Shown piece after piece: positions 1 through 64,000 of a stretch of 64,000 bases of DNA; position 1 is the stretch's first letter; the number at the start of each line of letters is the position of its first letter. This stretch comes from Escherichia coli (GTDB lineage: Bacteria > Pseudomonadota > Gammaproteobacteria > Enterobacterales > Enterobacteriaceae), in assembly GCF_024502345.1 (NCBI RefSeq), contig NZ_JALDNN010000001.1; one strand, given 5' to 3'. The translations under genes were made by a program, and so were the position numbers. The notes beneath the pieces are model-generated. The model made no database searches. It was given only the letters and a program-made list of their open reading frames with translations, and was not told where the DNA came from.

Positions 1-672
1 GACCGTTCCGTGGCAAAGCAAAAGTTCAAAATCACCAACTGGCCCACCTACAATAAAGCCCTCATCAACCGTGGCTCCATAACTTTCTGGCTGGATGATG
101 AAGCTATTCAGGCCTGGTATGAGTCAGCAACACCTTCTTCACGAGGCAGACCTCAGCGCTATTCTGACCTTGCCATCACGACTGTGCTGGTCATTAAACG
201 CGTATTCAGGCTGACCCTGCGCGCTGCGCAGGGCTTTATTGATTCCATTTTTTCTCTGATGAACGTTCCGCTACGCTGCCCGGATTACAGCTGTGTCAGC
301 AGGCGGGCAAAGTCGGTTAATGTCAGTTTCAAAACGCCCACCCGGGGTGAAATCGCACACCTGGTAATTGATTCCACCGGGCTGAAGGTCTTCGGTGAAG
401 GCGAGTGGAAAGTCAAAAAGCATGGCCAGGAACGCCGCCGTATCTGGCGTAAGCTGCATCTCGCCGTTGACAGTAAAACACATGAAATCATCTGCGCTGA
501 CCTGTCGCTGAACAACGTTACGGACTCAGAGGCCTTCCCCGGGTTAATCCGGCAAACCCACCGGAAAATCAGGTCAGCCGCCGCCGATGGCGCTTACGAT
601 ACCCGGCTATGTCACGATGAACTGCGGCGTAAGAAAATCAGCGCGCTTATCCCTCCCCGAAAAGGTGCGGGT
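1..672 (+). mobile_element. IS903-like (IS5 family) insertion sequence remnant; transposase N-terminal ~221 aa only, 3' part missing
   Basis: ORF 10..846 begins MAKQKFKITNWPTYNKALINRGS...RLCHDELRRKKISALIPPRKGAG, which I recognise as the IS903 transposase. The match ends near nt 672; downstream frame is read-through antisense to the GTPase gene. The element start lies at or beyond the window edge. Confidence 0.75.
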
Positions 673-1094
673 TGCATCACACCGTTCCAGAACTGCTCGT
701 CCACCGACAGCGCACGGTCATCAGCTTTGATGACCCACAGCACCAGGTCAAGCTCTGGCAGCATACGCCGGTACAGGGCGCGGTATTCATGGTCCCGTTG
801 TCCGTTCTCTCCCACGCCCGGTAAATCAACAATCACCAGACTGTGACGACCACTGCGCAGCCGGAAGCGCAGTATGTCGCGGGTGCAGGCGTTCACATCA
901 CTGACGGCGGAGACTTCCCCCCGAAAGAGTTCGTTACAGAGCGACGACTTACCGGCACCACTCTTGCCCATGATGCCAATCACCGGCTCGTAGTGGGTCA
1001 GATTCTGAATACGTTCAAGAATAAGCTGGCGAAGCGTATCGGGAAGCGACGCCAGCGGTTTTTCCAGGGCCTGAAGGCCATCAGTTTTATTCAT
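672..1094 (-). pseudogene. C-terminally truncated YfjP/YeeP-family GTPase
   Basis: ORF 612..1094 (-) has a P-loop GIMGKSGAGKSS and DLPGVGE motif typical of prophage YfjP/YkfA/YeeP GTPases. Only ~140 aa of an expected ~290 remain before the IS903 junction. Confidence 0.6.
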
Positions 1095-1726
1095 ACAGGG
1101 TTCTCAGCGTGAAAAACAAAAATCCCCGCGCTCCGGTCAGGGAGGCGGGGGATTCACGGAGATAATATCTATCTGAATTTATTTAGAATATAAGCAGGCT
1201 CATGTAACTGTAGCAGTGTCAACTTTACATCACAGCTCATGTTGGCTGGTGGTATTTTGCCAATAGTAGACATTTACGCCTAGGTTTAGATATCGAAATT
1301 AGTACACCAATATAGATACAGCAAAGAGGGAACTGATTTGTCTGCGCGAGACTAGAACCGTTGCCCCCTGTGGTTCGATGGATTGCAGGAAAATCATTTC
1401 CGGTGCTGAAGAGAGCCTCCGATACAACCTGAGAATATTTTAAGAACATCAAAATGAATGACGTAATTTACTCAAAGGCGATTGCCTAATATGTCATGAT
1501 ATTAGTAGCATTTAATTGCGTGAAAGTTTGTATATTCTTTTGAATTTATCTCAAAGCTAAAACCTCGTCAAAAATACACAAAAGGGTTTTGAGAAACAAG
1601 AGCCTGATGCTGAATCTGCTACAGAGCTGGGTTCTGTTCTGTTAAACTTGCGGTTAAAAATTTCCAAGAAAACCTAGGATATGACATGAGTTCACTGCAC
1701 ACCAGTAGTAGCAGCAGGGCGGTCAC

Positions 1727-4540
1727 ATGCCAATGGAGAGCTGTACGCAAATGAACGCCGTAGAAATTGAACAAGCCATCACGGATCTTGCAGAGCAACC
1801 CTTTGATCCTATAGAGTTTCCTTATGCTTTTCTTGAAGCCTTTGGTAACAAGGAAACGACTGTCAAACGCTTGCGCGCCGGTGCATCAAACAAATCCGAC
1901 TTGGGCGGTGTTCTCCAGAGCAATAATATTCACATTCTGACCTGCGAAGCAGGGACTGTGACTCAGATGTTGGCCGCGCTCAAGGCTAGCCCTGCGACAA
2001 CTAAAGCCAAGGCGAAGTTCATCCTGGCTACAGATGGCAAAGATTTCGAAGCTGAAGACCTCGTTAGCGGTCAGACTGTCGCTTGCGCCTTTAAAGACTT
2101 CCCAGATCACTTCGGCTTTTTCTTGCCATTAGCAGGCATTAGCACAGTTCGTCAGATTTGTGAGAACTCCTTTGACATTCGGGCCACTAGCCGGCTGAAT
2201 CGTCTGTATGTCGAGTTGTTGAAAGATAACCCTACCTGGGGGACGGCGGAGCGACGTCATGACATGAACAAATTCATGACTCGGCTGATCTTTTGTTTTT
2301 TCGCTGAGGATACTGACATTTTCGTGGGTAAGGGACGCTTTACTGAAACCGTTGCGCAGATGAGTACAAGAGATTCGTCGAATACGCATGAAGTTATCGC
2401 TACCTTGTTTCGTGCCATGAACACCAGTAACAAAGATAGAGCCGCCGCTGGCATCCCGCGCTGGGCCAATGAGTTTCCTTATGTCAACGGACGCTTGTTC
2501 TCTGGGAGTAATGATGTACCACTGTTCAGTAAGATTGCACGGTCTTATTTGCTCCATGTGGGTAGCCTTGACTGGACCAAGATTAATCCGGATATCTTTG
2601 GCTCGATGATTCAGGCAATTGCCGAAGACGAAGAACGCGGAGAGCTGGGGATGCATTACACCAGCGTACCCAACATCTTAAAAGTTTTGAATCCACTATT
2701 TCTGGACGACCTGCGCGCAAAGCTGGATGAGGCGGGTGACAATCCGCGTATGTTGCTTAACCTGCGTAAGCGCATTTCCCACATCCGTGTGTTCGACCCA
2801 GCGTGCGGTTCTGGTAACTTTTTGGTTATCGCGTACAAGGAAATGCGTGCCATTGAGGCCGAAATCAACAAGCGGCGTAATGAGCCAGATCGCGCCTCGG
2901 ATATCCCACTTACCAACTTTCGCGGGATTGAACTAAGAGATTTCCCGGCAGAGATCGCCCGCCTTGCGCTTGTTATCGCTGAGTACCAATGTGATGTACT
3001 GTACCGTGGGCTGCGGTTGGCCTTGGCTGAGCTTCTTCCGTTACGCAACGAAAATTGGATTACCTGTGGCAATGCACTACGGCTCGACTGGTTAAGAATT
3101 TGCCCGCCGACAGGAACAGGTGTGAAATTACATGGCGATGACTTGTTTGGATCTCCGCTTGATCAGGCAGAGATCGACTTTGAGAATGAAGGCGGAGAGA
3201 CATACATTTGCGGTAACCCACCATACCTTGGTTCAAAGTGGCAGACGGATGAACATAAAGCTGATCTTGGCACAATCTTTTCTGGTCGCGTGAAAAATTG
3301 GAAATCGCTCGATTATGTTGCTGGCTGGTTCCTGAAAGCCGCTGACTATGGTAGCCAGACAAGTTCCCAGGCTGCTTTTGTTGCCACTAATTCAATCAGC
3401 CAAGGGCAGCAAGTGTCGATTCTGTGGCCGGAAATATTCAAGGCAGGACAAGAGATTAGTTTCGCTTACACGAGCTTTAAGTGGTCGAACCTCGCTACTC
3501 ACAACGCCGGGGTCACAGTTGTTATCATCGGAATTTCTAACTGTGTAGGAAAGTCGCGACGCCTCTTTTCGGCTGGAGGAGACAATGGTGCGACGACGTG
3601 TCGTGAGGTGGAGCGCATCAACGCCTATTTGATCGCTGGCCCTAACATCATTGTGGAGGGGGACAGTTGTCCAGCCGACAGTCTTGCAACGATGCAGTTC
3701 GGTAACCACCCGTACTATGGTGCATCACTGATCTTTTCGAGATCTGAAGCACAGCAGATGATGTCTGTCGATCCGCGTACGGCGCGTTTTATTCGCCCAC
3801 TATATGGCTCCCAAGAGTTCATTTCCGCTGTGCCACGAGCCTGTCTATGGATTAACGACGATGAGGCTGACGAAGCGGGGACGATTCCTCTGATAGCTGA
3901 GCGTATGAGCGCCGTAGCAAGTGCTAGACGTGCAAAAAAACAAGACAAGGCAGCCCAGAAACTGGCTAAGACTCCATATCGCTTTCGCGACCAGCAGACA
4001 TCTACGAATCATATTCTTGTGGTTCCTCGAGTCAGTTCAGAGAACCGTCCTTGCTTGCCGGTTGGATTACTTGACTCTGACTCTATCGTTCAAGATCAAG
4101 CATTCGCCCTTTACGACGCTCCTCTCTGGAACCTCGCCATCATAGCGAGTCGCCTGCATCTAGTTTGGATCGCCACGGTTTGTGGAAAGTTAGAGACACG
4201 CTACCGCTATTCAAACACCCTCGGCTGGAATACTTTCCCGCTCCCAACACTCACTGAGAAAAATAAGGCAGACCTCACGCGCTGTGCAGAGGATATTCTT
4301 CTGACTAGGGAGCATCACTTCCCTGCAACCATTGCAGACCTTTATGACCCCGAGAAGATGCCAGACGACCTGCGTATTGTGCACGAGCGTAATGACGAAG
4401 TGCTTGAGCGTATTTACATTGGGCGCCGCTTTAAGAATGACACAGAGCGGCTTGAGAAGCTGTTTGACCTTTATACTAAGATGGCCGCTTCAACTGCATC
4501 GGGCAAAAGCAATAAACGTAAAGTGGGAACCAATGCATGA
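1727..4540 (+). CDS. MmeI-family (type IIG/IIL-like) N6-adenine DNA methyltransferase with target-recognition region; N-terminal nuclease motif apparently degenerate
   Basis: 937-aa ORF. SAM motif I FDPACGSGNFLV, catalytic motif IV GNPPY, and MmeI/PglX hallmarks FPYVNGRLF, HYTSVPNILKVLNPLFLDDL, FVATNSISQGQQVSILWP, RYRYSNTLGWNTFP, LYDPEKMP. Alternative start at 1751 (MNAVEIEQ). Confidence 0.85.
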   Translation: MPMESCTQMNAVEIEQAITDLAEQPFDPIEFPYAFLEAFGNKETTVKRLRAGASNKSDLGGVLQSNNIHILTCEAGTVTQMLAALKASPATTKAKAKFILATDGKDFEAEDLVSGQTVACAFKDFPDHFGFFLPLAGISTVRQICENSFDIRATSRLNRLYVELLKDNPTWGTAERRHDMNKFMTRLIFCFFAEDTDIFVGKGRFTETVAQMSTRDSSNTHEVIATLFRAMNTSNKDRAAAGIPRWANEFPYVNGRLFSGSNDVPLFSKIARSYLLHVGSLDWTKINPDIFGSMIQAIAEDEERGELGMHYTSVPNILKVLNPLFLDDLRAKLDEAGDNPRMLLNLRKRISHIRVFDPACGSGNFLVIAYKEMRAIEAEINKRRNEPDRASDIPLTNFRGIELRDFPAEIARLALVIAEYQCDVLYRGLRLALAELLPLRNENWITCGNALRLDWLRICPPTGTGVKLHGDDLFGSPLDQAEIDFENEGGETYICGNPPYLGSKWQTDEHKADLGTIFSGRVKNWKSLDYVAGWFLKAADYGSQTSSQAAFVATNSISQGQQVSILWPEIFKAGQEISFAYTSFKWSNLATHNAGVTVVIIGISNCVGKSRRLFSAGGDNGATTCREVERINAYLIAGPNIIVEGDSCPADSLATMQFGNHPYYGASLIFSRSEAQQMMSVDPRTARFIRPLYGSQEFISAVPRACLWINDDEADEAGTIPLIAERMSAVASARRAKKQDKAAQKLAKTPYRFRDQQTSTNHILVVPRVSSENRPCLPVGLLDSDSIVQDQAFALYDAPLWNLAIIASRLHLVWIATVCGKLETRYRYSNTLGWNTFPLPTLTEKNKADLTRCAEDILLTREHHFPATIADLYDPEKMPDDLRIVHERNDEVLERIYIGRRFKNDTERLEKLFDLYTKMAASTASGKSNKRKVGTNA

Positions 4541-6582
4541 GCAACAAGATTAGATCTGTACCGTCAGTTTCTGTTACCTACTCACGCAACGGAGCATCGA
4601 CCAAGGCTAATTCTCTTGGGATGCGTCCTATGCAAGAAAGGGCTTATGAGAAGCGCGGAGAACAATATCTTCTCATAAAGTCGCCGCCCGCCTCTGGCAA
4701 GAGTCGTGCGCTGATGTTCGTCGCACTCGATAAACTCGCAAACCAGGGGATCAAACAGGCAATCATTGTCGTGCCGGAAAAATCTATCGGCGCGAGCTTC
4801 AACGATGAACCGCTATCGCAGTTTGGATTCTGGGCTGATTGGCATGTTGAACCTAAGTGGAATCTGTGCAACGCCCCCGGTAACGACAACGGCGGCAAGG
4901 TAAAATCTTTCGGCTCTTTTCTTGAAAGTAGCGACAAGGTGCTTGTTTGTACACACGCAACCTTTCGCTTCGCGGTCGATGCCTACGGTGTAGAGGCGTT
5001 TGACGATCGCCTGATCGCCGTCGATGAATTTCACCATGTGTCCGCTAACCCGGATAACAAGCTTGGTCAGCATCTGGGACAGTTCATTGAGCGTGACAAG
5101 ACGCACATCGTGGCCATGACCGGCTCCTACTTCCGGGGAGATGCGGAAGCCGTTTTGGCTCCTCAGGATGAGTCTAGGTTCGATACCGTCACCTACACCT
5201 ACTACGAACAACTCAACGGTTACGAATACCTCAAACAGCTTGATATCGGATACTTCTTTTATAGTGGATCATACATTGATGACATCCTCAATGTCCTCGA
5301 TCCTGACAAGAAAACGATTATCCATATTCCCAACGTCAATTCGCGCGAGAGTACGAAGGATAAAATTAAGGAGGTGGAGCACATTCTGAGCGAGCTTGGC
5401 GATTGGCAAGGTGCGGATCCTACGACTGGTTTTCAGCTAGTCAAGCGCCCCGATGGCCATGTGTTGCGTATTGCTGACCTGGTGGACCCAGCCAGTCAAG
5501 GCAAGATTCAGGAAAGCCTCCGAGCTCCAGAAATGAAGACAGACCGTGACTATGTAGACATCATTATTGCACTTGGTATGGCGAAGGAAGGTTTCGACTG
5601 GATCTGGTGCGAACATGCGCTGACTGTTGGCTACCGTGCCAGCCTGACTGAGATCGTGCAGATTATCGGTCGCGCTACTCGCGACGCGCCGGGTAAAACC
5701 CGCGCGAGATTTACTAACTTGATCGCCGAGCCCGACGCTGTAGAGGGCGCAGTAACTGAGGCAGTCAACGATACCTTGAAAGCTATCGCGGCGAGCCTGT
5801 TGATGGAACAGGTACTGGCTCCGCGCTTCGAGTTCAAGCCCAAGAATCCTGAAATCGGTCCGACTCCAGGCTTTGATTATGGTGATGGAGGATATGACCC
5901 GGATAGCTGCAATTTTGGTGTTAATGAGCAGACAGGGACGTATCAAATCGAGATTAAGGGACTTGCCGAGCCTAGGAGCAAAGAGGCGGCACGTATCTGC
6001 CAGGAAGATTTAAACGAAGTGATCGCGGCCTTTGTGCAGGATAAGCCCGCCATCGAACGAGGCCTGTTCGATGAAGAGCTGATCCCTGAAGAGTTAACAC
6101 AGGTTCGTATGGGTAAGATCATCAAAGAAAAGTATCCTGAACTTGATGCTGAAGATCAGGAGGCTGTACGTCAGCATGCTATCGCCGCCCTTAACCTCAC
6201 GCAGCAGGCCAAGCGTCTTGCTACCGGTGAAAACGATGGGACGCTCAATACTGCTCTTATTGACGGAGTGCGTCGCTTTGCAATGGATGTGCGCGATTTA
6301 GACATAGACCTTATCGACCGCATCAATCCCTTTGGTGAAGCCTACGCTATCCTTGCTAAGACGATGAGTGAAGACAGTTTGAAGCAGGTCGCGGCGGCCA
6401 TCTCGGCCAAGCGTACTTCGATCACGCCTGAAGATGCCAAGGTGATCGCCAAGCGTGCCGCTGAATTCAAACGTGAACGTGGGCGCCTCCCATCGTTAAC
6501 TTCGCTGGATGCTTGGGAAAAACACCTTGCTGAAGGTGCAGCCGCGTTTATGCGTTTTAGGGCGGAGGGACGTTATGAGTAA
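4537..6582 (+). CDS. SF2 DExH-box helicase with ~280-aa C-terminal extension of unknown function
   Basis: 681-aa ORF. Walker A PPASGKS, motif II VDEFHH, motif III MTGSY, motif VI QIIGRATR. Start ATG overlaps the methyltransferase stop (ATGA at 4537-4540). Confidence 0.8.
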   Translation: MSNKIRSVPSVSVTYSRNGASTKANSLGMRPMQERAYEKRGEQYLLIKSPPASGKSRALMFVALDKLANQGIKQAIIVVPEKSIGASFNDEPLSQFGFWADWHVEPKWNLCNAPGNDNGGKVKSFGSFLESSDKVLVCTHATFRFAVDAYGVEAFDDRLIAVDEFHHVSANPDNKLGQHLGQFIERDKTHIVAMTGSYFRGDAEAVLAPQDESRFDTVTYTYYEQLNGYEYLKQLDIGYFFYSGSYIDDILNVLDPDKKTIIHIPNVNSRESTKDKIKEVEHILSELGDWQGADPTTGFQLVKRPDGHVLRIADLVDPASQGKIQESLRAPEMKTDRDYVDIIIALGMAKEGFDWIWCEHALTVGYRASLTEIVQIIGRATRDAPGKTRARFTNLIAEPDAVEGAVTEAVNDTLKAIAASLLMEQVLAPRFEFKPKNPEIGPTPGFDYGDGGYDPDSCNFGVNEQTGTYQIEIKGLAEPRSKEAARICQEDLNEVIAAFVQDKPAIERGLFDEELIPEELTQVRMGKIIKEKYPELDAEDQEAVRQHAIAALNLTQQAKRLATGENDGTLNTALIDGVRRFAMDVRDLDIDLIDRINPFGEAYAILAKTMSEDSLKQVAAAISAKRTSITPEDAKVIAKRAAEFKRERGRLPSLTSLDAWEKHLAEGAAAFMRFRAEGRYE

Positions 6583-7753
6583 TTCTGATTTAGACGATTT
6601 GGCGGCAGAACTTGCTGAATTTGCACCACCGGAGAAGAAAAAAGGACGTCCAGCCAGCGAGGAACGCATCATCGCAGGTTTTGAGGAAATCCAGCGCTTC
6701 GCTGACCAACATGGACGTGCGCCGCAACACGGCGAAGAGCGTGAGATCTTTGAGCGCCTCTATGCAGTGCGGCTCGACCGGCTACGCAGTCTCCCAGACT
6801 GCCGTGCCTTGCTAGAGCCGCTGGATCATCAAGGCTTATTGGCTGGAGGGGGTGATGTAGCGGAGTCAGCGGACGAAATTATCGATATCGATAATTTGGC
6901 TGCCGAACTGACGGATGTTTCCAGCGAGGATGATATCACAGTCTTGCGTCATGTTCGTGCTAGCGCCGAAAAGCGTGCTGTACAAGGGATCGCGGATCGC
7001 AAGCCGTGCGAGGATTTTGATACATTCAAACCGCTATTTGAACAGGTGCGCAGTGATCTAAGTTCAGGGTTAAGAGTGACCCGACCTTTTGGACAGTATG
7101 CAACGATTGAAGTGGGCCATTGGTTCATCCTGGATGGTCAAACGGCTTATGTGGCTGAGGAAGGTGAAGAGTTCGATTCTCCACAGGGGAAGAAAGATGC
7201 TCGGCTGCGTGTCATTTATTCGAATGGTACAGAAAGTAACCTGCTTCGGCTGTCATTAGTTCGTGCTTTGTATAAAGACGAAACAGCACGTCGAATTACC
7301 GATCCAGACATGGGGCCTTTATTCAGCGATGCTCTAGAAGAGAGCGATCTAGAAAGTGGCACCATTTATGTATTGCGTTCGCTATCAGATAACCCTTATG
7401 TGGCCGAACATCGTGATGTTATTCACAAGATTGGTGTGACTGGCGGCAAGGTCGAGACTCGTATTGCTAATGCTGAACACGATTCCACCTATCTGTTGGC
7501 GAAGGTAGAGGTGGTCGCTTCATACAAACTCGCAGGTATCAACCGCACCCGGATGGAAAACCTGTTTCACAGGTTGTTTGCACCCGCAAGGCTTAACATT
7601 ACCATTAACGACCGTTTCGGCCATCCAGTACAGCCCGAGGAATGGTTTCTCGTTCCGTTATTCGTTATCGATGAGGCTGTTGCACGTATTAAGGATGGTA
7701 GCATCATTGGGTATGTTTATGACCCCATGTCTGCGAAACTGGTGAAGGCATAG
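6575..7753 (+). CDS. T5orf172/MUG113 (GIY-YIG superfamily) domain protein, candidate nuclease, with acidic N-terminal domain of unknown function
   Basis: C-terminal GTIYVLRS...HKIGVTGGKVETRIANAEH...PEEWFLVPL fits the T5orf172 GIY-YIG-like pattern. GGAGGGA Shine-Dalgarno 6 nt upstream of ATG 6575; start overlaps the helicase stop (taa 6580-6582). The ORF track's upstream ATG at 6509 lacks an RBS. Confidence 0.65.
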   Translation: MSNSDLDDLAAELAEFAPPEKKKGRPASEERIIAGFEEIQRFADQHGRAPQHGEEREIFERLYAVRLDRLRSLPDCRALLEPLDHQGLLAGGGDVAESADEIIDIDNLAAELTDVSSEDDITVLRHVRASAEKRAVQGIADRKPCEDFDTFKPLFEQVRSDLSSGLRVTRPFGQYATIEVGHWFILDGQTAYVAEEGEEFDSPQGKKDARLRVIYSNGTESNLLRLSLVRALYKDETARRITDPDMGPLFSDALEESDLESGTIYVLRSLSDNPYVAEHRDVIHKIGVTGGKVETRIANAEHDSTYLLAKVEVVASYKLAGINRTRMENLFHRLFAPARLNITINDRFGHPVQPEEWFLVPLFVIDEAVARIKDGSIIGYVYDPMSAKLVKA

Positions 7754-7779
7754 TGAAGTGACACACTGAATTTGGCCAC

Positions 7780-7812
7780 CTGTTCTGAGGTGAGTATATC
7801 ACCTCAGAACAG
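7780..7812 (+). terminator. Perfect 14-bp-stem hairpin just downstream of the three-gene cassette; no U-tract
   Basis: ctgttctgaggtga / gtata / tcacctcagaacag read directly. Lack of a T-run makes intrinsic-terminator function uncertain; could be an RNA stability or protein-binding element. Confidence 0.3.
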
Positions 7813-7868
7813 CACAGGAATAAAAGATACTGATTTGAATGTACCTATACTTTGCGATGTGAGGATCA

Positions 7869-8660
7869 ATGAATAGTAACCTGACCAAGATATGTTACCG
7901 TGGTGAGACTGGTGAAAGTGATCTAAGAACGTTGATACTTGGTGAGATTCTATATATCTCACTACGAGATGTTTTAATCACGCTGAATAAAGAAAATAGA
8001 GAAATCAACGCTGATTACACAGTAAAATCGATGGCTGGAATAATCAGGGCGCAATTACAGGCTCTTGACCCTGATGAGTATATTACTACAGATGCTGAAA
8101 ATGGTGTTTTTGAAGGTCAGAAAGAGATCTTCGTCACCCAGCCAGGTTTGTATCGAGTCATGTCAAGTGACCGAAGCGCTGCCGGTAAGCGCTTTCAAAA
8201 ATGGTTATTTCATGAAGTCATACCATCATTGACTAAGCATGGTGTATACCCGCCTCCGCCAGAAGCGAAAGGTTCAGCCCTTGCACAAATGGCTGAGATA
8301 CTTGCTCAAAATTCGCGAGCACTTGCTGACGCAATCCATAAACACGAAAAACTGGCCGAAGATGTCTCACAGGTTAAAGGTAAAGTTGCCAACGTTGAAA
8401 GCCGTCTGGAACTGTTAGAATCAGGTCCTTCCACTGTAACTGAAGATATGCATACTCTTGATAGCCGTCTCGCTTATTTGGACATGAGCATGGAAGAAAA
8501 GCATACCACCGAGACATTAGCCTGGTGCGAGAATATTTCTGTTCAAAATAACAGGAAGGTGATTCGCAAGGACTGTAGGGAGAATTCGCTCTTTACAACG
8601 CAGACTATCGACGAAGCAATCGCTATCATGACTGAAAGTGGAAAAATCACACCAAATTGA
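7869..8660 (+). CDS. Bro-N (KilA-N/antirepressor-like) domain protein with coiled-coil C-terminus
   Basis: 263-aa ORF. N-terminal ...DLRTLILGEILYISLRDVLITL...GLYRVMSSDRSAAGKRFQKWLFHEVIPSLTKHGVY resembles the Bro-N fold pattern. GAGGAT RBS upstream. Confidence 0.55.
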   Translation: MNSNLTKICYRGETGESDLRTLILGEILYISLRDVLITLNKENREINADYTVKSMAGIIRAQLQALDPDEYITTDAENGVFEGQKEIFVTQPGLYRVMSSDRSAAGKRFQKWLFHEVIPSLTKHGVYPPPPEAKGSALAQMAEILAQNSRALADAIHKHEKLAEDVSQVKGKVANVESRLELLESGPSTVTEDMHTLDSRLAYLDMSMEEKHTTETLAWCENISVQNNRKVIRKDCRENSLFTTQTIDEAIAIMTESGKITPN

Positions 8661-8716
8661 AGATCCTGGGGTTCAGATTATCTGCTGGCTATCTTATTGA
8701 GCTCTGACGTAAAATA

Positions 8717-8739
8717 GGCCTTCCCACAAAGAGAAGGCC
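8717..8739 (-). terminator. Intrinsic terminator hairpin for the minus-strand YfjJ-like gene, between convergent genes
   Basis: ggccttc / 9-nt loop / gaaggcc, followed on the minus strand by tatttt. Confidence 0.45.
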
Positions 8740-8748
8740 ATTGCCGAC

Positions 8749-9375
8749 TTACAGATCGATTTGGCTACAGCCGAAGTTACGGTCTCCTTCACCAAACACT
8801 TTGCTTTCGACTTTGGTGAGGTAATCCAGTCGGGTTAACAGCGCTTGGTAGTTATGCTGGAAGTCAGCATTATTGGTATCCAGCACGTACTTACAGTTGT
8901 CAGGAAAATGGACCAGACCAGGGTGATCATCCAGTTTCAGTCCCAGGGCGCTGTACCACGCTCCCGTAATCATCCCTCTCAGGTTATCGTGCTGATCGTA
9001 ATCCCCGAGGTGGTAGTAAGCGTCTTTGTTGAACAACAGGCAAATGTGGTAGTGGCATTTACCTGACTCAGAATACTCTTTCGCCCATATAATAAATAAA
9101 GGGCAACGGTAGATGCGTTTACCTTCACGCTCCTTACGGGTACGGTCAGCCTCCAGTTTAGCTCTGAGGGAATCACGCATTCGGGATATCACCCCTGGTT
9201 CAAGATTAGGGAAACAGCAGATATTGTCTCCGTTATCGACTATCTTCGGATAATGCAGATCGACACGTACCGCCGTTAACCTGGGGTAACGGTTAGTCAA
9301 ATAACATAATAATTTTTTAATCTTGATCTGATATTCGAGGATATGTACTCCATGAGTACCTTGATATGTTTTCAT
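8749..9375 (-). CDS. YfjJ/YagK-family (inovirus Gp2-like) prophage protein
   Basis: 208-aa ORF resembling the YagK/YfjJ family of CP4-type islands; in the island-backbone position expected from K-12 CP4-57. Confidence 0.65.
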   Translation of the reverse strand: MKTYQGTHGVHILEYQIKIKKLLCYLTNRYPRLTAVRVDLHYPKIVDNGDNICCFPNLEPGVISRMRDSLRAKLEADRTRKEREGKRIYRCPLFIIWAKEYSESGKCHYHICLLFNKDAYYHLGDYDQHDNLRGMITGAWYSALGLKLDDHPGLVHFPDNCKYVLDTNNADFQHNYQALLTRLDYLTKVESKVFGEGDRNFGCSQIDL

Positions 9376-9397
9376 AATATATATCTGTATTTGGTCC

Positions 9398-9418
9398 TAC
9401 GGTCTATAGCAGACCGTA
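9398..9418. promoter_or_regulatory. Perfect palindrome TACGGTCT-ATAGC-AGACCGTA upstream of the YfjJ-like gene; candidate operator
   Basis: 8-bp arms with 5-bp spacer, ~25 bp upstream of the start codon at 9375. Confidence 0.35.
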
Positions 9419-9509
9419 CAGGGATGCCATACAGGCAGGGCTATTCCTGGTCACTGTTGTCGGTATATACTGGTATCAGATCTTAGTACGGATATACTGA
9501 TCTGATTAC

Positions 9510-9542
9510 TACTCTTACTGGTGAATACAGGTAGTAAGAGTA
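9510..9542. promoter_or_regulatory. 10-bp perfect inverted repeat TACTCTTACT-N13-AGTAAGAGTA; candidate protein-binding or recombination site
   Basis: Read directly; lies between the recombinase-like gene stop (9647) and the YfjJ-like gene. Confidence 0.3.
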
Positions 9543-9646
9543 CACAATGCCATTATATAATACCTATCCAACATCTAAATTTGAGACGAAGGTAGCCCCA
9601 GCCTGTGATGGCTGTTAAAAAGTTACTCTGCAATTAGCTTCTGGAA

Positions 9647-10216
9647 TTAACCGATGATTCCGTTATTCCAGTGCCGCTTCACAGTCGATAAACTGATACT
9701 CAATTTCTTTGCAATCTCAGCCTGAGTAAATCCACCTTTCTTAAGTATTGTGATATCACGTCGGTATTTGCTTCCCTCCTTTCGTCCTAATTTCTTCTTA
9801 ACATGTCGATATCGGCTTTTAGTTGATTTCAGATTGTGAATGTCAATCGTATCCTGACGAGCAATCAAAAAAGACAAGCAACTTTCAGCAGAAGGCTCTA
9901 TCCTTGAAGCTGGATGGTAGCTGTAGATAAAAATTTCTTTTTGAAGGCAAAAAAATAAAATATTCTGTAAGTCCTCCACAGTTCTGCCAAGACAGCTTAG
10001 ATCTGGAATGACAAGCGTGTCCTGCCGGTTCATTTCATGATGAATCAATTGTCTGAGTAAACGTTGCTCTGAAACAACCTCTTTAATATCTACCTGCTCG
10101 ATCACAACATGTTCAGGTAGAATATTAAATTTTTGGCATATCTCAGCAAGTGAGTGATGATCTGTAATGCTTTCTTGCTGTTCGCTACTGCATATGGTGT
10201 AAAAAAATGAACGCAT
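9647..10216 (-). CDS. Serine-recombinase (resolvase/invertase)-like protein with C-terminal HTH, conserved residues partly substituted
   Basis: N-terminus MRSFFYTICSSEQQ matches the resolvase catalytic-serine region and DTLVIPDLSCLGRT the second conserved block; C-terminal GGFTQAEIAKKLSISLSTVKRHW is a Hin-like HTH. The ORF track extends to 10345; start chosen at the internal Met. Confidence 0.55.
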   Translation of the reverse strand: MRSFFYTICSSEQQESITDHHSLAEICQKFNILPEHVVIEQVDIKEVVSEQRLLRQLIHHEMNRQDTLVIPDLSCLGRTVEDLQNILFFCLQKEIFIYSYHPASRIEPSAESCLSFLIARQDTIDIHNLKSTKSRYRHVKKKLGRKEGSKYRRDITILKKGGFTQAEIAKKLSISLSTVKRHWNNGIIG

Positions 10217-10371
10217 CTGATGCACTCCGGTGTCATAAATTATTCTTTGATACCTGAACAATGTCATTTTGTATAAAAAATAACCAAAAATAGAGCGTGA
10301 TTGCCAGCGATACTTTGAGTGGTAAAGTAGTATTTTACCTCTCATAATTGTTTGTCCTTCTTTGTTACCTC

Positions 10372-11085
10372 TTAGGTTCTGCTCTCCTGTGAGTATGGGT
10401 TTATAATGATGTCATCCGGTGCATTAACACGGTTGGAAACATTTGTTTTACGGATCACTGGCAGCATAACCACCATCTCATTGACATGGTAAATATCAAT
10501 CCAACAAACAACCGGATAAGGCATAACAATCCCCTTTCTTCTAAGAACTTCATTTATCCCGAATATAATTAATTGGGATGTTGACAAGAGTAGAGTCTGC
10601 CCGACATCAAAGTAATAATCCTCAAAGGTTGTTCTATGAATAAGAATAATGTTTGAATATCCCAAGACACTTTGATGCTTTACATTAAAATGTCGTTGAT
10701 TGTAAATGTAAATGGCTTTTTCCATATCGTAATTTTCCCTCAGCGAGGATAGCCTTTCACGTATAACTGTTTTTTCATCTTTCCCCATGAATTCATCATT
10801 AGCGTTCAGTTTAAAGTAATCTGTAATTGGGATTTTTAATGGACTCATGATGTTCGTTTTCCAGATTAACGAACAGTATTCTTCCAGAGTCACTTCTTTT
10901 TCACCTCGATTTCGAATAATTCTTTCATTTATAGTGAATCTTAGTAGATCGTTTTTTAGCTCCTTTATTAGCCATTGATAGCGAAGACATTGCTCGAATA
11001 TATGTACCGTCAACGCCACAGAGTCTGATATGACTGAGGAAAGAGATTTATTATTCATCCTGGCATAATGCTCAAGAGTTTCCAT
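10372..11085 (-). CDS. Hypothetical protein, AT-rich orphan island gene
   Basis: 237-aa ORF with no recognisable motif; low GC relative to surroundings. Confidence 0.45.
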   Translation of the reverse strand: METLEHYARMNNKSLSSVISDSVALTVHIFEQCLRYQWLIKELKNDLLRFTINERIIRNRGEKEVTLEEYCSLIWKTNIMSPLKIPITDYFKLNANDEFMGKDEKTVIRERLSSLRENYDMEKAIYIYNQRHFNVKHQSVLGYSNIILIHRTTFEDYYFDVGQTLLLSTSQLIIFGINEVLRRKGIVMPYPVVCWIDIYHVNEMVVMLPVIRKTNVSNRVNAPDDIIINPYSQESRT

Positions 11086-11245
11086 CTCAGATTCATTTTT
11101 GTGCGTAAAAGTGTATTTTTTATTGGAAATGTTTTTTACTCCTTATAATTAACATTGCTATTAATTAATCCTGTTTGTAAAGGAGAAGTTTATTAATAAG
11201 TAAAAGTCCGCCTGCATCAAGACACGATGAAAATGTCTTCCTTTC

Positions 11246-11458
11246 TTACTCTATTGCCCGGGTTCGTTGTAAAATCCATTCGTCTATTTCAGCCTCTATC
11301 CAGCCGACAGATTGCAGCCCCAGACGACGTTGTTTCGGGAACGTTGGGTCATAGCGTGGCGATTTCGGATTGATCCAGTCATAGATTGTTGAACGTGACA
11401 AGCCCGTTTTGTCAATTACTGTAGAAAGACGAAGTATTTTAACATTAGATTTGTTCAT
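11246..11458 (-). CDS. alpA: AlpA-family prophage transcriptional regulator (excision activator)
   Basis: 70-aa ORF MNKSNVKILRLSTVIDKTGLSRSTIYDWINPKSPRYDPTFPKQRRLGLQSVGWIEAEIDEWI matches AlpA. Confidence 0.85.
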   Translation of the reverse strand: MNKSNVKILRLSTVIDKTGLSRSTIYDWINPKSPRYDPTFPKQRRLGLQSVGWIEAEIDEWILQRTRAIE

Positions 11459-11879
11459 AGCTGATTACCTCAAATCGAAGTGCTCTGGATGATGTGAGAT
11501 TAGCTTTAAGGCAGCCAATCTAAAATGTATGTGCCAAAAAAACTTTTTTTTACGAACGGGAAATAAATATCCTATTGAAATTTAATGATTTTATTTTTTT
11601 TCTGTCGGGTCCATCAGAACGGTGTGAATTCAGTTACAGCCTTCCGGTCCGGTAATGGGCCAGTTATATGTTGAGTGGCTGCGCTTCGATGACTTCTGTT
11701 TCAGTGGGCTGGTCTATCTCCGACGTGCTGTGGCAGGTAGCGGTTCAGCAGTAGCCATTATTCGTTCTGCTCCGTCAGTACCGCACCCAGCAGCCGCAAG
11801 ATGCTCTCTTCATTGGGAAGATACCTACCACTGTCAACGCCAAGATTGTTGGCCGTTTCGTCCGCATCCCCTATTGGTC

Positions 11880-12570
11880 ATTAATGTTGTCCGCTTTCCG
11901 CCGTTTCATCTCTTTGTTCAGGCGCTCCAGCGTGTTTGTGGAGTGGGTTTTTCACTTGGTGTGCTTTCGGGAGGCCGAAGGACGCCAGCACGTCTGCCTC
12001 TGCTTCGTCCATCACCCCGGTGACCGCCGGGTTGCTTTTCTCCCATTGACCGGCAACCTTGCACAGGTGGCATGGGCGCTTTTCTCGTCGGTCTGCACGA
12101 ACACCTGTTGCAGCGCCGCACGGACCACCGACTGGTTTGCACGGCTGACGCGGCTCAGCACGTTGCGCATGAAGTGGACCCGGCAGCGCTGCCAGCTGGC
12201 GGAGAACATCTGCCTATCGCCGCCTTCAGGCTCAGCAGGAAGGTCAGCCAGGATGCCGTTTATCCATGCTTCCTGGATAACCGCGTTGAGCGCCTTCTCA
12301 GACAATCTGTGGGCCTCCAGGAAGGGCGGGAAGTACGTCCCTTTAAGCAGCTTCGGAATACGCAGGTCCACAGCGTGCCGAGCTGGCGGGGACTGACGGT
12401 CACGATAGCCGTTGTGGTAGGTTTCGCGCTCATCGCTGCGCTAGTGGGCTCCGCGTTGATGTGCTGAGTGACATCTGCTTCCATAATGCAGTTGAGCATA
12501 AATTCGGTGAGTTCACGCAGAAAATCCTCGCCGCCGAGTAGCATCAGGGTGTTGCTGAATGTCATGCTGT
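11880..12570 (-). pseudogene. IS256-family (Mutator-type) transposase remnant, frameshifted with internal deletion
   Basis: Minus-strand fragments: 12260..12565 (MTFSNTLMLLGGEDFLRELTEFMLNCIMEADVTQ, typical N-terminus) and 12012..12371 (...QRCRVHFMRNVLSRV motif) in different frames; the DDE core between them is absent. Confidence 0.55.
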
Positions 12571-12784
12571 TGTCATTCCGAATTTACACCACGCCCTAAG
12601 ACTCTACCTTATTTTCTTTGCAAAGCAGGCTGCTTGTGCAAGTTGTACATGTAGTTAACAGGCAGTAAGTATGGCAAACCATTATTTCATGTCTTCACAT
12701 CTGGTTCTTCATTCAGTTAAGTAGTAAAAATGAAAGGGATGTCAGAGCAAGAACAGATGACGTTGTGTAACTGACCAATGAAGG

Positions 12785-13558
12785 ATGATATGGAATATGC
12801 TTGATATTTTTTGCTCGGAATTTGAAGAAAAAAGAAACAAATTAAAGACCTACCTTGAAAGCTCGGGATTTCTTTATAGGCATTCTATCATCAAAAAAAT
12901 GTCTCTTTTGGATGGTATGGATGAAAGCCAGAATTTTGAGTTGTTGCAGGCGAAACAATATAATCGTGATGATATACAATGCTGGGAGTATATTAGCTCT
13001 AAGTGGACCGTCGTTCCTATTATGATGGGTTCGCAAAGCCTTAAACACTTTTTTACATGGAATTTTAAGGCCGCTGGGATATTTCAGCGATATGGAAAGG
13101 ATATGTGGGATATCAACAAGATAATTGCAGTTAAATCTTTATTGTTTGCTAGTTCAGTCTTAGGTAGTTGCCTTGGGGTTGCAGGCTATGGCCCGTTGCT
13201 GCCTTCGGAGCTTGCATTAGACAAAAAGAAGCTAACTAAGAAAAAACAGTCAGCAAGAATGGGAGGGATATCTAAGGCTGAATTATATCTCCCGATAAAA
13301 GAAGAGACGATAAGATTGCTCCACCAAAATGTTCCTGTGGATGGTAGATGGAAAAATAAAACGGTTGCAGCAAAGGCAATAGAGGCAGATTTAGTCATCT
13401 TTGTACAAAATTTGAAATCTCAAAACCAAAATCTGGATCTTAATGAAGAAGATATTATTACAGTCGTCAAACGTTGGGAACGCAATGATGAAAGAGTAAA
13501 GGCTGCATTTGAGGGAACGGTGAAGCAAAAAATCTCTGGCAAGAAGGGCTCGGGTTAG
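12785..13558 (+). CDS. Hypothetical AT-rich, lysine-rich protein with one predicted hydrophobic segment
   Basis: 257-aa ORF; hydrophobic stretch IIAVKSLLFASSVLGSCLGVAGYGPLL. No recognisable domain. Confidence 0.45.
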   Translation: MIWNMLDIFCSEFEEKRNKLKTYLESSGFLYRHSIIKKMSLLDGMDESQNFELLQAKQYNRDDIQCWEYISSKWTVVPIMMGSQSLKHFFTWNFKAAGIFQRYGKDMWDINKIIAVKSLLFASSVLGSCLGVAGYGPLLPSELALDKKKLTKKKQSARMGGISKAELYLPIKEETIRLLHQNVPVDGRWKNKTVAAKAIEADLVIFVQNLKSQNQNLDLNEEDIITVVKRWERNDERVKAAFEGTVKQKISGKKGSG

Positions 13559-13589
13559 AACTTCTCATTATTTTTTCCAAAAATAAGAA

Positions 13590-13609
13590 CCGCGCCTTTG
13601 AAGGCGCGG
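13590..13609 (-). terminator. Hairpin terminator between convergent integrase and hypothetical gene
   Basis: ccgcgcc-tttgaa-ggcgcgg, followed on the minus strand by a T-rich tract. Confidence 0.4.
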
Positions 13610-13620
13610 ATTAAGTAGAA

Positions 13621-14862
13621 TCAAACAACAAGTTTTAATGCACCGGCACTAGATTCTACCATGCTTCCTTTATCTGCTCTTTTAACAAAATCAGCCCACC
13701 ATTGCATCATCGGCCTACGTTGCTCAAGATAATCACTGCGGTTATAAGCGCGACGTACCTCATTTTTGTCTACATGAGCAAGTGCGGCTTCAATGACATC
13801 AGGAGGAAATCCTTGCTCATTGAGGGCTGTACTGGCGATAGAACGCAAACCATGTGAAACCAGCACTCCCCCTAAACCGGCACGCTTGAGTGCAGCATTC
13901 ACGGTTTGACTGTTCATCGGCTGAGTGGGCTTAATGCGGCTTGGAAAAATAAAATCTCGGCCACCACTGAGCGGCTTCATCATTTCCAGAATAGCCAGAG
14001 CCCCATCAGATAATGGAACGGTATGGTCCCGGTTCATTTTCATTCGGGCTGCTGGAATTTTCCATTCGTTAGCATCAAAATCGATCTCATTCCACCGAGC
14101 TTCTGCGGCTTCTGCGGGGCGGGTGATGGTGAGAAGTTGCCACATGAACAGACACCGCGTAGACAGGCTGATACTGGCCGTACGCATAGTTTGCATCAAC
14201 TGAGGCAACTGATCCGGACGAATACTGGGCATGTTCTTTTTCTGAGGTTTCTCGAAGGCTTTGCCAATATTAACACTGGGAACTGCATCAATCAGGCCCG
14301 TGTTTTGGGCATAAATCATGACTTCATTGATCCGTTGGCAAAGACGGCGGACAGTTTCCAGTGCTCCTCGGGCCTGAACGGGTTGAACGGCTTGAACCAG
14401 TGTATGGGCTTTAATATCTGTAACGCTTACGTTGCCAATTGCGGGAAATATATCTCTTTCAAGCGAACGCCAGATATCATCAGCATAGTCCTCGGTTACA
14501 CTGGCTTTCTTCACATTCCACCAACGCTCGGCAACTAACAAGAAAGTGTTGGTTTTGGCCTCCTGAGAATTTCTTATCTGTTCTTTTTGGTATTCCTGAG
14601 GATCGATTCCTTTTGCCAGTAATACTTTGGATTCAGCTCTGAGCTTACGAGCATCGGAAAGCGAGACAGCAGGATAGGAACCGAAGCTCTGTTTAGTTCG
14701 CTGTTTTGTCAGAGGTCGGTAATAACGGAATTGCCAGAGCTTACTGCCACTGGATTTGATTAGCAGCGTCAGTCCGTCACCATCATACAACTGATAATCG
14801 GCATCTTTAGATTTGGCTGCTTTGATTTCCGTATCCGTTAACGGCTTGGTTTTTCTTGCCAC
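13621..14862 (-). CDS. intA: P4-type tyrosine integrase of a CP4-57-like island (GTG start)
   Basis: 413-aa ORF beginning (M)ARKTKPLTDTEIKAAKSKDADYQLYDGDGLTLLIKSSGSKLWQFRYY, immediately downstream of ssrA on the same strand. Confidence 0.9.
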   Translation of the reverse strand: MARKTKPLTDTEIKAAKSKDADYQLYDGDGLTLLIKSSGSKLWQFRYYRPLTKQRTKQSFGSYPAVSLSDARKLRAESKVLLAKGIDPQEYQKEQIRNSQEAKTNTFLLVAERWWNVKKASVTEDYADDIWRSLERDIFPAIGNVSVTDIKAHTLVQAVQPVQARGALETVRRLCQRINEVMIYAQNTGLIDAVPSVNIGKAFEKPQKKNMPSIRPDQLPQLMQTMRTASISLSTRCLFMWQLLTITRPAEAAEARWNEIDFDANEWKIPAARMKMNRDHTVPLSDGALAILEMMKPLSGGRDFIFPSRIKPTQPMNSQTVNAALKRAGLGGVLVSHGLRSIASTALNEQGFPPDVIEAALAHVDKNEVRRAYNRSDYLEQRRPMMQWWADFVKRADKGSMVESSAGALKLVV

Positions 14863-15044
14863 GGTGGAGTCTCCATGCTTTTAGGCCCAACAAAGACCAT
14901 AGATCTTTTCGTTGGGCCTATCAATGGGCCTAAAACAATTAGCTTAGGTAGGATCAAATCAGATAGCGCTGGACATAAAAAAGCCCGTAAGTCGTTGTGA
15001 CTACGGGTTTTTTGGTTTTTCTTGGATTGCTTTGGAATAAAATT

Positions 15045-15407
15045 TGGTGGAGCTGGCGGGAGTTGAACCCGCGTCCGAAATTCCTACATCCTCGGTACTA
15101 CATGCTTAGTCAGTCTTTACATTCGCTTGCCAGCTGCGGACGGACACGCCACTAACAAACTAGCCTGATTAAGTTTTAACGCTTCAACCCCAGGCAGGGC
15201 TTCCACGCGATCTCTTTTGGGTTTGACCTCTCTTGATCCCCGTCCTAAGAGCGGAGGCTAGGGAGAGAGGGCTCTAAGCAGGTTATTAAGCTGCTAAAGC
15301 GTAGTTTTCGTCGTTTGCGACTATTTTTTGCGGCTTTTTACGAGGCCAACCGCCCCTCGGCATGCACCTTGGGTTTCGCAAATCCCGTCGAATCCAGAAT
15401 CAGCCCC
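15045..15407 (-). ncRNA. ssrA: tmRNA (SsrA); its 3' end is the island integration site
   Basis: Reverse complement reads GGGGCTGATTCTGGATTCGACGGG...GGGTTCAACTCCCGCCAGCTCCACCA, with the tag-coding region and tRNA-like ends. Confidence 0.95.
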
Positions 15408-15621
15408 AATGTGTAAAGGTAAGTATACCAGATTTATGAGCGCCATGACCAGCCTCAATGGCGTTATCGTTAAAGATTTAGCACCCATGTAGCCTGATTT
15501 TTATTCGATTAAGCAATGGAATGGCAACATTTGTGTCGGATGTGATAACCAATAAGATGTTCATTCGCGCCGCCGGAGAGGGAGGCGCGGTGAGGAACTG
15601 GTCAATAATTGGAGTGCAGGT

Positions 15622-16104
15622 TTAACGGTGGGCGTTTTTCATGATACGCGCTTTATCCACCTGCCATTCGCGCTCTTTGATATCTGAACGTTTATCGTGC
15701 TGTTTCTTACCTTTGGCGACGCCGATTTTCACTTTGCACCAGGCATTTTTCCAGTACAGGGAGAGCGCCACTACGGTATAGCCTTCTCGATTGACGCGAC
15801 CGTACAATGAGTCCAGTTCGCGCTGGTTGAGAAGTAACTTGCGGGTACGGGTAGGGTCGCACACCACATGCGTGGAGGCCACGGCCATTGGCGTGATGTT
15901 AGCGCCAAACAGAAATGCCTCTCCGTCACGCAGAAGGACGTAGCTGTCGCTGATATTGGCTTTTCCTGCGCGCAGGGATTTAACCTCCCAGCCTTGCAGG
16001 GCAAGTCCCGCTTCGAACTCTTCTTCGATAAAGTATTCGTGACGGGCGCGCTTGTTAAGCGCGATGGTCGCTGAACCAGGTTTATGTGCTTTTTTCTTCG
16101 TCAT
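15622..16104 (-). CDS. smpB: SsrA-binding protein SmpB
   Basis: 160-aa [37 protein letters not shown]... Confidence 0.95.
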
Positions 16105-16235
16105 AAGCGTCGTGAATCATCGGTAATCTGAAATCGAAAACACCCCATATCAATCCTGCGGGGGACAAGGCTCTATCTTAGCATGAACCCGATGTTACCC
16201 AGCGCCGGGATAGCGTTTTTTTTACAGCAGGATAA

Positions 16236-16712
16236 ATGATATTATTTGTTGGATTTTTGTTGATGGAAATTGTTATGCCTCAGATTAGCCGGACCGCACT
16301 GGTACCCTACAGCGCGGAGCAAATGTATCAGTTAGTGAATGACGTTCAGTCTTATCCTCAGTTTTTGCCGGGTTGTACCGGAAGTCGGATTCTGGAGTCC
16401 ACTCCTGGGCAGATGACTGCGGCGGTAGATGTCTCTAAGGCTGGGATCAGCAAAACGTTTACTACCCGCAACCAGTTGACCAGTAACCAAAGTATTCTTA
16501 TGAATCTGGTGGATGGGCCGTTCAAGAAATTGATTGGTGGATGGAAGTTTACGCCGCTGAGCCAGGAGGCGTGTCGTATCGAGTTTCATCTCGACTTTGA
16601 GTTTACCAATAAGTTGATTGAACTCGCCTTTGGTCGCGTGTTTAAAGAGCTGGCGTCTAATATGGTCCAGGCTTTTACGGTTCGTGCGAAAGAGGTTTAC
16701 AGTGCCAGGTAA
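16236..16712 (+). CDS. ratA: Ribosome association toxin RatA (YfjG)
   Basis: 158-aa ORF in conserved position. Confidence 0.85.
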
Positions 16713-16992
16713 AATTGCCGTTGAGGTGGCTTATGCGCTACCTGAGAAGCAGTACCTGCAGCGAGTGACGCTGCAGAAGGGCGCGACGGTTGAAGAAGCT
16801 ATTCGCGCCAGTGGCTTGCTGGAATTGCGTACCGATATCGATTTAACTAAAAACAAAGTCGGCATTTACAGCCGTCCGGCAAAACTAAGCGATAGTGTGC
16901 ATGATGGCGATCGGGTGGAGATTTATCGCCCTCTCATTGCCGATCCGAAAGAGCTTCGCAGGCAACGAGCAGAAAAATCAGCGAATAAATAA
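16702..16992 (+). CDS. ratB: RatB/YfjF protein (GTG start overlapping ratA stop)
   Basis: (V)[21 protein letters not shown]...; the ORF track extends upstream in the same frame. Confidence 0.75.
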
Positions 16993-17053
16993 CAGACAGA
17001 AAAAAGGTGCTCATTGAGCACCTTTTTTAACGTCTTTGAGAGCAACTTTATTA

Positions 17054-17395
17054 TTAGTTACCACTCAGCGCAGGTTTGTTATCAATATTGGTCAACACAC
17101 CGCTACTGTTAAAGGTTAGCGTCAGCGTTTGCTGCGTTACACCTTCATGACCTGGTTGCTGGCGGAAGACATAGAACCAGGTATTCGTACCAAATGGATC
17201 GGACATCAGCGGTGTACCCAATGCGTACGCAACTTGTTGTTGCGTCATGCCAACACGTATTTTGGATACGTCGTTAGCGGTCAGATAGTTCCCCTGGTTG
17301 ATGTCAGGACGGTAAACCACTCGCTCCAGAGTGGAACAGCCTGCGGTCAACATCAATAGTACTGCTGCTGCAGCAGTCAGCGTTTTACAGCGCAT
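17054..17395 (-). CDS. bamE: Outer membrane assembly lipoprotein BamE (SmpA)
   Basis: 113-aa ORF with lipoprotein signal ...LTAGCS. Confidence 0.9.
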
Positions 17396-17543
17396 AGTGA
17401 TTTGATTCCTTTTCGGGCCCGAGCAGTACGTGGCTCATCTGTAATATGCCGATGATAATAGACCTTTCATCACTTTAAAACCTTTTGCTTTCCAGTCTTA
17501 CGGCGTTTTGCTGTTTACTCTGACCGTGAAGCAGGGAAAAAGT

Positions 17544-19205
17544 TTACGCCGCAAGCAGTTCTTTCGCATTCGCCAGTGTGTTACGTGTGACTTCACTGCC
17601 ACCAAGCAGGCGCGCCAGCTCTTGTAACCGCGCTTTTTTATCCAGAGATTGCATATGCGTTTCTGTCATCGCACCATCGGTTTCTTTGCTGACAAAATAG
17701 TGTTGATGACCACATCCCGCGACTTGTGGCAGGTGGGTAACACACATCACCTGAGTTGATTCGCCGAGTTGACGCAGCAGTTTGCCGACAACTGCCGCTG
17801 TTGGACCGCTAATCCCTACATCCACTTCATCAAAAATCAGTGCCGGGGTTTCCATTTTACGCGCCGTGATGACCTGAATTGCCAATGCGATGCGGGACAA
17901 TTCACCACCGGATGCGACTTTGGCAATAGGCTGCATTGGCTGACCTGGGTTGGTGGTTACCCGAAACTCAATACGATCGGCGCCGTCAGCGCCCAGGTGA
18001 TGCTCGTCAAATTTGACATCAATCGTAAACTGCCCATGCGGCATTGAGAGCGCATGCATACTGTCGGTGATCAGCTGTGCAAGTTCTTCTGCATAATGCT
18101 GGCGTTGCTGGTGTAATGCGCGCGCCGTTTCCAGTGCCTGCTGATGATGTTTCGTTACCGCCAGCGCGAGCGTTTCTTGTGAGTCGGCCTGATCGTCCAG
18201 TTGCTGCTGTTCTTCCAGTAGCGACTGGTAATACTGTGGCAATGTCTCAGGGCTGACGTGATGTTTACGTGCCAGCGAAATCTGTTTTGAGATGCGCTGT
18301 TCAAGTTCAAACAGTCGGTTGGGATCGAGATCCAGACGATCGCAGTAGTGGCGCAGTTCGTCGCTGGCTTCAACAATCTGGATGGTAGCTTCTTCCAGCA
18401 TATCAAGTACGCCGGACAGTTTGCTGTCCATGCCAATCAATTCGCTAACCAGTTGTTTAGCCGTGTAAAGCTGACTTTGCAGGTTTGCGTCTTCACCGTC
18501 GGCCATTAATGCCAATGCATTCTGGCTGGTGGTCAGCAATTGACCGCTGTTCGCCAGACGTTTGTACTCTTCGTCGATTTGCTCAAACTCTCCGGGCTGC
18601 GGATTAAATTCGTTAAGTTCTTTTAATTGGTATTGCAGCAGTTCCGCACGGGCAGCGCGTTCCTGACTTAACTGTTGATGATGCGCGAGGTCACGGCAGC
18701 TTTGATGCCACAACTGATAACGTGCGGTCATTTCCTGGAGTAGAGAGGTTTCATTGGCATAGCCATCAAGCAGGAACTTTTGGTGCTCGGGTTTGGTGAG
18801 TAACTGATGAGCGTGCTGACCATGGATCTGAATCAGCAACTGACCCAGTTCGCGCAGTTGTGACAGAGGAACAGCTGTACCGTTGATGAAACCACGGGAG
18901 CGACCATCGCTGCTGATCACGCGACGAAGCAAACATTCATGCCCGTCTTCAAGCTGGTTTTCTTCCAGCCAGCGCAGAGCCGCTGGCGTATCTTTCAGAG
19001 AAAAACGGGCGCACAGGTCAGCGCGAGCAGCGCCGGTACGCACCATGTCGGCTTCAGCGCGACCACCGAGACAAAGACCGAGGGCATCTATTGCAATAGA
19101 TTTACCCGCGCCGGTCTCGCCAGTTATTACGGTCATGCCGCTATGAAAATCAATCTCAAGCTCACGAACGATAGCAAAGTTGCTGATGGTCAGTTGTGCC
19201 AACAT
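17544..19205 (-). CDS. recN: DNA repair protein RecN
   Basis: 553-aa ORF with Walker A GETGAGKS and SMC-like architecture. Confidence 0.95.
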
Positions 19206-19215
19206 AGTCGTTTTC

Positions 19216-19271
19216 CTGTATGAAAAACCATTACTGTTATTGTGTACAGTATAAACTGGTTTTATATACAG
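19216..19271 (-). promoter_or_regulatory. recN SOS operator region with LexA boxes
   Basis: CTGT-N8-ACAG at 19234-19249 (perfect), CTGG-N8-ACAG at 19256-19271, and a weaker box at 19216-19231, directly upstream of recN. Confidence 0.7.
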
Positions 19272-19290
19272 TAAAGAGGCTGGCGTAAAA

Positions 19291-20169
19291 TTAGAATAAT
19301 TTTTTTGACCAGCCGAGCTTGGTGCTTAATGTATTGAAATAACTGTAATCTTTCGGATGAATCAGATTCAGATGGTAATCACAGCGACGAATCAGGACAT
19401 CTTCACCTTCCTGAATCGGCAGTGCTATCTGGCTGTCGCAACTGATTTCCAGGTCGTTACGGCGATGCGAAAAACGCAGACGGATCGTGCTGCTGCTGTT
19501 TATGACCAGTGGTCGTGCTGACAACGTATGCGGGAACATGGGCACCAGGGTAATCGCATCCAGAGAGGGGGTCAGAATAGGACCGCCTGCAGAGAGGGAA
19601 TAGGCGGTGGAGCCTGTTGGCGTCGAAATAATTAGTCCATCAGATCGCTGAGAAAACGCAAAGATCTCGTCGATATACACTTCGAACTCAATCATATGCG
19701 CCACTTTGCCTGGATGAAGCACCACTTCATTTATCGCGGTGCTGATGCGTTTCTGGCAATCTTGCTGACAGACTTGCGCTTCCAGCAAAAAACGTTTCTC
19801 GCTGATGTAGTGGCCTTCCAGCACATCGGCTAACTGTTGCTGGGCGTTATCGGGGTCAAGGTCAGTCAGGAAACCCAGGTTGCCACGGTTGATTCCAATA
19901 ACTTTAATATCGTAACGGGCGAGTGTGCGTGCCGCGCCCAGCATATTACCGTCGCCACCAACGACTACCGCGAGATCAGCTAGTTGCCCAATCTCCGCGA
20001 GCGTGCCAGTTTTCACATTCTTCAGTTGCAGTTCGTGAGCGATTTGTTGCTCAACGATGACCTCGTAACCTTTTGTGCACAGCCAGCGGTAGAGCATTTC
20101 ATGTGTTGTCAGTGCAGTGGGGTGCCGTGGGTGTCCCACAATGCCAATACACTTGAAATGATTATTCAT
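19291..20169 (-). CDS. nadK: NAD kinase
   Basis: 292-aa ORF with GGDGN motif. Confidence 0.95.
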
Positions 20170-20217
20170 TTTTCCGAGGTCCTTGTTGCGAAGATTGATG
20201 ACAATGTGAGTGCTTCC

Positions 20218-20246
20218 CTTGAAACCCTGAAACTGATCCCCATAAT
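20218..20246 (+). promoter_or_regulatory. grpE sigma-32 heat-shock promoter
   Basis: CTTGAAA (-35) and CCCCATAAT (-10) with ~13-bp spacer upstream of grpE. Confidence 0.6.
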
Positions 20247-20258
20247 AAGCGAAGTTAG

Positions 20259-20885
<627 letters not shown>

Positions 20886-20939
20886 TTTCTGTTTTCGTAA
20901 TAATTCACGGCCCTGCATGCGAATGCAGGGCCGTTTTCG

Positions 20940-22202
20940 TTACTCCGCCACACTCTCGCGCAGCGGTTTCACAGGAAAAACTTTTACCTGCTTAATCATA
21001 TTGTCCTGTACGTCGAGAATATCGATATCGTACTCGCCAATACGCACGCGGGTGCCTGCGACAGGGATCTCTTCCAGTGCCTCAAGAATGACGCCATTAA
21101 CCGTGCGGGCATCATCTTCCGGTAGATGCCAGTTAAAGGCTTTGTTGATTTCCCGCACGTTGGCAGTGCCATCAATAATCACCGAACCGTCGTTTTGCGG
21201 CGTGACTTCTTCGGCAAGTGTTGGCGACATCGACGTAGTGAAATCGCCGACAATCTCTTCCAGAATATCTTCAACCGTCACTAGCCCCTGAATGTCTCCA
21301 TACTCGTTGACGACCAGGCCGACTTTCTTTTTGTTGCGCTGAAACTTCACCAACTGCGTGCTGAGCGGCGTACCTTCCGGCACAAAATAGATCTCGTCCG
21401 CGGCGCGCAGCATGGTTTCTTTGGTGAACTCTTTTTTCTCCGACATCAACCGCCAGGCTTCACGTACTCGCAGCATACTGATGGCGTCGTCCAGCGAATC
21501 ACGGTAGAGCACGATGCGCCCGTGAGGTGAGTGGGAGAGTTGGCGCAGAATAGATTTCCAGTCATCGTTGATATCAATACCGATAATTTCACTGCGCGGC
21601 ACCATGATGTCATCAACGGTCATTTTTTCCAGATCGAGCACCGACAGCAGCATATCCTGATTGCGACGGGAAATTTGTGAGCGTGATTCGTGCACGATAG
21701 TGCGCAACTCTTCTTTGCTCAAAGAGCCGCTAACCACGATATCGGTTTTGATACCCATCATGCGCATCAGCATACGGGTGATAGCATTCAGCAACCAGAC
21801 CAGCGGCATCATCAAAATTTGCAGCGGAGCCAGCAGAAAACTACTCGGATAAGCGACTTTTTCCGGGTACAGCGCGGCAATGGTTTTCGGCAATACCTCA
21901 GCAAATACCAGTACGACAAAAGTCAGCACACCAGTCGCAATTGCCACGCCTGCATCACCGTACAAACGCATCCCAACAATAGTGCCGAGCGCGGAGGCAA
22001 GAATATTGACCAGGTTATTGCCGATTAACACCAGGCTTATCAGGCGGTCTGGCTTACGCAGCAATTTTTCGACGCGTTTGGCCGAGCGATTATCCTGTTT
22101 CGCCATATGTCGAAGACGATAGCGGTTGAGGGTCATCATTCCGGTTTCGGACCCGGAAAAATAGGCTGAAATGACCACCATGATGATCAGAATAATGATC
22201 AA
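20940..22202 (-). CDS. yfjD: CNNM/CorC-family inner membrane protein with CBS domains (YfjD)
   Basis: 420-aa ORF, hydrophobic N-terminus, conserved position. Confidence 0.85.
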   Translation of the reverse strand: MIIILIIMVVISAYFSGSETGMMTLNRYRLRHMAKQDNRSAKRVEKLLRKPDRLISLVLIGNNLVNILASALGTIVGMRLYGDAGVAIATGVLTFVVLVFAEVLPKTIAALYPEKVAYPSSFLLAPLQILMMPLVWLLNAITRMLMRMMGIKTDIVVSGSLSKEELRTIVHESRSQISRRNQDMLLSVLDLEKMTVDDIMVPRSEIIGIDINDDWKSILRQLSHSPHGRIVLYRDSLDDAISMLRVREAWRLMSEKKEFTKETMLRAADEIYFVPEGTPLSTQLVKFQRNKKKVGLVVNEYGDIQGLVTVEDILEEIVGDFTTSMSPTLAEEVTPQNDGSVIIDGTANVREINKAFNWHLPEDDARTVNGVILEALEEIPVAGTRVRIGEYDIDILDVQDNMIKQVKVFPVKPLRESVAE

Positions 22203-22246
22203 CGTAGTAGTAGAAATGTGTTCCAGGGGAAACTCCTTTTCTGGGT

Positions 22247-23038
22247 TTAGCTGATTAACTGCTGGACAATTCGGCTGCCGAAGTAGGCCAGTGTCAGAAT
22301 GACTGCACCCGCAACGTTAAACCAGACGACGCGGCGTCCACGCCATCCTTCATGATAATGTCCCCACAGCAGCACAATATAGACAAACCACGCCACGATA
22401 GAGAGCACAGCCTTGTCGATATTTTCCATGCTAAATAAGTTGTGCATGTAGAACAGGCCAGTGCAAAGCGTGAGCGTTAGCAGCACCACGCCAATCTGCG
22501 TGATGTGGAACATTTTACGCTCGATACTCATCAATGGCGGCATTTCCTGGTTAAACGCCAGTTTCTTGTTCTTCAGTTGGTAATCAATCCACGCCAGTTG
22601 CAGCGCGTACAGGGCGGCGATAATTAGCGTGGCATAGGAAAAGAGCGATAAGCCAATGTGCACCAGCATCCCAGGCGTAGCTTCCAGATGGGTGATGTAT
22701 TCATTGGGCATGAAGGTTGCCAGCGCCAGGTTGATAAGCGCAAAGGCATAGACAATGGGTAGCAGCAACCAGCCACGATTGCGAGAAGCCACAATGGTCA
22801 TTACCGTACAGATCATCAAACTGACCAATGAACCAACGTTCAGCAGGCTGAGGTTTTGTCCGCTATCACCGTCGGGCAGGATGCGGGCTTCCAGAGCGAT
22901 TGCGTGGCAGACCAGCGCAATGACCGCAGAAATAATAGCCATGCGCCGCCAGCCGCCGTTTTTTTGCAGCAGACCGGGAACAATCAGCGCAAGACTGACG
23001 GAGTAGGCGACAAGCGCGAGCAGAGCAAAAACGGGCAT
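22247..23038 (-). CDS. ypjD: Inner membrane protein YpjD
   Basis: Polytopic membrane ORF; start placed at internal Met (MPVFALLALV) to give 263 aa. Confidence 0.8.
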   Translation of the reverse strand: MPVFALLALVAYSVSLALIVPGLLQKNGGWRRMAIISAVIALVCHAIALEARILPDGDSGQNLSLLNVGSLVSLMICTVMTIVASRNRGWLLLPIVYAFALINLALATFMPNEYITHLEATPGMLVHIGLSLFSYATLIIAALYALQLAWIDYQLKNKKLAFNQEMPPLMSIERKMFHITQIGVVLLTLTLCTGLFYMHNLFSMENIDKAVLSIVAWFVYIVLLWGHYHEGWRGRRVVWFNVAGAVILTLAYFGSRIVQQLIS

Positions 23039-23204
23039 AGTAATGTCGACAGTTTGAGCAATAAGAAAGAGAAGCAGTATAGCGTCAGGTGAACGCTGCT
23101 CCAACCGTTGCATAACAACAAAGACGCCTTCATGTTATACTGCGGCAAAATACTGATGATGTGTCGCGATTGCGGCCAACCGTTTCCACCCCAGGCGAGA
23201 GACA

Positions 23205-24566
23205 ATGTTTGATAATTTAACCGATCGTTTGTCGCGCACGCTGCGCAATATCAGTGGCCGTGGACGCCTCACTGAAGACAACGTAAAAGATACGCTGCGC
23301 GAAGTGCGCATGGCGCTGCTGGAGGCGGACGTCGCTCTGCCGGTAGTGCGTGAGTTTATCAATCGCGTAAAAGAGAAAGCGGTTGGTCATGAAGTTAATA
23401 AGAGCCTGACGCCGGGGCAGGAGTTCGTCAAAATCGTCCGTAACGAACTGGTTGCGGCGATGGGCGAAGAGAACCAGACCCTGAACCTGGCTGCGCAACC
23501 GCCTGCGGTCGTACTGATGGCGGGCCTGCAAGGTGCTGGTAAAACAACCAGCGTTGGTAAACTCGGTAAGTTCCTGCGCGAGAAGCACAAGAAGAAAGTG
23601 CTGGTGGTTTCTGCCGACGTTTATCGCCCGGCGGCAATCAAACAGCTTGAGACGCTGGCAGAGCAGGTGGGCGTTGATTTCTTCCCTTCTGATGTTGGTC
23701 AGAAGCCGGTAGATATCGTTAACGCGGCGCTGAAAGAAGCCAAACTGAAATTCTACGACGTGCTGCTGGTGGATACCGCTGGTCGTCTGCACGTTGACGA
23801 AGCGATGATGGACGAGATCAAACAAGTCCATGCGTCGATTAACCCGGTTGAAACCCTGTTTGTGGTTGACGCCATGACCGGTCAGGATGCGGCCAATACG
23901 GCAAAAGCATTCAATGAAGCGTTACCGCTTACCGGCGTAGTGTTGACCAAAGTGGACGGCGATGCCCGCGGCGGTGCGGCGCTCTCTATTCGTCACATCA
24001 CTGGCAAACCGATCAAGTTCCTCGGTGTTGGCGAGAAAACTGAGGCGCTGGAGCCGTTCCATCCGGACCGCATTGCGTCGCGTATTCTCGGCATGGGCGA
24101 CGTACTGTCGCTGATCGAAGATATCGAAAGCAAAGTTGACCGCGCGCAGGCAGAGAAATTAGCCAGCAAGCTAAAAAAAGGCGACGGCTTCGATCTCAAC
24201 GACTTTCTTGAGCAGCTGCGCCAGATGAAAAATATGGGCGGCATGGCTAGCCTGATGGGCAAGCTGCCGGGCATGGGGCAGATCCCGGATAACGTCAAGT
24301 CGCAGATGGACGATAAAGTGCTGGTGCGTATGGAAGCCATCATCAACTCGATGACGATGAAAGAACGCGCTAAGCCAGAAATCATCAAAGGTTCGCGTAA
24401 ACGCCGTATTGCTGCCGGTTGCGGTATGCAGGTGCAGGACGTTAACCGTCTTCTGAAACAGTTCGACGACATGCAGCGCATGATGAAGAAAATGAAGAAG
24501 GGCGGAATGGCGAAGATGATGAGAAGCATGAAAGGGATGATGCCACCGGGATTTCCTGGTCGCTAA
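23205..24566 (+). CDS. ffh: Signal recognition particle protein Ffh
   Basis: 453-aa ORF with GTPase motifs GLQGAGKTT, DTAGR, TKVDGD and Met-rich C-terminus. Confidence 0.95.
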   Translation: MFDNLTDRLSRTLRNISGRGRLTEDNVKDTLREVRMALLEADVALPVVREFINRVKEKAVGHEVNKSLTPGQEFVKIVRNELVAAMGEENQTLNLAAQPPAVVLMAGLQGAGKTTSVGKLGKFLREKHKKKVLVVSADVYRPAAIKQLETLAEQVGVDFFPSDVGQKPVDIVNAALKEAKLKFYDVLLVDTAGRLHVDEAMMDEIKQVHASINPVETLFVVDAMTGQDAANTAKAFNEALPLTGVVLTKVDGDARGGAALSIRHITGKPIKFLGVGEKTEALEPFHPDRIASRILGMGDVLSLIEDIESKVDRAQAEKLASKLKKGDGFDLNDFLEQLRQMKNMGGMASLMGKLPGMGQIPDNVKSQMDDKVLVRMEAIINSMTMKERAKPEIIKGSRKRRIAAGCGMQVQDVNRLLKQFDDMQRMMKKMKKGGMAKMMRSMKGMMPPGFPGR

Positions 24567-24624
24567 ATGACCTTATGCGACAGAGTTATTAACTGCTGAT
24601 TGCATTTTCTCCAGAAATCAGTAA

Positions 24625-24951
<327 letters not shown>

Positions 24952-24969
24952 TCTGTCACGGTGGTCATG

Positions 24970-25518
24970 ATGAGCAAACAACTCACCGCGCAAGCACCTG
25001 TTGATCCCATCGTTTTGGGAAAAATGGGTTCGTCTTACGGTATTCGTGGGTGGCTCAGAGTGTTTTCTTCCACCGAAGACGCCGAAAGCATTTTTGACTA
25101 TCAGCCCTGGTTTATCCAGAAGGCGGGTCAGTGGCAGCAAGTCCAGCTGGAAAGCTGGAAGCACCACAATCAGGACATGATCATCAAGCTGAAAGGCGTT
25201 GACGATCGTGATGCGGCGAACCTGCTGACGAATTGTGAAATTGTCGTGGATTCATCGCAGCTGCCTCAGCTTGAAGAGGGTGACTACTACTGGAAAGACC
25301 TGATGGGCTGCCAGGTAGTAACCACTGAAGGCTACGATCTCGGTAAAGTCGTCGATATGATGGAAACCGGATCTAATGACGTTCTCGTCATTAAGGCAAA
25401 CCTGAAAGATGCGTTTGGTATCAAGGAACGTCTCGTACCGTTCCTCGATGGGCAGGTTATCAAGAAAGTCGATCTCACTACTCGTTCAATCGAAGTAGAT
25501 TGGGATCCTGGTTTTTAA
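24970..25518 (+). CDS. rimM: Ribosome maturation factor RimM
   Basis: [35 protein letters not shown]... Confidence 0.9.
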
Positions 25519-25548
25519 ACCACCGGATAAACGGTAAAAGACGGCGCT

Positions 25549-26316
25549 ATGTGGATTGGCATAATTAGCCTGTTTCCTGAAATGTTCCGCGCAATTACCG
25601 ATTACGGGGTAACTGGCCGGGCAGTTAAAAATGGCCTGCTGAGCATCCAGAGCTGGAGTCCTCGCGATTTCACGCATGACCGGCACCGTACCGTGGACGA
25701 TCGTCCTTACGGCGGCGGACCGGGGATGTTAATGATGGTGCAACCCTTGCGGGACGCCATTCATGCAGCAAAAGCCGCGGCGGGTGAAGGCGCAAAGGTG
25801 ATTTATCTTTCACCACAGGGACGCAAGCTTGATCAAGCGGGCGTCAGCGAACTGGCAACGAATCAAAAATTGATTCTGGTGTGCGGTCGCTACGAAGGTA
25901 TAGATGAGCGCGTGATCCAAACCGAAATTGACGAAGAATGGTCAATCGGCGATTACGTTCTCAGTGGTGGTGAGTTACCAGCAATGACGCTGATTGACTC
26001 CGTTTCCCGGTTTATTCCGGGAGTACTGGGACATGAAGCCTCGGCAACGGAAGATTCCTTTGCTGAAGGATTGCTGGATTGCCCGCACTATACGCGGCCT
26101 GAGGTGTTAGAAGGGATGGAAGTTCCGCCAGTGTTACTGTCGGGCAACCATGCCGAGATACGTCGCTGGCGTTTGAAACAGTCGCTGGGCCGTACCTGGC
26201 TTAGAAGACCTGAACTTCTGGAAAACCTGGCTCTGACTGAAGAGCAAGCAAGGTTGCTGGCGGAGTTCAAAACGGAACACGCACAACAGCAACATAAACA
26301 TGATGGGATGGCGTAA
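25549..26316 (+). CDS. trmD: tRNA (guanine37-N1)-methyltransferase TrmD
   Basis: 255-aa [16 protein letters not shown]... Confidence 0.95.
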
Positions 26317-26354
26317 GCCCCCGAGATATCAGTTTACCCAGGATAAGAGATTAA

Positions 26355-26705
<351 letters not shown>

Positions 26706-26781
26706 GATTTCGCTTAAGCGACATCCTGTTAAGAAGGGCTGGCCAATTGGCTGGCCCTTTTTTTATCTGTTTGCTCGTGTT

Positions 26782-27264
26782 TTAAGGGGTAGTAATCACC
26801 ACTGCTACGCGGCGGTTCTCGGCGCGGCCCTGGGCGGTCTTGTTACTGGCTATGGGATATTTTTTTCCTAAACCCTGTGTGGTGAGATTGCTGCGTGGAA
26901 TTTGTCCACCCATAGCCCATGCATCGGCCACGACATTCGCCCGTTTCAATGATAAGCCTTCGTTGTAACTGTCTTCACCATAGTTATCGGTGTGTCCATC
27001 CATACGGGCATGTGTTAGCCCTGTCGAGGCCAATTTGGCTGCCATGGTTTGGATCTGTTGCTGGCTTTCCGGGAGCAATTTGTAGTCATTTTTTGCGAAC
27101 AGAATGGCATCTGATAAGCCCAGCGACCAGTCGCCGGCGGATTCAGTAAATCCATAAGATTGCATAGCGGCGACTTGCTCAGGAGTAAACTTTCCCTGAG
27201 GGGACTGGCAGCCAGTCAGTATTAGTGAGGTGAAAATCAGGGGTGCTACCAGGTGCTTTATCAT
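26782..27264 (-). CDS. yfiB: OmpA-family lipoprotein YfiB
   Basis: 160-aa ORF with lipobox LTGCQ and OmpA-like C-terminus. Confidence 0.9.
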   Translation of the reverse strand: MIKHLVAPLIFTSLILTGCQSPQGKFTPEQVAAMQSYGFTESAGDWSLGLSDAILFAKNDYKLLPESQQQIQTMAAKLASTGLTHARMDGHTDNYGEDSYNEGLSLKRANVVADAWAMGGQIPRSNLTTQGLGKKYPIASNKTAQGRAENRRVAVVITTP

Positions 27265-27279
27265 ATCGATATATCCTTG

Positions 27280-28506
27280 TTATCTCACCAGCTTTTCGGC
27301 ACGCTGGTGTTTGGCCTGATACATATTGTGATCGGCAAGCTCTTGTAATTTTTCCGCAGAGGCGTGCGCAATGGTCATCGCGTAACCAATGCTTAATGTC
27401 ATAGTGGTCAGATGGCCATTATGAAGATCAAACGGGCGATTAAAGATTTGTGTCAGTGCTGAGCATATCTGCTGCACTTCAGATTCCGACTGTACATCAT
27501 AGAGCACCATAGCGAATTCATCGCCGCCCAGGCGGTATGCTTTATGTCGCAGCCCGCCAAATTCAGCTAACCGTTTTGCGATTTCAATCAAGACTCTATC
27601 GCCCGTCGCATGACCCCAGGTATCATTGATATATTTGAAATTATCGCCATCAAGAAATAGTAACGCCGACGTTTTTCGGGCATCGGAATTGTTCATCAAC
27701 GTATTGATGCCGCTACGAAACGCTGCGCGGTTAGCCAGCCCGGTTAATGGGTCATGTAGCGCGGTACGCAGAAGCTGCGCATTTTTGGCCTGTAAACGAA
27801 GCTGCCACTCTTCCATTTCATCCAGCAGACTGTTGAAGTCGAGAGCGAAGCGGTGAAACTCAGCGATACGTTCTTCCGAAACTCGTCGGGAAAAATTGCG
27901 GTTGGAACGCACATCATGTACGACATTGGTGATATTTTTCAGTGCTTCCACCAGGCCATTGTGCAAATGGCGGGTGAGGGTAATTGCGATGCCTGATGCC
28001 AGCAGAATACAACCGGTCAGTACGGCGAGCGAAAACCAGATAAAATGGCTGATTGAACTGTCGCGAGCGGTTAAGCGTACTTCGCCAATGGTTTCACCAT
28101 TGTGACGAATCGGCTGAATGATGGGGGCGGGGAAGAGCCAGTGGCTTATGAAATTGCTGAAAGTATCGCCTGGATCCTTACGGGTGTAATGCCAGGACGC
28201 CAGAATATTTTGCTGCTTATCACGTACTTCTGCAGTTGAAAATTGCCCTTGCTGGCCCAGCGCTGCCAGTGTTTCAGTTGCTGCAGGGCCATCGGCAAAA
28301 ACGACAGCTGCTTCCAGACTGTAAGTCATTGTTGCTGCTGTCAGTGCCAGGTTTTTTTGCGCGTACTGTTTCAGGGTCAGCACCGAGGTCACGGAAAGCA
28401 GCAACCAGATCAGCATCATAGTGATAAATATGCTGGTCATACTGATGTTGCGTAATGCTCTTTTAAACGTGGGGCGCTTATTAAGAGAATTATCGTTATC
28501 CATCAT
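27280..28506 (-). CDS. dgcN: Diguanylate cyclase DgcN (YfiN)
   Basis: 408-aa ORF with GGDEF motif (RLGGDEF). Confidence 0.9.
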
Positions 28507-29014
28507 TTTTCTTCCGTGCGAGCATTAAGACATCCGGGTTGACCTTTACACCGCTACGCGATAAGGCATCCAGGTTTACGGCAAATCTGACGTCATTATT
28601 GTGGATGATCAGACAAAAGGCGCTACCAATAATGCACTCGGTATTTTGTTCGGCAATTAATAATAACGCCTTTGACGGATATTGTTCGGTTAATTCCATC
28701 TGGAATGTCGGTGACTCGTTGCCAAAATAAAAACCATTGCAGCCTGAAATCATCGCCTCTTGTTGAGTGTGAATGATGACAGGCAGATAAGGCAAAGATG
28801 TCGCGGCATTCTCTTGTAGGGCGGTACTAAAACGTGAAGATGAAAAGATACATAACTTTGGTGGCCCTGATAGCGCAGGCCAGCGGGTGTAACTGACAAT
28901 ACCGGAAACCATCATACGCACGTTTTTCGCAACGTCAGAAGGCTCCTGAGCGAGTATTGGTGCTCCCGTCAGCAGGAGAATCAGCAGTAAGAACAGTCGG
29001 TGAGAAAAACGCAT
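28496..29014 (-). CDS. yfiR: Periplasmic DgcN repressor YfiR
   Basis: 172-aa ORF with signal peptide; overlaps dgcN start. Confidence 0.9.
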
Positions 29015-29163
29015 TCAGGGATCCCCACCATCTTCGCTCGAAATGCATCGATATTTTTTCAGAATGCTCATTAAAATATCATTATTTCATGCGGTCGTCA
29101 TCATTGTGAGAAATAAAACATAATGAGTAAAATCTTATGTTTAATTTATTTGTGGGGTTTTAA

Positions 29164-29529
29164 TTAATTTAATCGTATTGCGCTGGCATTTTCATCAGCC
29201 CCTTTTTGCCATACTTCATGCAGTTGGCTGGCATTTTCAACATTGTTGCAGCTGGCAGGAAAGCTTTTACCGGAAAGTCCTCGGGCATAAGTAAAATCGG
29301 TCTGGCAAGTTTTCTTTTGTCCTTCGGCATATCCTTTAAGGTATAGACCGCGATCCGCCTGTGAATCGCTAAATGCATCGTCATCTTTTATGGCGCTGCC
29401 CGATATCGCATCTTCCATACCAACATCATACCAGTCGGTGCTGGTCAAGGTTGGCGCGTGAGTATAAGGATCAATCTGGCATCCGCTAACCAGTAAAGCC
29501 AACAAGGGGGCGATAAACTTTTTCATCAT
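29164..29529 (-). CDS. yfiL: Lipoprotein YfiL
   Basis: Lipobox LLVSGCQ; start placed at internal MMKKF to give 121 aa. Confidence 0.8.
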   Translation of the reverse strand: MMKKFIAPLLALLVSGCQIDPYTHAPTLTSTDWYDVGMEDAISGSAIKDDDAFSDSQADRGLYLKGYAEGQKKTCQTDFTYARGLSGKSFPASCNNVENASQLHEVWQKGADENASAIRLN

Positions 29530-29738
29530 TTCTTTCTCCTTTTTCAAAGCATAGCGGATTGTTTTCAAAGGTGGTGTAAATTTATCTATACAGAATCAAG
29601 GGTTGAAAGCGCGAATAAATTGCTTATGTAAAGAAAAATGTACGAAATATGGATTGAAAACTTTACTTTATGTGTTATCGTTACGTCATCCTCGCTGAGG
29701 ATCAACTATCGCAAACGAGCATAAACAGGATCGCCATC

Positions 29739-30809
29739 ATGCAAAAAGACGCGCTGAATAACGTACATATTACCGACGAACAGGTTTTAATGACTCCGGC
29801 ACAACTGAAGGCCGCTTTTCCATTAAGCCTGCAACAAGAAGCCCAGATTGCTGACTCGCGTAAAACCATTTCAGATATTATCGCCGGGCGCGATCCTCGT
29901 CTGCTGGTAGTATGTGGTCCTTGTTCCATTCATGATCCGGAAACTGCTCTGGAATATGCTCGTCGATTTAAAGCCCTTGCCGCAGAGGTCAGCGATAGCC
30001 TCTATCTGGTAATGCGCGTCTATTTTGAAAAACCCCGTACCACTGTCGGCTGGAAAGGGTTAATTAACGATCCCCATATGGATGGCTCTTTTGATGTAGA
30101 AGCCGGGCTGCAGATCGCGCGTAAATTGCTGCTTGAGCTGGTGAATATGGGACTGCCACTGGCGACGGAAGCGTTAGATCCGAATAGCCCGCAATACCTG
30201 GGCGATCTGTTTAGCTGGTCAGCAATTGGTGCTCGTACAACGGAATCGCAAACTCACCGTGAAATGGCCTCCGGGCTTTCCATGCCGGTTGGTTTTAAAA
30301 ACGGCACCGACGGCAGTCTGGCAACAGCAATTAACGCTATGCGCGCCGCCGCCCAGCCGCACCGTTTTGTTGGCATTAACCAGGCAGGGCAGGTTGCGTT
30401 GCTACAAACTCAGGGGAATCCGGACGGGCATGTCATCCTGCGCGGTGGTAAAGCGCCGAACTATAGCCCTGCGGATGTTGCGCAATGTGAAAAAGAGATG
30501 GAACAGGCGGGACTGCGCCCGTCTCTGATGGTAGATTGCAGCCACGGTAATTCCAATAAAGATTATCGCCGTCAGCCTGCGGTGGCAGAATCCGTGGTTG
30601 CTCAAATCAAAGATGGCAATCGCTCAATTATTGGTCTGATGATCGAAAGTAATATCCACGAGGGCAATCAGTCTTCCGAGCAACCGCGCAGTGAAATGAA
30701 ATACGGTGTATCCGTAACCGATGCCTGCATTAGCTGGGAAATGACCGATGCCTTGCTGCGTGAAATTCATCAGGATCTGAACGGGCAGCTGACGGCTCGC
30801 GTGGCTTAA
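29739..30809 (+). CDS. aroF: Tyrosine-sensitive DAHP synthase AroF
   Basis: [30 protein letters not shown]...; the ORF track starts 23 codons upstream. Confidence 0.95.
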
Positions 30810-30819
30810 GAGGTTTATT

Positions 30820-31941
30820 ATGGTTGCTGAATTGACCGCATTACGCGATCAAATTGATGAAGTCGATAAAGCGCTGCTGAATTTATTAGCGAAGCGTCTG
30901 GAACTGGTTGCTGAAGTGGGCGAGGTGAAAAGCCGCTTTGGACTGCCTATTTATGTTCCGGAGCGAGAGGCATCTATGTTGGCCTCGCGTCGTGCAGAGG
31001 CGGAAGCTCTGGGTGTACCGCCAGATCTGATTGAGGATGTTTTGCGTCGGGTGATGCGTGAATCTTACTCCAGTGAAAACGACAAAGGATTTAAAACACT
31101 TTGTCCGTCACTGCGTCCGGTGGTTATCGTCGGCGGTGGCGGTCAGATGGGACGCCTGTTCGAGAAGATGCTGACACTATCGGGTTATCAGGTGCGGATT
31201 CTGGAGCAACATGACTGGGATCGAGCGGCTGATATTGTTGTCGATGCCGGAATGGTGATTGTTAGTGTGCCAATCCACGTTACTGAGCAAGTTATCGGCA
31301 AATTACCGCCTTTACCGAAAGATTGTATTCTGGTTGATCTGGCATCAGTGAAAAATGGACCGTTACAGGCCATGCTGGCGGCGCACGATGGCCCGGTACT
31401 GGGGTTGCACCCGATGTTCGGCCCGGACAGCGGTAGCCTGGCAAAGCAAGTTGTGGTCTGGTGTGATGGACGTAAGCCGGAAGCATACCAATGGTTTCTG
31501 GAGCAAATTCAGGTCTGGGGCGCTCGGTTGCATCGTATTAGCGCTGTCGAGCACGATCAGAATATGGCGTTTATTCAGGCTCTGCGCCACTTTGCTACTT
31601 TTGCTTACGGGCTGCACCTGGCAGAAGAAAATGTTCAGCTTGAGCAACTTCTGGCGCTCTCTTCGCCGATTTACCGCCTTGAGCTGGCGATGGTCGGGCG
31701 ACTGTTTGCTCAGGATCCGCAGCTTTATGCCGACATCATTATGTCGTCAGAGCGTAATCTGGCGTTAATCAAACGTTACTATAAGCGTTTCGGCGAGGCG
31801 ATTGAGTTGCTGGAGCAGGGCGATAAGCAGGCGTTTATTGACAGTTTCCGCAAGGTGGAGCACTGGTTCGGCGATTACGCACAGCGTTTTCAGAGTGAAA
31901 GCCGCGTGTTATTGCGTCAGGCGAATGACAATCGCCAGTAA
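30820..31941 (+). CDS. tyrA: Chorismate mutase / prephenate dehydrogenase TyrA
   Basis: 373-aa ORF. Confidence 0.95.
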
Positions 31942-31983
31942 TAATCCAGTGCCGGATGATTCACATCATCCGGCACCTTTTCA

Positions 31984-33144
31984 TCAGGTTGGATCAACAG
32001 GCACTACGTTCTCACTTGGGTAACAGCCCAATACCTTCATTGAACGGGTGATTTCCCCTAACTCTTTCAATGCTTTTTGCATTTCCGCTGATTCAAGATT
32101 GGCCTGAATATCCAGATAAAACATCTCTTCCCATGGATTACCGTGAATCGGGCGTGATTCCAGACGGGTCATAATCAGATTGTGGTTGCGCAGTACCAGC
32201 AACGCTTCAACCAGCGCACCGGCTTGTTGCCCGGTCGCCATTAACAACGTCGTTTTCGCCGGAACCTGATCAGACACGTTAATGGCTTTACGCGCCAACA
32301 CCACAAATCGGGTGAAGTTTTGTCGCTGATTCGCTTCAATCCGCTCCAGTACCTGCAAACCGTACAAAGTGCCGCCAGCTTCGCTTCCCAACGCAGCAAC
32401 ATGCGGTGATTTTGCCTGTGCAACCTTTTCCATTGCCGCAGACGTACTTTCGGTATATTCAATCTTCCAGTGCGGATAACGATTAAGGAATTTGCTGCAT
32501 TGCTGGAATGGCTGCGGATGGCTGTAGACCGTATTGATGGTGGATAAATCAGTCGTGCCGGAGACTAACAAACAATGGTCGATAGTTAACGTCATCTCGC
32601 CAACAATCGACAAGCTGGTATGTTGCAGCAGATCGTAAACGTCATTTATGGCACCGGAGCTGGTATTTTCAATCGGTACGACGGCATAGTCGGCCTGGCC
32701 GGTTTCCACCTGATTAAAAATATCGGCAAATTTGGCGCAGCCACTTTCAATGAATTGCTCAAAGTGACGGGCAGCATACTGGCGCGCCGCAAGATGGGAA
32801 TAAGAACCTTTGGGGCCGAGAAAAGCGATGCGTGCTGAGTGCGGATTAATTTTATTGAGATGTTGTTGGAGCAAAGCCTGCTGAGTTAATACGGAATCTT
32901 CAATGATGAGCTGGAACAGGCGAGTAATGTAATGGGCGTCCAGATGGTGCGCTTTACCGAGCGTAATTAATCTTTCCAGTAAATCGCGTTCACGATCAAT
33001 ATCACGTACCGGGCGATGCGAGAGCAGTTTGGCTTTTCCCACCTCGACGGCCAGTTCGCGCCGCTCTGCGAGTAATGCTAATAATTTTTCATCCAGCGCG
33101 CTGATTTTCTCTCGCAGCGCCAGTAACGGGTTTTCCGATGTCAT
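31984..33144 (-). CDS. pheA: Chorismate mutase / prephenate dehydratase PheA
   Basis: 386-aa ORF. Confidence 0.95.
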
Positions 33145-33165
33145 AGTGTTGCCTTTTTGTTATCA

Positions 33166-33195
33166 ATAAAAAAGGCCCCCCGATTTGGGAGGCCT
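33166..33195 (-). terminator. pheA attenuator terminator
   Basis: GC-rich hairpin ggcctcccaaatcgggggcc followed by a T-run on the minus strand, between pheL and pheA. Confidence 0.8.
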
Positions 33196-33242
33196 TATTG
33201 TTCGTCTTCGCATTCTGTTTCACACGACGAAACGCCTCCCAT

Positions 33243-33290
33243 TCAGGGGAAGGTAAAAAAGAATGCGAAGAAAAACGGTGTGTGTTTCAT
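33243..33290 (-). CDS. pheL: pheA leader peptide
   Basis: Minus-strand ATG AAA CAC ACA CCG TTT TTC TTC GCA TTC TTT TTT ACC TTC CCC TGA = MKHTPFFFAFFFTFP, seven Phe codons. Confidence 0.85.
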   Translation of the reverse strand: MKHTPFFFAFFFTFP

Positions 33291-33393
33291 GTTTGTTTCC
33301 TTAAGTGACTTTAGTACAGTACCCGTACTGTTTTCACGCTGTCAACAAAAAACGCGCCCGAAGGCGCGTTGGCGATACACTCAATATAAAGGA

Positions 33394-33789
<396 letters not shown>

Positions 33790-34005
33790 TCAAAATGTGT
33801 GATGGAAATCTCATAATTTTGTCACTTTTTGTCAACGAATCTTTTTTGTGAGAAATCGCAGGAAGAGGTGTTTTTTTACTTGAGGAATATCTCAAAGCGA
33901 GCCATATTTGATGAGATAGATAGCGACTAAATCGCTTCAGTTTCACAACTAACAGAATAAAAAAACGGCAGCTCAAGGGCTGCCGTTTTGTGTTTCAGGT
34001 TTCTG

Positions 34006-34743
34006 TTATGTATTGCTGCTGTTTGCGGCGATGATTTTCGCTACTTTTTCAGCTTGCGCATTCATCTGCATCTGACGGTATGCATTTTCCATCAGCGGCA
34101 GCGCATCACGCGTAGCCTGGGTATCCGGGTAGTCGCGCAACATGCCTTCTACGCGGTTAACGACGGCAACCCATGCGCCACGTTCTGTATAGTACTCGGC
34201 AACGGAGTATTCATATTTCGCCAGACGATCTTTCAGGAATACCAGACGTTTGGTGGCATCGGTGGTGTACTGACTGTTCGGATAGCCGCGCACCAGTTTG
34301 GAAAAGTCACTAAACGCAGCTCGTGCATGTTGAGGATCGCGATCGCTACGGTCAACGCCAAAGAACCCTTGCAGCGCACTGTCATCCAGCGCCATATTGG
34401 TCAGGCCACGCATGTACATGACATAATCGATATTCGGATGGGTCGGGTTAAGGCGAATAAAACGATCGATGGCAGCCTGCGCTAACGGCAAATCGGCGTT
34501 TTTATAGTAGGCGTAGATGAGATCCAGCTGCACCTGCTGCGAATACGGACCAAACGGATAGCGATTATCTAACGCTTCCAGTTGCGTTATTGCCTGTCTC
34601 CAGTTACCGTCCTGCAGCTTTTGTTGTGCAGTCGCGTAAATTTCATTTGGCGGATTATCAGGTACTTCTTCCTTTGACCCCGAGCAACCCGCCAAAAACA
34701 GGCTTAGTGTGGCGGCTGCCACCAGATATTTCATGCGCGTCAT
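34006..34743 (-). CDS. bamD: Outer membrane assembly lipoprotein BamD (YfiO)
   Basis: 245-aa ORF with lipobox LAGCSG and TPR-like repeats. Confidence 0.95.
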
Positions 34744-34877
34744 GACGTTTTGACTTTCCTCAAAATGTAATACGGGAGATTCTCTGTTCCTGCTCCCGGT
34801 TAAGACCAGCTACAATAGCACACTATATTAAACGGCAAAGCCGTAAAACCCCAACGATAAACGAAGAAGCAGTATAT

Positions 34878-35858
34878 ATGGCACAACGAGTACAGCTCAC
34901 TGCAACGGTGTCCGAAAACCAACTCGGTCAACGCTTAGATCAGGCTTTGGCCGAAATGTTCCCGGATTATTCACGTTCGCGAATAAAAGAATGGATCCTC
35001 GACCAGCGCGTGCTGGTTAACGGCAAACTTTGTGATAAGCCGAAAGAAAAAGTATTGGGTGGCGAGCAGGTTGCCATCAACGCAGAGATTGAAGAAGAAG
35101 CGCGTTTTGAACCGCAGGATATCCCGCTGGATATCGTCTATGAAGATGAAGACATCATCGTCATTAATAAACCGCGCGACCTGGTGGTTCATCCTGGCGC
35201 GGGTAACCCGGATGGCACGGTACTGAATGCGTTGCTTCATTATTATCCGCCTATTGCCGATGTACCGCGTGCGGGCATCGTCCATCGTCTGGATAAAGAC
35301 ACCACTGGCCTGATGGTTGTGGCAAAAACCGTTCCGGCTCAGACGCGTTTAGTCGAATCTTTGCAAAGGCGTGAAATTACTCGTGAGTACGAAGCGGTGG
35401 CGATTGGTCATATGACCGCTGGCGGTACGGTGGATGAGCCAATCAGTCGCCACCCGACCAAACGTACTCACATGGCGGTGCATCCGATGGGCAAACCAGC
35501 GGTGACTCACTATCGCATCATGGAACACTTCCGTGTGCACACGCGTCTGCGGTTGCGTCTGGAAACTGGACGTACGCACCAGATCCGCGTGCATATGGCC
35601 CATATCACTCATCCGCTGGTGGGCGATCCGGTTTATGGTGGCCGTCCGCGTCCGCCAAAAGGTGCTTCGGAAGCGTTTATCTCCACGCTGCGTAAGTTTG
35701 ACCGCCAGGCGCTTCATGCAACCATGCTGCGTCTTTATCACCCGATCTCCGGCATCGAAATGGAATGGCATGCGCCTATTCCACAAGATATGGTGGAGCT
35801 GATTGAGGCGATGCGTGCCGATTTCGAAGAACATAAGGATGAAGTGGACTGGTTATGA
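34878..35858 (+). CDS. rluD: 23S rRNA pseudouridine synthase RluD
   Basis: 326-aa ORF with S4 domain and HRLDKDTTGL motif. Confidence 0.95.
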   Translation: MAQRVQLTATVSENQLGQRLDQALAEMFPDYSRSRIKEWILDQRVLVNGKLCDKPKEKVLGGEQVAINAEIEEEARFEPQDIPLDIVYEDEDIIVINKPRDLVVHPGAGNPDGTVLNALLHYYPPIADVPRAGIVHRLDKDTTGLMVVAKTVPAQTRLVESLQRREITREYEAVAIGHMTAGGTVDEPISRHPTKRTHMAVHPMGKPAVTHYRIMEHFRVHTRLRLRLETGRTHQIRVHMAHITHPLVGDPVYGGRPRPPKGASEAFISTLRKFDRQALHATMLRLYHPISGIEMEWHAPIPQDMVELIEAMRADFEEHKDEVDWL

Positions 35859-36586
35859 GTAAGCTGATTGTCCCGCAGTGGCCGCTGCCAAAAGGTGTTG
35901 CGGCTTGTAGCTCTACTCGTATCGGCGGCGTGAGCTTGCCCCCGTATGACTCGCTCAACCTCGGTGCCCATTGTGGCGATAACCCGGATCACGTTGAGGA
36001 GAATCGCAAGCGACTTTTTGCTGCGGGCAATTTGCCTTCTAAACCGGTCTGGCTTGAGCAGGTACACGGCAAAGATGTGCTTAAGCTTACTGGCGAACCT
36101 TATGCCTCAAAACGAGCAGATGCCTCTTATAGCAATACGCCTGGCACGGTTTGCGCAGTGATGACTGCCGACTGCCTCCCTGTGCTGTTTTGCAATCGAG
36201 CGGGAACGGAAGTCGCCGCCGCTCATGCTGGCTGGCGTGGACTGTGCGCAGGCGTGCTGGAAGAGACAGTTTCCTGTTTTGCTGATAATCCGGAAAATAT
36301 TCTCGCCTGGTTAGGGCCGGCAATTGGTCCACGCGCGTTCGAAGTGGGGGCGGAGGTTCGCGAGGCGTTTATGGCAGCAGACGCCAAAGCGAGTACAGCT
36401 TTCATTCAGCATGGTGATAAGTATCTGGCGGATATTTATCTGCTTGCCCGGCAGCGTCTGGCGAGCGTTGGTGTTGAACAAATTTTCGGCGGCGACCGTT
36501 GTACATATACGGAAAATGAGACTTTCTTCTCTTATCGTCGCGACAAGACCACCGGGCGTATGGCAAGTTTCATTTGGCTGATATAA
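35855..36586 (+). CDS. yfiH: YfiH/PgeF purine nucleoside phosphorylase-like protein
   Basis: 243-aa ORF overlapping rluD stop. Confidence 0.9.
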   Translation: MSKLIVPQWPLPKGVAACSSTRIGGVSLPPYDSLNLGAHCGDNPDHVEENRKRLFAAGNLPSKPVWLEQVHGKDVLKLTGEPYASKRADASYSNTPGTVCAVMTADCLPVLFCNRAGTEVAAAHAGWRGLCAGVLEETVSCFADNPENILAWLGPAIGPRAFEVGAEVREAFMAADAKASTAFIQHGDKYLADIYLLARQRLASVGVEQIFGGDRCTYTENETFFSYRRDKTTGRMASFIWLI

Positions 36587-36648
36587 CCTAAAGAATCAAG
36601 ACGATCCGGTACGCGTGATTTTCTTTTCACATTAATCTGGTCAATAAC

Positions 36649-36677
36649 CTTGAATAATTGAGGGATGACCTCATTTA
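36649..36677 (+). promoter_or_regulatory. clpB sigma-32 heat-shock promoter
   Basis: CTTGAA (-35) ... CCTCATTTA (-10) upstream of clpB. Confidence 0.6.
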
Positions 36678-36715
36678 ATCTCCAGTAGCAACTTTGATCC
36701 GTTATGGGAGGAGTT

Positions 36716-39289
36716 ATGCGTCTGGATCGTCTTACTAATAAATTCCAGCTTGCTCTTGCCGATGCCCAATCACTTGCACTCGGGCACGACAACCAATTCA
36801 TCGAACCACTTCATTTAATGAGCGCCCTGCTGAATCAGGAAGGGGGTTCGGTTAGTCCTTTATTAACATCCGCTGGCATAAATGCTGGCCAGTTGCGCAC
36901 AGATATCAATCAGGCATTAAATCGTTTACCGCAGGTTGAAGGTACTGGTGGTGATGTCCAGCCATCACAGGATCTGGTGCGCGTTCTTAATCTTTGCGAC
37001 AAGCTGGCGCAAAAACGTGGTGATAACTTTATCTCGTCAGAACTGTTCGTTCTGGCGGCACTTGAGTCTCGCGGCACGCTGGCCGACATCCTGAAAGCAG
37101 CAGGGGCGACCACCGCCAACATTACTCAAGCGATTGAACAAATGCGTGGAGGTGAAAGCGTGAACGATCAAGGTGCTGAAGACCAACGTCAGGCTTTGAA
37201 AAAATATACCATCGACCTTACCGAACGAGCCGAACAGGGCAAACTCGATCCGGTGATTGGTCGTGATGAAGAAATTCGCCGTACCATTCAGGTGCTGCAA
37301 CGTCGTACTAAAAATAACCCGGTACTGATTGGTGAACCCGGCGTCGGTAAAACTGCCATCGTTGAAGGTCTGGCGCAGCGTATTATCAACGGCGAAGTGC
37401 CGGAAGGGTTGAAAGGCCGCCGGGTACTGGCGCTGGATATGGGCGCGCTGGTGGCTGGGGCGAAATATCGCGGTGAGTTTGAAGAACGTTTAAAAGGCGT
37501 GCTTAACGATCTTGCCAAACAGGAAGGCAACGTCATCCTGTTTATCGACGAATTACATACCATGGTCGGCGCGGGTAAAGCCGATGGCGCAATGGACGCC
37601 GGAAACATGCTGAAACCGGCGCTGGCGCGTGGTGAATTGCACTGCGTAGGTGCCACGACGCTTGACGAATATCGCCAGTACATCGAAAAAGATGCTGCGC
37701 TGGAACGTCGTTTCCAGAAAGTGTTTGTTGCCGAGCCTTCTGTTGAAGATACCATTGCGATTCTGCGTGGCCTGAAAGAACGTTACGAATTGCACCACCA
37801 TGTGCAAATTACTGACCCGGCAATTGTTGCAGCGGCGACGTTGTCTCATCGCTACATTGCTGACCGTCAGCTGCCGGATAAAGCCATCGACCTGATCGAT
37901 GAAGCAGCATCCAGCATTCGTATGCAGATTGACTCAAAACCAGAAGAACTCGACCGACTCGATCGCCGTATCATCCAGCTCAAACTGGAACAACAGGCGT
38001 TAATGAAAGAGTCTGATGAAGCCAGTAAAAAACGTCTGGATATGCTCAACGAAGAACTGAGCGACAAAGAACGTCAGTACTCCGAGTTAGAAGAAGAGTG
38101 GAAAGCAGAGAAGGCATCGCTTTCTGGTACGCAGACCATTAAAGCGGAACTGGAACAGGCGAAAATCGCTATTGAACAGGCTCGCCGTGTGGGTGACCTG
38201 GCGCGGATGTCTGAACTGCAATACGGCAAAATCCCGGAACTGGAAAAGCAACTGGAAGCCGCAACGCAGCTCGAAGGCAAAACTATGCGTCTGTTGCGTA
38301 ATAAAGTGACCGACGCCGAAATTGCTGAAGTGCTGGCGCGTTGGACGGGGATTCCGGTTTCTCGCATGATGGAAAGCGAGCGCGAAAAACTGCTGCGTAT
38401 GGAGCAAGAACTGCACCATCGCGTAATTGGTCAGAACGAAGCGGTTGATGCGGTATCTAACGCTATTCGTCGTAGCCGTGCGGGGCTGGCGGATCCAAAT
38501 CGCCCGATTGGTTCATTCCTGTTCCTCGGCCCAACTGGTGTGGGGAAAACTGAGCTTTGTAAGGCGCTGGCGAACTTTATGTTTGATAGCGACGAGGCGA
38601 TGGTCCGTATCGATATGTCCGAGTTTATGGAGAAACACTCGGTGTCTCGTCTGGTTGGTGCGCCTCCGGGATATGTCGGTTATGAAGAAGGTGGCTACCT
38701 GACCGAAGCTGTGCGTCGTCGTCCGTATTCCGTCATCCTGCTGGATGAAGTGGAAAAAGCGCATCCGGATGTCTTCAATATTCTGTTGCAGGTACTGGAT
38801 GATGGGCGTCTGACTGACGGGCAGGGGAGAACGGTCGACTTCCGTAATACGGTTGTCATTATGACCTCTAACCTCGGTTCCGATCTGATTCAGGAACGCT
38901 TCGGTGAACTGGATTATGCGCACATGAAAGAGCTGGTGCTCGGTGTGGTTAGCCATAACTTCCGTCCGGAATTCATTAACCGTATCGATGAAGTGGTGGT
39001 CTTCCATCCGCTGGGTGAACAGCACATTGCGTCGATTGCGCAGATTCAGTTGAAACGTCTGTATAAACGTCTGGAAGAACGTGGTTATGAAATCCACATT
39101 TCTGACGAGGCGCTGAAACTGCTGAGCGAGAACGGTTACGATCCGGTCTATGGTGCACGTCCTCTGAAACGTGCAATTCAGCAGCAGATCGAAAACCCGC
39201 TGGCACAGCAAATACTGTCTGGTGAATTGGTTCCGGGTAAAGTGATTCGCCTGGAAGTTAATGAAGACCGGATTGTCGCCGTCCAGTAA
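36716..39289 (+). CDS. clpB: Disaggregase chaperone ClpB
   Basis: Two AAA+ modules (GEPGVGKT and GPTGVGKT Walker A); start at [11 protein letters not shown] gives 857 aa. Confidence 0.95.
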
Positions 39290-39404
39290 ATGATAAAACG
39301 AGCCCTTCGGGGCTCGTTTTTGTCTATAATTTAGACGGAAAAGACTATATTTAAGATGTTTTGCCTGAAAAGTGAGCGAACGATAAAGTTTTTATATTTT
39401 TCGC

Positions 39405-39432
39405 TTGTCAGGCCGGAATAACTCCCTATAAT
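39405..39432 (+). promoter_or_regulatory. rrnG P1 promoter
   Basis: TTGTCA-N16-TATAAT with AT-rich UP-like tract upstream. Confidence 0.75.
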
Positions 39433-39521
39433 GCGCCACCACTGACACGGAACAACGGCAAACACGCCGCCGGGTCAGCGGGGTTCTTCTGAGAATCTCA
39501 ACAGAGAAAAGCAAAAAATGC

Positions 39522-39549
39522 TTGACTCTGTAGCGGGAAAGCGTATTAT
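39522..39549 (+). promoter_or_regulatory. rrnG P2 promoter
   Basis: TTGACT-N16-TATTAT. Confidence 0.7.
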
Positions 39550-39730
39550 GCACACCCCGCGCCGCTGAGAAAAAGCGAAGCGGCACTGCTCTTTAACAAT
39601 TTATCAGACAATCTGTGTGGGCACTCGAAGATACGGATTCTTAACGTCGCAAGACGAAAAATGAATACCAGGTCTCAAGAGTGAACACGTAATTCATTAC
39701 GAAGTTTAATTCTTTGAGCATCAAACTTTT

Positions 39731-41272
<1,542 letters not shown>

Positions 41273-41357
41273 CCTTAAAGAAGCGTACTTTGTAGTGCTC
41301 ACACAGATTGTCTGATAGAAAGTGAAAAGCAAGGCGTCTTGCGAAGCAGACTGATAC

Positions 41358-41433
41358 GTCCCCTTCGTCTAGAGGCCCAGGACACCGCCCTTTCACGGCG
41401 GTAACAGGGGTTCGAATCCCCTAGGGGACGCCA
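41358..41433 (+). tRNA. gltW: tRNA-Glu (UUC) spacer tRNA
   Basis: GTCCCCTTCGTCTAGAGGCCCAGGACACCGCCCTTTCACGGCGGTAACAGGGGTTCGAATCCCCTAGGGGACGCCA. Confidence 0.97.
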
Positions 41434-41626
41434 CTTGCTGGTTTGTGAGTGAAAGTCACCTGCCTTGATATCTCAAAACTCATCTTCGGGTGATGTTTGA
41501 GATATTTGCTCTTTAAAAATCTGGATCAAGCTGAAAATTGAAACACTGAACAACGAAAGTTGTTCGTGAGTCTCTCAAATTTTCGCAACACGATGATGAA
41601 TCGAAAGAAACATCTTCGGGTTGTGA

Positions 41627-44529
<2,903 letters not shown>

Positions 44530-44621
44530 ACAACGCCGAAGGTGTTTTGGCGGATGAGAGAAGATTTTCAGCCTGATACAGATTAAATCAGAACGCAGAA
44601 GCGGTCTGATAAAACAGAATT

Positions 44622-44741
44622 TGCCTGGCGGCCGTAGCGCGGTGGTCCCACCTGACCCCATGCCGAACTCAGAAGTGAAACGCCGTAGCGCCGATGGTAG
44701 TGTGGGGTCTCCCCATGCGAGAGTAGGGAACTGCCAGGCAT
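44622..44741 (+). rRNA. rrfG: 5S ribosomal RNA
   Basis: TGCCTGGCGGCCGTAGCGCGGTGG...CTGCCAGGCAT; 120 nt. Confidence 0.97.
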
Positions 44742-44754
44742 CAAATAAAGCGAA

Positions 44755-44781
44755 AGGCCATCCTGACAGATGGCCTTTTTG
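44755..44781 (+). terminator. rrn operon intrinsic terminator
   Basis: aggccatc...gatggcct hairpin followed by TTTTT. Confidence 0.75.
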
Positions 44782-45062
44782 CGTTGGTGCAAAAAAATGC
44801 CGGATGCGACGCTTCGCGTCTTATACTCCCACATATGCCAAATTCAGCAACGGATACGGTTTCCCCAACTTGCCCACTTCCATACGTGTCCTCCTTACCA
44901 GAAATTTATCCTTAAGCTCCTCAATAACCATTTTCCTGCTAACTAAATTCATGGTTAAGGTTGTATAATGATACGCAACAAATGTATAACATTTTCTTTA
45001 CCAAAAGAAATAAACAAAAGCGACCGACAAAAGCATCGGATTACGGCAGGAGACATAATGGC

Positions 45063-46361
45063 ATGGCTGAAAGTACTGTAACGGCAGACAGCAAACTGAC
45101 AAGTAGTGATACACGTCGCCGCATTTGGGCGATTGTGGGGGCCTCTTCAGGTAATCTGGTCGAGTGGTTCGATTTCTATGTCTACTCGTTCTGTTCACTC
45201 TACTTTGCCCACATCTTCTTCCCTTCCGGGAACACGACGACTCAACTACTACAAACAGCAGGTGTTTTTGCTGCGGGATTCCTCATGCGCCCAATAGGCG
45301 GTTGGCTATTTGGCCGCATAGCCGATAAACATGGTCGCAAAAAATCGATGCTGCTATCGGTGTGTATGATGTGTTTCGGCTCACTGGTAATCGCCTGTTT
45401 GCCTGGTTATGAAACAATCGGTACGTGGGCTCCGGCATTATTGCTTCTCGCGCGTTTATTTCAGGGATTATCCGTTGGCGGAGAATATGGCACCAGCGCC
45501 ACCTATATGAGTGAAGTTGCCGTTGAAGGGCGCAAAGGTTTTTACGCATCATTTCAGTATGTGACGTTGATCGGCGGACAACTGCTAGCCCTACTGGTTG
45601 TCGTGGTTTTACAACACACCATGGAAGACGCTGCACTCAGAGAGTGGGGATGGCGTATTCCTTTCGCGTTAGGAGCTGTGTTAGCTGTTGTGGCGTTGTG
45701 GTTACGTCGTCAGTTAGATGAAACTTCGCAACAAGAAACGCGCGCTTTAAAAGAAGCTGGATCTCTGAAAGGATTATGGCGCAATCGCCGTGCATTCATC
45801 ATGGTTCTCGGTTTTACCGCTGCGGGCTCCCTTTGTTTCTATACCTTCACCACTTATATGCAGAAGTATCTGGTAAATACTGCGGGAATGCATGCCAACG
45901 TGGCGAGTGGCATTATGGCTGCCGCATTGTTTGTATTTATGCTTATTCAACCACTCATTGGCGCGCTGTCGGATAAGATTGGTCGCCGTACCTCAATGTT
46001 ATGTTTCGGTTCGCTGGCAGCCATTTTTACCGTTCCTATTCTCTCAGCATTGCAAAACGTTTCCTCGCCTTATGCCGCTTTTGGTCTGGTGATGTGTGCC
46101 CTGCTGATAGTGAGTTTTTATACATCAATCAGTGGAATACTGAAGGCTGAGATGTTCCCGGCACAGGTTCGCGCATTAGGCGTTGGTCTGTCATATGCGG
46201 TCGCTAATGCTATATTTGGTGGTTCGGCGGAGTACGTAGCGTTGTCGCTGAAATCAATAGGAATGGAAACAGCCTTCTTCTGGTATGTGACCTTGATGGC
46301 CGTGGTGGCGTTTCTGGTTTCTTTGATGCTACATCGCAAAGGGAAGGGGATGCGTCTTTAG
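45063..46361 (+). CDS. kgtP: Alpha-ketoglutarate permease (MFS transporter)
   Basis: [41 protein letters not shown]...; the ORF track starts 34 codons upstream. Confidence 0.9.
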
Positions 46362-46681
46362 TGATGGGTCAGTTGCCAGACGGTATAGCCGGTGCTTGCA
46401 CCGGCGACATCCCAGGCCAAATCCTTCCAGCTCCAGCCGCTCCCTTCGGGGCGGCTATCCCAAAGCTCTTTTGACGCCCCCAAACTGACAGAGAACATCA
46501 ATCCAAACATGGCACTGCGATCCCGGCTCATCCCCTGATGCTGTGAATATTCATTTCCGGCGGCGGAAAGCATCGCCGAGGCGATAAAGTGTTGAGCTTT
46601 ATCCTGCCCGCTCCAGCTATCGTTAGCCATATGGCTGCATCCAGAAAGTAACAATAGCGAACAGACAAAAAGAATACGCAA
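46358..46681 (-). CDS. yfiM: Lipoprotein YfiM (probable TTG start)
   Basis: (M)[22 protein letters not shown]... lipobox; start codon uncertain. Confidence 0.7.
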
Positions 46682-46726
46682 AACGTGGCCTCCAAAAAAC
46701 AAACCCCGTACAGGACGGGGTTGTGA

Positions 46727-48082
46727 TTACAGGATGCGGCTAATTAATCGGTCGATGCGGATACGGCGCAAACGGCGGATGAGTTTACGAACCTTCACCG
46801 GATAATCGGCAATACTTTGCAGATCGCGATAGTGCTTAACGATGGTGGTATGCTCGCGGATCAGCTCCAGTTCTTTCTCTCGCTGCGGCGCAAGCTCCAG
46901 TTGTGGATCGTGGATTAAAATGGCGTTTTCCAGATCCAGACGCCAGGCGCGCGGGTTCAGGTTATTACCGGTGATCAACATCCACTTATCATCAACCCAC
47001 ATCCCTTTTAGGTGATAGGTGTTGTCGTCATCTTTCCATAACCGAACCACTAGCTGGTCAGTATTGACGTAATACTGCAAACGGCTCAGGAAACGACGCA
47101 GATTGATCTCATAGAGATAAGGCAATGCGCCAATTATCTTGAAAGGTTCATCTTCCGGAATGTAGAAGTCGTTCGCGGTTTTATCACCAACAATAATTTC
47201 GACCTTTTTCCCTTCGCGCAGCAACTGGATAATATTGCGCACAAGGATTGCTGGCAGGTTGAAGTATGGCGTACAGATGGTTAGTTTCTGCTCGGCACAA
47301 GGCATAAGATGGAAAATGGTCTTGTTCAACAGACTCGATTTCCCCAGCCCCACTAGCGGCGTTACGGAAAGCTGATCGTTGTCGGCATCGCCCTGGAAAT
47401 GATAAGCGGCATCACGCAGCTCTTGGCGGAACAGACGAATATCGTTCTTGATTTCCGGGCTTTTTGGCCGATTAACATCATCCAGACGATTAACGCCGCG
47501 GCCATTCATAATATTCTGTGTAACCCATTCAAACATAATGTCTGACATCTTACGGTTACGGATAAGATGATAACGGTCGTAGCGATATTTATCGTGCTGA
47601 TGCAGGTAAACATCGTTCAGGCTGGCACCGCTATAAAGTACGCTATCGTCGATGATAAAGCCTTTAAAGTGCAGAACACCAAGGGCTTCACGGGTATTGA
47701 TTGGAACGCCATAAACCGGAACATCTACGCCCGGATTTTCCTGCGCCATGCGGCAGTACCAGTCAGCGTTAGTGTTAGATGCCGCAGCGCCAATGCGTCC
47801 ACGTTGTGCACGATGCCAGTCGACTAGCACCCGCACATCCAGTTCCGGACGCTGCCTTTTAGCTTCATACAACGCGTTCAGAATGCCTTTGCCACCGTCA
47901 TCCTGTTCGAGATACAGGGCGACAATGCAAATGCGCTGCTTCGCGCTGGCTATTTTTTCCAGCAGCGTCTCCCGGAAGTCGGCGGGAGCGTAAAAGAAAT
48001 CGACATCATCAACTGATTGAGAAATCTTGGGTAGTTGGGCAAGGTGTTGTTGATGTTTATTACGCTTAAATTTTGACAACAT
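46727..48082 (-). CDS. pssA: CDP-diacylglycerol--serine O-phosphatidyltransferase
   Basis: 451-aa ORF MLSKFKRNKHQQHLAQLPKISQS... Confidence 0.95.
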   Translation of the reverse strand: MLSKFKRNKHQQHLAQLPKISQSVDDVDFFYAPADFRETLLEKIASAKQRICIVALYLEQDDGGKGILNALYEAKRQRPELDVRVLVDWHRAQRGRIGAAASNTNADWYCRMAQENPGVDVPVYGVPINTREALGVLHFKGFIIDDSVLYSGASLNDVYLHQHDKYRYDRYHLIRNRKMSDIMFEWVTQNIMNGRGVNRLDDVNRPKSPEIKNDIRLFRQELRDAAYHFQGDADNDQLSVTPLVGLGKSSLLNKTIFHLMPCAEQKLTICTPYFNLPAILVRNIIQLLREGKKVEIIVGDKTANDFYIPEDEPFKIIGALPYLYEINLRRFLSRLQYYVNTDQLVVRLWKDDDNTYHLKGMWVDDKWMLITGNNLNPRAWRLDLENAILIHDPQLELAPQREKELELIREHTTIVKHYRDLQSIADYPVKVRKLIRRLRRIRIDRLISRIL

Positions 48083-48195
48083 CACAGTGCATTTCTTCTC
48101 TGTTCATTGAAGGGTCCTCTGTGCAATGCAGACGACATAAGCGGGCAATAATAACACCAGTCCCGATTAAGTGGTCAACATTTCCAGTACCTTAC

Positions 48196-50856
48196 TCATG
48201 ATTCCTCGCGTTGGGCAAGATTTAGCGTAAGCCCAACGATCCCCTCTTCGAGCTGGATATCAACGTTAAACCCGAGCTTGCGGGCTAGCGCCACCATGCC
48301 ACGATTGTTTGGCATCGTAATACCATTCAGACGTTGTAGTCCGTGATCTCGCGTATAGGTAATCAACTTTTCCATTAAGCGTCGACCTAAGCCTAACCCT
48401 TTGAGATCCGAGCGAACCAGCACAGCAAATTCGGCATCGATGTTATCAGGATCGGAAATCGCACGCGTGACGCCGAGGATCTCTTCCGTTTGATCAATAC
48501 GTCGTACCGCTACAAACGCCATTTCCCGATCGTAGTCGATCTGTGTCATGTTGGCTAAATCTTCATGGGTAAATTCGTTGATCTCGCTAAAGTAGCGGTA
48601 ATAAAGATCTTCTTTGGTGACTCGCGAAATGAATTGCTGAAGTTGTGGCTCATCTTCTGGCAAAATCGGGCGGAACAAGCAGCGTTCACCGTTTTTCAAT
48701 TCTACCCATTCTTCCAGCTGATGCGGATAAGGGCGCACTGCCAGCCGACTCTCGTTATCGCCTTCAAACGGCGCGATATCCAGCGTGACATCCAGCGCGG
48801 TAAATTCACTGCCAGAAGCCAGCAAAGGATGAATATCCAGACGCTGAATTTCCGGGCAATCGACAATCAAGTTGGAAACCTGCACCAGAAGCTGGCTCAA
48901 GCCTGCAACATCCAATGGGCGTAGCGCACTGCGCGCACGAATCTTTTTACTTTTGATCCCCTGAATAACCAGATAGCGGGCCAGGTTCATGTTCAGCGGC
49001 GGCAGTGCGACGACGGCTTGATCTTCAGGACGCCACTCCACACCGCCTTCACCCAGCATGATCAACGGCCCAAAAACCGGATCGTGCTCAACCACAACCC
49101 GCAACTCCTGAGCGCCAGCACGGTTAGCCATACTTTGCACCAACAGGCCGTGGATCCGCGCCTGTGGCCAGGCCATTTTTACGCGATCGAAAATAGCGTT
49201 CGCCGCTTGCTGGACTTCATTGGCTGTACGCAGGTAAAGCATGACGCCCTGAACTTCCGATTTATGTGGAATATCCGGCGAACGTAATTTCAGCGCCACC
49301 GGATAACCAATCTGTTCGGCAATATGCACCGCTTCGGTGCTATCGCTGGCAATCCAGGTAGGGAGCGTGTTCATGCCATACGCTTGCAGGATGGGCTGAA
49401 CTTCATGGGTATCGAGCGACGTAGCCCCTTCGGCAATCGCCTGTTGCAACAGAAGATGCGCTTCTGCGGTATTGGAAGTCAGATTGCTGGGCAACGCCGG
49501 CGTTTCGCGTAGTTGCTTCTGATTACGCCGGTACTCCACCATATGCATAAAAGCAGTGATGGTTCCTTCCGGGGTACGGTAGGTCGGCAGCCCGGCTTCG
49601 CTGAATAAACGTCGTGCCTCTTGCGAGGAGTGCTCGCCGCACCAGTTCGTCAGCAAAGAGACATATTTGCTGCGGGGATGATGCTTTACCGCTTCAATTA
49701 ATACTTGCGCGCTTTCTGTTGCGGGAGCAGCGGCGCTGGGCGAATGAATAACCATCAGCGCATCAAAATCCTGGCTGTGGAGCAGAATGTCCAGCGTTTT
49801 GACATAATGCTCGCTGCTGGCGTCATCGCGCAGATCGAGCGGGTTAGAGACTGCCACATGTTCTGGCAATGCATCGCGCAATTTCTGGCAGGTTTCTTCG
49901 CTTAGCGTTGCCAGCTTGCCATTGCGTGACCATAAGGCATCCAGCGCCAGCGCGGCAGGCGCAGCACCGTTGCTGATAATCATCAACCGGTCGCCACGCA
50001 GCGGGCGCATATGGCTAAGGGTTTCCACCGCCGAAAACAGTTCGTGGGTATCCTGTACCCGCAACAAACCGGCACGCTGAATAGCCGCATCCCATGCCGG
50101 GTCCATTCCTGCCGTCGTGTTGAGCAGTCGCTGTGCCGCCGGGCTACGTCCGCTTTTAATCACCAGAATCGGTTTATTACGCGAGGCACTACGGGCTGCC
50201 GAAACAAAGCGTCGCGCGTCGCTTAACTGTTCGAGATAGAGCAGGATGGCGCTGGTTTTACTGTCGCGCGCCAGATAGTCGAGCAATTCATCAACGTCGA
50301 TATCCAGGCTGTCGCCGAGCGCAATAAAGTAGGAAAAGCCCATCTCACGCTGTTGCGCCCAGTCGAGGATGGTGTTGGAGACGGCTGCCGATTGTGAAAT
50401 AAACGCCAGCTTGCCGCGTTTAATCGGCACAGGCGAAAAGCTGGCATTCAGACCTTGCCAGGGAGCCAGTAAACCCAGACTGTTTGGTCCAAGCAGGCGC
50501 ATGTTATGGCGCAGGGCGCAGGCGCGGAGATCTTCGTGTTGCGATGCCGGGGCGGAAAGAATAATGCAGGTTTTACAGCCTTTCTCGCCGAGCTCTTCCA
50601 GAAGAGCAAGATTACGGCTGGCATTGGTACATAAAACCGCAAGGTCGGGTGTAAAGGGCAAGCTGGCAATATCCGGCCAGGCCAACACACCCAACACCGC
50701 TTTCCAGGCTGGCGTCACCGGGAGTACCGGTCCGTTAAAGCCTCCCGCCAGCAGGTTACGCATCATCAGGTAACCTGCGCGATTGGGTTTCATCGACGCG
50801 CCAATTACCGCTATCGATTTTGGTCGCAGTAGTGCTTCCAGTCCTCGCTGACTCAT
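48196..50856 (-). CDS. patZ: Protein lysine acetyltransferase PatZ (YfiQ/Pka)
   Basis: 886-aa ORF with CoA-binding/acyl-CoA synthetase-like region and C-terminal GNAT domain. Confidence 0.9.
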   Translation of the reverse strand: MSQRGLEALLRPKSIAVIGASMKPNRAGYLMMRNLLAGGFNGPVLPVTPAWKAVLGVLAWPDIASLPFTPDLAVLCTNASRNLALLEELGEKGCKTCIILSAPASQHEDLRACALRHNMRLLGPNSLGLLAPWQGLNASFSPVPIKRGKLAFISQSAAVSNTILDWAQQREMGFSYFIALGDSLDIDVDELLDYLARDSKTSAILLYLEQLSDARRFVSAARSASRNKPILVIKSGRSPAAQRLLNTTAGMDPAWDAAIQRAGLLRVQDTHELFSAVETLSHMRPLRGDRLMIISNGAAPAALALDALWSRNGKLATLSEETCQKLRDALPEHVAVSNPLDLRDDASSEHYVKTLDILLHSQDFDALMVIHSPSAAAPATESAQVLIEAVKHHPRSKYVSLLTNWCGEHSSQEARRLFSEAGLPTYRTPEGTITAFMHMVEYRRNQKQLRETPALPSNLTSNTAEAHLLLQQAIAEGATSLDTHEVQPILQAYGMNTLPTWIASDSTEAVHIAEQIGYPVALKLRSPDIPHKSEVQGVMLYLRTANEVQQAANAIFDRVKMAWPQARIHGLLVQSMANRAGAQELRVVVEHDPVFGPLIMLGEGGVEWRPEDQAVVALPPLNMNLARYLVIQGIKSKKIRARSALRPLDVAGLSQLLVQVSNLIVDCPEIQRLDIHPLLASGSEFTALDVTLDIAPFEGDNESRLAVRPYPHQLEEWVELKNGERCLFRPILPEDEPQLQQFISRVTKEDLYYRYFSEINEFTHEDLANMTQIDYDREMAFVAVRRIDQTEEILGVTRAISDPDNIDAEFAVLVRSDLKGLGLGRRLMEKLITYTRDHGLQRLNGITMPNNRGMVALARKLGFNVDIQLEEGIVGLTLNLAQREES

Positions 50857-50887
50857 ACCGGTCTCCCGCAGAAGTGACCGAATGATT

Positions 50888-51586
50888 TTAAACGCTTTCT
50901 AACTGTTCTGCTGTGATGCTACCCAGATGTTGCGTTTTTCCTGCCAGATAGCGTGTTTTAAAGCGGGTAAAATGCTCGCCTAACCCTGCTGCCGCCCCGG
51001 TATCGCCGGCCATATCTAACAGTGCGATGGCTACCTCGGCAGTACAATATTGGCCTGCAGCCTGGGCTTCACGCAGGCGATAGGCAGAAAGCCGGGAAAG
51101 ATCGACGGAAATGACGGGAAGATTATCCAGATACGGACTTTTACGAAACATCTTGCGAGCTTCCGGCCAGGTACCATCGAGCATGATAAACAGCGGTGGC
51201 TTACCGGCAGGTGGTGTGAAGATCACTTCCCGTTGCTCATCAGCATACGAGGCGGGAAAGACCACCATTGGCTGATAATCCGGGTTTTGTACCAGATCCA
51301 GCAAATCCTGCGAGGGTTCGGTACGCGACCATTGAAACGCAACGGTATCAGGCAAAATATCAGCAATCAGACGCCCGGTATTACTGGGCTTCATTGGCTC
51401 GGTGTCGAACATCAGCAAACAGAAGCGACTTTTTGCTTGTGCTGGGGTAATTGTCGAACAGAGACATAATTTCTCTGGCAAAAGACAGCGTTGGCAGCGA
51501 CGAACGCGATTACCGCGGGCAAGAAAAGGACGTGTTGCGCGCGCAATACGCTCGGCGCGTAACTGGAGAACAGCGTTTTCGGTCAT
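50888..51586 (-). CDS. yfiP: DTW-domain tRNA-modifying protein YfiP (TapT)
   Basis: MTENAVLQLRAERIARATRPF... with Cys cluster and DTW motif (MLDGTWPEA). Confidence 0.85.
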   Translation of the reverse strand: MTENAVLQLRAERIARATRPFLARGNRVRRCQRCLLPEKLCLCSTITPAQAKSRFCLLMFDTEPMKPSNTGRLIADILPDTVAFQWSRTEPSQDLLDLVQNPDYQPMVVFPASYADEQREVIFTPPAGKPPLFIMLDGTWPEARKMFRKSPYLDNLPVISVDLSRLSAYRLREAQAAGQYCTAEVAIALLDMAGDTGAAAGLGEHFTRFKTRYLAGKTQHLGSITAEQLESV

Positions 51587-51654
51587 AAGAGAGCGTCGAA
51601 AAAACGCCATTGTCGCAGAGGAGAAAACGGGGCACAAGATGCGCCCCGGTAAGA

Positions 51655-52074
51655 TTAAAGAGATTCGTTCAGCCAGCTATCGAACGGCGCTTTCGGTACT
51701 GCGCCATTAAGCATGTCGACAACCTGACCGTTTTTGAAAATCATGATCGTCGGTATACTACGAATTCCAAAGCGACTGCTCAATTCACGTTCAGCTTCGG
51801 TATTCACTTTCACAAAGCGCACTTTACCGCTACGCTCTTGCGCGACATCTTCAAAAATTGGTGCGAAATTACGGCAGGGGCCGCACCACGGTGCCCAGAA
51901 GTCGATCACCACTGGTAGATCATCTTTCAGCAATTTGTCGAGCGTTTCACCGGTCGCATTAATCACCTCTCCGTCAAACAAGTCGTGACCGCAGCGTCCG
52001 CATTTTGCCGCATCTTCGATCCGATCGTCGGGAATGCGATTGATGGCCTGACAATGGGTACAAACGGTATTCAT
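51655..52074 (-). CDS. trxC: Thioredoxin 2
   Basis: 139-aa ORF with N-terminal zinc-binding cysteines and WCGPC active site. Confidence 0.95.
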
Positions 52075-52280
52075 AACTAACCTCGGGATGAGTAAGGAGA
52101 CTTATCGGCAACAACGCCGGTATGTTTCTAATATGTTACATATTATCGGGGACATTGTTCCAGACAACAATCTGTTTTATTCAATAGGTATGATAGTCGC
52201 AGGCTTTGGTACGAAATCATGGCGAACCGCGCGGACTTCGGGTAATCTGCGCGCTTCGCGCAGCGCTGGTGGAGAAAAGC

Positions 52281-53318
52281 ATGAACGATGAAATGAAAGG
52301 TAAAAGCGGCAAGGTCAAAGTGATGTATGTCCGCAGTGATGATGATTCTGATAAACGTACCCACAACCCGCGTACCGGGAAAGGGGGCGGGCGTCCAGGA
52401 AAATCTCGTGCTGACGGTGGCCGTCGCCCCGCCCGCGATGACAAACAGAGTCAGCCCCGTGACCGCAAGTGGGAAGATTCGCCGTGGCGCACGGTTTCCC
52501 GCGCGCCGGGTGATGAGACGCCGGAAAAGGCCGATCACGGTGGCATCAGTGGTAAAAGTTTTATTGATCCGGAAGTGTTGCGTCGTCAGCGTGCGGAAGA
52601 AACCCGCGTCTACGGCGAAAACGCCTGTCAGGCACTGTTCCAGAGCCGTCCGGAAGCGATTGTTCGCGCCTGGTTTATCCAGAGTGTAACGCCGCGTTTT
52701 AAAGAAGCCTTGCGCTGGATGGCAGCAAACCGCAAAGCGTACCATGTGGTAGATGAAGCGGAATTGACAAAAGCGTCAGGCACGGAACATCACGGTGGCG
52801 TTTGCTTCCTGATCAAAAAGCGTAATGGCACAACCGTGCAGCAGTGGGTAAGCCAGGCAGGCGCGCAGGATTGTGTTCTGGCACTGGAAAACGAATCTAA
52901 CCCGCATAACCTGGGTGGCATGATGCGCAGCTGCGCGCACTTTGGCGTGAAAGGTGTTGTGGTGCAGGATGCGGCACTGCTGGAGTCGGGTGCGGCTATC
53001 CGTACCGCAGAAGGCGGCGCAGAGCACGTTCAGCCGATTACTGGCGACAACATTGTTAACGTGCTGGATGATTTCCGTCAGGCGGGTTACACCGTAGTGA
53101 CAACTTCCAGCGAGCAGGGGAAACCGCTGTTCAAAACCAGCCTGCCAGCGAAAATGGTACTGGTGCTGGGTCAGGAATATGAAGGGTTACCGGATGCCGC
53201 ACGCGATCCGAACGATCTGCGCGTGAAGATTGACGGTACGGGCAACGTTGCCGGGCTGAATATCTCTGTTGCAACAGGCGTTTTGCTTGGTGAATGGTGG
53301 CGTCAGAATAAAGCCTGA
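52281..53318 (+). CDS. yfiF: SpoU-family RNA methyltransferase YfiF
   Basis: [22 protein letters not shown]...; basic N-terminal region plus SpoU-type C-terminus. Confidence 0.85.
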
Positions 53319-53365
53319 TAAATCAGCCGGGTGGCAACTCTGCCATCCGGCATTTTCCCGCAAAT

Positions 53366-54055
53366 TTACTCACTCTCTGCCGGTAATACTGGCATCCAGT
53401 CAATCGGCGTCTCGCCATGTTGTTCCAGCCACTGATTTGCCAGCACAAAATGGTTGCAGCCAAAGAATCCACGATGCGCCGAAAGCGGCGACGGATGCGG
53501 TGCTTTCAGTACATGATGGCGTTGCTTATCTATAATCGCCCCTTTCTTTTGCGCATGCGATCCCCACAACAAAAACACCACGCCTTCGCGATGCTGGTTA
53601 ATCAGGCTGATCACTTTATCGGTGAAGGTTTCCCAGCCGAGGCTGGCGTGGGAATGCGCCTGACCTGCGCGTACCGTCAACACAGTATTGAGTAGCAGAA
53701 CGCCCTGACGCGCCCAGCTTTCAAGATAACCATGATTAGGGCGGGTGAAGCCCGGAATAGTATTTTCCAGCTCTTTATACATATTCAGCAGTGACGGAGG
53801 AGTGGCGATTCCGGGGCGAACGGAAAATGCCAGCCCATGCGCCTGTCCCGGTCCGTGATAAGGATCCTGGCCGAGAATCACCACTTTAACGTCACCCAAC
53901 TCGGTAAAGCGGAACGCGTTAAAGACATCTTTTTGTGGTGGATAGATAGTGATGCCGGACTGCCGCTCGCTGGCGACGGTCTGAAGGGTATTAAGAAAAT
54001 AGGGTTGCTGCTTCTCTTCAGCCAGCACGTCATGCCATGTTAATTCGTTAGCCAT
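53366..54055 (-). CDS. ung: Uracil-DNA glycosylase
   Basis: 229-aa ORF with GQDPYH motif. Confidence 0.95.
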
Positions 54056-54359
54056 CTCGCTCTCCTGCGAATCTTCAATCCGCCTAGCTTAACTGCTTCT
54101 TTCTACAGAACAAAATCATGCTCATTTTTTAGACTTAAACGAGTGCAAAAAAATGTAAATTGGTAAAATTTCACACCCGCATAAGTTGATGTAAAACAAT
54201 AAAATCCATTTGCGACCACAATCGATGTGTGATTTTTATTGATTTAAATCAAAGAATAAAGGGTGTTTGAGGAGTATATATACACTCAAGCAACAATGGT
54301 TTTACCAATTGGCCGCGACAGGCTGAACAAATCAAATAATTTTGCCGGGGAGGCATCAC

Positions 54360-54743
54360 ATGATTACAGGTATCCAGATTACTAAAGCCGCTAACGACGA
54401 TCTGCTGAACTCTTTCTGGCTGCTGGACAGCGAAAAAGGCGAAGCACGTTGCATCGTTGCGAAAGCAGGTTTTGCAGAAGACGAAGTGGTTGCAGTAAGC
54501 AAACTGGGTGACATTGAGTACCGTGAAGTTCCAGTAGAAGTGAAACCAGAAGTTCGCGTTGAAGGTGGTCAGCACCTGAACGTTAACGTTCTGCGTCGTG
54601 AAACTCTGGAAGATGCAGTTAAGCATCCGGAAAAATATCCGCAGCTGACCATCCGTGTATCCGGTTATGCAGTTCGCTTTAACTCTCTGACTCCGGAACA
54701 GCAGCGCGACGTTATCGCTCGTACCTTTACTGAAAGCCTGTAA
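54360..54743 (+). CDS. grcA: Autonomous glycyl radical cofactor GrcA (YfiD)
   Basis: [20 protein letters not shown]...[12 protein letters not shown] glycyl-radical motif. Confidence 0.95.
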
Positions 54744-54765
54744 GGCTTAAGTAGCAAGTTACTAA

Positions 54766-54797
54766 GCGGAAGAGGGCGACCTCTTCCGCTTTTTTTC
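54766..54797 (+). terminator. grcA intrinsic terminator
   Basis: gcggaagagg / gcga / cctcttccgc followed by TTTTTTT. Confidence 0.8.
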
Positions 54798-54798
54798 A

Positions 54799-55386
54799 TT
54801 AATAAAAAATGCGTACCGCGCAATAGATCAGCAGCAGCGCCAGCACGATATTTAACTGGCGACCATACTGGCGAAACAATCGCTGAAACAGATGCCCCGC
54901 CAGCGCCCAGCACACATTACCAAACGTCCCAATCATTGCCAGCAAAACGCTGACGCCAACTATCCAGCTTAACGCCTGTGTTTGCGGCAGAACAAATGTC
55001 GACAGTGCCGTAACACCGTACAAAATGATTTTGACGTTCACAAACTGCAAAGCAAAGCTGGCCCAAAAACTGATTGGTTTTGTCTGAAGCCCGTCTTCCT
55101 TTGTTGGACTGGTAGCGATTTTCCACGCCAGCCAGACAATATATGCCGCCCCCGCCCAACTCAACAGATGCACAGCTGCCGGGTCGATAACAGCCAGTGA
55201 AAACGAAATGCCCGCACACAGCAACATGACGATTAAAAATCCCAGACTCATCCCTGCCAGCACGCGGGTACTTTGACGAAATCCATGCGACGTAGCAGAG
55301 CTAAGGGCGAGAATATTGTTCGGTCCTGGCGTCATAGCGGTAATCAGGGTGTAAGTCCAAAAAGCACTTAAAAGGGTCGGTGTCAC
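54799..55386 (-). CDS. eamB: Cysteine/O-acetylserine exporter EamB (YfiK), LysE/RhtB family
   Basis: 195-aa hydrophobic ORF. Confidence 0.9.
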   Translation of the reverse strand: MTPTLLSAFWTYTLITAMTPGPNNILALSSATSHGFRQSTRVLAGMSLGFLIVMLLCAGISFSLAVIDPAAVHLLSWAGAAYIVWLAWKIATSPTKEDGLQTKPISFWASFALQFVNVKIILYGVTALSTFVLPQTQALSWIVGVSVLLAMIGTFGNVCWALAGHLFQRLFRQYGRQLNIVLALLLIYCAVRIFY

Positions 55387-55488
55387 TTGTTATCTCCTCT
55401 GTTTTGGTAGACAGTACCCGACACGGAACATTTAAAAAAATGAATGTTTTTATATTCTAGATTCGATATTTTCGATAGGTTTGGGGTT

Positions 55489-56370
55489 ATGGATCTGCGC
55501 CGTTTTATTACGCTTAAAACCGTGGTGGAAGAGGGTTCCTTTTTGCGAGCTTCGCAAAAATTGTGCTGTACACAATCGACGGTGACTTTTCATATTCAGC
55601 AGCTTGAGCAGGAGTTTTCAGTCCAGTTATTTGAGAAAATTGGCCGACGGATGTGCCTTACCCGCGAAGGAAAAAAGTTGCTGCCGCACATTTATGAACT
55701 TACCCGAGTGATGGATACGCTTCGTGAGGCTGCCAAAAAGGAGTCAGATCCGGACGGGGAACTACGCGTTGTTTCGGGCGAAACGTTGCTCTCTTACCGA
55801 ATGCCGCAGGTGTTGCAGCGTTTTCGGCAACGCGCACCAAAAGTGCGTTTATCGTTGCAGTCGCTGAACTGTTACGTGATCCGTGATGCGCTACTGAATG
55901 ATGAGGCCGATGTCGGCGTCTTTTATCGCGTAGGGAATGATGATGCCCTGAACCGACGAGAGTTGGGTGAACAATCGCTGGTGCTGGTGGCTTCACCGCA
56001 AATTGCAGATGTCGATTTTACTGAGCCGGGAAGACATAACGCCTGTAGCTTTATTATCAACGAACCGCAATGTGTCTTCCGGCAGATATTTGAGAGCACG
56101 CTGCGTCAGCGGCGGATCACGGTGGAAAACACCATTGAGCTGTTAAGCATTGAAAGTATCAAACGTTGTGTCGCGGCGAATATCGGTGTCAGTTACTTGC
56201 CCCGCTTTGCGGTGGAAAAAGAGCTTGAGAGCGGAGAATTAATTGAATTGCCTTTTGGCGAACAGTCGCAGACCATTACGGCCATGTGCGCACACCATGC
56301 TGGAAAAGCGGTTAGCCCGGCGATGCACACTTTTATTCAGTGTGTTGAAGAGAGTTTTGTGGCTGGATAA
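55489..56370 (+). CDS. yfiE: LysR-family transcriptional regulator YfiE
   Basis: MDLRRFITLKTVVEEGSFLRASQKLCCTQSTVTFHIQQLE... HTH plus substrate-binding domain. Confidence 0.85.
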   Translation: MDLRRFITLKTVVEEGSFLRASQKLCCTQSTVTFHIQQLEQEFSVQLFEKIGRRMCLTREGKKLLPHIYELTRVMDTLREAAKKESDPDGELRVVSGETLLSYRMPQVLQRFRQRAPKVRLSLQSLNCYVIRDALLNDEADVGVFYRVGNDDALNRRELGEQSLVLVASPQIADVDFTEPGRHNACSFIINEPQCVFRQIFESTLRQRRITVENTIELLSIESIKRCVAANIGVSYLPRFAVEKELESGELIELPFGEQSQTITAMCAHHAGKAVSPAMHTFIQCVEESFVAG

Positions 56371-56428
56371 AAATAATGTCGGGATTAAACCCGGCATTTA
56401 ACTTGTCGACAAAGTGCGCTTTATTCAT

Positions 56429-56526
56429 GCCGGATGCGGCGTGAACGCCTTATCCGGCCTACAAGATCGTGCAAATTCAATATATTGCATGAGCCACGTA
56501 GGCCTGATAAGCGTAGCGCATCAGGC
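56429..56526. repeat. REP/BIME element (two inverted REP copies)
   Basis: gccggatgcggcgtgaacgccttatccggcctac and gtaggcctgataagcgtagcgcatcaggc match the E. coli REP consensus. Confidence 0.85.
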
Positions 56527-56578
56527 AGTTTTGCGTTTGCCAGCACTTTTAATACCAGGCTTAAACCCGGCATTGAGA

Positions 56579-57913
56579 TTACTCTTCTGTCGTTTGCGGT
56601 GGCACGCCCGTTCCGCTTGGTTTACGGCGCTTACCAATATTTTTGGTGTCGCGATGGCGTTTTTTCACCCGCGGTTTCTCTTTCTCTTTAGCTTTTTTCT
56701 TCTCGGCGCGTTTTGCCAGTACTTTCTTCGATGGCTTGCCGGTCTGCTTCTCGCTTGGCGCACGCGTTTTCGGGCGTAACTCATCAATAACGCGAGCTTT
56801 AATCGGCTCTTCAATGTAACGGCCAACCTTGCCCAGCAGCAAATGGTCATGGGCTTCCACCAGCGAAATTGCGGTGCCTTTACGACCGGCGCGCGCGGTA
56901 CGTCCGATACGGTGCAAATAAGTATCGCCACTGCGCGGCATATCGAAGTTAAAGACGTGGCTGACGTCAGGAATGTCGATACCGCGCGCGGCAACATCGG
57001 TTGCAACCAGTACGTTTACGCGACCTTCGGTCAAACGCTTGATCGCTTCGTTACGCTTGCCTTGTACCATCTCACCTTCGAGATAGCAGTTGTTGATGCC
57101 CGCTTCGCGCAGCCAGTTTGCCAGCTCATGCACACGTTCACGCTTACGCACAAACACAATTGAGCGGGTCGCTTCCGGCTGTTTTAACAGATGCACCAGC
57201 AATGCGGTTTTATGTTCCAGGTCATCGGCGCGGTAATACCACTGATGAATTTTTTTGCGCTCACGGGTGGACGGATTGGCAGAAACCTCCACCGGATCTT
57301 CCAGCAGACGCTCGGCAAAGTCCTGAATCGCATCGCCTTCCAGCGTTGCCGAAAAGAGCAGGGTCTGTTTACGCCAGCGCGTTTCGCCAGCAATATGTTC
57401 GATATCCTGAGCGAAGCCCATATCCAGCATACGGTCTGCTTCGTCGAGGATCAGCGTTTCAACCGCGCGGCAATCGAAGTTCTCTTCTTTTATGTATTGC
57501 AGCAGACGTCCGGTCGTGGCGACCACGATGTCCTGATTTTCGCTGAACACTTCCGCGTGGTTCATATAGGCTACGCCGCCGGTGATGGTGGCGATATCCA
57601 GATGCGTATGTTTCGCCAGTTCGCGGGCATGATCGGCCACCTGCATCGCCAGCTCGCGAGTTGGGGTGAGGATCAAAATACGCGGCGGACCGGATTTCTT
57701 ACGTGGGAAATCGAGCAGGTGCTGCAACGCTGGCAGCAGATACGCCGCCGTTTTACCGGTGCCTGTCGGCGCAGAACCGAGTACATCACGGCCATCGAGC
57801 GCAGGCGGAATGGCGGCAGCCTGAATGGCGGTCGGGCGAGTGAAACCTTTATCCTGGAGGGCTTCCAGCAGGCTTTCGTCGAGTTCAAGTTCGGAAAAAG
57901 TCGTTACAGTCAT
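56579..57913 (-). CDS. srmB: DEAD-box RNA helicase SrmB
   Basis: 444-aa ORF with [17 protein letters not shown] motifs and basic C-terminal tail. Confidence 0.95.
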
Positions 57914-58044
57914 GTTCTACCTCTGTGTGGGGCGCTGATTATAGACGTTACGGCTGCAATCTTCATCTGTTTGTATGGATATCGCTTCTCGGGTATTGTT
58001 CTCACCCGGTGCTATCGCCGTTTTTCCTGCAAGGTTTTATTTTC

Positions 58045-60398
<2,354 letters not shown>

Positions 60399-60686
60399 TT
60401 AATTTACTAAACACCGTTTGGTCAGCATAGCATCATGTTGTGCGAATAAACACCTGCTATTTTAATATTTGTTACAGTGGCTAAACACGCTGACGCAGGG
60501 CGGCGAGAAAAAGAGAAGTTACTGGCTGGTGGAGGATTAGGTGGTGAAATAAAAAGGCCGTTGGGTTACTCTTCAGGCAGTTAAATGGGCATTTCTACAC
60601 AGAGAATGCGATGTTCAGATTCTGTAGACTTATAATGATAGATAATGATCCGTCTACAGCATGACAAACAAAAACAGATGCGTTAC

Positions 60687-60714
60687 GGAACTTTACAAAA
60701 ACGAGACACTCTAA
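60687..60714 (+). promoter_or_regulatory. Sigma-E-dependent rpoE promoter
   Basis: GGAACTT-N16-TCTAA matches the sigma-E consensus. Confidence 0.7.
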
Positions 60715-60796
60715 CCCTTTGCTTGCTCAAATTGCAGCTAATGGAGTGGCGTTTCGATAGCGCGTGGAAATTTGGTTTGGGGAGACTTTACCTCGG

Positions 60797-61372
60797 ATGA
60801 GCGAGCAGTTAACGGACCAGGTCCTGGTTGAACGGGTCCAGAAGGGAGATCAGAAAGCCTTTAACTTACTGGTAGTGCGCTATCAGCATAAAGTGGCGAG
60901 TCTGGTTTCCCGCTATGTGCCGTCGGGTGATGTTCCCGATGTGGTACAAGAAGCTTTTATTAAAGCCTATCGTGCGCTGGATTCGTTCCGGGGAGATAGC
61001 GCTTTTTATACATGGCTGTATCGGATTGCTGTAAATACAGCGAAAAATTACCTGGTTGCTCAGGGGCGTCGTCCACCTTCCAGTGATGTGGATGCCATTG
61101 AAGCTGAAAACTTCGAAAGTGGCGGCGCGTTGAAAGAAATTTCGAACCCTGAGAACTTAATGTTGTCAGAAGAACTGAGACAGATAGTTTTCCGAACTAT
61201 TGAGTCCCTCCCGGAAGATTTGCGCATGGCAATAACCTTGCGGGAGCTGGATGGCCTGAGCTATGAAGAGATAGCCGCTATCATGGATTGTCCGGTAGGT
61301 ACGGTGCGTTCACGTATCTTCCGAGCGAGGGAAGCTATTGATAACAAAGTTCAACCGCTTATCAGGCGTTGA
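60797..61372 (+). CDS. rpoE: RNA polymerase sigma-E factor
   Basis: MSEQLTDQVLVERVQKGDQKAFNLLVVRYQHKV...; 191 aa. Confidence 0.95.
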   Translation: MSEQLTDQVLVERVQKGDQKAFNLLVVRYQHKVASLVSRYVPSGDVPDVVQEAFIKAYRALDSFRGDSAFYTWLYRIAVNTAKNYLVAQGRRPPSSDVDAIEAENFESGGALKEISNPENLMLSEELRQIVFRTIESLPEDLRMAITLRELDGLSYEEIAAIMDCPVGTVRSRIFRAREAIDNKVQPLIRR

Positions 61373-61404
61373 CGATAGCGGGATACTGGATAAGGGTATT
61401 AGGC

Positions 61405-62055
61405 ATGCAGAAAGAACAACTTTCCGCTTTAATGGATGGCGAAACGCTGGATAGTGAGCTGCTTAACGAACTGGCTCATAACCCAGAAATGCAGAAAACC
61501 TGGGAAAGCTATCACTTAATCCGTGATTCAATGCGGGGTGATACTCCCGAGGTGCTCCATTTCGATATCTCTTCACGCGTGATGGCCGCCATTGAAGAAG
61601 AGCCAGTACGTCAACCGGCGACATTGATCCCGGAAGCCCAGCCTGCGCCGCATCAATGGCAGAAAATGCCATTCTGGCAGAAAGTACGTCCGTGGGCGGC
61701 ACAGCTTACCCAAATGGGCGTAGCAGCATGCGTATCGCTTGCAGTTATCGTTGGCGTCCAGCACTATAATGGACAATCTGAAACGTCCCAGCAGCCCGAA
61801 ACGCCGGTATTTAATACACTGCCGATGATGGGTAAAGCCAGCCCGGTAAGCCTGGGAGTACCTTCTGAAGCGACCGCAAACAATGGTCAACAGCAGCAGG
61901 TACAGGAGCAGCGTCGTCGCATTAATGCAATGTTGCAGGATTACGAACTGCAACGCCGACTCCACTCTGAACAGCTTCAGTTTGAGCAGGCGCAAACCCA
62001 GCAAGCCGCTGTACAGGTGCCAGGAATTCAAACTTTAGGAACGCAATCGCAGTAA
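61405..62055 (+). CDS. rseA: Anti-sigma-E factor RseA
   Basis: MQKEQLSALMDGETLDSELLNELAH...; single transmembrane segment. Confidence 0.95.
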   Translation: MQKEQLSALMDGETLDSELLNELAHNPEMQKTWESYHLIRDSMRGDTPEVLHFDISSRVMAAIEEEPVRQPATLIPEAQPAPHQWQKMPFWQKVRPWAAQLTQMGVAACVSLAVIVGVQHYNGQSETSQQPETPVFNTLPMMGKASPVSLGVPSEATANNGQQQQVQEQRRRINAMLQDYELQRRLHSEQLQFEQAQTQQAAVQVPGIQTLGTQSQ

Positions 62056-63011
62056 TGAAGCAACTTTGGTTTGCCATGTCATTAGTGACAGGTAGCCTGT
62101 TATTCTCTGCTAACGCCTCGGCCACTCCCGCGTCCGGGGCGTTATTACAGCAGATGAACCTGGCCAGTCAGTCACTGAATTACGAGCTGTCATTCATCAG
62201 CATCAATAAACAGGGTGTTGAGTCTCTGCGTTATCGACATGCACGCCTCGATAACCGTCCTCTTGCACAATTGTTGCAAATGGATGGCCCGCGCCGGGAA
62301 GTGGTACAGCGCGGCAATGAAATCAGCTATTTTGAACCGGGACTTGAACCGTTCACGCTTAATGGCGATTACATTGTTGATTCTCTGCCATCGCTTATCT
62401 ATACCGATTTCAAACGCCTTTCTCCTTACTACGACTTTATCTCCGTCGGGCGCACGCGTATTGCTGATCGTCTTTGCGAAGTCATTCGCGTGGTTGCCCG
62501 AGATGGTACACGCTACAGCTACATCGTGTGGATGGACACCGAATCGAAATTACCGATGCGGGTTGATCTCCTTGATCGCGATGGTGAAACGCTGGAACAA
62601 TTTCGCGTGATTGCTTTTAACGTCAATCAGGATATCAGCAGCAGTATGCAGACGCTGGCGAAGGCAAATTTGCCGCCGTTGCTTTCTGTTCCTGTAGGTG
62701 AAAAAGCTAAATTCAGCTGGACGCCAACCTGGTTGCCACAGGGTTTTAGCGAAGTTTCCAGTAGTCGACGTCCGCTACCGACGATGGACAACATGCCTAT
62801 CGAATCACGTCTCTATTCCGACGGATTATTCAGCTTCTCGGTAAACGTTAACCGCGCTACGCCATCGAGCACCGATCAGATGTTGCGCACCGGACGCAGA
62901 ACCGTCAGTACAAGCGTACGTGATAACGCCGAAATCACTATTGTCGGTGAACTGCCGCCGCAAACGGCGAAACGCATTGCCGAGAATATTAAGTTCGGGG
63001 CAGCGCAATGA
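62055..63011 (+). CDS. rseB: Sigma-E regulatory protein RseB
   Basis: 318-aa ORF with signal peptide; overlaps rseA stop. Confidence 0.95.
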   Translation: MKQLWFAMSLVTGSLLFSANASATPASGALLQQMNLASQSLNYELSFISINKQGVESLRYRHARLDNRPLAQLLQMDGPRREVVQRGNEISYFEPGLEPFTLNGDYIVDSLPSLIYTDFKRLSPYYDFISVGRTRIADRLCEVIRVVARDGTRYSYIVWMDTESKLPMRVDLLDRDGETLEQFRVIAFNVNQDISSSMQTLAKANLPPLLSVPVGEKAKFSWTPTWLPQGFSEVSSSRRPLPTMDNMPIESRLYSDGLFSFSVNVNRATPSSTDQMLRTGRRTVSTSVRDNAEITIVGELPPQTAKRIAENIKFGAAQ

Positions 63012-63487
63012 TCAAAGAGTGGGCTACCGTCGTCTCCTGGCAAAACGGGCAGGCGCTGGTCAGTTGTGATGTTAAAGCTTCATGCAGCAGCTGCGCTTCA
63101 CGCGCCGGTTGCGGTAGCCGCGTGTTGAATAAACTTGGCCCGCAAACCACGCATACCATTGTCGTACCCTGTGATGAACCGTTAGTGCCGGGGCAAAAAG
63201 TGGAATTGGGGATCGCCGAAGGCAGCCTGCTTAGCTCCGCATTACTGGTTTATATGTCGCCGCTGGTGGGATTATTCCTTATCGCTTCGCTATTTCAGCT
63301 ACTCTTTGCTTCTGACGTCGCAGCATTATGTGGTGCGGTCCTCGGCGGTATTGGCGGGTTCCTGATTGCGCGCGGCTACTCGCGTAAGTTTGCTGCCCGG
63401 GCAGAATGGCAACCGATCATCTTAAGCGTGGCATTGCCGCCTGGCCTTGTGCGATTTGAAACATCTTCGGAAGACGCGAGCCAGTGA
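63008..63487 (+). CDS. rseC: RseC (SoxR-reducing system protein)
   Basis: 159-aa ORF with Cys motifs and hydrophobic C-terminal half. Confidence 0.9.
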   Translation: MIKEWATVVSWQNGQALVSCDVKASCSSCASRAGCGSRVLNKLGPQTTHTIVVPCDEPLVPGQKVELGIAEGSLLSSALLVYMSPLVGLFLIASLFQLLFASDVAALCGAVLGGIGGFLIARGYSRKFAARAEWQPIILSVALPPGLVRFETSSEDASQ

Positions 63488-63684
63488 TTTCACTGGCTTT
63501 GTTGCATTTTGCATAACAAATGCGAGGACGTTTCCAGATACCACAATCCATACGGTATGAACATTTCCTCGCCTCAATGTTGTAGTGTAGAATGCGGCGT
63601 TTCTATTAATACAGACGTTAAGCTCAGAACAGCGACTTCTAAAAGCCTGGTTAACCGGGCATTAAGGCACAATAATCATACTTT

Positions 63685-64000
63685 ATGAAGAATATACGTA
63701 ACTTTTCGATCATAGCTCACATTGACCACGGTAAATCGACGCTGTCTGACCGTATTATCCAGATCTGCGGTGGCCTGTCTGACCGTGAAATGGAGGCGCA
63801 GGTTCTCGATTCCATGGATCTTGAGCGTGAGCGTGGCATTACCATCAAAGCGCAAAGCGTGACGCTGGACTACAAAGCGTCTGACGGCGAAACCTATCAG
63901 CTTAACTTTATCGACACCCCGGGCCACGTAGACTTCTCCTATGAAGTTTCCCGTTCGCTGGCTGCCTGTGAAGGTGCATTGCTGGTGGTCGACGCCGGGC
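63685..64000 (+). CDS. lepA: Elongation factor 4 (LepA), 5' partial, runs off window end
   Basis: ATG at 63685 opens [26 protein letters not shown]...DTPGHVDF; not in the ORF track because no stop falls inside the window. Confidence 0.9.

What the first reader, a model, noticed from the sequence alone, without database searches (positions are those of the whole stretch)
13621..15407. Island integrated at the 3' end of ssrA; cargo differs from the K-12 CP4-57 gene set
The integrase, AlpA, YfjJ-like and YfjP-like genes reproduce the CP4-57 backbone order as I recall it for K-12. However the interval between the YfjJ and YfjP homologues, which in K-12 holds yfjK-yfjL-yfjM and the rnlAB toxin-antitoxin, here holds the Bro-N gene and the methyltransferase-helicase-nuclease cassette. 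This marks a variable cargo slot carrying alternative defence functions.
Basis: established knowledge. Interest (0 to 1): 0.5.

Follow-up and report, generated by a model that had tools for sequence, protein, structure and literature searches.

The report
Mosaic ssrA island with swappable defence cargo
This is the first 15 kb of an ordinary E. coli genomic island inserted at the end of the tmRNA gene; its internal cargo slot holds a restriction-like three-gene cassette where strain K-12 holds other anti-phage genes, which is a correct observation of a pattern already described.

Summary
ssrA lies at 15045-15407 (-) and an IntA-type integrase at 13621-14862 (-). Homology with island-free E. coli genomes stops at the ssrA 3' end.

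- The backbone is a mosaic. The integrase and AlpA are CP4-57-type (92% and 71% aa identity). The yagM-yagL-gp2 module is CP4-6-type (83-97%; only 44% to YfjJ). yfjI is absent.
- The YfjP-like GTPase gene is cut by IS903B.
- The cargo slot is window 1185-8711, with a terminator-like hairpin at each edge.

Sister islands with about 99% identical flanks hold a Type III restriction-modification (RM) system in the same slot. K-12 holds AbpAB and RnlAB there. A related ssrA island holds PD-Lambda-4.

The cargo here is a BRO-N gene plus a YeeA/DnmA-YeeB-YeeC-type cassette: an MmeI-like methyltransferase lacking the nuclease motif, an SF2 helicase and a GIY-YIG nuclease. Its defence role is inferred; the B. 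subtilis homologue showed no restriction activity.

Neither cargo is ancestral: the cassette is in 98 of 5426 complete genomes and the K-12 cargo in 371. The tmRNA locus is a published defence hotspot and the cassette family is published, so this is an already known kind and interest is low.

The parts
15045..15407 (-). ssrA (tmRNA) gene. Its last ~15-19 nt (15045-15063) are the island-proximal attachment core (attL).
   Evidence: ARAGORN; Rfam RF00023, 295.8 bits; matches to island-free genomes end at 15044/15045; K-12 annotates CP4-57 as starting 15 nt inside ssrA.
13621..14862 (-). IntA-type (P4-family) tyrosine integrase, 413 aa
   Evidence: NCBIfam PRK09692, 900.6 bits, full length; 92.5% aa identity to K-12 IntA.
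12785..13558 (+). Hypothetical protein in the YfjH position (257-aa ORF), function unknown
   Evidence: 29% identity to K-12 YfjH over 201 aa; PHROG 19089, unknown function; annotated hypothetical in sister islands.
11764..12568 (-). Decayed IS256-family transposase remnant. Coordinates are approximate, mapped from the NH-21 annotation.
   Evidence: Frameshifted transposase pseudogenes at the same place in NH-21, ST536, KCJ3K291 and 2013C-4282; ORFs 12012-12371 and 12260-12565.
11246..11458 (-). AlpA-family HTH regulator/excisionase-like protein, 70 aa
   Evidence: 70.6% aa identity to K-12 AlpA; PHROG 2790 and PHROG 66, 'excisionase and transcriptional regulator'.
10372..11085 (-). YagM-like ORF, 5'-truncated. 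The CP4-57-type/CP4-6-type mosaic junction (~11127) falls in what would be its 5' end.
   Evidence: 82.7% aa identity to K-12 CP4-6 YagM; nucleotide homology to CP4-6 ends at 11127; RefSeq calls it a pseudogene missing the N-terminus in sister islands.
9647..10345 (-). YagL-like protein (resolvase-like N-terminal domain plus HTH)
   Evidence: 97% aa identity to K-12 CP4-6 YagL; weak matches to serine invertase models.
8749..9375 (-). Inovirus-Gp2-family protein (YagK/YfjJ family); last backbone gene before the cargo slot
   Evidence: 92.8% aa identity to CP4-6 YagK and 43.8% to CP4-57 YfjJ; PHROG 25019.
8717..8739 (-). Terminator-like hairpin (9-bp stem, then TATTTT) 3' of the gp2-family gene; marks the right edge of the slot
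   Evidence: Strongest terminator-like site in the scan; fold -18.1 kcal/mol, z -3.6; homology with K-12 CP4-6, NH-21 and ST536 starts at 8712 in all three.
7869..8660 (+). BRO-N domain, anti-repressor-like protein, 263 aa; part of the cargo
   Evidence: PHROG anti-repressor Ant families; RefSeq 'BRO-N domain-containing protein' in 2013C-4282 and ECC-1470; absent from NH-21 and K-12 CP4-6.
6575..7753 (+). GIY-YIG/T5orf172 nuclease (YeeC-type), 392 aa; its start overlaps the helicase stop by 8 nt
   Evidence: Pfam MUG113 7.5e-13 and T5orf172 1.2e-10; 80-91% identical homologues across beta- and gamma-proteobacteria.
4537..6582 (+). SF2 DEAD/ResIII-type helicase (YeeB-type), 681 aa; its start overlaps the methyltransferase stop by 4 nt
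   Evidence: Pfam DEAD 8.9e-06 and ResIII 3.2e-05; PHROG 16, DNA helicase; no similarity to K-12 AbpB.
1727..4540 (+). MmeI-family N6-adenine DNA methyltransferase lacking the PD-ExK nuclease motif (YeeA/DnmA-type). The ORF is 937 aa; RefSeq starts it at 1751, giving 929 aa.
   Evidence: Pfam MmeI_N, MmeI_hel, MmeI_Mtase, MmeI_TRD and MmeI_C; phmmer to MmeI 5hr4 aligns only from residue 96; the N-terminal 160 aa find nothing in the PDB; PADLOC PDLC03598, 3.9e-284.
1120..1152 (-). GC-rich hairpin followed by a U-run, just upstream of the GTPase start codon; lies inside the conserved left flank of the slot
   Evidence: Fold -27.3 kcal/mol, z -4.3; homology with NH-21 and EA13 ends at 1184 and 1189.
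669..1094 (-). YfjP-like GTPase gene, 5' fragment (142 codons), disrupted by IS903B
   Evidence: 65% aa identity to K-12 YfjP and 100% to the first 142 aa of the KCJ3K291 GTPase; small-GTPase models.
1..673 (+). Partial IS903B (IS5 family); the window starts inside it
   Evidence: 100% identity over 1-673 to annotated IS903B copies.

Best explanation
Window 1-15063 is the ssrA-proximal part of a CP4-57-family integrative island of E. coli.

Integration (inferred from K-12). A P4-type tyrosine integrase (IntA) recombined the element into the last ~15 nt of the tmRNA gene. The island restores the ssrA 3' end. An AlpA-family regulator is the likely excision activator, as in K-12.

Mosaic structure (shown). 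The element has three kinds of segment:
- the att/integrase/AlpA end is CP4-57-type;
- the next module (5'-truncated yagM, yagL, gp2-family gene) is CP4-6-type;
- the distal part starts with a YfjP-like GTPase gene, here broken by IS903B.

Cargo slot (shown). Between the terminator of the gp2-family gene (8717-8739) and the region upstream of the GTPase gene (~1185) lies a 7.5-kb cargo slot. Related islands carry interchangeable anti-phage modules in this slot.

Exchange mechanism (inferred). Exchange most likely occurs by homologous recombination in the conserved flanks, which are shared by CP4-like islands at different tRNA/tmRNA sites.

Cargo here. It is a BRO-N anti-repressor-like gene plus a three-gene operon with overlapping junctions: an MmeI-like methyltransferase without a nuclease motif, an SF2 helicase and a GIY-YIG nuclease (YeeA/DnmA-YeeB-YeeC type).

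Likely action of the cassette (inferred, not shown). It most likely works as a restriction-modification system. The methyltransferase subunit reads and methylates a non-palindromic site through its target recognition domain (TRD). On unmodified DNA it recruits the helicase and the GIY-YIG nuclease to cut.
For: Island and junction:
- tmRNA and integrase are confirmed.
- Matches to island-free genomes end at the ssrA 3' end.
- The closest complete relative, 2013C-4282, shows the whole ~25.8-kb island from ssrA to a degenerate ssrA-end repeat next to ypjA, at the same place as K-12's psaA.

Mosaic:
- Protein identities to K-12 CP4-57 and CP4-6.
- Nucleotide homology to CP4-6 spans exactly 8712-11127.

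Slot:
- The right breakpoint 8712 is identical in K-12 CP4-6, NH-21 and ST536. The left breakpoints are 1184 and 1189 in NH-21 and EA13.
- Terminator-like hairpins sit at both edges.
- Cargoes seen are a Type III RM (PADLOC MTase_III, 4e-297), PD-Lambda-4 A+B, and AbpAB/RnlAB.
- The same yagM-yagL-yagK-BRO-N-cassette block sits in the intF (CP4-6-position) island of ECC-1470 at 93%.

Cassette:
- Domain content and overlapping gene junctions.
- No alignment of the first ~95 aa to MmeI, and no [DE]xK motif there (and reading the sequence).
- The same three-gene order occurs in P. aeruginosa at the edge of an ICE-like element.
- The methyltransferase TRD is swapped among E. coli alleles (29-43% identity at about aa 600-750), while the helicase and nuclease stay 96-98% identical. 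This is the pattern expected when sequence specificity is under diversifying selection.
- Morgan et al. 2009 proposed this mechanism for this subgroup (PMC2731913).
Against: - The B. subtilis dnmA-yeeB-yeeC cluster was reported not to act as an RM system and not to protect against phage (PMC9973331), so defence by this cassette is unproven.
- PADLOC has no model hit for the nuclease and only weak PbeA hits for the helicase.
- The island is partly decayed (IS903B in the GTPase gene, an IS256 remnant, a truncated yagM), and the distal att lies outside the window. Present-day mobility therefore cannot be judged.
- IS elements lie in or beside the slot in several relatives (IS66 remnants in 2013C-4282; IS30, IS3, IS110 and IS26 in KCJ3K291). 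Some cargo change may therefore be IS-driven rather than by flank recombination.
- Overall terminator-like counts in the region are no higher than in shuffles; only the two named hairpins stand out.
Confidence: 0.8

Rival explanations
1. The island and slot are as described, but the MmeI-like cassette is not a defence system in E. coli. The methyltransferase acts as an orphan epigenetic regulator, and the helicase and nuclease are inactive or serve another role, as proposed for B. subtilis DnmA-YeeB-YeeC.
For: Fernandez et al. 2023 found no restriction and no phage protection from dnmA-yeeB-yeeC in B. subtilis (PMC9973331). No curated defence model matches the helicase or nuclease.
Against: All three ORFs are intact and have overlapping junctions. 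The partners are 96-98% conserved while the TRD is swapped. The nuclease is 80-91% identical across two proteobacterial classes and is carried by mobile elements. In sister islands the slot holds proven or canonical defence systems.
Confidence: 0.3
2. There is no dedicated slot. The differences from K-12 simply reflect unrelated islands that share only the ssrA integration site, or random IS-mediated rearrangements and deletions inside one island.
For: The tmRNA gene is used by many unrelated elements (PMC10121019). IS903B, IS256, IS66, IS1 and IS5 copies or remnants occur in or beside the region in this window and its relatives. Strain M6 has its cargo directly next to the integrase, not behind a gp2-family gene.
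Against: Three independent comparisons break at the same base (8712) with no IS there, and two break at 1184/1189. Flanks are 96-99% identical around completely different cargo. The same module order (gp2-family gene, cargo, GTPase gene) recurs in K-12 CP4-57 and in the NH-21 and ST536 islands.
Confidence: 0.12
3. The element is a P4-like phage satellite with its known defence hotspot, rather than a CP4-type integrative island.
For: The integrase is P4-family. P4-like satellites integrate at the tmRNA hotspot and carry defence hotspots (PMC10121019; PMC9519451).
Against: No P4 primase/helicase-type gene (YfjI/DUF3987) is present, and the RefSeq annotation of the full sister island shows no P4 capsid-size or regulatory genes. 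The distal genes are the CP4-type set: GTPase, WYL, DUF932, antirestriction, RadC, YeeU/CbtA.
Confidence: 0.05

Closest known systems
CP4-57 cryptic prophage of E. coli K-12 (ssrA to ypjA)
   Same: Same chromosomal site and attachment core. IntA is 92.5% and AlpA 70.6% identical. A gp2-family gene precedes a cargo interval, which is followed by a YfjP-type GTPase gene (65%).
   Different: There is no yfjI, and the YfjH position holds a 29%-identical protein. The gp2-family protein is only 44% identical to YfjJ. The cargo is entirely different: AbpAB, YfjM and RnlAB in K-12; BRO-N plus the MmeI-like cassette here.
CP4-6 cryptic prophage of K-12, and the intF island of E. coli ECC-1470
   Same: The yagM-yagL-yagK module is 93% identical in DNA (window 8712-11127). 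ECC-1470 carries the same BRO-N plus three-gene cassette next to yagK.
   Different: Those islands use IntF with YagN/YkgV and sit at a different chromosomal site, next to paoD/yagP. K-12 CP4-6 has yagJ and IS1 after yagK.
ssrA island of E. coli 2013C-4282 (NZ_CP027579.1)
   Same: It is the only one of 5426 complete genomes with the whole arrangement (94% of window 1-15500 at 97.2%). The methyltransferase is 100%, the helicase 99.7% and the nuclease 98% identical.
   Different: It has IS66 remnants between the methyltransferase and GTPase genes, a longer IS256 copy and an intact GTPase gene, and it lacks the IS903B insertion.
B. subtilis DnmA(YeeA)-YeeB-YeeC cluster; the MmeI-homologue subgroup of Morgan et al. 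2009
   Same: An MmeI-like methyltransferase without the PD-ExK motif, followed by a DEAD-family helicase and then a GIY-YIG/T5orf172 protein, in the same order.
   Different: Direct sequence comparison with the Bacillus proteins was not made. The Bacillus cluster was found inactive as an RM system. The E. coli alleles show TRD swapping.
MmeI (Type IIL/IIG restriction-modification enzyme, PDB 5HR4)
   Same: The helicase-spacer, methyltransferase, TRD and C-terminal domains are homologous (E 4.4e-138).
   Different: The first ~95 aa do not align and carry no (D/E)xK motif, so the protein lacks MmeI's own nuclease. Separate helicase and nuclease genes follow it.
[quoted passage not shown]
   Same: Same locus and same principle: a mobile element with a fixed integration site carries varied defence cargo.
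   Different: In the text I read, those papers do not describe the specific gp2-terminator-to-GTPase slot of CP4-type islands.

Membership tests
CP4-57-type ssrA-integrating island | Junction at the 3' end of the tmRNA gene | tested here: met
   tmRNA at 15045-15407; matches to island-free genomes end at 15044/15045.
CP4-57-type ssrA-integrating island | IntA-type P4-family tyrosine integrase next to ssrA | tested here: met
   PRK09692 at full length, 900 bits; 92.5% aa identity to K-12 IntA.
CP4-57-type ssrA-integrating island | AlpA-family regulator | tested here: met
   70.6% aa identity to K-12 AlpA; PHROG excisionase/regulator families.
CP4-57-type ssrA-integrating island | Distal direct repeat of the ssrA 3' end (attR) | not testable with these tools
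   None in the window; the island runs off the window start. The closest relative and K-12 have a degenerate repeat, CGCCAGCCCACCA, next to ypjA.
CP4-57-type ssrA-integrating island | K-12 proximal gene set yfjH-yfjI-yfjJ | tested here: not met
   No yfjI hit; the YfjH-position protein is 29% identical; the gp2-family protein is 44% identical to YfjJ but 93% to CP4-6 YagK. The module is CP4-6-type.
CP4-57-type ssrA-integrating island | Distal CP4 module (GTPase, DUF932, antirestriction, RadC, YeeU/CbtA) | tested here: inconclusive
   Only the first 142 codons of the GTPase gene are in the window, cut by IS903B. The full module is present in sister islands.
YeeA(DnmA)-YeeB-YeeC-type MmeI-like cassette | MmeI-homologous methyltransferase with methyltransferase, TRD and C-terminal domains | tested here: met
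   Pfam MmeI_Mtase 1.2e-115, MmeI_TRD 4.9e-79, MmeI_C 8.2e-16; MmeI 5hr4 at E 4.4e-138.
YeeA(DnmA)-YeeB-YeeC-type MmeI-like cassette | No PD-ExK nuclease motif; the first ~100 aa are unlike MmeI | tested here: met
   The alignment to MmeI starts at query residue 96; the N-terminal 160 aa find nothing in the PDB at E<=10; no [DE]xK in residues 1-95 by reading the sequence.
YeeA(DnmA)-YeeB-YeeC-type MmeI-like cassette | DEAD-family helicase gene immediately downstream | tested here: met
   Pfam DEAD and ResIII; 4-nt overlap with the methyltransferase stop.
YeeA(DnmA)-YeeB-YeeC-type MmeI-like cassette | GIY-YIG/T5orf172 gene second downstream | tested here: met
   Pfam T5orf172 and MUG113; 8-nt overlap with the helicase stop; same order in P. 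aeruginosa.
YeeA(DnmA)-YeeB-YeeC-type MmeI-like cassette | Direct sequence homology of the partners to B. subtilis YeeB and YeeC | not tested
   The Bacillus sequences were not retrieved. Assignment rests on domain content and gene order as described in PMC2731913 and PMC9973331.
YeeA(DnmA)-YeeB-YeeC-type MmeI-like cassette | Restriction or anti-phage activity | not testable with these tools
   It needs experiments. The B. subtilis cluster was negative.
Type IIG/IIL single-polypeptide RM enzyme (the PADLOC label REase_MTase_IIG) | Nuclease and methyltransferase in one polypeptide | tested here: not met
   PADLOC PDLC03598 matches at full length, but the nuclease motif region is absent. The label does not fit this subgroup.
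BREX / DISARM | PglX or DrmMI methyltransferase together with the other system genes (PglZ, BrxC; DrmA, DrmB, DrmC) | tested here: not met
   Only partial PglX and DrmMI hits to the methyltransferase; no other BREX or DISARM component among the island proteins.
P4-like phage satellite | P4 alpha primase/helicase (YfjI/DUF3987-type) and sid/delta/psu genes | tested here: not met
   No YfjI homologue in the window; none annotated in the full sister island.
E. coli defence hotspot #9 (tmRNA locus) | Mobile element carrying defence genes, integrated at the tmRNA gene | tested here: met
   Location. An RM-like cassette lies in the island here, and PADLOC-recognised systems lie in sister islands. 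The hotspot is described in PMC10121019.

The most novel reading that the evidence does not exclude
CP4-type islands at different tRNA/tmRNA sites (ssrA, the CP4-6 site and others) would share one discrete cargo slot with a terminator-like hairpin at each edge, between the gp2-family gene and the GTPase gene. Through this slot, defence cassettes would be exchanged by flank recombination. The E. coli YeeABC-type cassette in the slot would be an active helicase-driven restriction system whose specificity is re-assorted by natural TRD swaps. That would give a tractable model for a widespread RM class that has never been shown to restrict.
Probability: 0.4. Interest if true: 0.4.

Novelty: already known. 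Interest (0 to 1): 0.22.

Why it matters
As an observation it is routine. It is one more example of mobile elements at the tmRNA gene carrying interchangeable anti-phage modules, a pattern already mapped across the E. coli pan-genome.

Its practical value is threefold:
- It gives a clean natural experiment: flanks that are 96-99% identical surround three or four different cargoes. This allows the exchange junctions to be defined.
- It places an intact YeeA/YeeB/YeeC-type cassette in E. coli, where the proposed [quoted passage not shown] restriction mechanism could be tested. So far the only experimental test, in B. subtilis, was negative.
- It cautions that automated labels for this methyltransferase are misleading. 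"Type IIG RM" does not fit the subgroup that lacks the nuclease motif, and "class I SAM-dependent DNA methyltransferase" is uninformative about it.

Tried and rejected
- **Distal att repeat.** I searched the window for a second copy of the ssrA 3' end, allowing up to 2 mismatches, and found none. The distal att must lie beyond the window start.
- **PADLOC and NCBIfam on all island proteins.** Apart from the integrase and generic small-GTPase models for the GTPase fragment, only weak or below-cut-off hits: nothing for the GIY-YIG nuclease, BRO-N, the gp2-family protein, YagM-like or orf257; weak PbeA hits for the helicase; weak invertase/sigma hits for YagL-like.
- **BREX or DISARM.** Considered because of partial PglX and DrmMI hits. 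Rejected, because only the methyltransferase core or TRD matches and no partner genes exist.
- **Diverged AbpB/YfjK.** I asked whether the helicase is a diverged AbpB/YfjK, which would make the cargo orthologous to K-12's. Rejected: no tblastn hit in CP4-57.
- **P4 satellite.** Rejected: no P4 core genes.
- **N-terminal domain of the methyltransferase.** Searched alone against the PDB at E<=10, it found nothing.
- **Rfam scan of 1-16000.** It found only the tmRNA.
- **Literature searches.** Searches for CP4-57 with defence and hotspot, and for yfjJ/yfjP with genomic islands, returned no paper describing this intra-island slot.
- **Promoter scan.** Promoter-like counts in the slot are no higher than in shuffles, so I name no promoter.
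Full report

Yes. ARAGORN calls a tmRNA gene at 15045-15407 on the minus strand, with the E. coli tag peptide ANDENYALAA. Rfam's tmRNA model matches the same coordinates at 295.8 bits against a gathering score of 47.

The next gene inward is an ORF at 13621-14862 (-) encoding 413 aa. It matches NCBIfam PRK09692 (integrase) end to end at 900 bits against a cut-off of 434. It is 92.5% identical to K-12 IntA. The finding's coordinates therefore span exactly the integrase plus ssrA.

The flanking chromosome (smpB, ratA, bamE, recN and onward) is ordinary E. coli core. It matches complete genomes at up to 99.8%.

**2. Is it an island at the ssrA 3' end?**

I searched 5426 complete E. coli genomes with window 13400-15100. 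Almost all matched only the last 56-62 nt of ssrA, and the match ended at window 15044/15045, the last base of the gene. Judging from the identity bands and the spread listing, roughly one genome in eight has a megablast-detectable intA homologue joined to ssrA. Only 28 genomes cover at least 80% of this allele.

The K-12 record annotates CP4-57 as starting 15 nt inside ssrA. It also annotates a 14-nt relic of the ssrA end (psaA) at the far end of the island, next to ypjA.

No second copy of the ssrA end exists in the window. The closest complete relative, strain 2013C-4282, has the same degenerate repeat as K-12 (CGCCAGCCCACCA) next to ypjA. This gives an island of about 25.8 kb in that strain. 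The window itself starts inside an IS903B copy (1-673, 100% identity), so the distal end lies off the window.

**3. Gene map, reading from ssrA leftwards**:

| Feature | Coordinates | Closest K-12 relative |
|---|---|---|
| intA | 13621-14862 (-) | IntA, 92.5% |
| 257-aa hypothetical | 12785-13558 (+) | YfjH, 29% |
| IS256-family remnant | ~11764-12568 | none |
| alpA-like | 11246-11458 (-) | AlpA, 70.6% |
| yagM-like | 10372-11085 (-) | CP4-6 YagM, 82.7% |
| yagL-like | 9647-10345 (-) | CP4-6 YagL, 97% |
| gp2-family gene | 8749-9375 (-) | CP4-6 YagK, 92.8%; CP4-57 YfjJ, 43.8% |
| BRO-N | 7869-8660 (+) | none |
| GIY-YIG nuclease | 6575-7753 (+) | none |
| helicase | 4537-6582 (+) | none |
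| methyltransferase | 1727-4540 (+) | none |
| GTPase fragment | 669-1094 (-) | YfjP, 65% over 140 aa |

The GTPase gene is cut by IS903B. There is no yfjI homologue.

Nucleotide homology to K-12 CP4-6, and to the intF island of strain ECC-1470, spans exactly 8712-11127 at 93%. The island is therefore a mosaic of a CP4-57-type integration end and a CP4-6-type middle module. The junction at about 11127 lies where the 5' end of yagM would be. That explains why RefSeq calls this gene a pseudogene "missing N-terminus" in the sister islands.

**4.

Yes. The K-12 order is intA, yfjH, alpA, yfjI, yfjJ, abpB (yfjK), abpA (yfjL), yfjM, rnlA, rnlB, yfjP. The record itself names AbpA an anti-bacteriophage protein and RnlAB a toxin-antitoxin pair. 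That RnlAB acts against T4 is established knowledge, not tested here.

**5. Is there a cargo slot?**

The best evidence comes from strains NH-21 and ST536.

- They match window 8712-15500 at 99.1% and 98.5%. NH-21 also matches 670-1184 at 95.7%.
- Between those points they carry a 5-kb segment with two genes.
- PADLOC identifies those genes as a Type III methyltransferase (full length, E 4.3e-297) and a weak Type III Res-like helicase.

The right-hand breakpoint, 8712, is the same base in K-12 CP4-6, NH-21 and ST536. It lies just past a 9-bp GC-rich hairpin followed by TATTTT, 3' of the gp2-family gene (8717-8739). This is the strongest terminator-like site in the scan, with a fold z-score of -3.6.

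The left-hand breakpoints are 1184 (NH-21) and 1189 (EA13). They lie about 90 nt upstream of the GTPase start codon, just outside another stable hairpin followed by a U-run (1120-1152, z -4.3).

The slot is therefore window 1185-8711.

Other contents seen at ssrA-linked IntA-type islands:
- AbpAB, YfjM and RnlAB in K-12.
- PD-Lambda-4 A+B in strain M6, where the layout differs and the cargo lies next to the integrase.
- An IS5-mediated deletion in strain CX04.

Only six complete genomes carry this particular backbone (8712-13400 at 80% cover or more). NH-21, 873.10 and ST536 (two records) hold the Type III RM. 2013C-4282 and KCJ3K291 hold the MmeI-like cassette. KCJ3K291 additionally has an IS-rich insert and a relic of the Type III res gene beside the gp2-family gene.

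**6. Is either cargo ancestral?**

No.

| Cargo | Genomes with a match (of 5426) | With 80% cover or more | Notes |
|---|---|---|---|
| Three-gene cassette | 98 | 87 | 3 at 99% identity or more; all chromosomal |
| K-12 cargo | 371 | 363 | nearly all at 99% or more, largely K-12 derivatives |
| Type III cargo | 395 | 24 | most matches are partial relics such as K-12 yagJ |

The whole arrangement of the window occurs in one complete genome, at 97.2% identity.

**7. What is the cassette?**

Methyltransferase. It has all five MmeI Pfam domains (MmeI_N, hel, Mtase, TRD, C) and matches the MmeI crystal-structure sequence at E 4.4e-138. That alignment begins only at residue 96. The N-terminal 160 aa alone find nothing in the PDB at E<=10. 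Residues 1-95 contain no (D/E)xK motif (read from the sequence).

Partners. The next gene overlaps the methyltransferase stop by 4 nt and encodes an SF2 DEAD/ResIII helicase. The third gene overlaps the helicase stop by 8 nt and encodes a T5orf172/MUG113 (GIY-YIG superfamily) protein.

This is the second group of MmeI homologues described by Morgan et al. 2009. Those proteins lack the PD-ExK motif, differ from MmeI in the first ~100 residues, and are always flanked by a DEAD helicase (YeeB-like) and a GIY-YIG protein (YeeC-like). The authors proposed that the MmeI-like subunit supplies specificity and protective methylation, and that the helicase and nuclease cut the DNA (PMC2731913). Fernandez et al. 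2023 confirmed the conserved dnmA-yeeB-yeeC order across bacteria. They also found that the B. subtilis cluster does not act as an RM system and does not protect against phage (PMC9973331).

PADLOC's full-length match labelled "REase_MTase_IIG" is therefore a misnomer for this subgroup.

**8. Extra evidence on whether the cassette is functional**

- Among E. coli alleles (window, ECC-1470, EA13), the helicase is 96-97% and the nuclease 97-98% identical. The methyltransferase falls to 29-43% identity around residues 600-750, which is the TRD, and is 84-100% identical in its first ~450 residues and 73-94% in the C-terminal ~130. This TRD-swap pattern is typical of RM systems whose specificity diversifies.
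- The nuclease has more than 8000 relatives. The best 120 are 80-91% identical and come from Pantoea, Enterobacter, Pseudomonas, Stenotrophomonas, Alcaligenes, Achromobacter, Comamonas and others.
- In P. aeruginosa the same three genes, with the same overlapping junctions, sit at the edge of an ICE-like element carrying TrbL and a NikA-like gene.

These points favour an active, horizontally spreading module. They do not prove restriction.

**9. BRO-N gene**

It matches phage anti-repressor (Ant) families. It accompanies the cassette in 2013C-4282 and ECC-1470 but not in EA13 or KCJ3K291, where IS elements lie at that place. Its role is unknown. I treat it as cargo.

**10. Comparison with what is known, and novelty**

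- The tmRNA locus is hotspot #9 of the E. coli defence-island survey. That survey notes that many element types integrate there and that each element type can carry varied defensive cargo (PMC10121019).
- Vassallo et al. 2022 likewise found that mobile elements carry defence systems at specific hotspots, including elements with P4-related integrases (PMC9519451).
- The cassette family is published.
- Near-identical copies of each segment exist in RefSeq genomes.

I found no paper that describes the specific gp2-terminator-to-GTPase slot of CP4-type islands. That slot is an instance of the known principle, not a new kind of system.

**Verdict.** The kind of system is already known, and interest is low.

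Noticed in passing
K-12 NC_000913.3 291500-292231 (L003 5501-6232), compared with L005 13603-14488: K-12 CP4-6 gene yagJ matches the last 886 bp of the Type III-like res (DEAD/DEAH helicase) gene of the NH-21 slot at 96.5%. yagJ therefore looks like the C-terminal relic of a restriction subunit cut off by IS1C. This implies that CP4-6 once held the same Type III RM beside yagK.
   Followed up: partly
window 3540-4200 (methyltransferase residues ~600-820): The target recognition domain of the MmeI-like methyltransferase is swapped between E. coli alleles (29-43% identity), while the helicase and nuclease partners stay 96-98% identical.
   Followed up: yes
window 1-673 and 669-1094: The window begins inside an IS903B copy that interrupts the YfjP-like GTPase gene after codon 142. 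The 278-aa ORF at 10-846 is a chimera of the transposase frame reading into the antisense strand of the GTPase gene.
   Followed up: yes
window ~11764-12568: The same decayed IS256-family transposase remnant sits between the YfjH-position gene and alpA in all six complete genomes with this backbone (2013C-4282 carries a longer, frameshifted copy), so it is old and inherited with the backbone.
   Followed up: partly
window 1120-1152 and 8717-8739 (minus strand): Both edges of the cargo slot carry stable GC-rich hairpins followed by U-runs on the strand that encodes the backbone genes (z -4.3 and -3.6). The cargo genes lie on the opposite strand.
   Followed up: partly
L010 14052-17798 (E. coli M6, next to the ssrA integrase): A 1248-aa hypothetical protein with no PADLOC hit lies between the integrase and a PD-Lambda-4 A+B system in another ssrA island. 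It could be an uncharacterised defence candidate.
   Followed up: no
L013 12089-14501 (E. coli KCJ3K291): In KCJ3K291 the intA gene of this backbone is followed by a DNA adenine methylase and an AAA ATPase gene rather than directly by ssrA. This suggests a tandem or rearranged array of elements at the site.
   Followed up: no
L011 4174-10182 (P. aeruginosa GCA_042611825.1): The same three-gene cassette (927, 684 and 393 aa, with overlapping junctions) lies at the edge of an ICE-like element carrying TrbL and a NikA-like gene. The nuclease is 89% identical to the E. coli one, which points to recent inter-class transfer.
   Followed up: partly
window 41358-41433: A tRNA-Glu(UUC) gene lies on the plus strand about 26 kb from ssrA. 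Its position is consistent with the gltW spacer tRNA of the rrnG operon in K-12 synteny. It was not examined further.
   Followed up: no

What the first reader, a model, noticed from the sequence alone, without database searches (positions are those of the whole stretch)
56385..56574. REP/BIME element flanked by a 14-bp direct repeat
TTAAACCCGGCATT occurs at 56385-56398 and again at 56561-56574, bracketing the REP pair between yfiE and srmB. This looks like the footprint of a REP-containing segment insertion with target duplication.
Basis: seen in the sequence. Interest (0 to 1): 0.2.

Follow-up and report, generated by a model that had tools for sequence, protein, structure and literature searches.

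The report
BIME-1 insertion that duplicated a terminator hairpin
The 14-bp repeat is the unchanged part of a 24-bp terminator hairpin that was duplicated when a 153-bp mobile repeat (BIME-1) inserted between yfiE and srmB, and the same whole-hairpin duplication recurs at other BIME-1 sites, giving a testable clue to how these elements move.

Summary
The exact 14-mer occurs only at the two stated positions. It is the undiverged 3' part of a 24-25-nt direct repeat (56375-56398 and 56551-56574), and each copy is a 9-bp-stem hairpin.

The two copies bracket a complete 152/153-bp BIME-1 (Y REP, IHF-type L motif, Z1 REP, imperfect terminal inverted repeats).

2524 of 5425 complete E. coli genomes have the full arrangement. 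Many others (UTI89, 536, O157:H7) are exactly 176 bp shorter and carry one perfect palindrome, which is a predicted intrinsic terminator for srmB. E. albertii, Citrobacter and other enterics also have a single hairpin, so the insertion is the derived state. One cryptic Escherichia has three hairpins and two BIME-1 copies.

The pattern is general. At 8 of 28 independent BIME-1 sites the element is bracketed by two copies of that site's own hairpin (16-24 nt). Single-hairpin empty alleles were verified at three further sites.

A repeat whose length tracks hairpin size suggests breaks at the two feet of an extruded palindrome. This mechanism is inferred, and the closest analogue is CRISPR repeat duplication. 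It does not fit the canonical duplication-free Y1 (RAYT) model. Older subscription papers could not be read, so prior description cannot be excluded.

The parts
55444..56370 (+). yfiE (LysR-family regulator) coding sequence, the left gene of the convergent pair. The stop codon TAA is at 56368-56370.
   Evidence: ORF. Annotated as yfiE in RefSeq genomes matching this stretch.
56366..56374 (-). T-tract (ATTTTTATC on the - strand). In the empty allele it directly follows the single hairpin and completes srmB's intrinsic terminator. In this window it stays next to the left copy, which is the one distal to srmB.
   Evidence: Sequence. A terminator is predicted in the empty allele and none in the filled window.
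56375..56398 (.). Left copy of the duplicated terminator palindrome, AATGTCGGGATTAAACCCGGCATT. It contains the first 14-mer at 56385-56398.
   Evidence: -12.8 kcal/mol as + strand RNA, -9.3 as - strand. It differs from the single ancestral copy AATGCCGGGCTTAAACCCGGCATT at 2 positions.
56399..56550 (+). BIME-1 element (also called RIP or RIB), 152 bp here against a 153-bp family consensus. This is the inserted segment.
   Evidence: Absent from the empty alleles. Every E. coli genome has paralogous copies covering at least 80% of it. It aligns to the 153-bp consensus built from 18 full-length copies.
56399..56428 (+). Left terminal segment, TAACTTGTCGACAAAGTGCGCTTTATTCAT (family consensus CAGATTGTTGACAAAGTGCGCTTTGTTCAT). 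It forms an imperfect terminal inverted repeat with the right end.
   Evidence: 13 of 15 terminal bases complementary in the consensus.
56429..56462 (+). REP (palindromic unit) of type Y, GCCGGATGCGGCGTGAACGCCTTATCCGGCCTAC.
   Evidence: Internal palindrome I2 and inverted repeats I1 and I3 with the other REP. The type assignment follows the description in PMC3333891 and my own knowledge of the consensus.
56463..56497 (+). L linker carrying an IHF-consensus-like site, ATTCAATATATTG at 56475-56487.
   Evidence: The pattern AATTCAATATATTGC is shared by 28 BIME-1 sites. Rfam ES036/CssrF matches 56463-56505 at 49.9 bits against a gathering score of 37.6. PMC3333891 states that the BIME-1 L linker frequently carries an IHF site.
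56498..56526 (+). REP of type Z1 in inverted orientation, GTAGGCCTGATAAGCGTAGCGCATCAGGC.
   Evidence: (I1, I3) and the pattern match.
56527..56550 (+). Right terminal segment, AGTTTTGCGTTTGCCAGCACTTTT (consensus AGTTTTGCGTTTGTCATCAGTCTCA).
56551..56574 (.). Right copy of the duplicated terminator palindrome, AATACCAGGCTTAAACCCGGCATT. It contains the second 14-mer at 56561-56574.
   Evidence: -13.0 kcal/mol as - strand RNA, which is the srmB sense, and -7.1 as + strand. It differs from the ancestral copy by G4A and G7A.
56579..57913 (-). srmB (DEAD-box RNA helicase) coding sequence, the right gene of the convergent pair.
   Evidence: ORF. Annotation.

Best explanation
Ancestrally, yfiE and srmB were separated by about 30 bp holding one perfect palindrome, AATGCCGGG-CTTAAA-CCCGGCATT. 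On the srmB strand this palindrome is followed by a T-tract and forms an intrinsic terminator. A complete 153-bp BIME-1 inserted there. BIME-1 is a long-palindromic, MITE-like repeat with a Y REP, an IHF-type linker, a Z1 REP and imperfect terminal inverted repeats. The insertion duplicated the whole palindrome, giving hairpin-BIME-hairpin. The 14-mer is the part of the two copies that has not diverged since.

Shown: the insertion polarity (derived state), the exact 176-bp difference, the single-copy empty site, and recurrence of the same footprint at other BIME-1 sites.

Inferred: the target was broken on opposite strands at the two feet of the palindrome, most simply while it was extruded as a cruciform, where those two points lie close together in space. 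The element ends were joined there, and gap filling copied the palindrome on both sides. That would make the duplication length equal to the hairpin length. The enzyme is unknown.

One consequence is that each convergent gene keeps a hairpin next to its stop codon. However, srmB's T-tract now lies beyond the BIME, so srmB transcripts probably carry the BIME in their 3' UTR.
For: - The repeat is real and non-random, and both copies fold as hairpins.
- Presence/absence: 2524 of 5425 genomes are full length, and many others are exactly 176 bp shorter with one perfect palindrome.
- Outgroups: E. albertii and the E. coli species representative have one palindrome. Citrobacter has one homologous hairpin. 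Klebsiella, Enterobacter, Raoultella and others have one A-run/stem/T-run hairpin.
- The empty allele has a predicted terminator for srmB, and the filled window has none.
- L009 has three identical palindromes spaced 176 bp apart with two BIME-1 copies, which is what unequal exchange between the direct repeats would produce.
- Filled alleles from different lineages share derived characters, indicating a single insertion event.
- The insert is a member of a dispersed family with fixed ends and a 153-bp length.
- Generality: at 8 of 28 independent sites the flanks match each other at or above the 99th percentile of 756 mismatched-pair controls, and 5 sites exceed every control. The repeat is the whole local hairpin (16-24 nt) and abuts both ends within 0-3 nt.
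- Single-hairpin empty alleles were verified at ysgA-metE, rutG-ymdF and satP-mog.
- The same geometric argument has been made for the 28-bp CRISPR repeat duplication (PMC4940900).
Against: - No enzyme or intermediate is identified, and cruciform extrusion at these short palindromes was not tested.
- At 20 of 28 sites no bracketing repeat is recognisable. Most of these have a hairpin on one side only, so either the duplication is not obligatory or one copy decays. This could not be resolved, because no clean empty alleles exist for two such sites.
- REP/BIME elements are currently attributed to Y1 (RAYT/TnpA-REP) transposases, whose relatives make no target duplication (PMC3333891, PMC2817692).
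- Filled alleles occur on two different flanking haplotypes and in cryptic Escherichia, while many E. coli are empty. Some empty alleles may therefore be secondary precise deletions between the repeats and not ancestral.
Confidence: 0.75

Rival explanations
1. The filled arrangement with two hairpins is the original state. The short alleles arose by deletion (excision) between the direct repeats, so the repeat is not a target duplication.
For: Direct repeats of 24 bp promote precise deletion. [quoted passage not shown] From memory, its abstract describes 'excisions of a whole BIME-1'. Filled alleles occur in cryptic Escherichia as well as in E. coli, so some E. coli empty alleles may well be revertants.
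Against: E. albertii, Citrobacter and more distant enterics all have one hairpin and no BIME. The empty palindrome differs from the window's two copies in an alternating left, right, left, right pattern, which a single crossover cannot produce. The same single-hairpin versus hairpin-BIME-hairpin contrast is seen at three other loci.
Confidence: 0.05
2. Two separate events occurred. The terminator hairpin was first duplicated in tandem by local slippage, and a BIME-1 later inserted between the copies without itself making a duplication.
For: It is compatible with a duplication-free Y1-type insertion. Palindromes are prone to slippage.
Against: No allele with two hairpins and no BIME appeared among the alleles sampled down the ranking of 5478 records. 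The two-event coincidence would have to recur at 8 or more independent loci, each time with the element exactly between the copies and abutting both within 0-3 nt.
Confidence: 0.07
3. The structure arose by replication template switching. A fork stalled at the palindrome, the nascent strand copied a BIME-1 elsewhere, then returned upstream of the palindrome and copied it again.
For: Palindromes stall replication. This route would duplicate the palindrome without any transposase. The tsx-yajD BIME-1 sits next to a similar hairpin, AATGCCGGGATTTATTCCCGGCATT, which could provide homology for switching.
Against: The element has the same 153-bp length and the same conserved termini at unrelated sites. 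That argues for end-specific cleavage, not microhomology-guided switching. The hairpins differ completely between sites, so there is no general homology.
Confidence: 0.12
4. The 14-bp repeat is a chance match, or reflects two independently evolved terminators, one for each convergent gene.
For: GC-rich terminator stems such as GCCGGG/CCCGGC are common. Similar stems occur after tsx and rhlE.
Against: Chance expectation is 0.01 matches and 0 of 100 shuffles reach 2. The similarity extends to 25 nt including the loop. Empty alleles and outgroups have one copy. L009 has three identical copies.
Confidence: 0.01

Closest known systems
BIME-1 (bacterial interspersed mosaic element type 1; also called RIP or RIB elements) of E. 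coli
   Same: It has one Y and one Z1 palindromic unit in inverted orientation, separated by the long conserved L linker with an IHF-type site. It is single-copy at the locus, extragenic, and sits at the 3' ends of genes. It is about 140-150 bp long and is present or absent between strains (PMC3333891; PMC1187871).
   Different: Nothing differs in the element itself. What I did not find described in the accessible literature is that its termini are inverted repeats and that it is often bracketed by a duplication of the local terminator hairpin.
MITEs (miniature inverted-repeat transposable elements)
   Same: It is short and non-coding, occurs in many copies, has terminal inverted repeats, folds into one long hairpin, and is flanked by direct repeats of target sequence (definition in PMC3184786).
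   Different: MITE target duplications have a short fixed length set by the transposase. Here the length varies (16-24 nt) and equals the local palindrome. No parent IS with matching ends was identified. [quoted passage not shown]
REPIN/RAYT (TnpA-REP, Y1 HUH transposase) system
   Same: Two inverted REPs form the presumed mobile unit, and BIME-1 is cited as the E. coli analogue of REP doublets (PMC2817692).
   Different: IS200/IS605-type Y1 transposition is single-stranded and leaves no flanking direct repeats. The proposed BIME integration targets are existing REP/BIME sites, not unrelated terminator hairpins.
CRISPR spacer integration by Cas1-Cas2 (repeat duplication)
   Same: Double-ended integration at the two borders of a palindromic unit duplicates the whole unit, giving repeat-insert-repeat. 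The long duplication (28 bp) is rationalised by the attack points being close if the repeat is cruciform (PMC4940900).
   Different: This is a resemblance in mechanism only. The insert here is 153 bp with defined ends, not a roughly 33-bp spacer. There is no leader, no array polarity and no cas genes nearby, and the targets are diverse terminators.
REP/BIME-targeting insertion sequences (IS1397 of the IS3 family, IS621 of the IS110 family)
   Same: They show that this very BIME is a recombination hotspot. IS621 or IS1397 sits inside it in some strains.
   Different: Those are autonomous elements inserting into the BIME. They do not explain how the BIME itself arrived or why the hairpin is duplicated.

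Membership tests
BIME-1 / RIP / RIB | One Y and one Z1 palindromic unit in inverted (head-to-head) orientation | tested here: met
   REPs at 56429-56462 and 56498-56526. Inverted repeats I1 to I3. The same arrangement is seen in 28 sites. The Y and Z1 naming follows PMC3333891 plus my own knowledge of the consensus sequences.
BIME-1 / RIP / RIB | Long conserved L linker carrying an IHF-binding consensus | tested here: met
   The 35-nt linker holds ATTCAATATATTG, and AATTCAATATATTGC is conserved across all sampled copies. Actual IHF binding was not testable.
BIME-1 / RIP / RIB | [quoted passage not shown] | tested here: met
   It lies between the stop codons of the convergent yfiE and srmB genes and there is one unit in the window. 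L009 is an exception with two units.
BIME-1 / RIP / RIB | Present or absent as a whole between E. coli isolates | tested here: met
   Also true at rutG-ymdF and satP-mog.
MITE | Terminal inverted repeats | tested here: met
   The consensus termini CAGATTGTTGACAAA and TTTGTCATCAGTCTCA are 13 of 15 complementary, and the consensus folds end to end. In this window's copy the termini have degenerated.
MITE | Flanking target-site duplication of fixed short length | tested here: not met
   A duplication is present but its length varies with the local hairpin, 16-24 nt. It is recognisable at only 8 of 28 sites.
MITE | A related autonomous IS with the same ends | not tested
   No IS database was available and no candidate was identified.
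REPIN mobilised by a RAYT (Y1 transposase) | Two inverted REPs forming a hairpin-capable unit | tested here: met
REPIN mobilised by a RAYT (Y1 transposase) | Insertion without flanking direct repeats, as in IS200/IS605-type single-strand transposition | tested here: not met
   A whole-hairpin duplication is verified against empty alleles at 4 loci. The expectation of no direct repeats comes from PMC3333891 and PMC2817692.
Intrinsic (Rho-independent) terminator, for the duplicated unit | GC-rich stem-loop followed directly by a T/U-tract | tested here: met
   In the empty allele, the - strand has an 11-bp stem followed by TTTTTATCC. In the filled window neither copy passes the scan, because the T-tract remains only beside the left copy. 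Termination activity itself was not testable.
CRISPR repeat-spacer unit | Cas1-Cas2 dependent, about 33-bp insert, leader-proximal, array with cas genes | tested here: not met
   The insert is 152 bp with conserved ends, and the flanks are yfiE and srmB. Only the repeat-duplication geometry is shared.

The most novel reading that the evidence does not exclude
BIME-1 elements are MITE-like transposable units that integrate by a double-ended reaction at the two feet of extruded terminator palindromes. Each insertion therefore duplicates the whole hairpin, in a CRISPR-spacer-like geometry. This would mean BIME-1 spread does not follow the canonical duplication-free single-strand Y1 pathway. It would need either a different integrase or a new two-strand activity of TnpA-REP. 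It would also mean BIME-1 insertion is a regular source of duplicated terminators at gene ends.
Probability: 0.35. Interest if true: 0.7.

Novelty: new variant of a known kind. Interest (0 to 1): 0.5.

Why it matters
How REP/BIME elements move has been open since their discovery. The current model, a domesticated Y1 transposase acting on single strands, predicts no target duplication, and a review states that REPs lack MITE signatures.

A reproducible footprint gives a concrete molecular signature of the integration step. That footprint is a fixed 153-bp element with inverted-repeat ends, bracketed by a duplication that equals the local terminator hairpin. It was verified against empty alleles at four loci. 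It makes testable predictions:
- insertion should depend on palindrome extrusion and supercoiling;
- the duplication length should track palindrome length.

It also explains why BIME-1 sits at gene 3' ends and is tolerated there, since each neighbouring gene keeps a hairpin. It provides natural allele pairs (filled and empty) in thousands of sequenced strains for measuring the effect of a BIME on 3' end formation of srmB and yfiE.

At the level of this single locus, the feature is an ordinary, known type of strain polymorphism.

Tried and rejected
1. Terminator scan of the window found nothing at either copy. Only the empty allele scores.
2. Strand specialisation of the two copies. In the window each copy folds best in the RNA of the nearer gene, and K-12 shows a compensatory change. 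The strand preference is not general across the 8 duplicated sites, so it is not claimed as a rule.
3. Left copy better preserved than right. This holds at 8 of 8 sampled sites, but an E. coli allele at satP-mog shows the opposite, so it is left unexplained.
4. Hairpin as part of the mobile element. Rejected, because paralogues share only the 153-bp core (fepA-entD) and the hairpins differ between sites.
5. Empty alleles for sites with a hairpin on one side only (ybiA-rhlE, yfeS-cysM), and for katE-chbG and mscK-rsmS. None were found, so it cannot be said whether duplication is obligatory.
6. K-12 reference annotation lists no repeat feature in this copy of the record.
7. Bachellier et al. 1997 (PMC1207841) and Boccard and Prentki 1993 (PMC413762) are not held. 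Six full-text searches found no description of hairpin duplication at BIME-1.
8. An Rfam scan gave only ES036/CssrF over the L motif, plus sub-threshold naRNA4 hits on the REPs.

Full report
**The observation**

The 14-mer TTAAACCCGGCATT occurs at 56385-56398 and 56561-56574 and nowhere else in the window, even with one mismatch allowed. Chance expectation is 0.01 matches, and 0 of 100 shuffles gave two.

The repeat is longer than reported. It is 25 nt at 84% identity (56374-56398 versus 56550-56574), with a start-to-start spacing of 176 bp. Each copy is a palindrome with a 9-bp stem and 6-nt loop:
- left copy: AATGTCGGG-ATTAAA-CCCGGCATT
- right copy: AATACCAGG-CTTAAA-CCCGGCATT

The left copy folds best as + strand RNA, which is the yfiE sense (-12.8 versus -9.3 kcal/mol). 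The right copy folds best as - strand RNA, which is the srmB sense (-13.0 versus -7.1).

The repeats lie in the 208-bp spacer between the convergent ORFs 55444-56370 (+) and 56579-57913 (-). RefSeq annotates these as yfiE and srmB. Between the repeats are two REPs in inverted orientation.

Against 5426 complete E. coli genomes, 2524 carry the full 451-bp query region. Rows sampled evenly down the ranking show a second large class, including UTI89, 536 and O157:H7, that spans the same flanks in 275 bp. That is exactly 176 bp less.

Aligned, these short alleles have a single, perfect palindrome, AATGCCGGGCTTAAACCCGGCATT, between the two stop codons. In this empty allele the palindrome is followed on the srmB strand by TTTTTATCC and is called as an intrinsic terminator with an 11-bp stem. 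It folds at about -21 kcal/mol on either strand. No terminator is called in the filled window. The T-tract (56366-56374) stayed next to the left copy, on the far side of the insert from srmB.

**Polarity of the event**

A scan of one genome per species with SrmB gave these results:
- E. albertii and the E. coli species representative have the single palindrome.
- Four Citrobacter species have one homologous hairpin (ATGCCGGGC...GCCCGGCAT).
- Klebsiella, Enterobacter, Raoultella, Kosakonia-like and other genera have one A-run/GCCGGG...CCCGGC/T-run hairpin directly after srmB.

The single hairpin is therefore ancestral and the bracketed arrangement is derived.

Two cryptic Escherichia genomes are filled. 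L008 has one insert. L009 has three identical copies of the ancestral palindrome spaced 176 bp apart, with two inserts between them. That is the product expected from unequal exchange between the direct repeats.

Filled alleles from the window, K-12, L008, L009 and an atypical E. coli (L088) share derived characters relative to the family consensus (AACTTGTCGAC, GCATGAGCC, TTTGCCAGCACTTTT). They are 93-97% identical to one another and 88-90% identical to the consensus, so they descend from one old insertion.

The window's two copies differ from the ancestral palindrome at different positions: C5T and C10A on the left, G4A and G7A on the right. A single crossover between them could not regenerate the empty sequence. 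Filled alleles sit on two flanking haplotypes, so some E. coli empty alleles may still be secondary precise deletions. This does not affect the origin of the repeat.

**What was inserted**

The 152 bp between the copies (56399-56550) consist of:
- a left terminal segment;
- a Y REP (56429-56462);
- a 35-nt L linker with an IHF-consensus-like ATTCAATATATTG;
- a Z1 REP (56498-56526);
- a right terminal segment.

This is the published definition of BIME-1 (PMC3333891; PMC1187871). Rfam's ES036/CssrF model matches the linker above its gathering score.

Every E. coli genome, including those empty at this site, has another place covering at least 80% of the insert at 90-95% identity. The paralogue between fepA and entD shares window 56403-56554 and no hairpin. 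The one after tsx lies directly next to a similar hairpin on one side only. The hairpin therefore belongs to the locus and not to the element.

**Generality**

A pattern specific to the L motif plus the Z1 REP retrieved 120 metagenomic stretches. After orienting and clustering by flanks, these represent 28 distinct genomic sites including the window's.

Anchored on the L motif, the family has a constant length of about 153 bp and conserved ends, CAGATTGTTGACAAAGTGCGC... and ...GCGTTTGTCATCAGTCTCA. The ends are imperfect inverted repeats (13 of 15), and the consensus folds end to end.

I compared the 45 nt outside the left end with the 45 nt outside the right end. The 756 mismatched left/right pairs score a mean of 6.2 (sd 1.4, 99th percentile 10, maximum 11). 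True pairs score as follows:

| Site | Score |
|---|---|
| katE-chbG | 16 |
| yfiE-srmB | 15 |
| rutG-ymdF | 15 |
| ysgA-metE | 15 |
| L112 | 14 |
| L104 (mscK-rsmS) | 11 |
| L094 (satP-mog) | 11 |
| L180 | 10 |

In each of these cases the repeated unit is that site's own hairpin, 16-24 nt long, abutting both element ends within 0-3 nt.

Empty alleles confirm the pattern at three further loci:

| Site | Empty allele | Filled allele |
|---|---|---|
| ysgA-metE | CCGGGTGGTATTACCACCCGG | CGGGTGGCGTTGCCACCCGA[153]CGGGTGGTGTTACCACCCGG |
| rutG-ymdF (1734 genomes filled, many others 174 bp shorter) | CCGCCGGGATTACCGGCGGTG | CCGCCGGGGTTACCGGCGGTG[153]ACCACCGGGTAACCGGCGGTG |
| satP-mog (467 genomes filled, many others 173 bp shorter) | ATCCCCCCGCTCGGGGGGAT | two copies around the element |

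Most of the other 20 sites have a hairpin on one side only. For two of them, and for katE-chbG and mscK-rsmS, no clean empty allele was available. Whether duplication is obligatory at birth therefore remains open.

**Mechanism (inferred)**

A duplication whose length varies from site to site and equals the local palindrome is not what a fixed-stagger transposase produces. It is also not what IS200/IS605-type Y1 transposition produces, since that leaves no flanking repeats (PMC2817692; PMC3333891). The current BIME model places integration at pre-existing REP/BIME sites.

The simplest geometry is breakage of opposite strands at the two feet of the palindrome. In an extruded cruciform those two points are adjacent in space. 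Joining the element ends there and filling the single-stranded palindrome on each side gives flank-hairpin-element-hairpin-flank with the copies in direct orientation. The fixed element length and conserved termini at unrelated sites argue for end-specific cleavage and against template switching.

Dyda and Hickman used the same argument for the 28-bp duplication of the palindromic CRISPR repeat during Cas1-Cas2 spacer integration (PMC4940900). That is the closest known analogue in mechanism, but not in membership. The enzyme is unknown.

**Consequences at this locus (partly inferred)**

Each convergent gene keeps a hairpin a few bases after its stop codon. The srmB-proximal copy has lost the T-tract, so srmB transcripts probably extend through the BIME.

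K-12's right copy has a compensatory A7:T18 pair, which hints at constraint on the stem. The substitutions in the window are each wobble-preserving in the RNA of the nearer gene. This is not a general rule across sites.

**Comparison with what is known, and novelty**

The element itself and its presence/absence polymorphism are known (PMC1187871). A review states that REPs 'do not display MITE signatures' (PMC3184786).

I found no description of inverted-repeat termini plus whole-hairpin target duplication for BIME-1 in six full-text searches or in the REPIN/RAYT papers I read. Three key older papers could not be checked: two were requested and are not held, and the third (Gilson et al. 1991) was not looked up.

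I therefore rate the locus itself as ordinary, and the footprint as a new variant of a known kind, with that caveat.

Noticed in passing
L004 (E. coli UTAK-10) 3358-4338; also IAI1 and about 50 of the top 60 hits: An IS110-family IS621 element sits inside this same yfiE-srmB BIME in many strains whose flanks are 99.4% identical to the window. IS621 is known to target REP sequences.
   Followed up: partly
L005 (E. coli CB7286) 1601-2949: An IS3-family IS1397 transposase gene is inserted in the same intergenic BIME. IS1397 is known to insert specifically into BIME palindromic units.
   Followed up: no
L009 (Escherichia sp. E1V33), downstream of srmB; positions 416-800 of the reverse-complemented stretch printed: The 176-bp unit is expanded in tandem. 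There are three identical ancestral palindromes and two BIME-1 copies that are 96.7% identical to each other.
   Followed up: yes
L089 (E. coli BS-04) about 335-440: A run of roughly 100 T interrupts the Z1 REP of this BIME in one assembly. It is probably an assembly or sequencing artefact and not biology.
   Followed up: no
window 56463-56505 (+): Rfam family ES036/CssrF (RF02751) matches the BIME-1 L linker above its gathering score (49.9 versus 37.6 bits). That 'sRNA' family therefore corresponds to the BIME-1 core.
   Followed up: no
L087 / L091 (tsx-yajD intergenic region): A BIME-1 copy lies directly after the tsx terminator hairpin AATGCCGGGATTTATTCCCGGCATT. Its degenerate right end runs into the stop codon of yajD, so the element end appears to contribute the gene's 3' end.
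   Followed up: no
eight duplicated BIME-1 sites; L215 (satP-mog, E. coli Q5): In the sampled alleles the hairpin copy at the Y-REP end is more stable than the copy at the Z1-REP end at 8 of 8 sites. An E. coli allele at satP-mog shows the reverse. Unexplained.
   Followed up: partly
L213 (E. coli K-12 MG1655) 6232-6439, the yfiE-srmB spacer: K-12's srmB-proximal hairpin copy is AATACCAGGCTTAAACCTGGCATT. The G7A change seen in the window is compensated by C18T, which restores a base pair. The exact 14-mer repeat is therefore imperfect in K-12.
   Followed up: partly
L165 607-791 (metagenome contig JFBN01307058.1): Two BIME-1 copies lie in tandem 147 bp apart, joined by CAGACAAACGCCTTAGCAGAC and not by a hairpin. 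This is a different kind of array from L009.
   Followed up: no
L120 (ybiA-rhlE), window 56551-56574, L087: Three BIME-1 sites, downstream of srmB, rhlE and tsx, adjoin hairpins of the form ATGCCGGG...CCCGGCAT. These share ATGCCGG with the start of the Y REP. This could be a target preference or chance.
   Followed up: no
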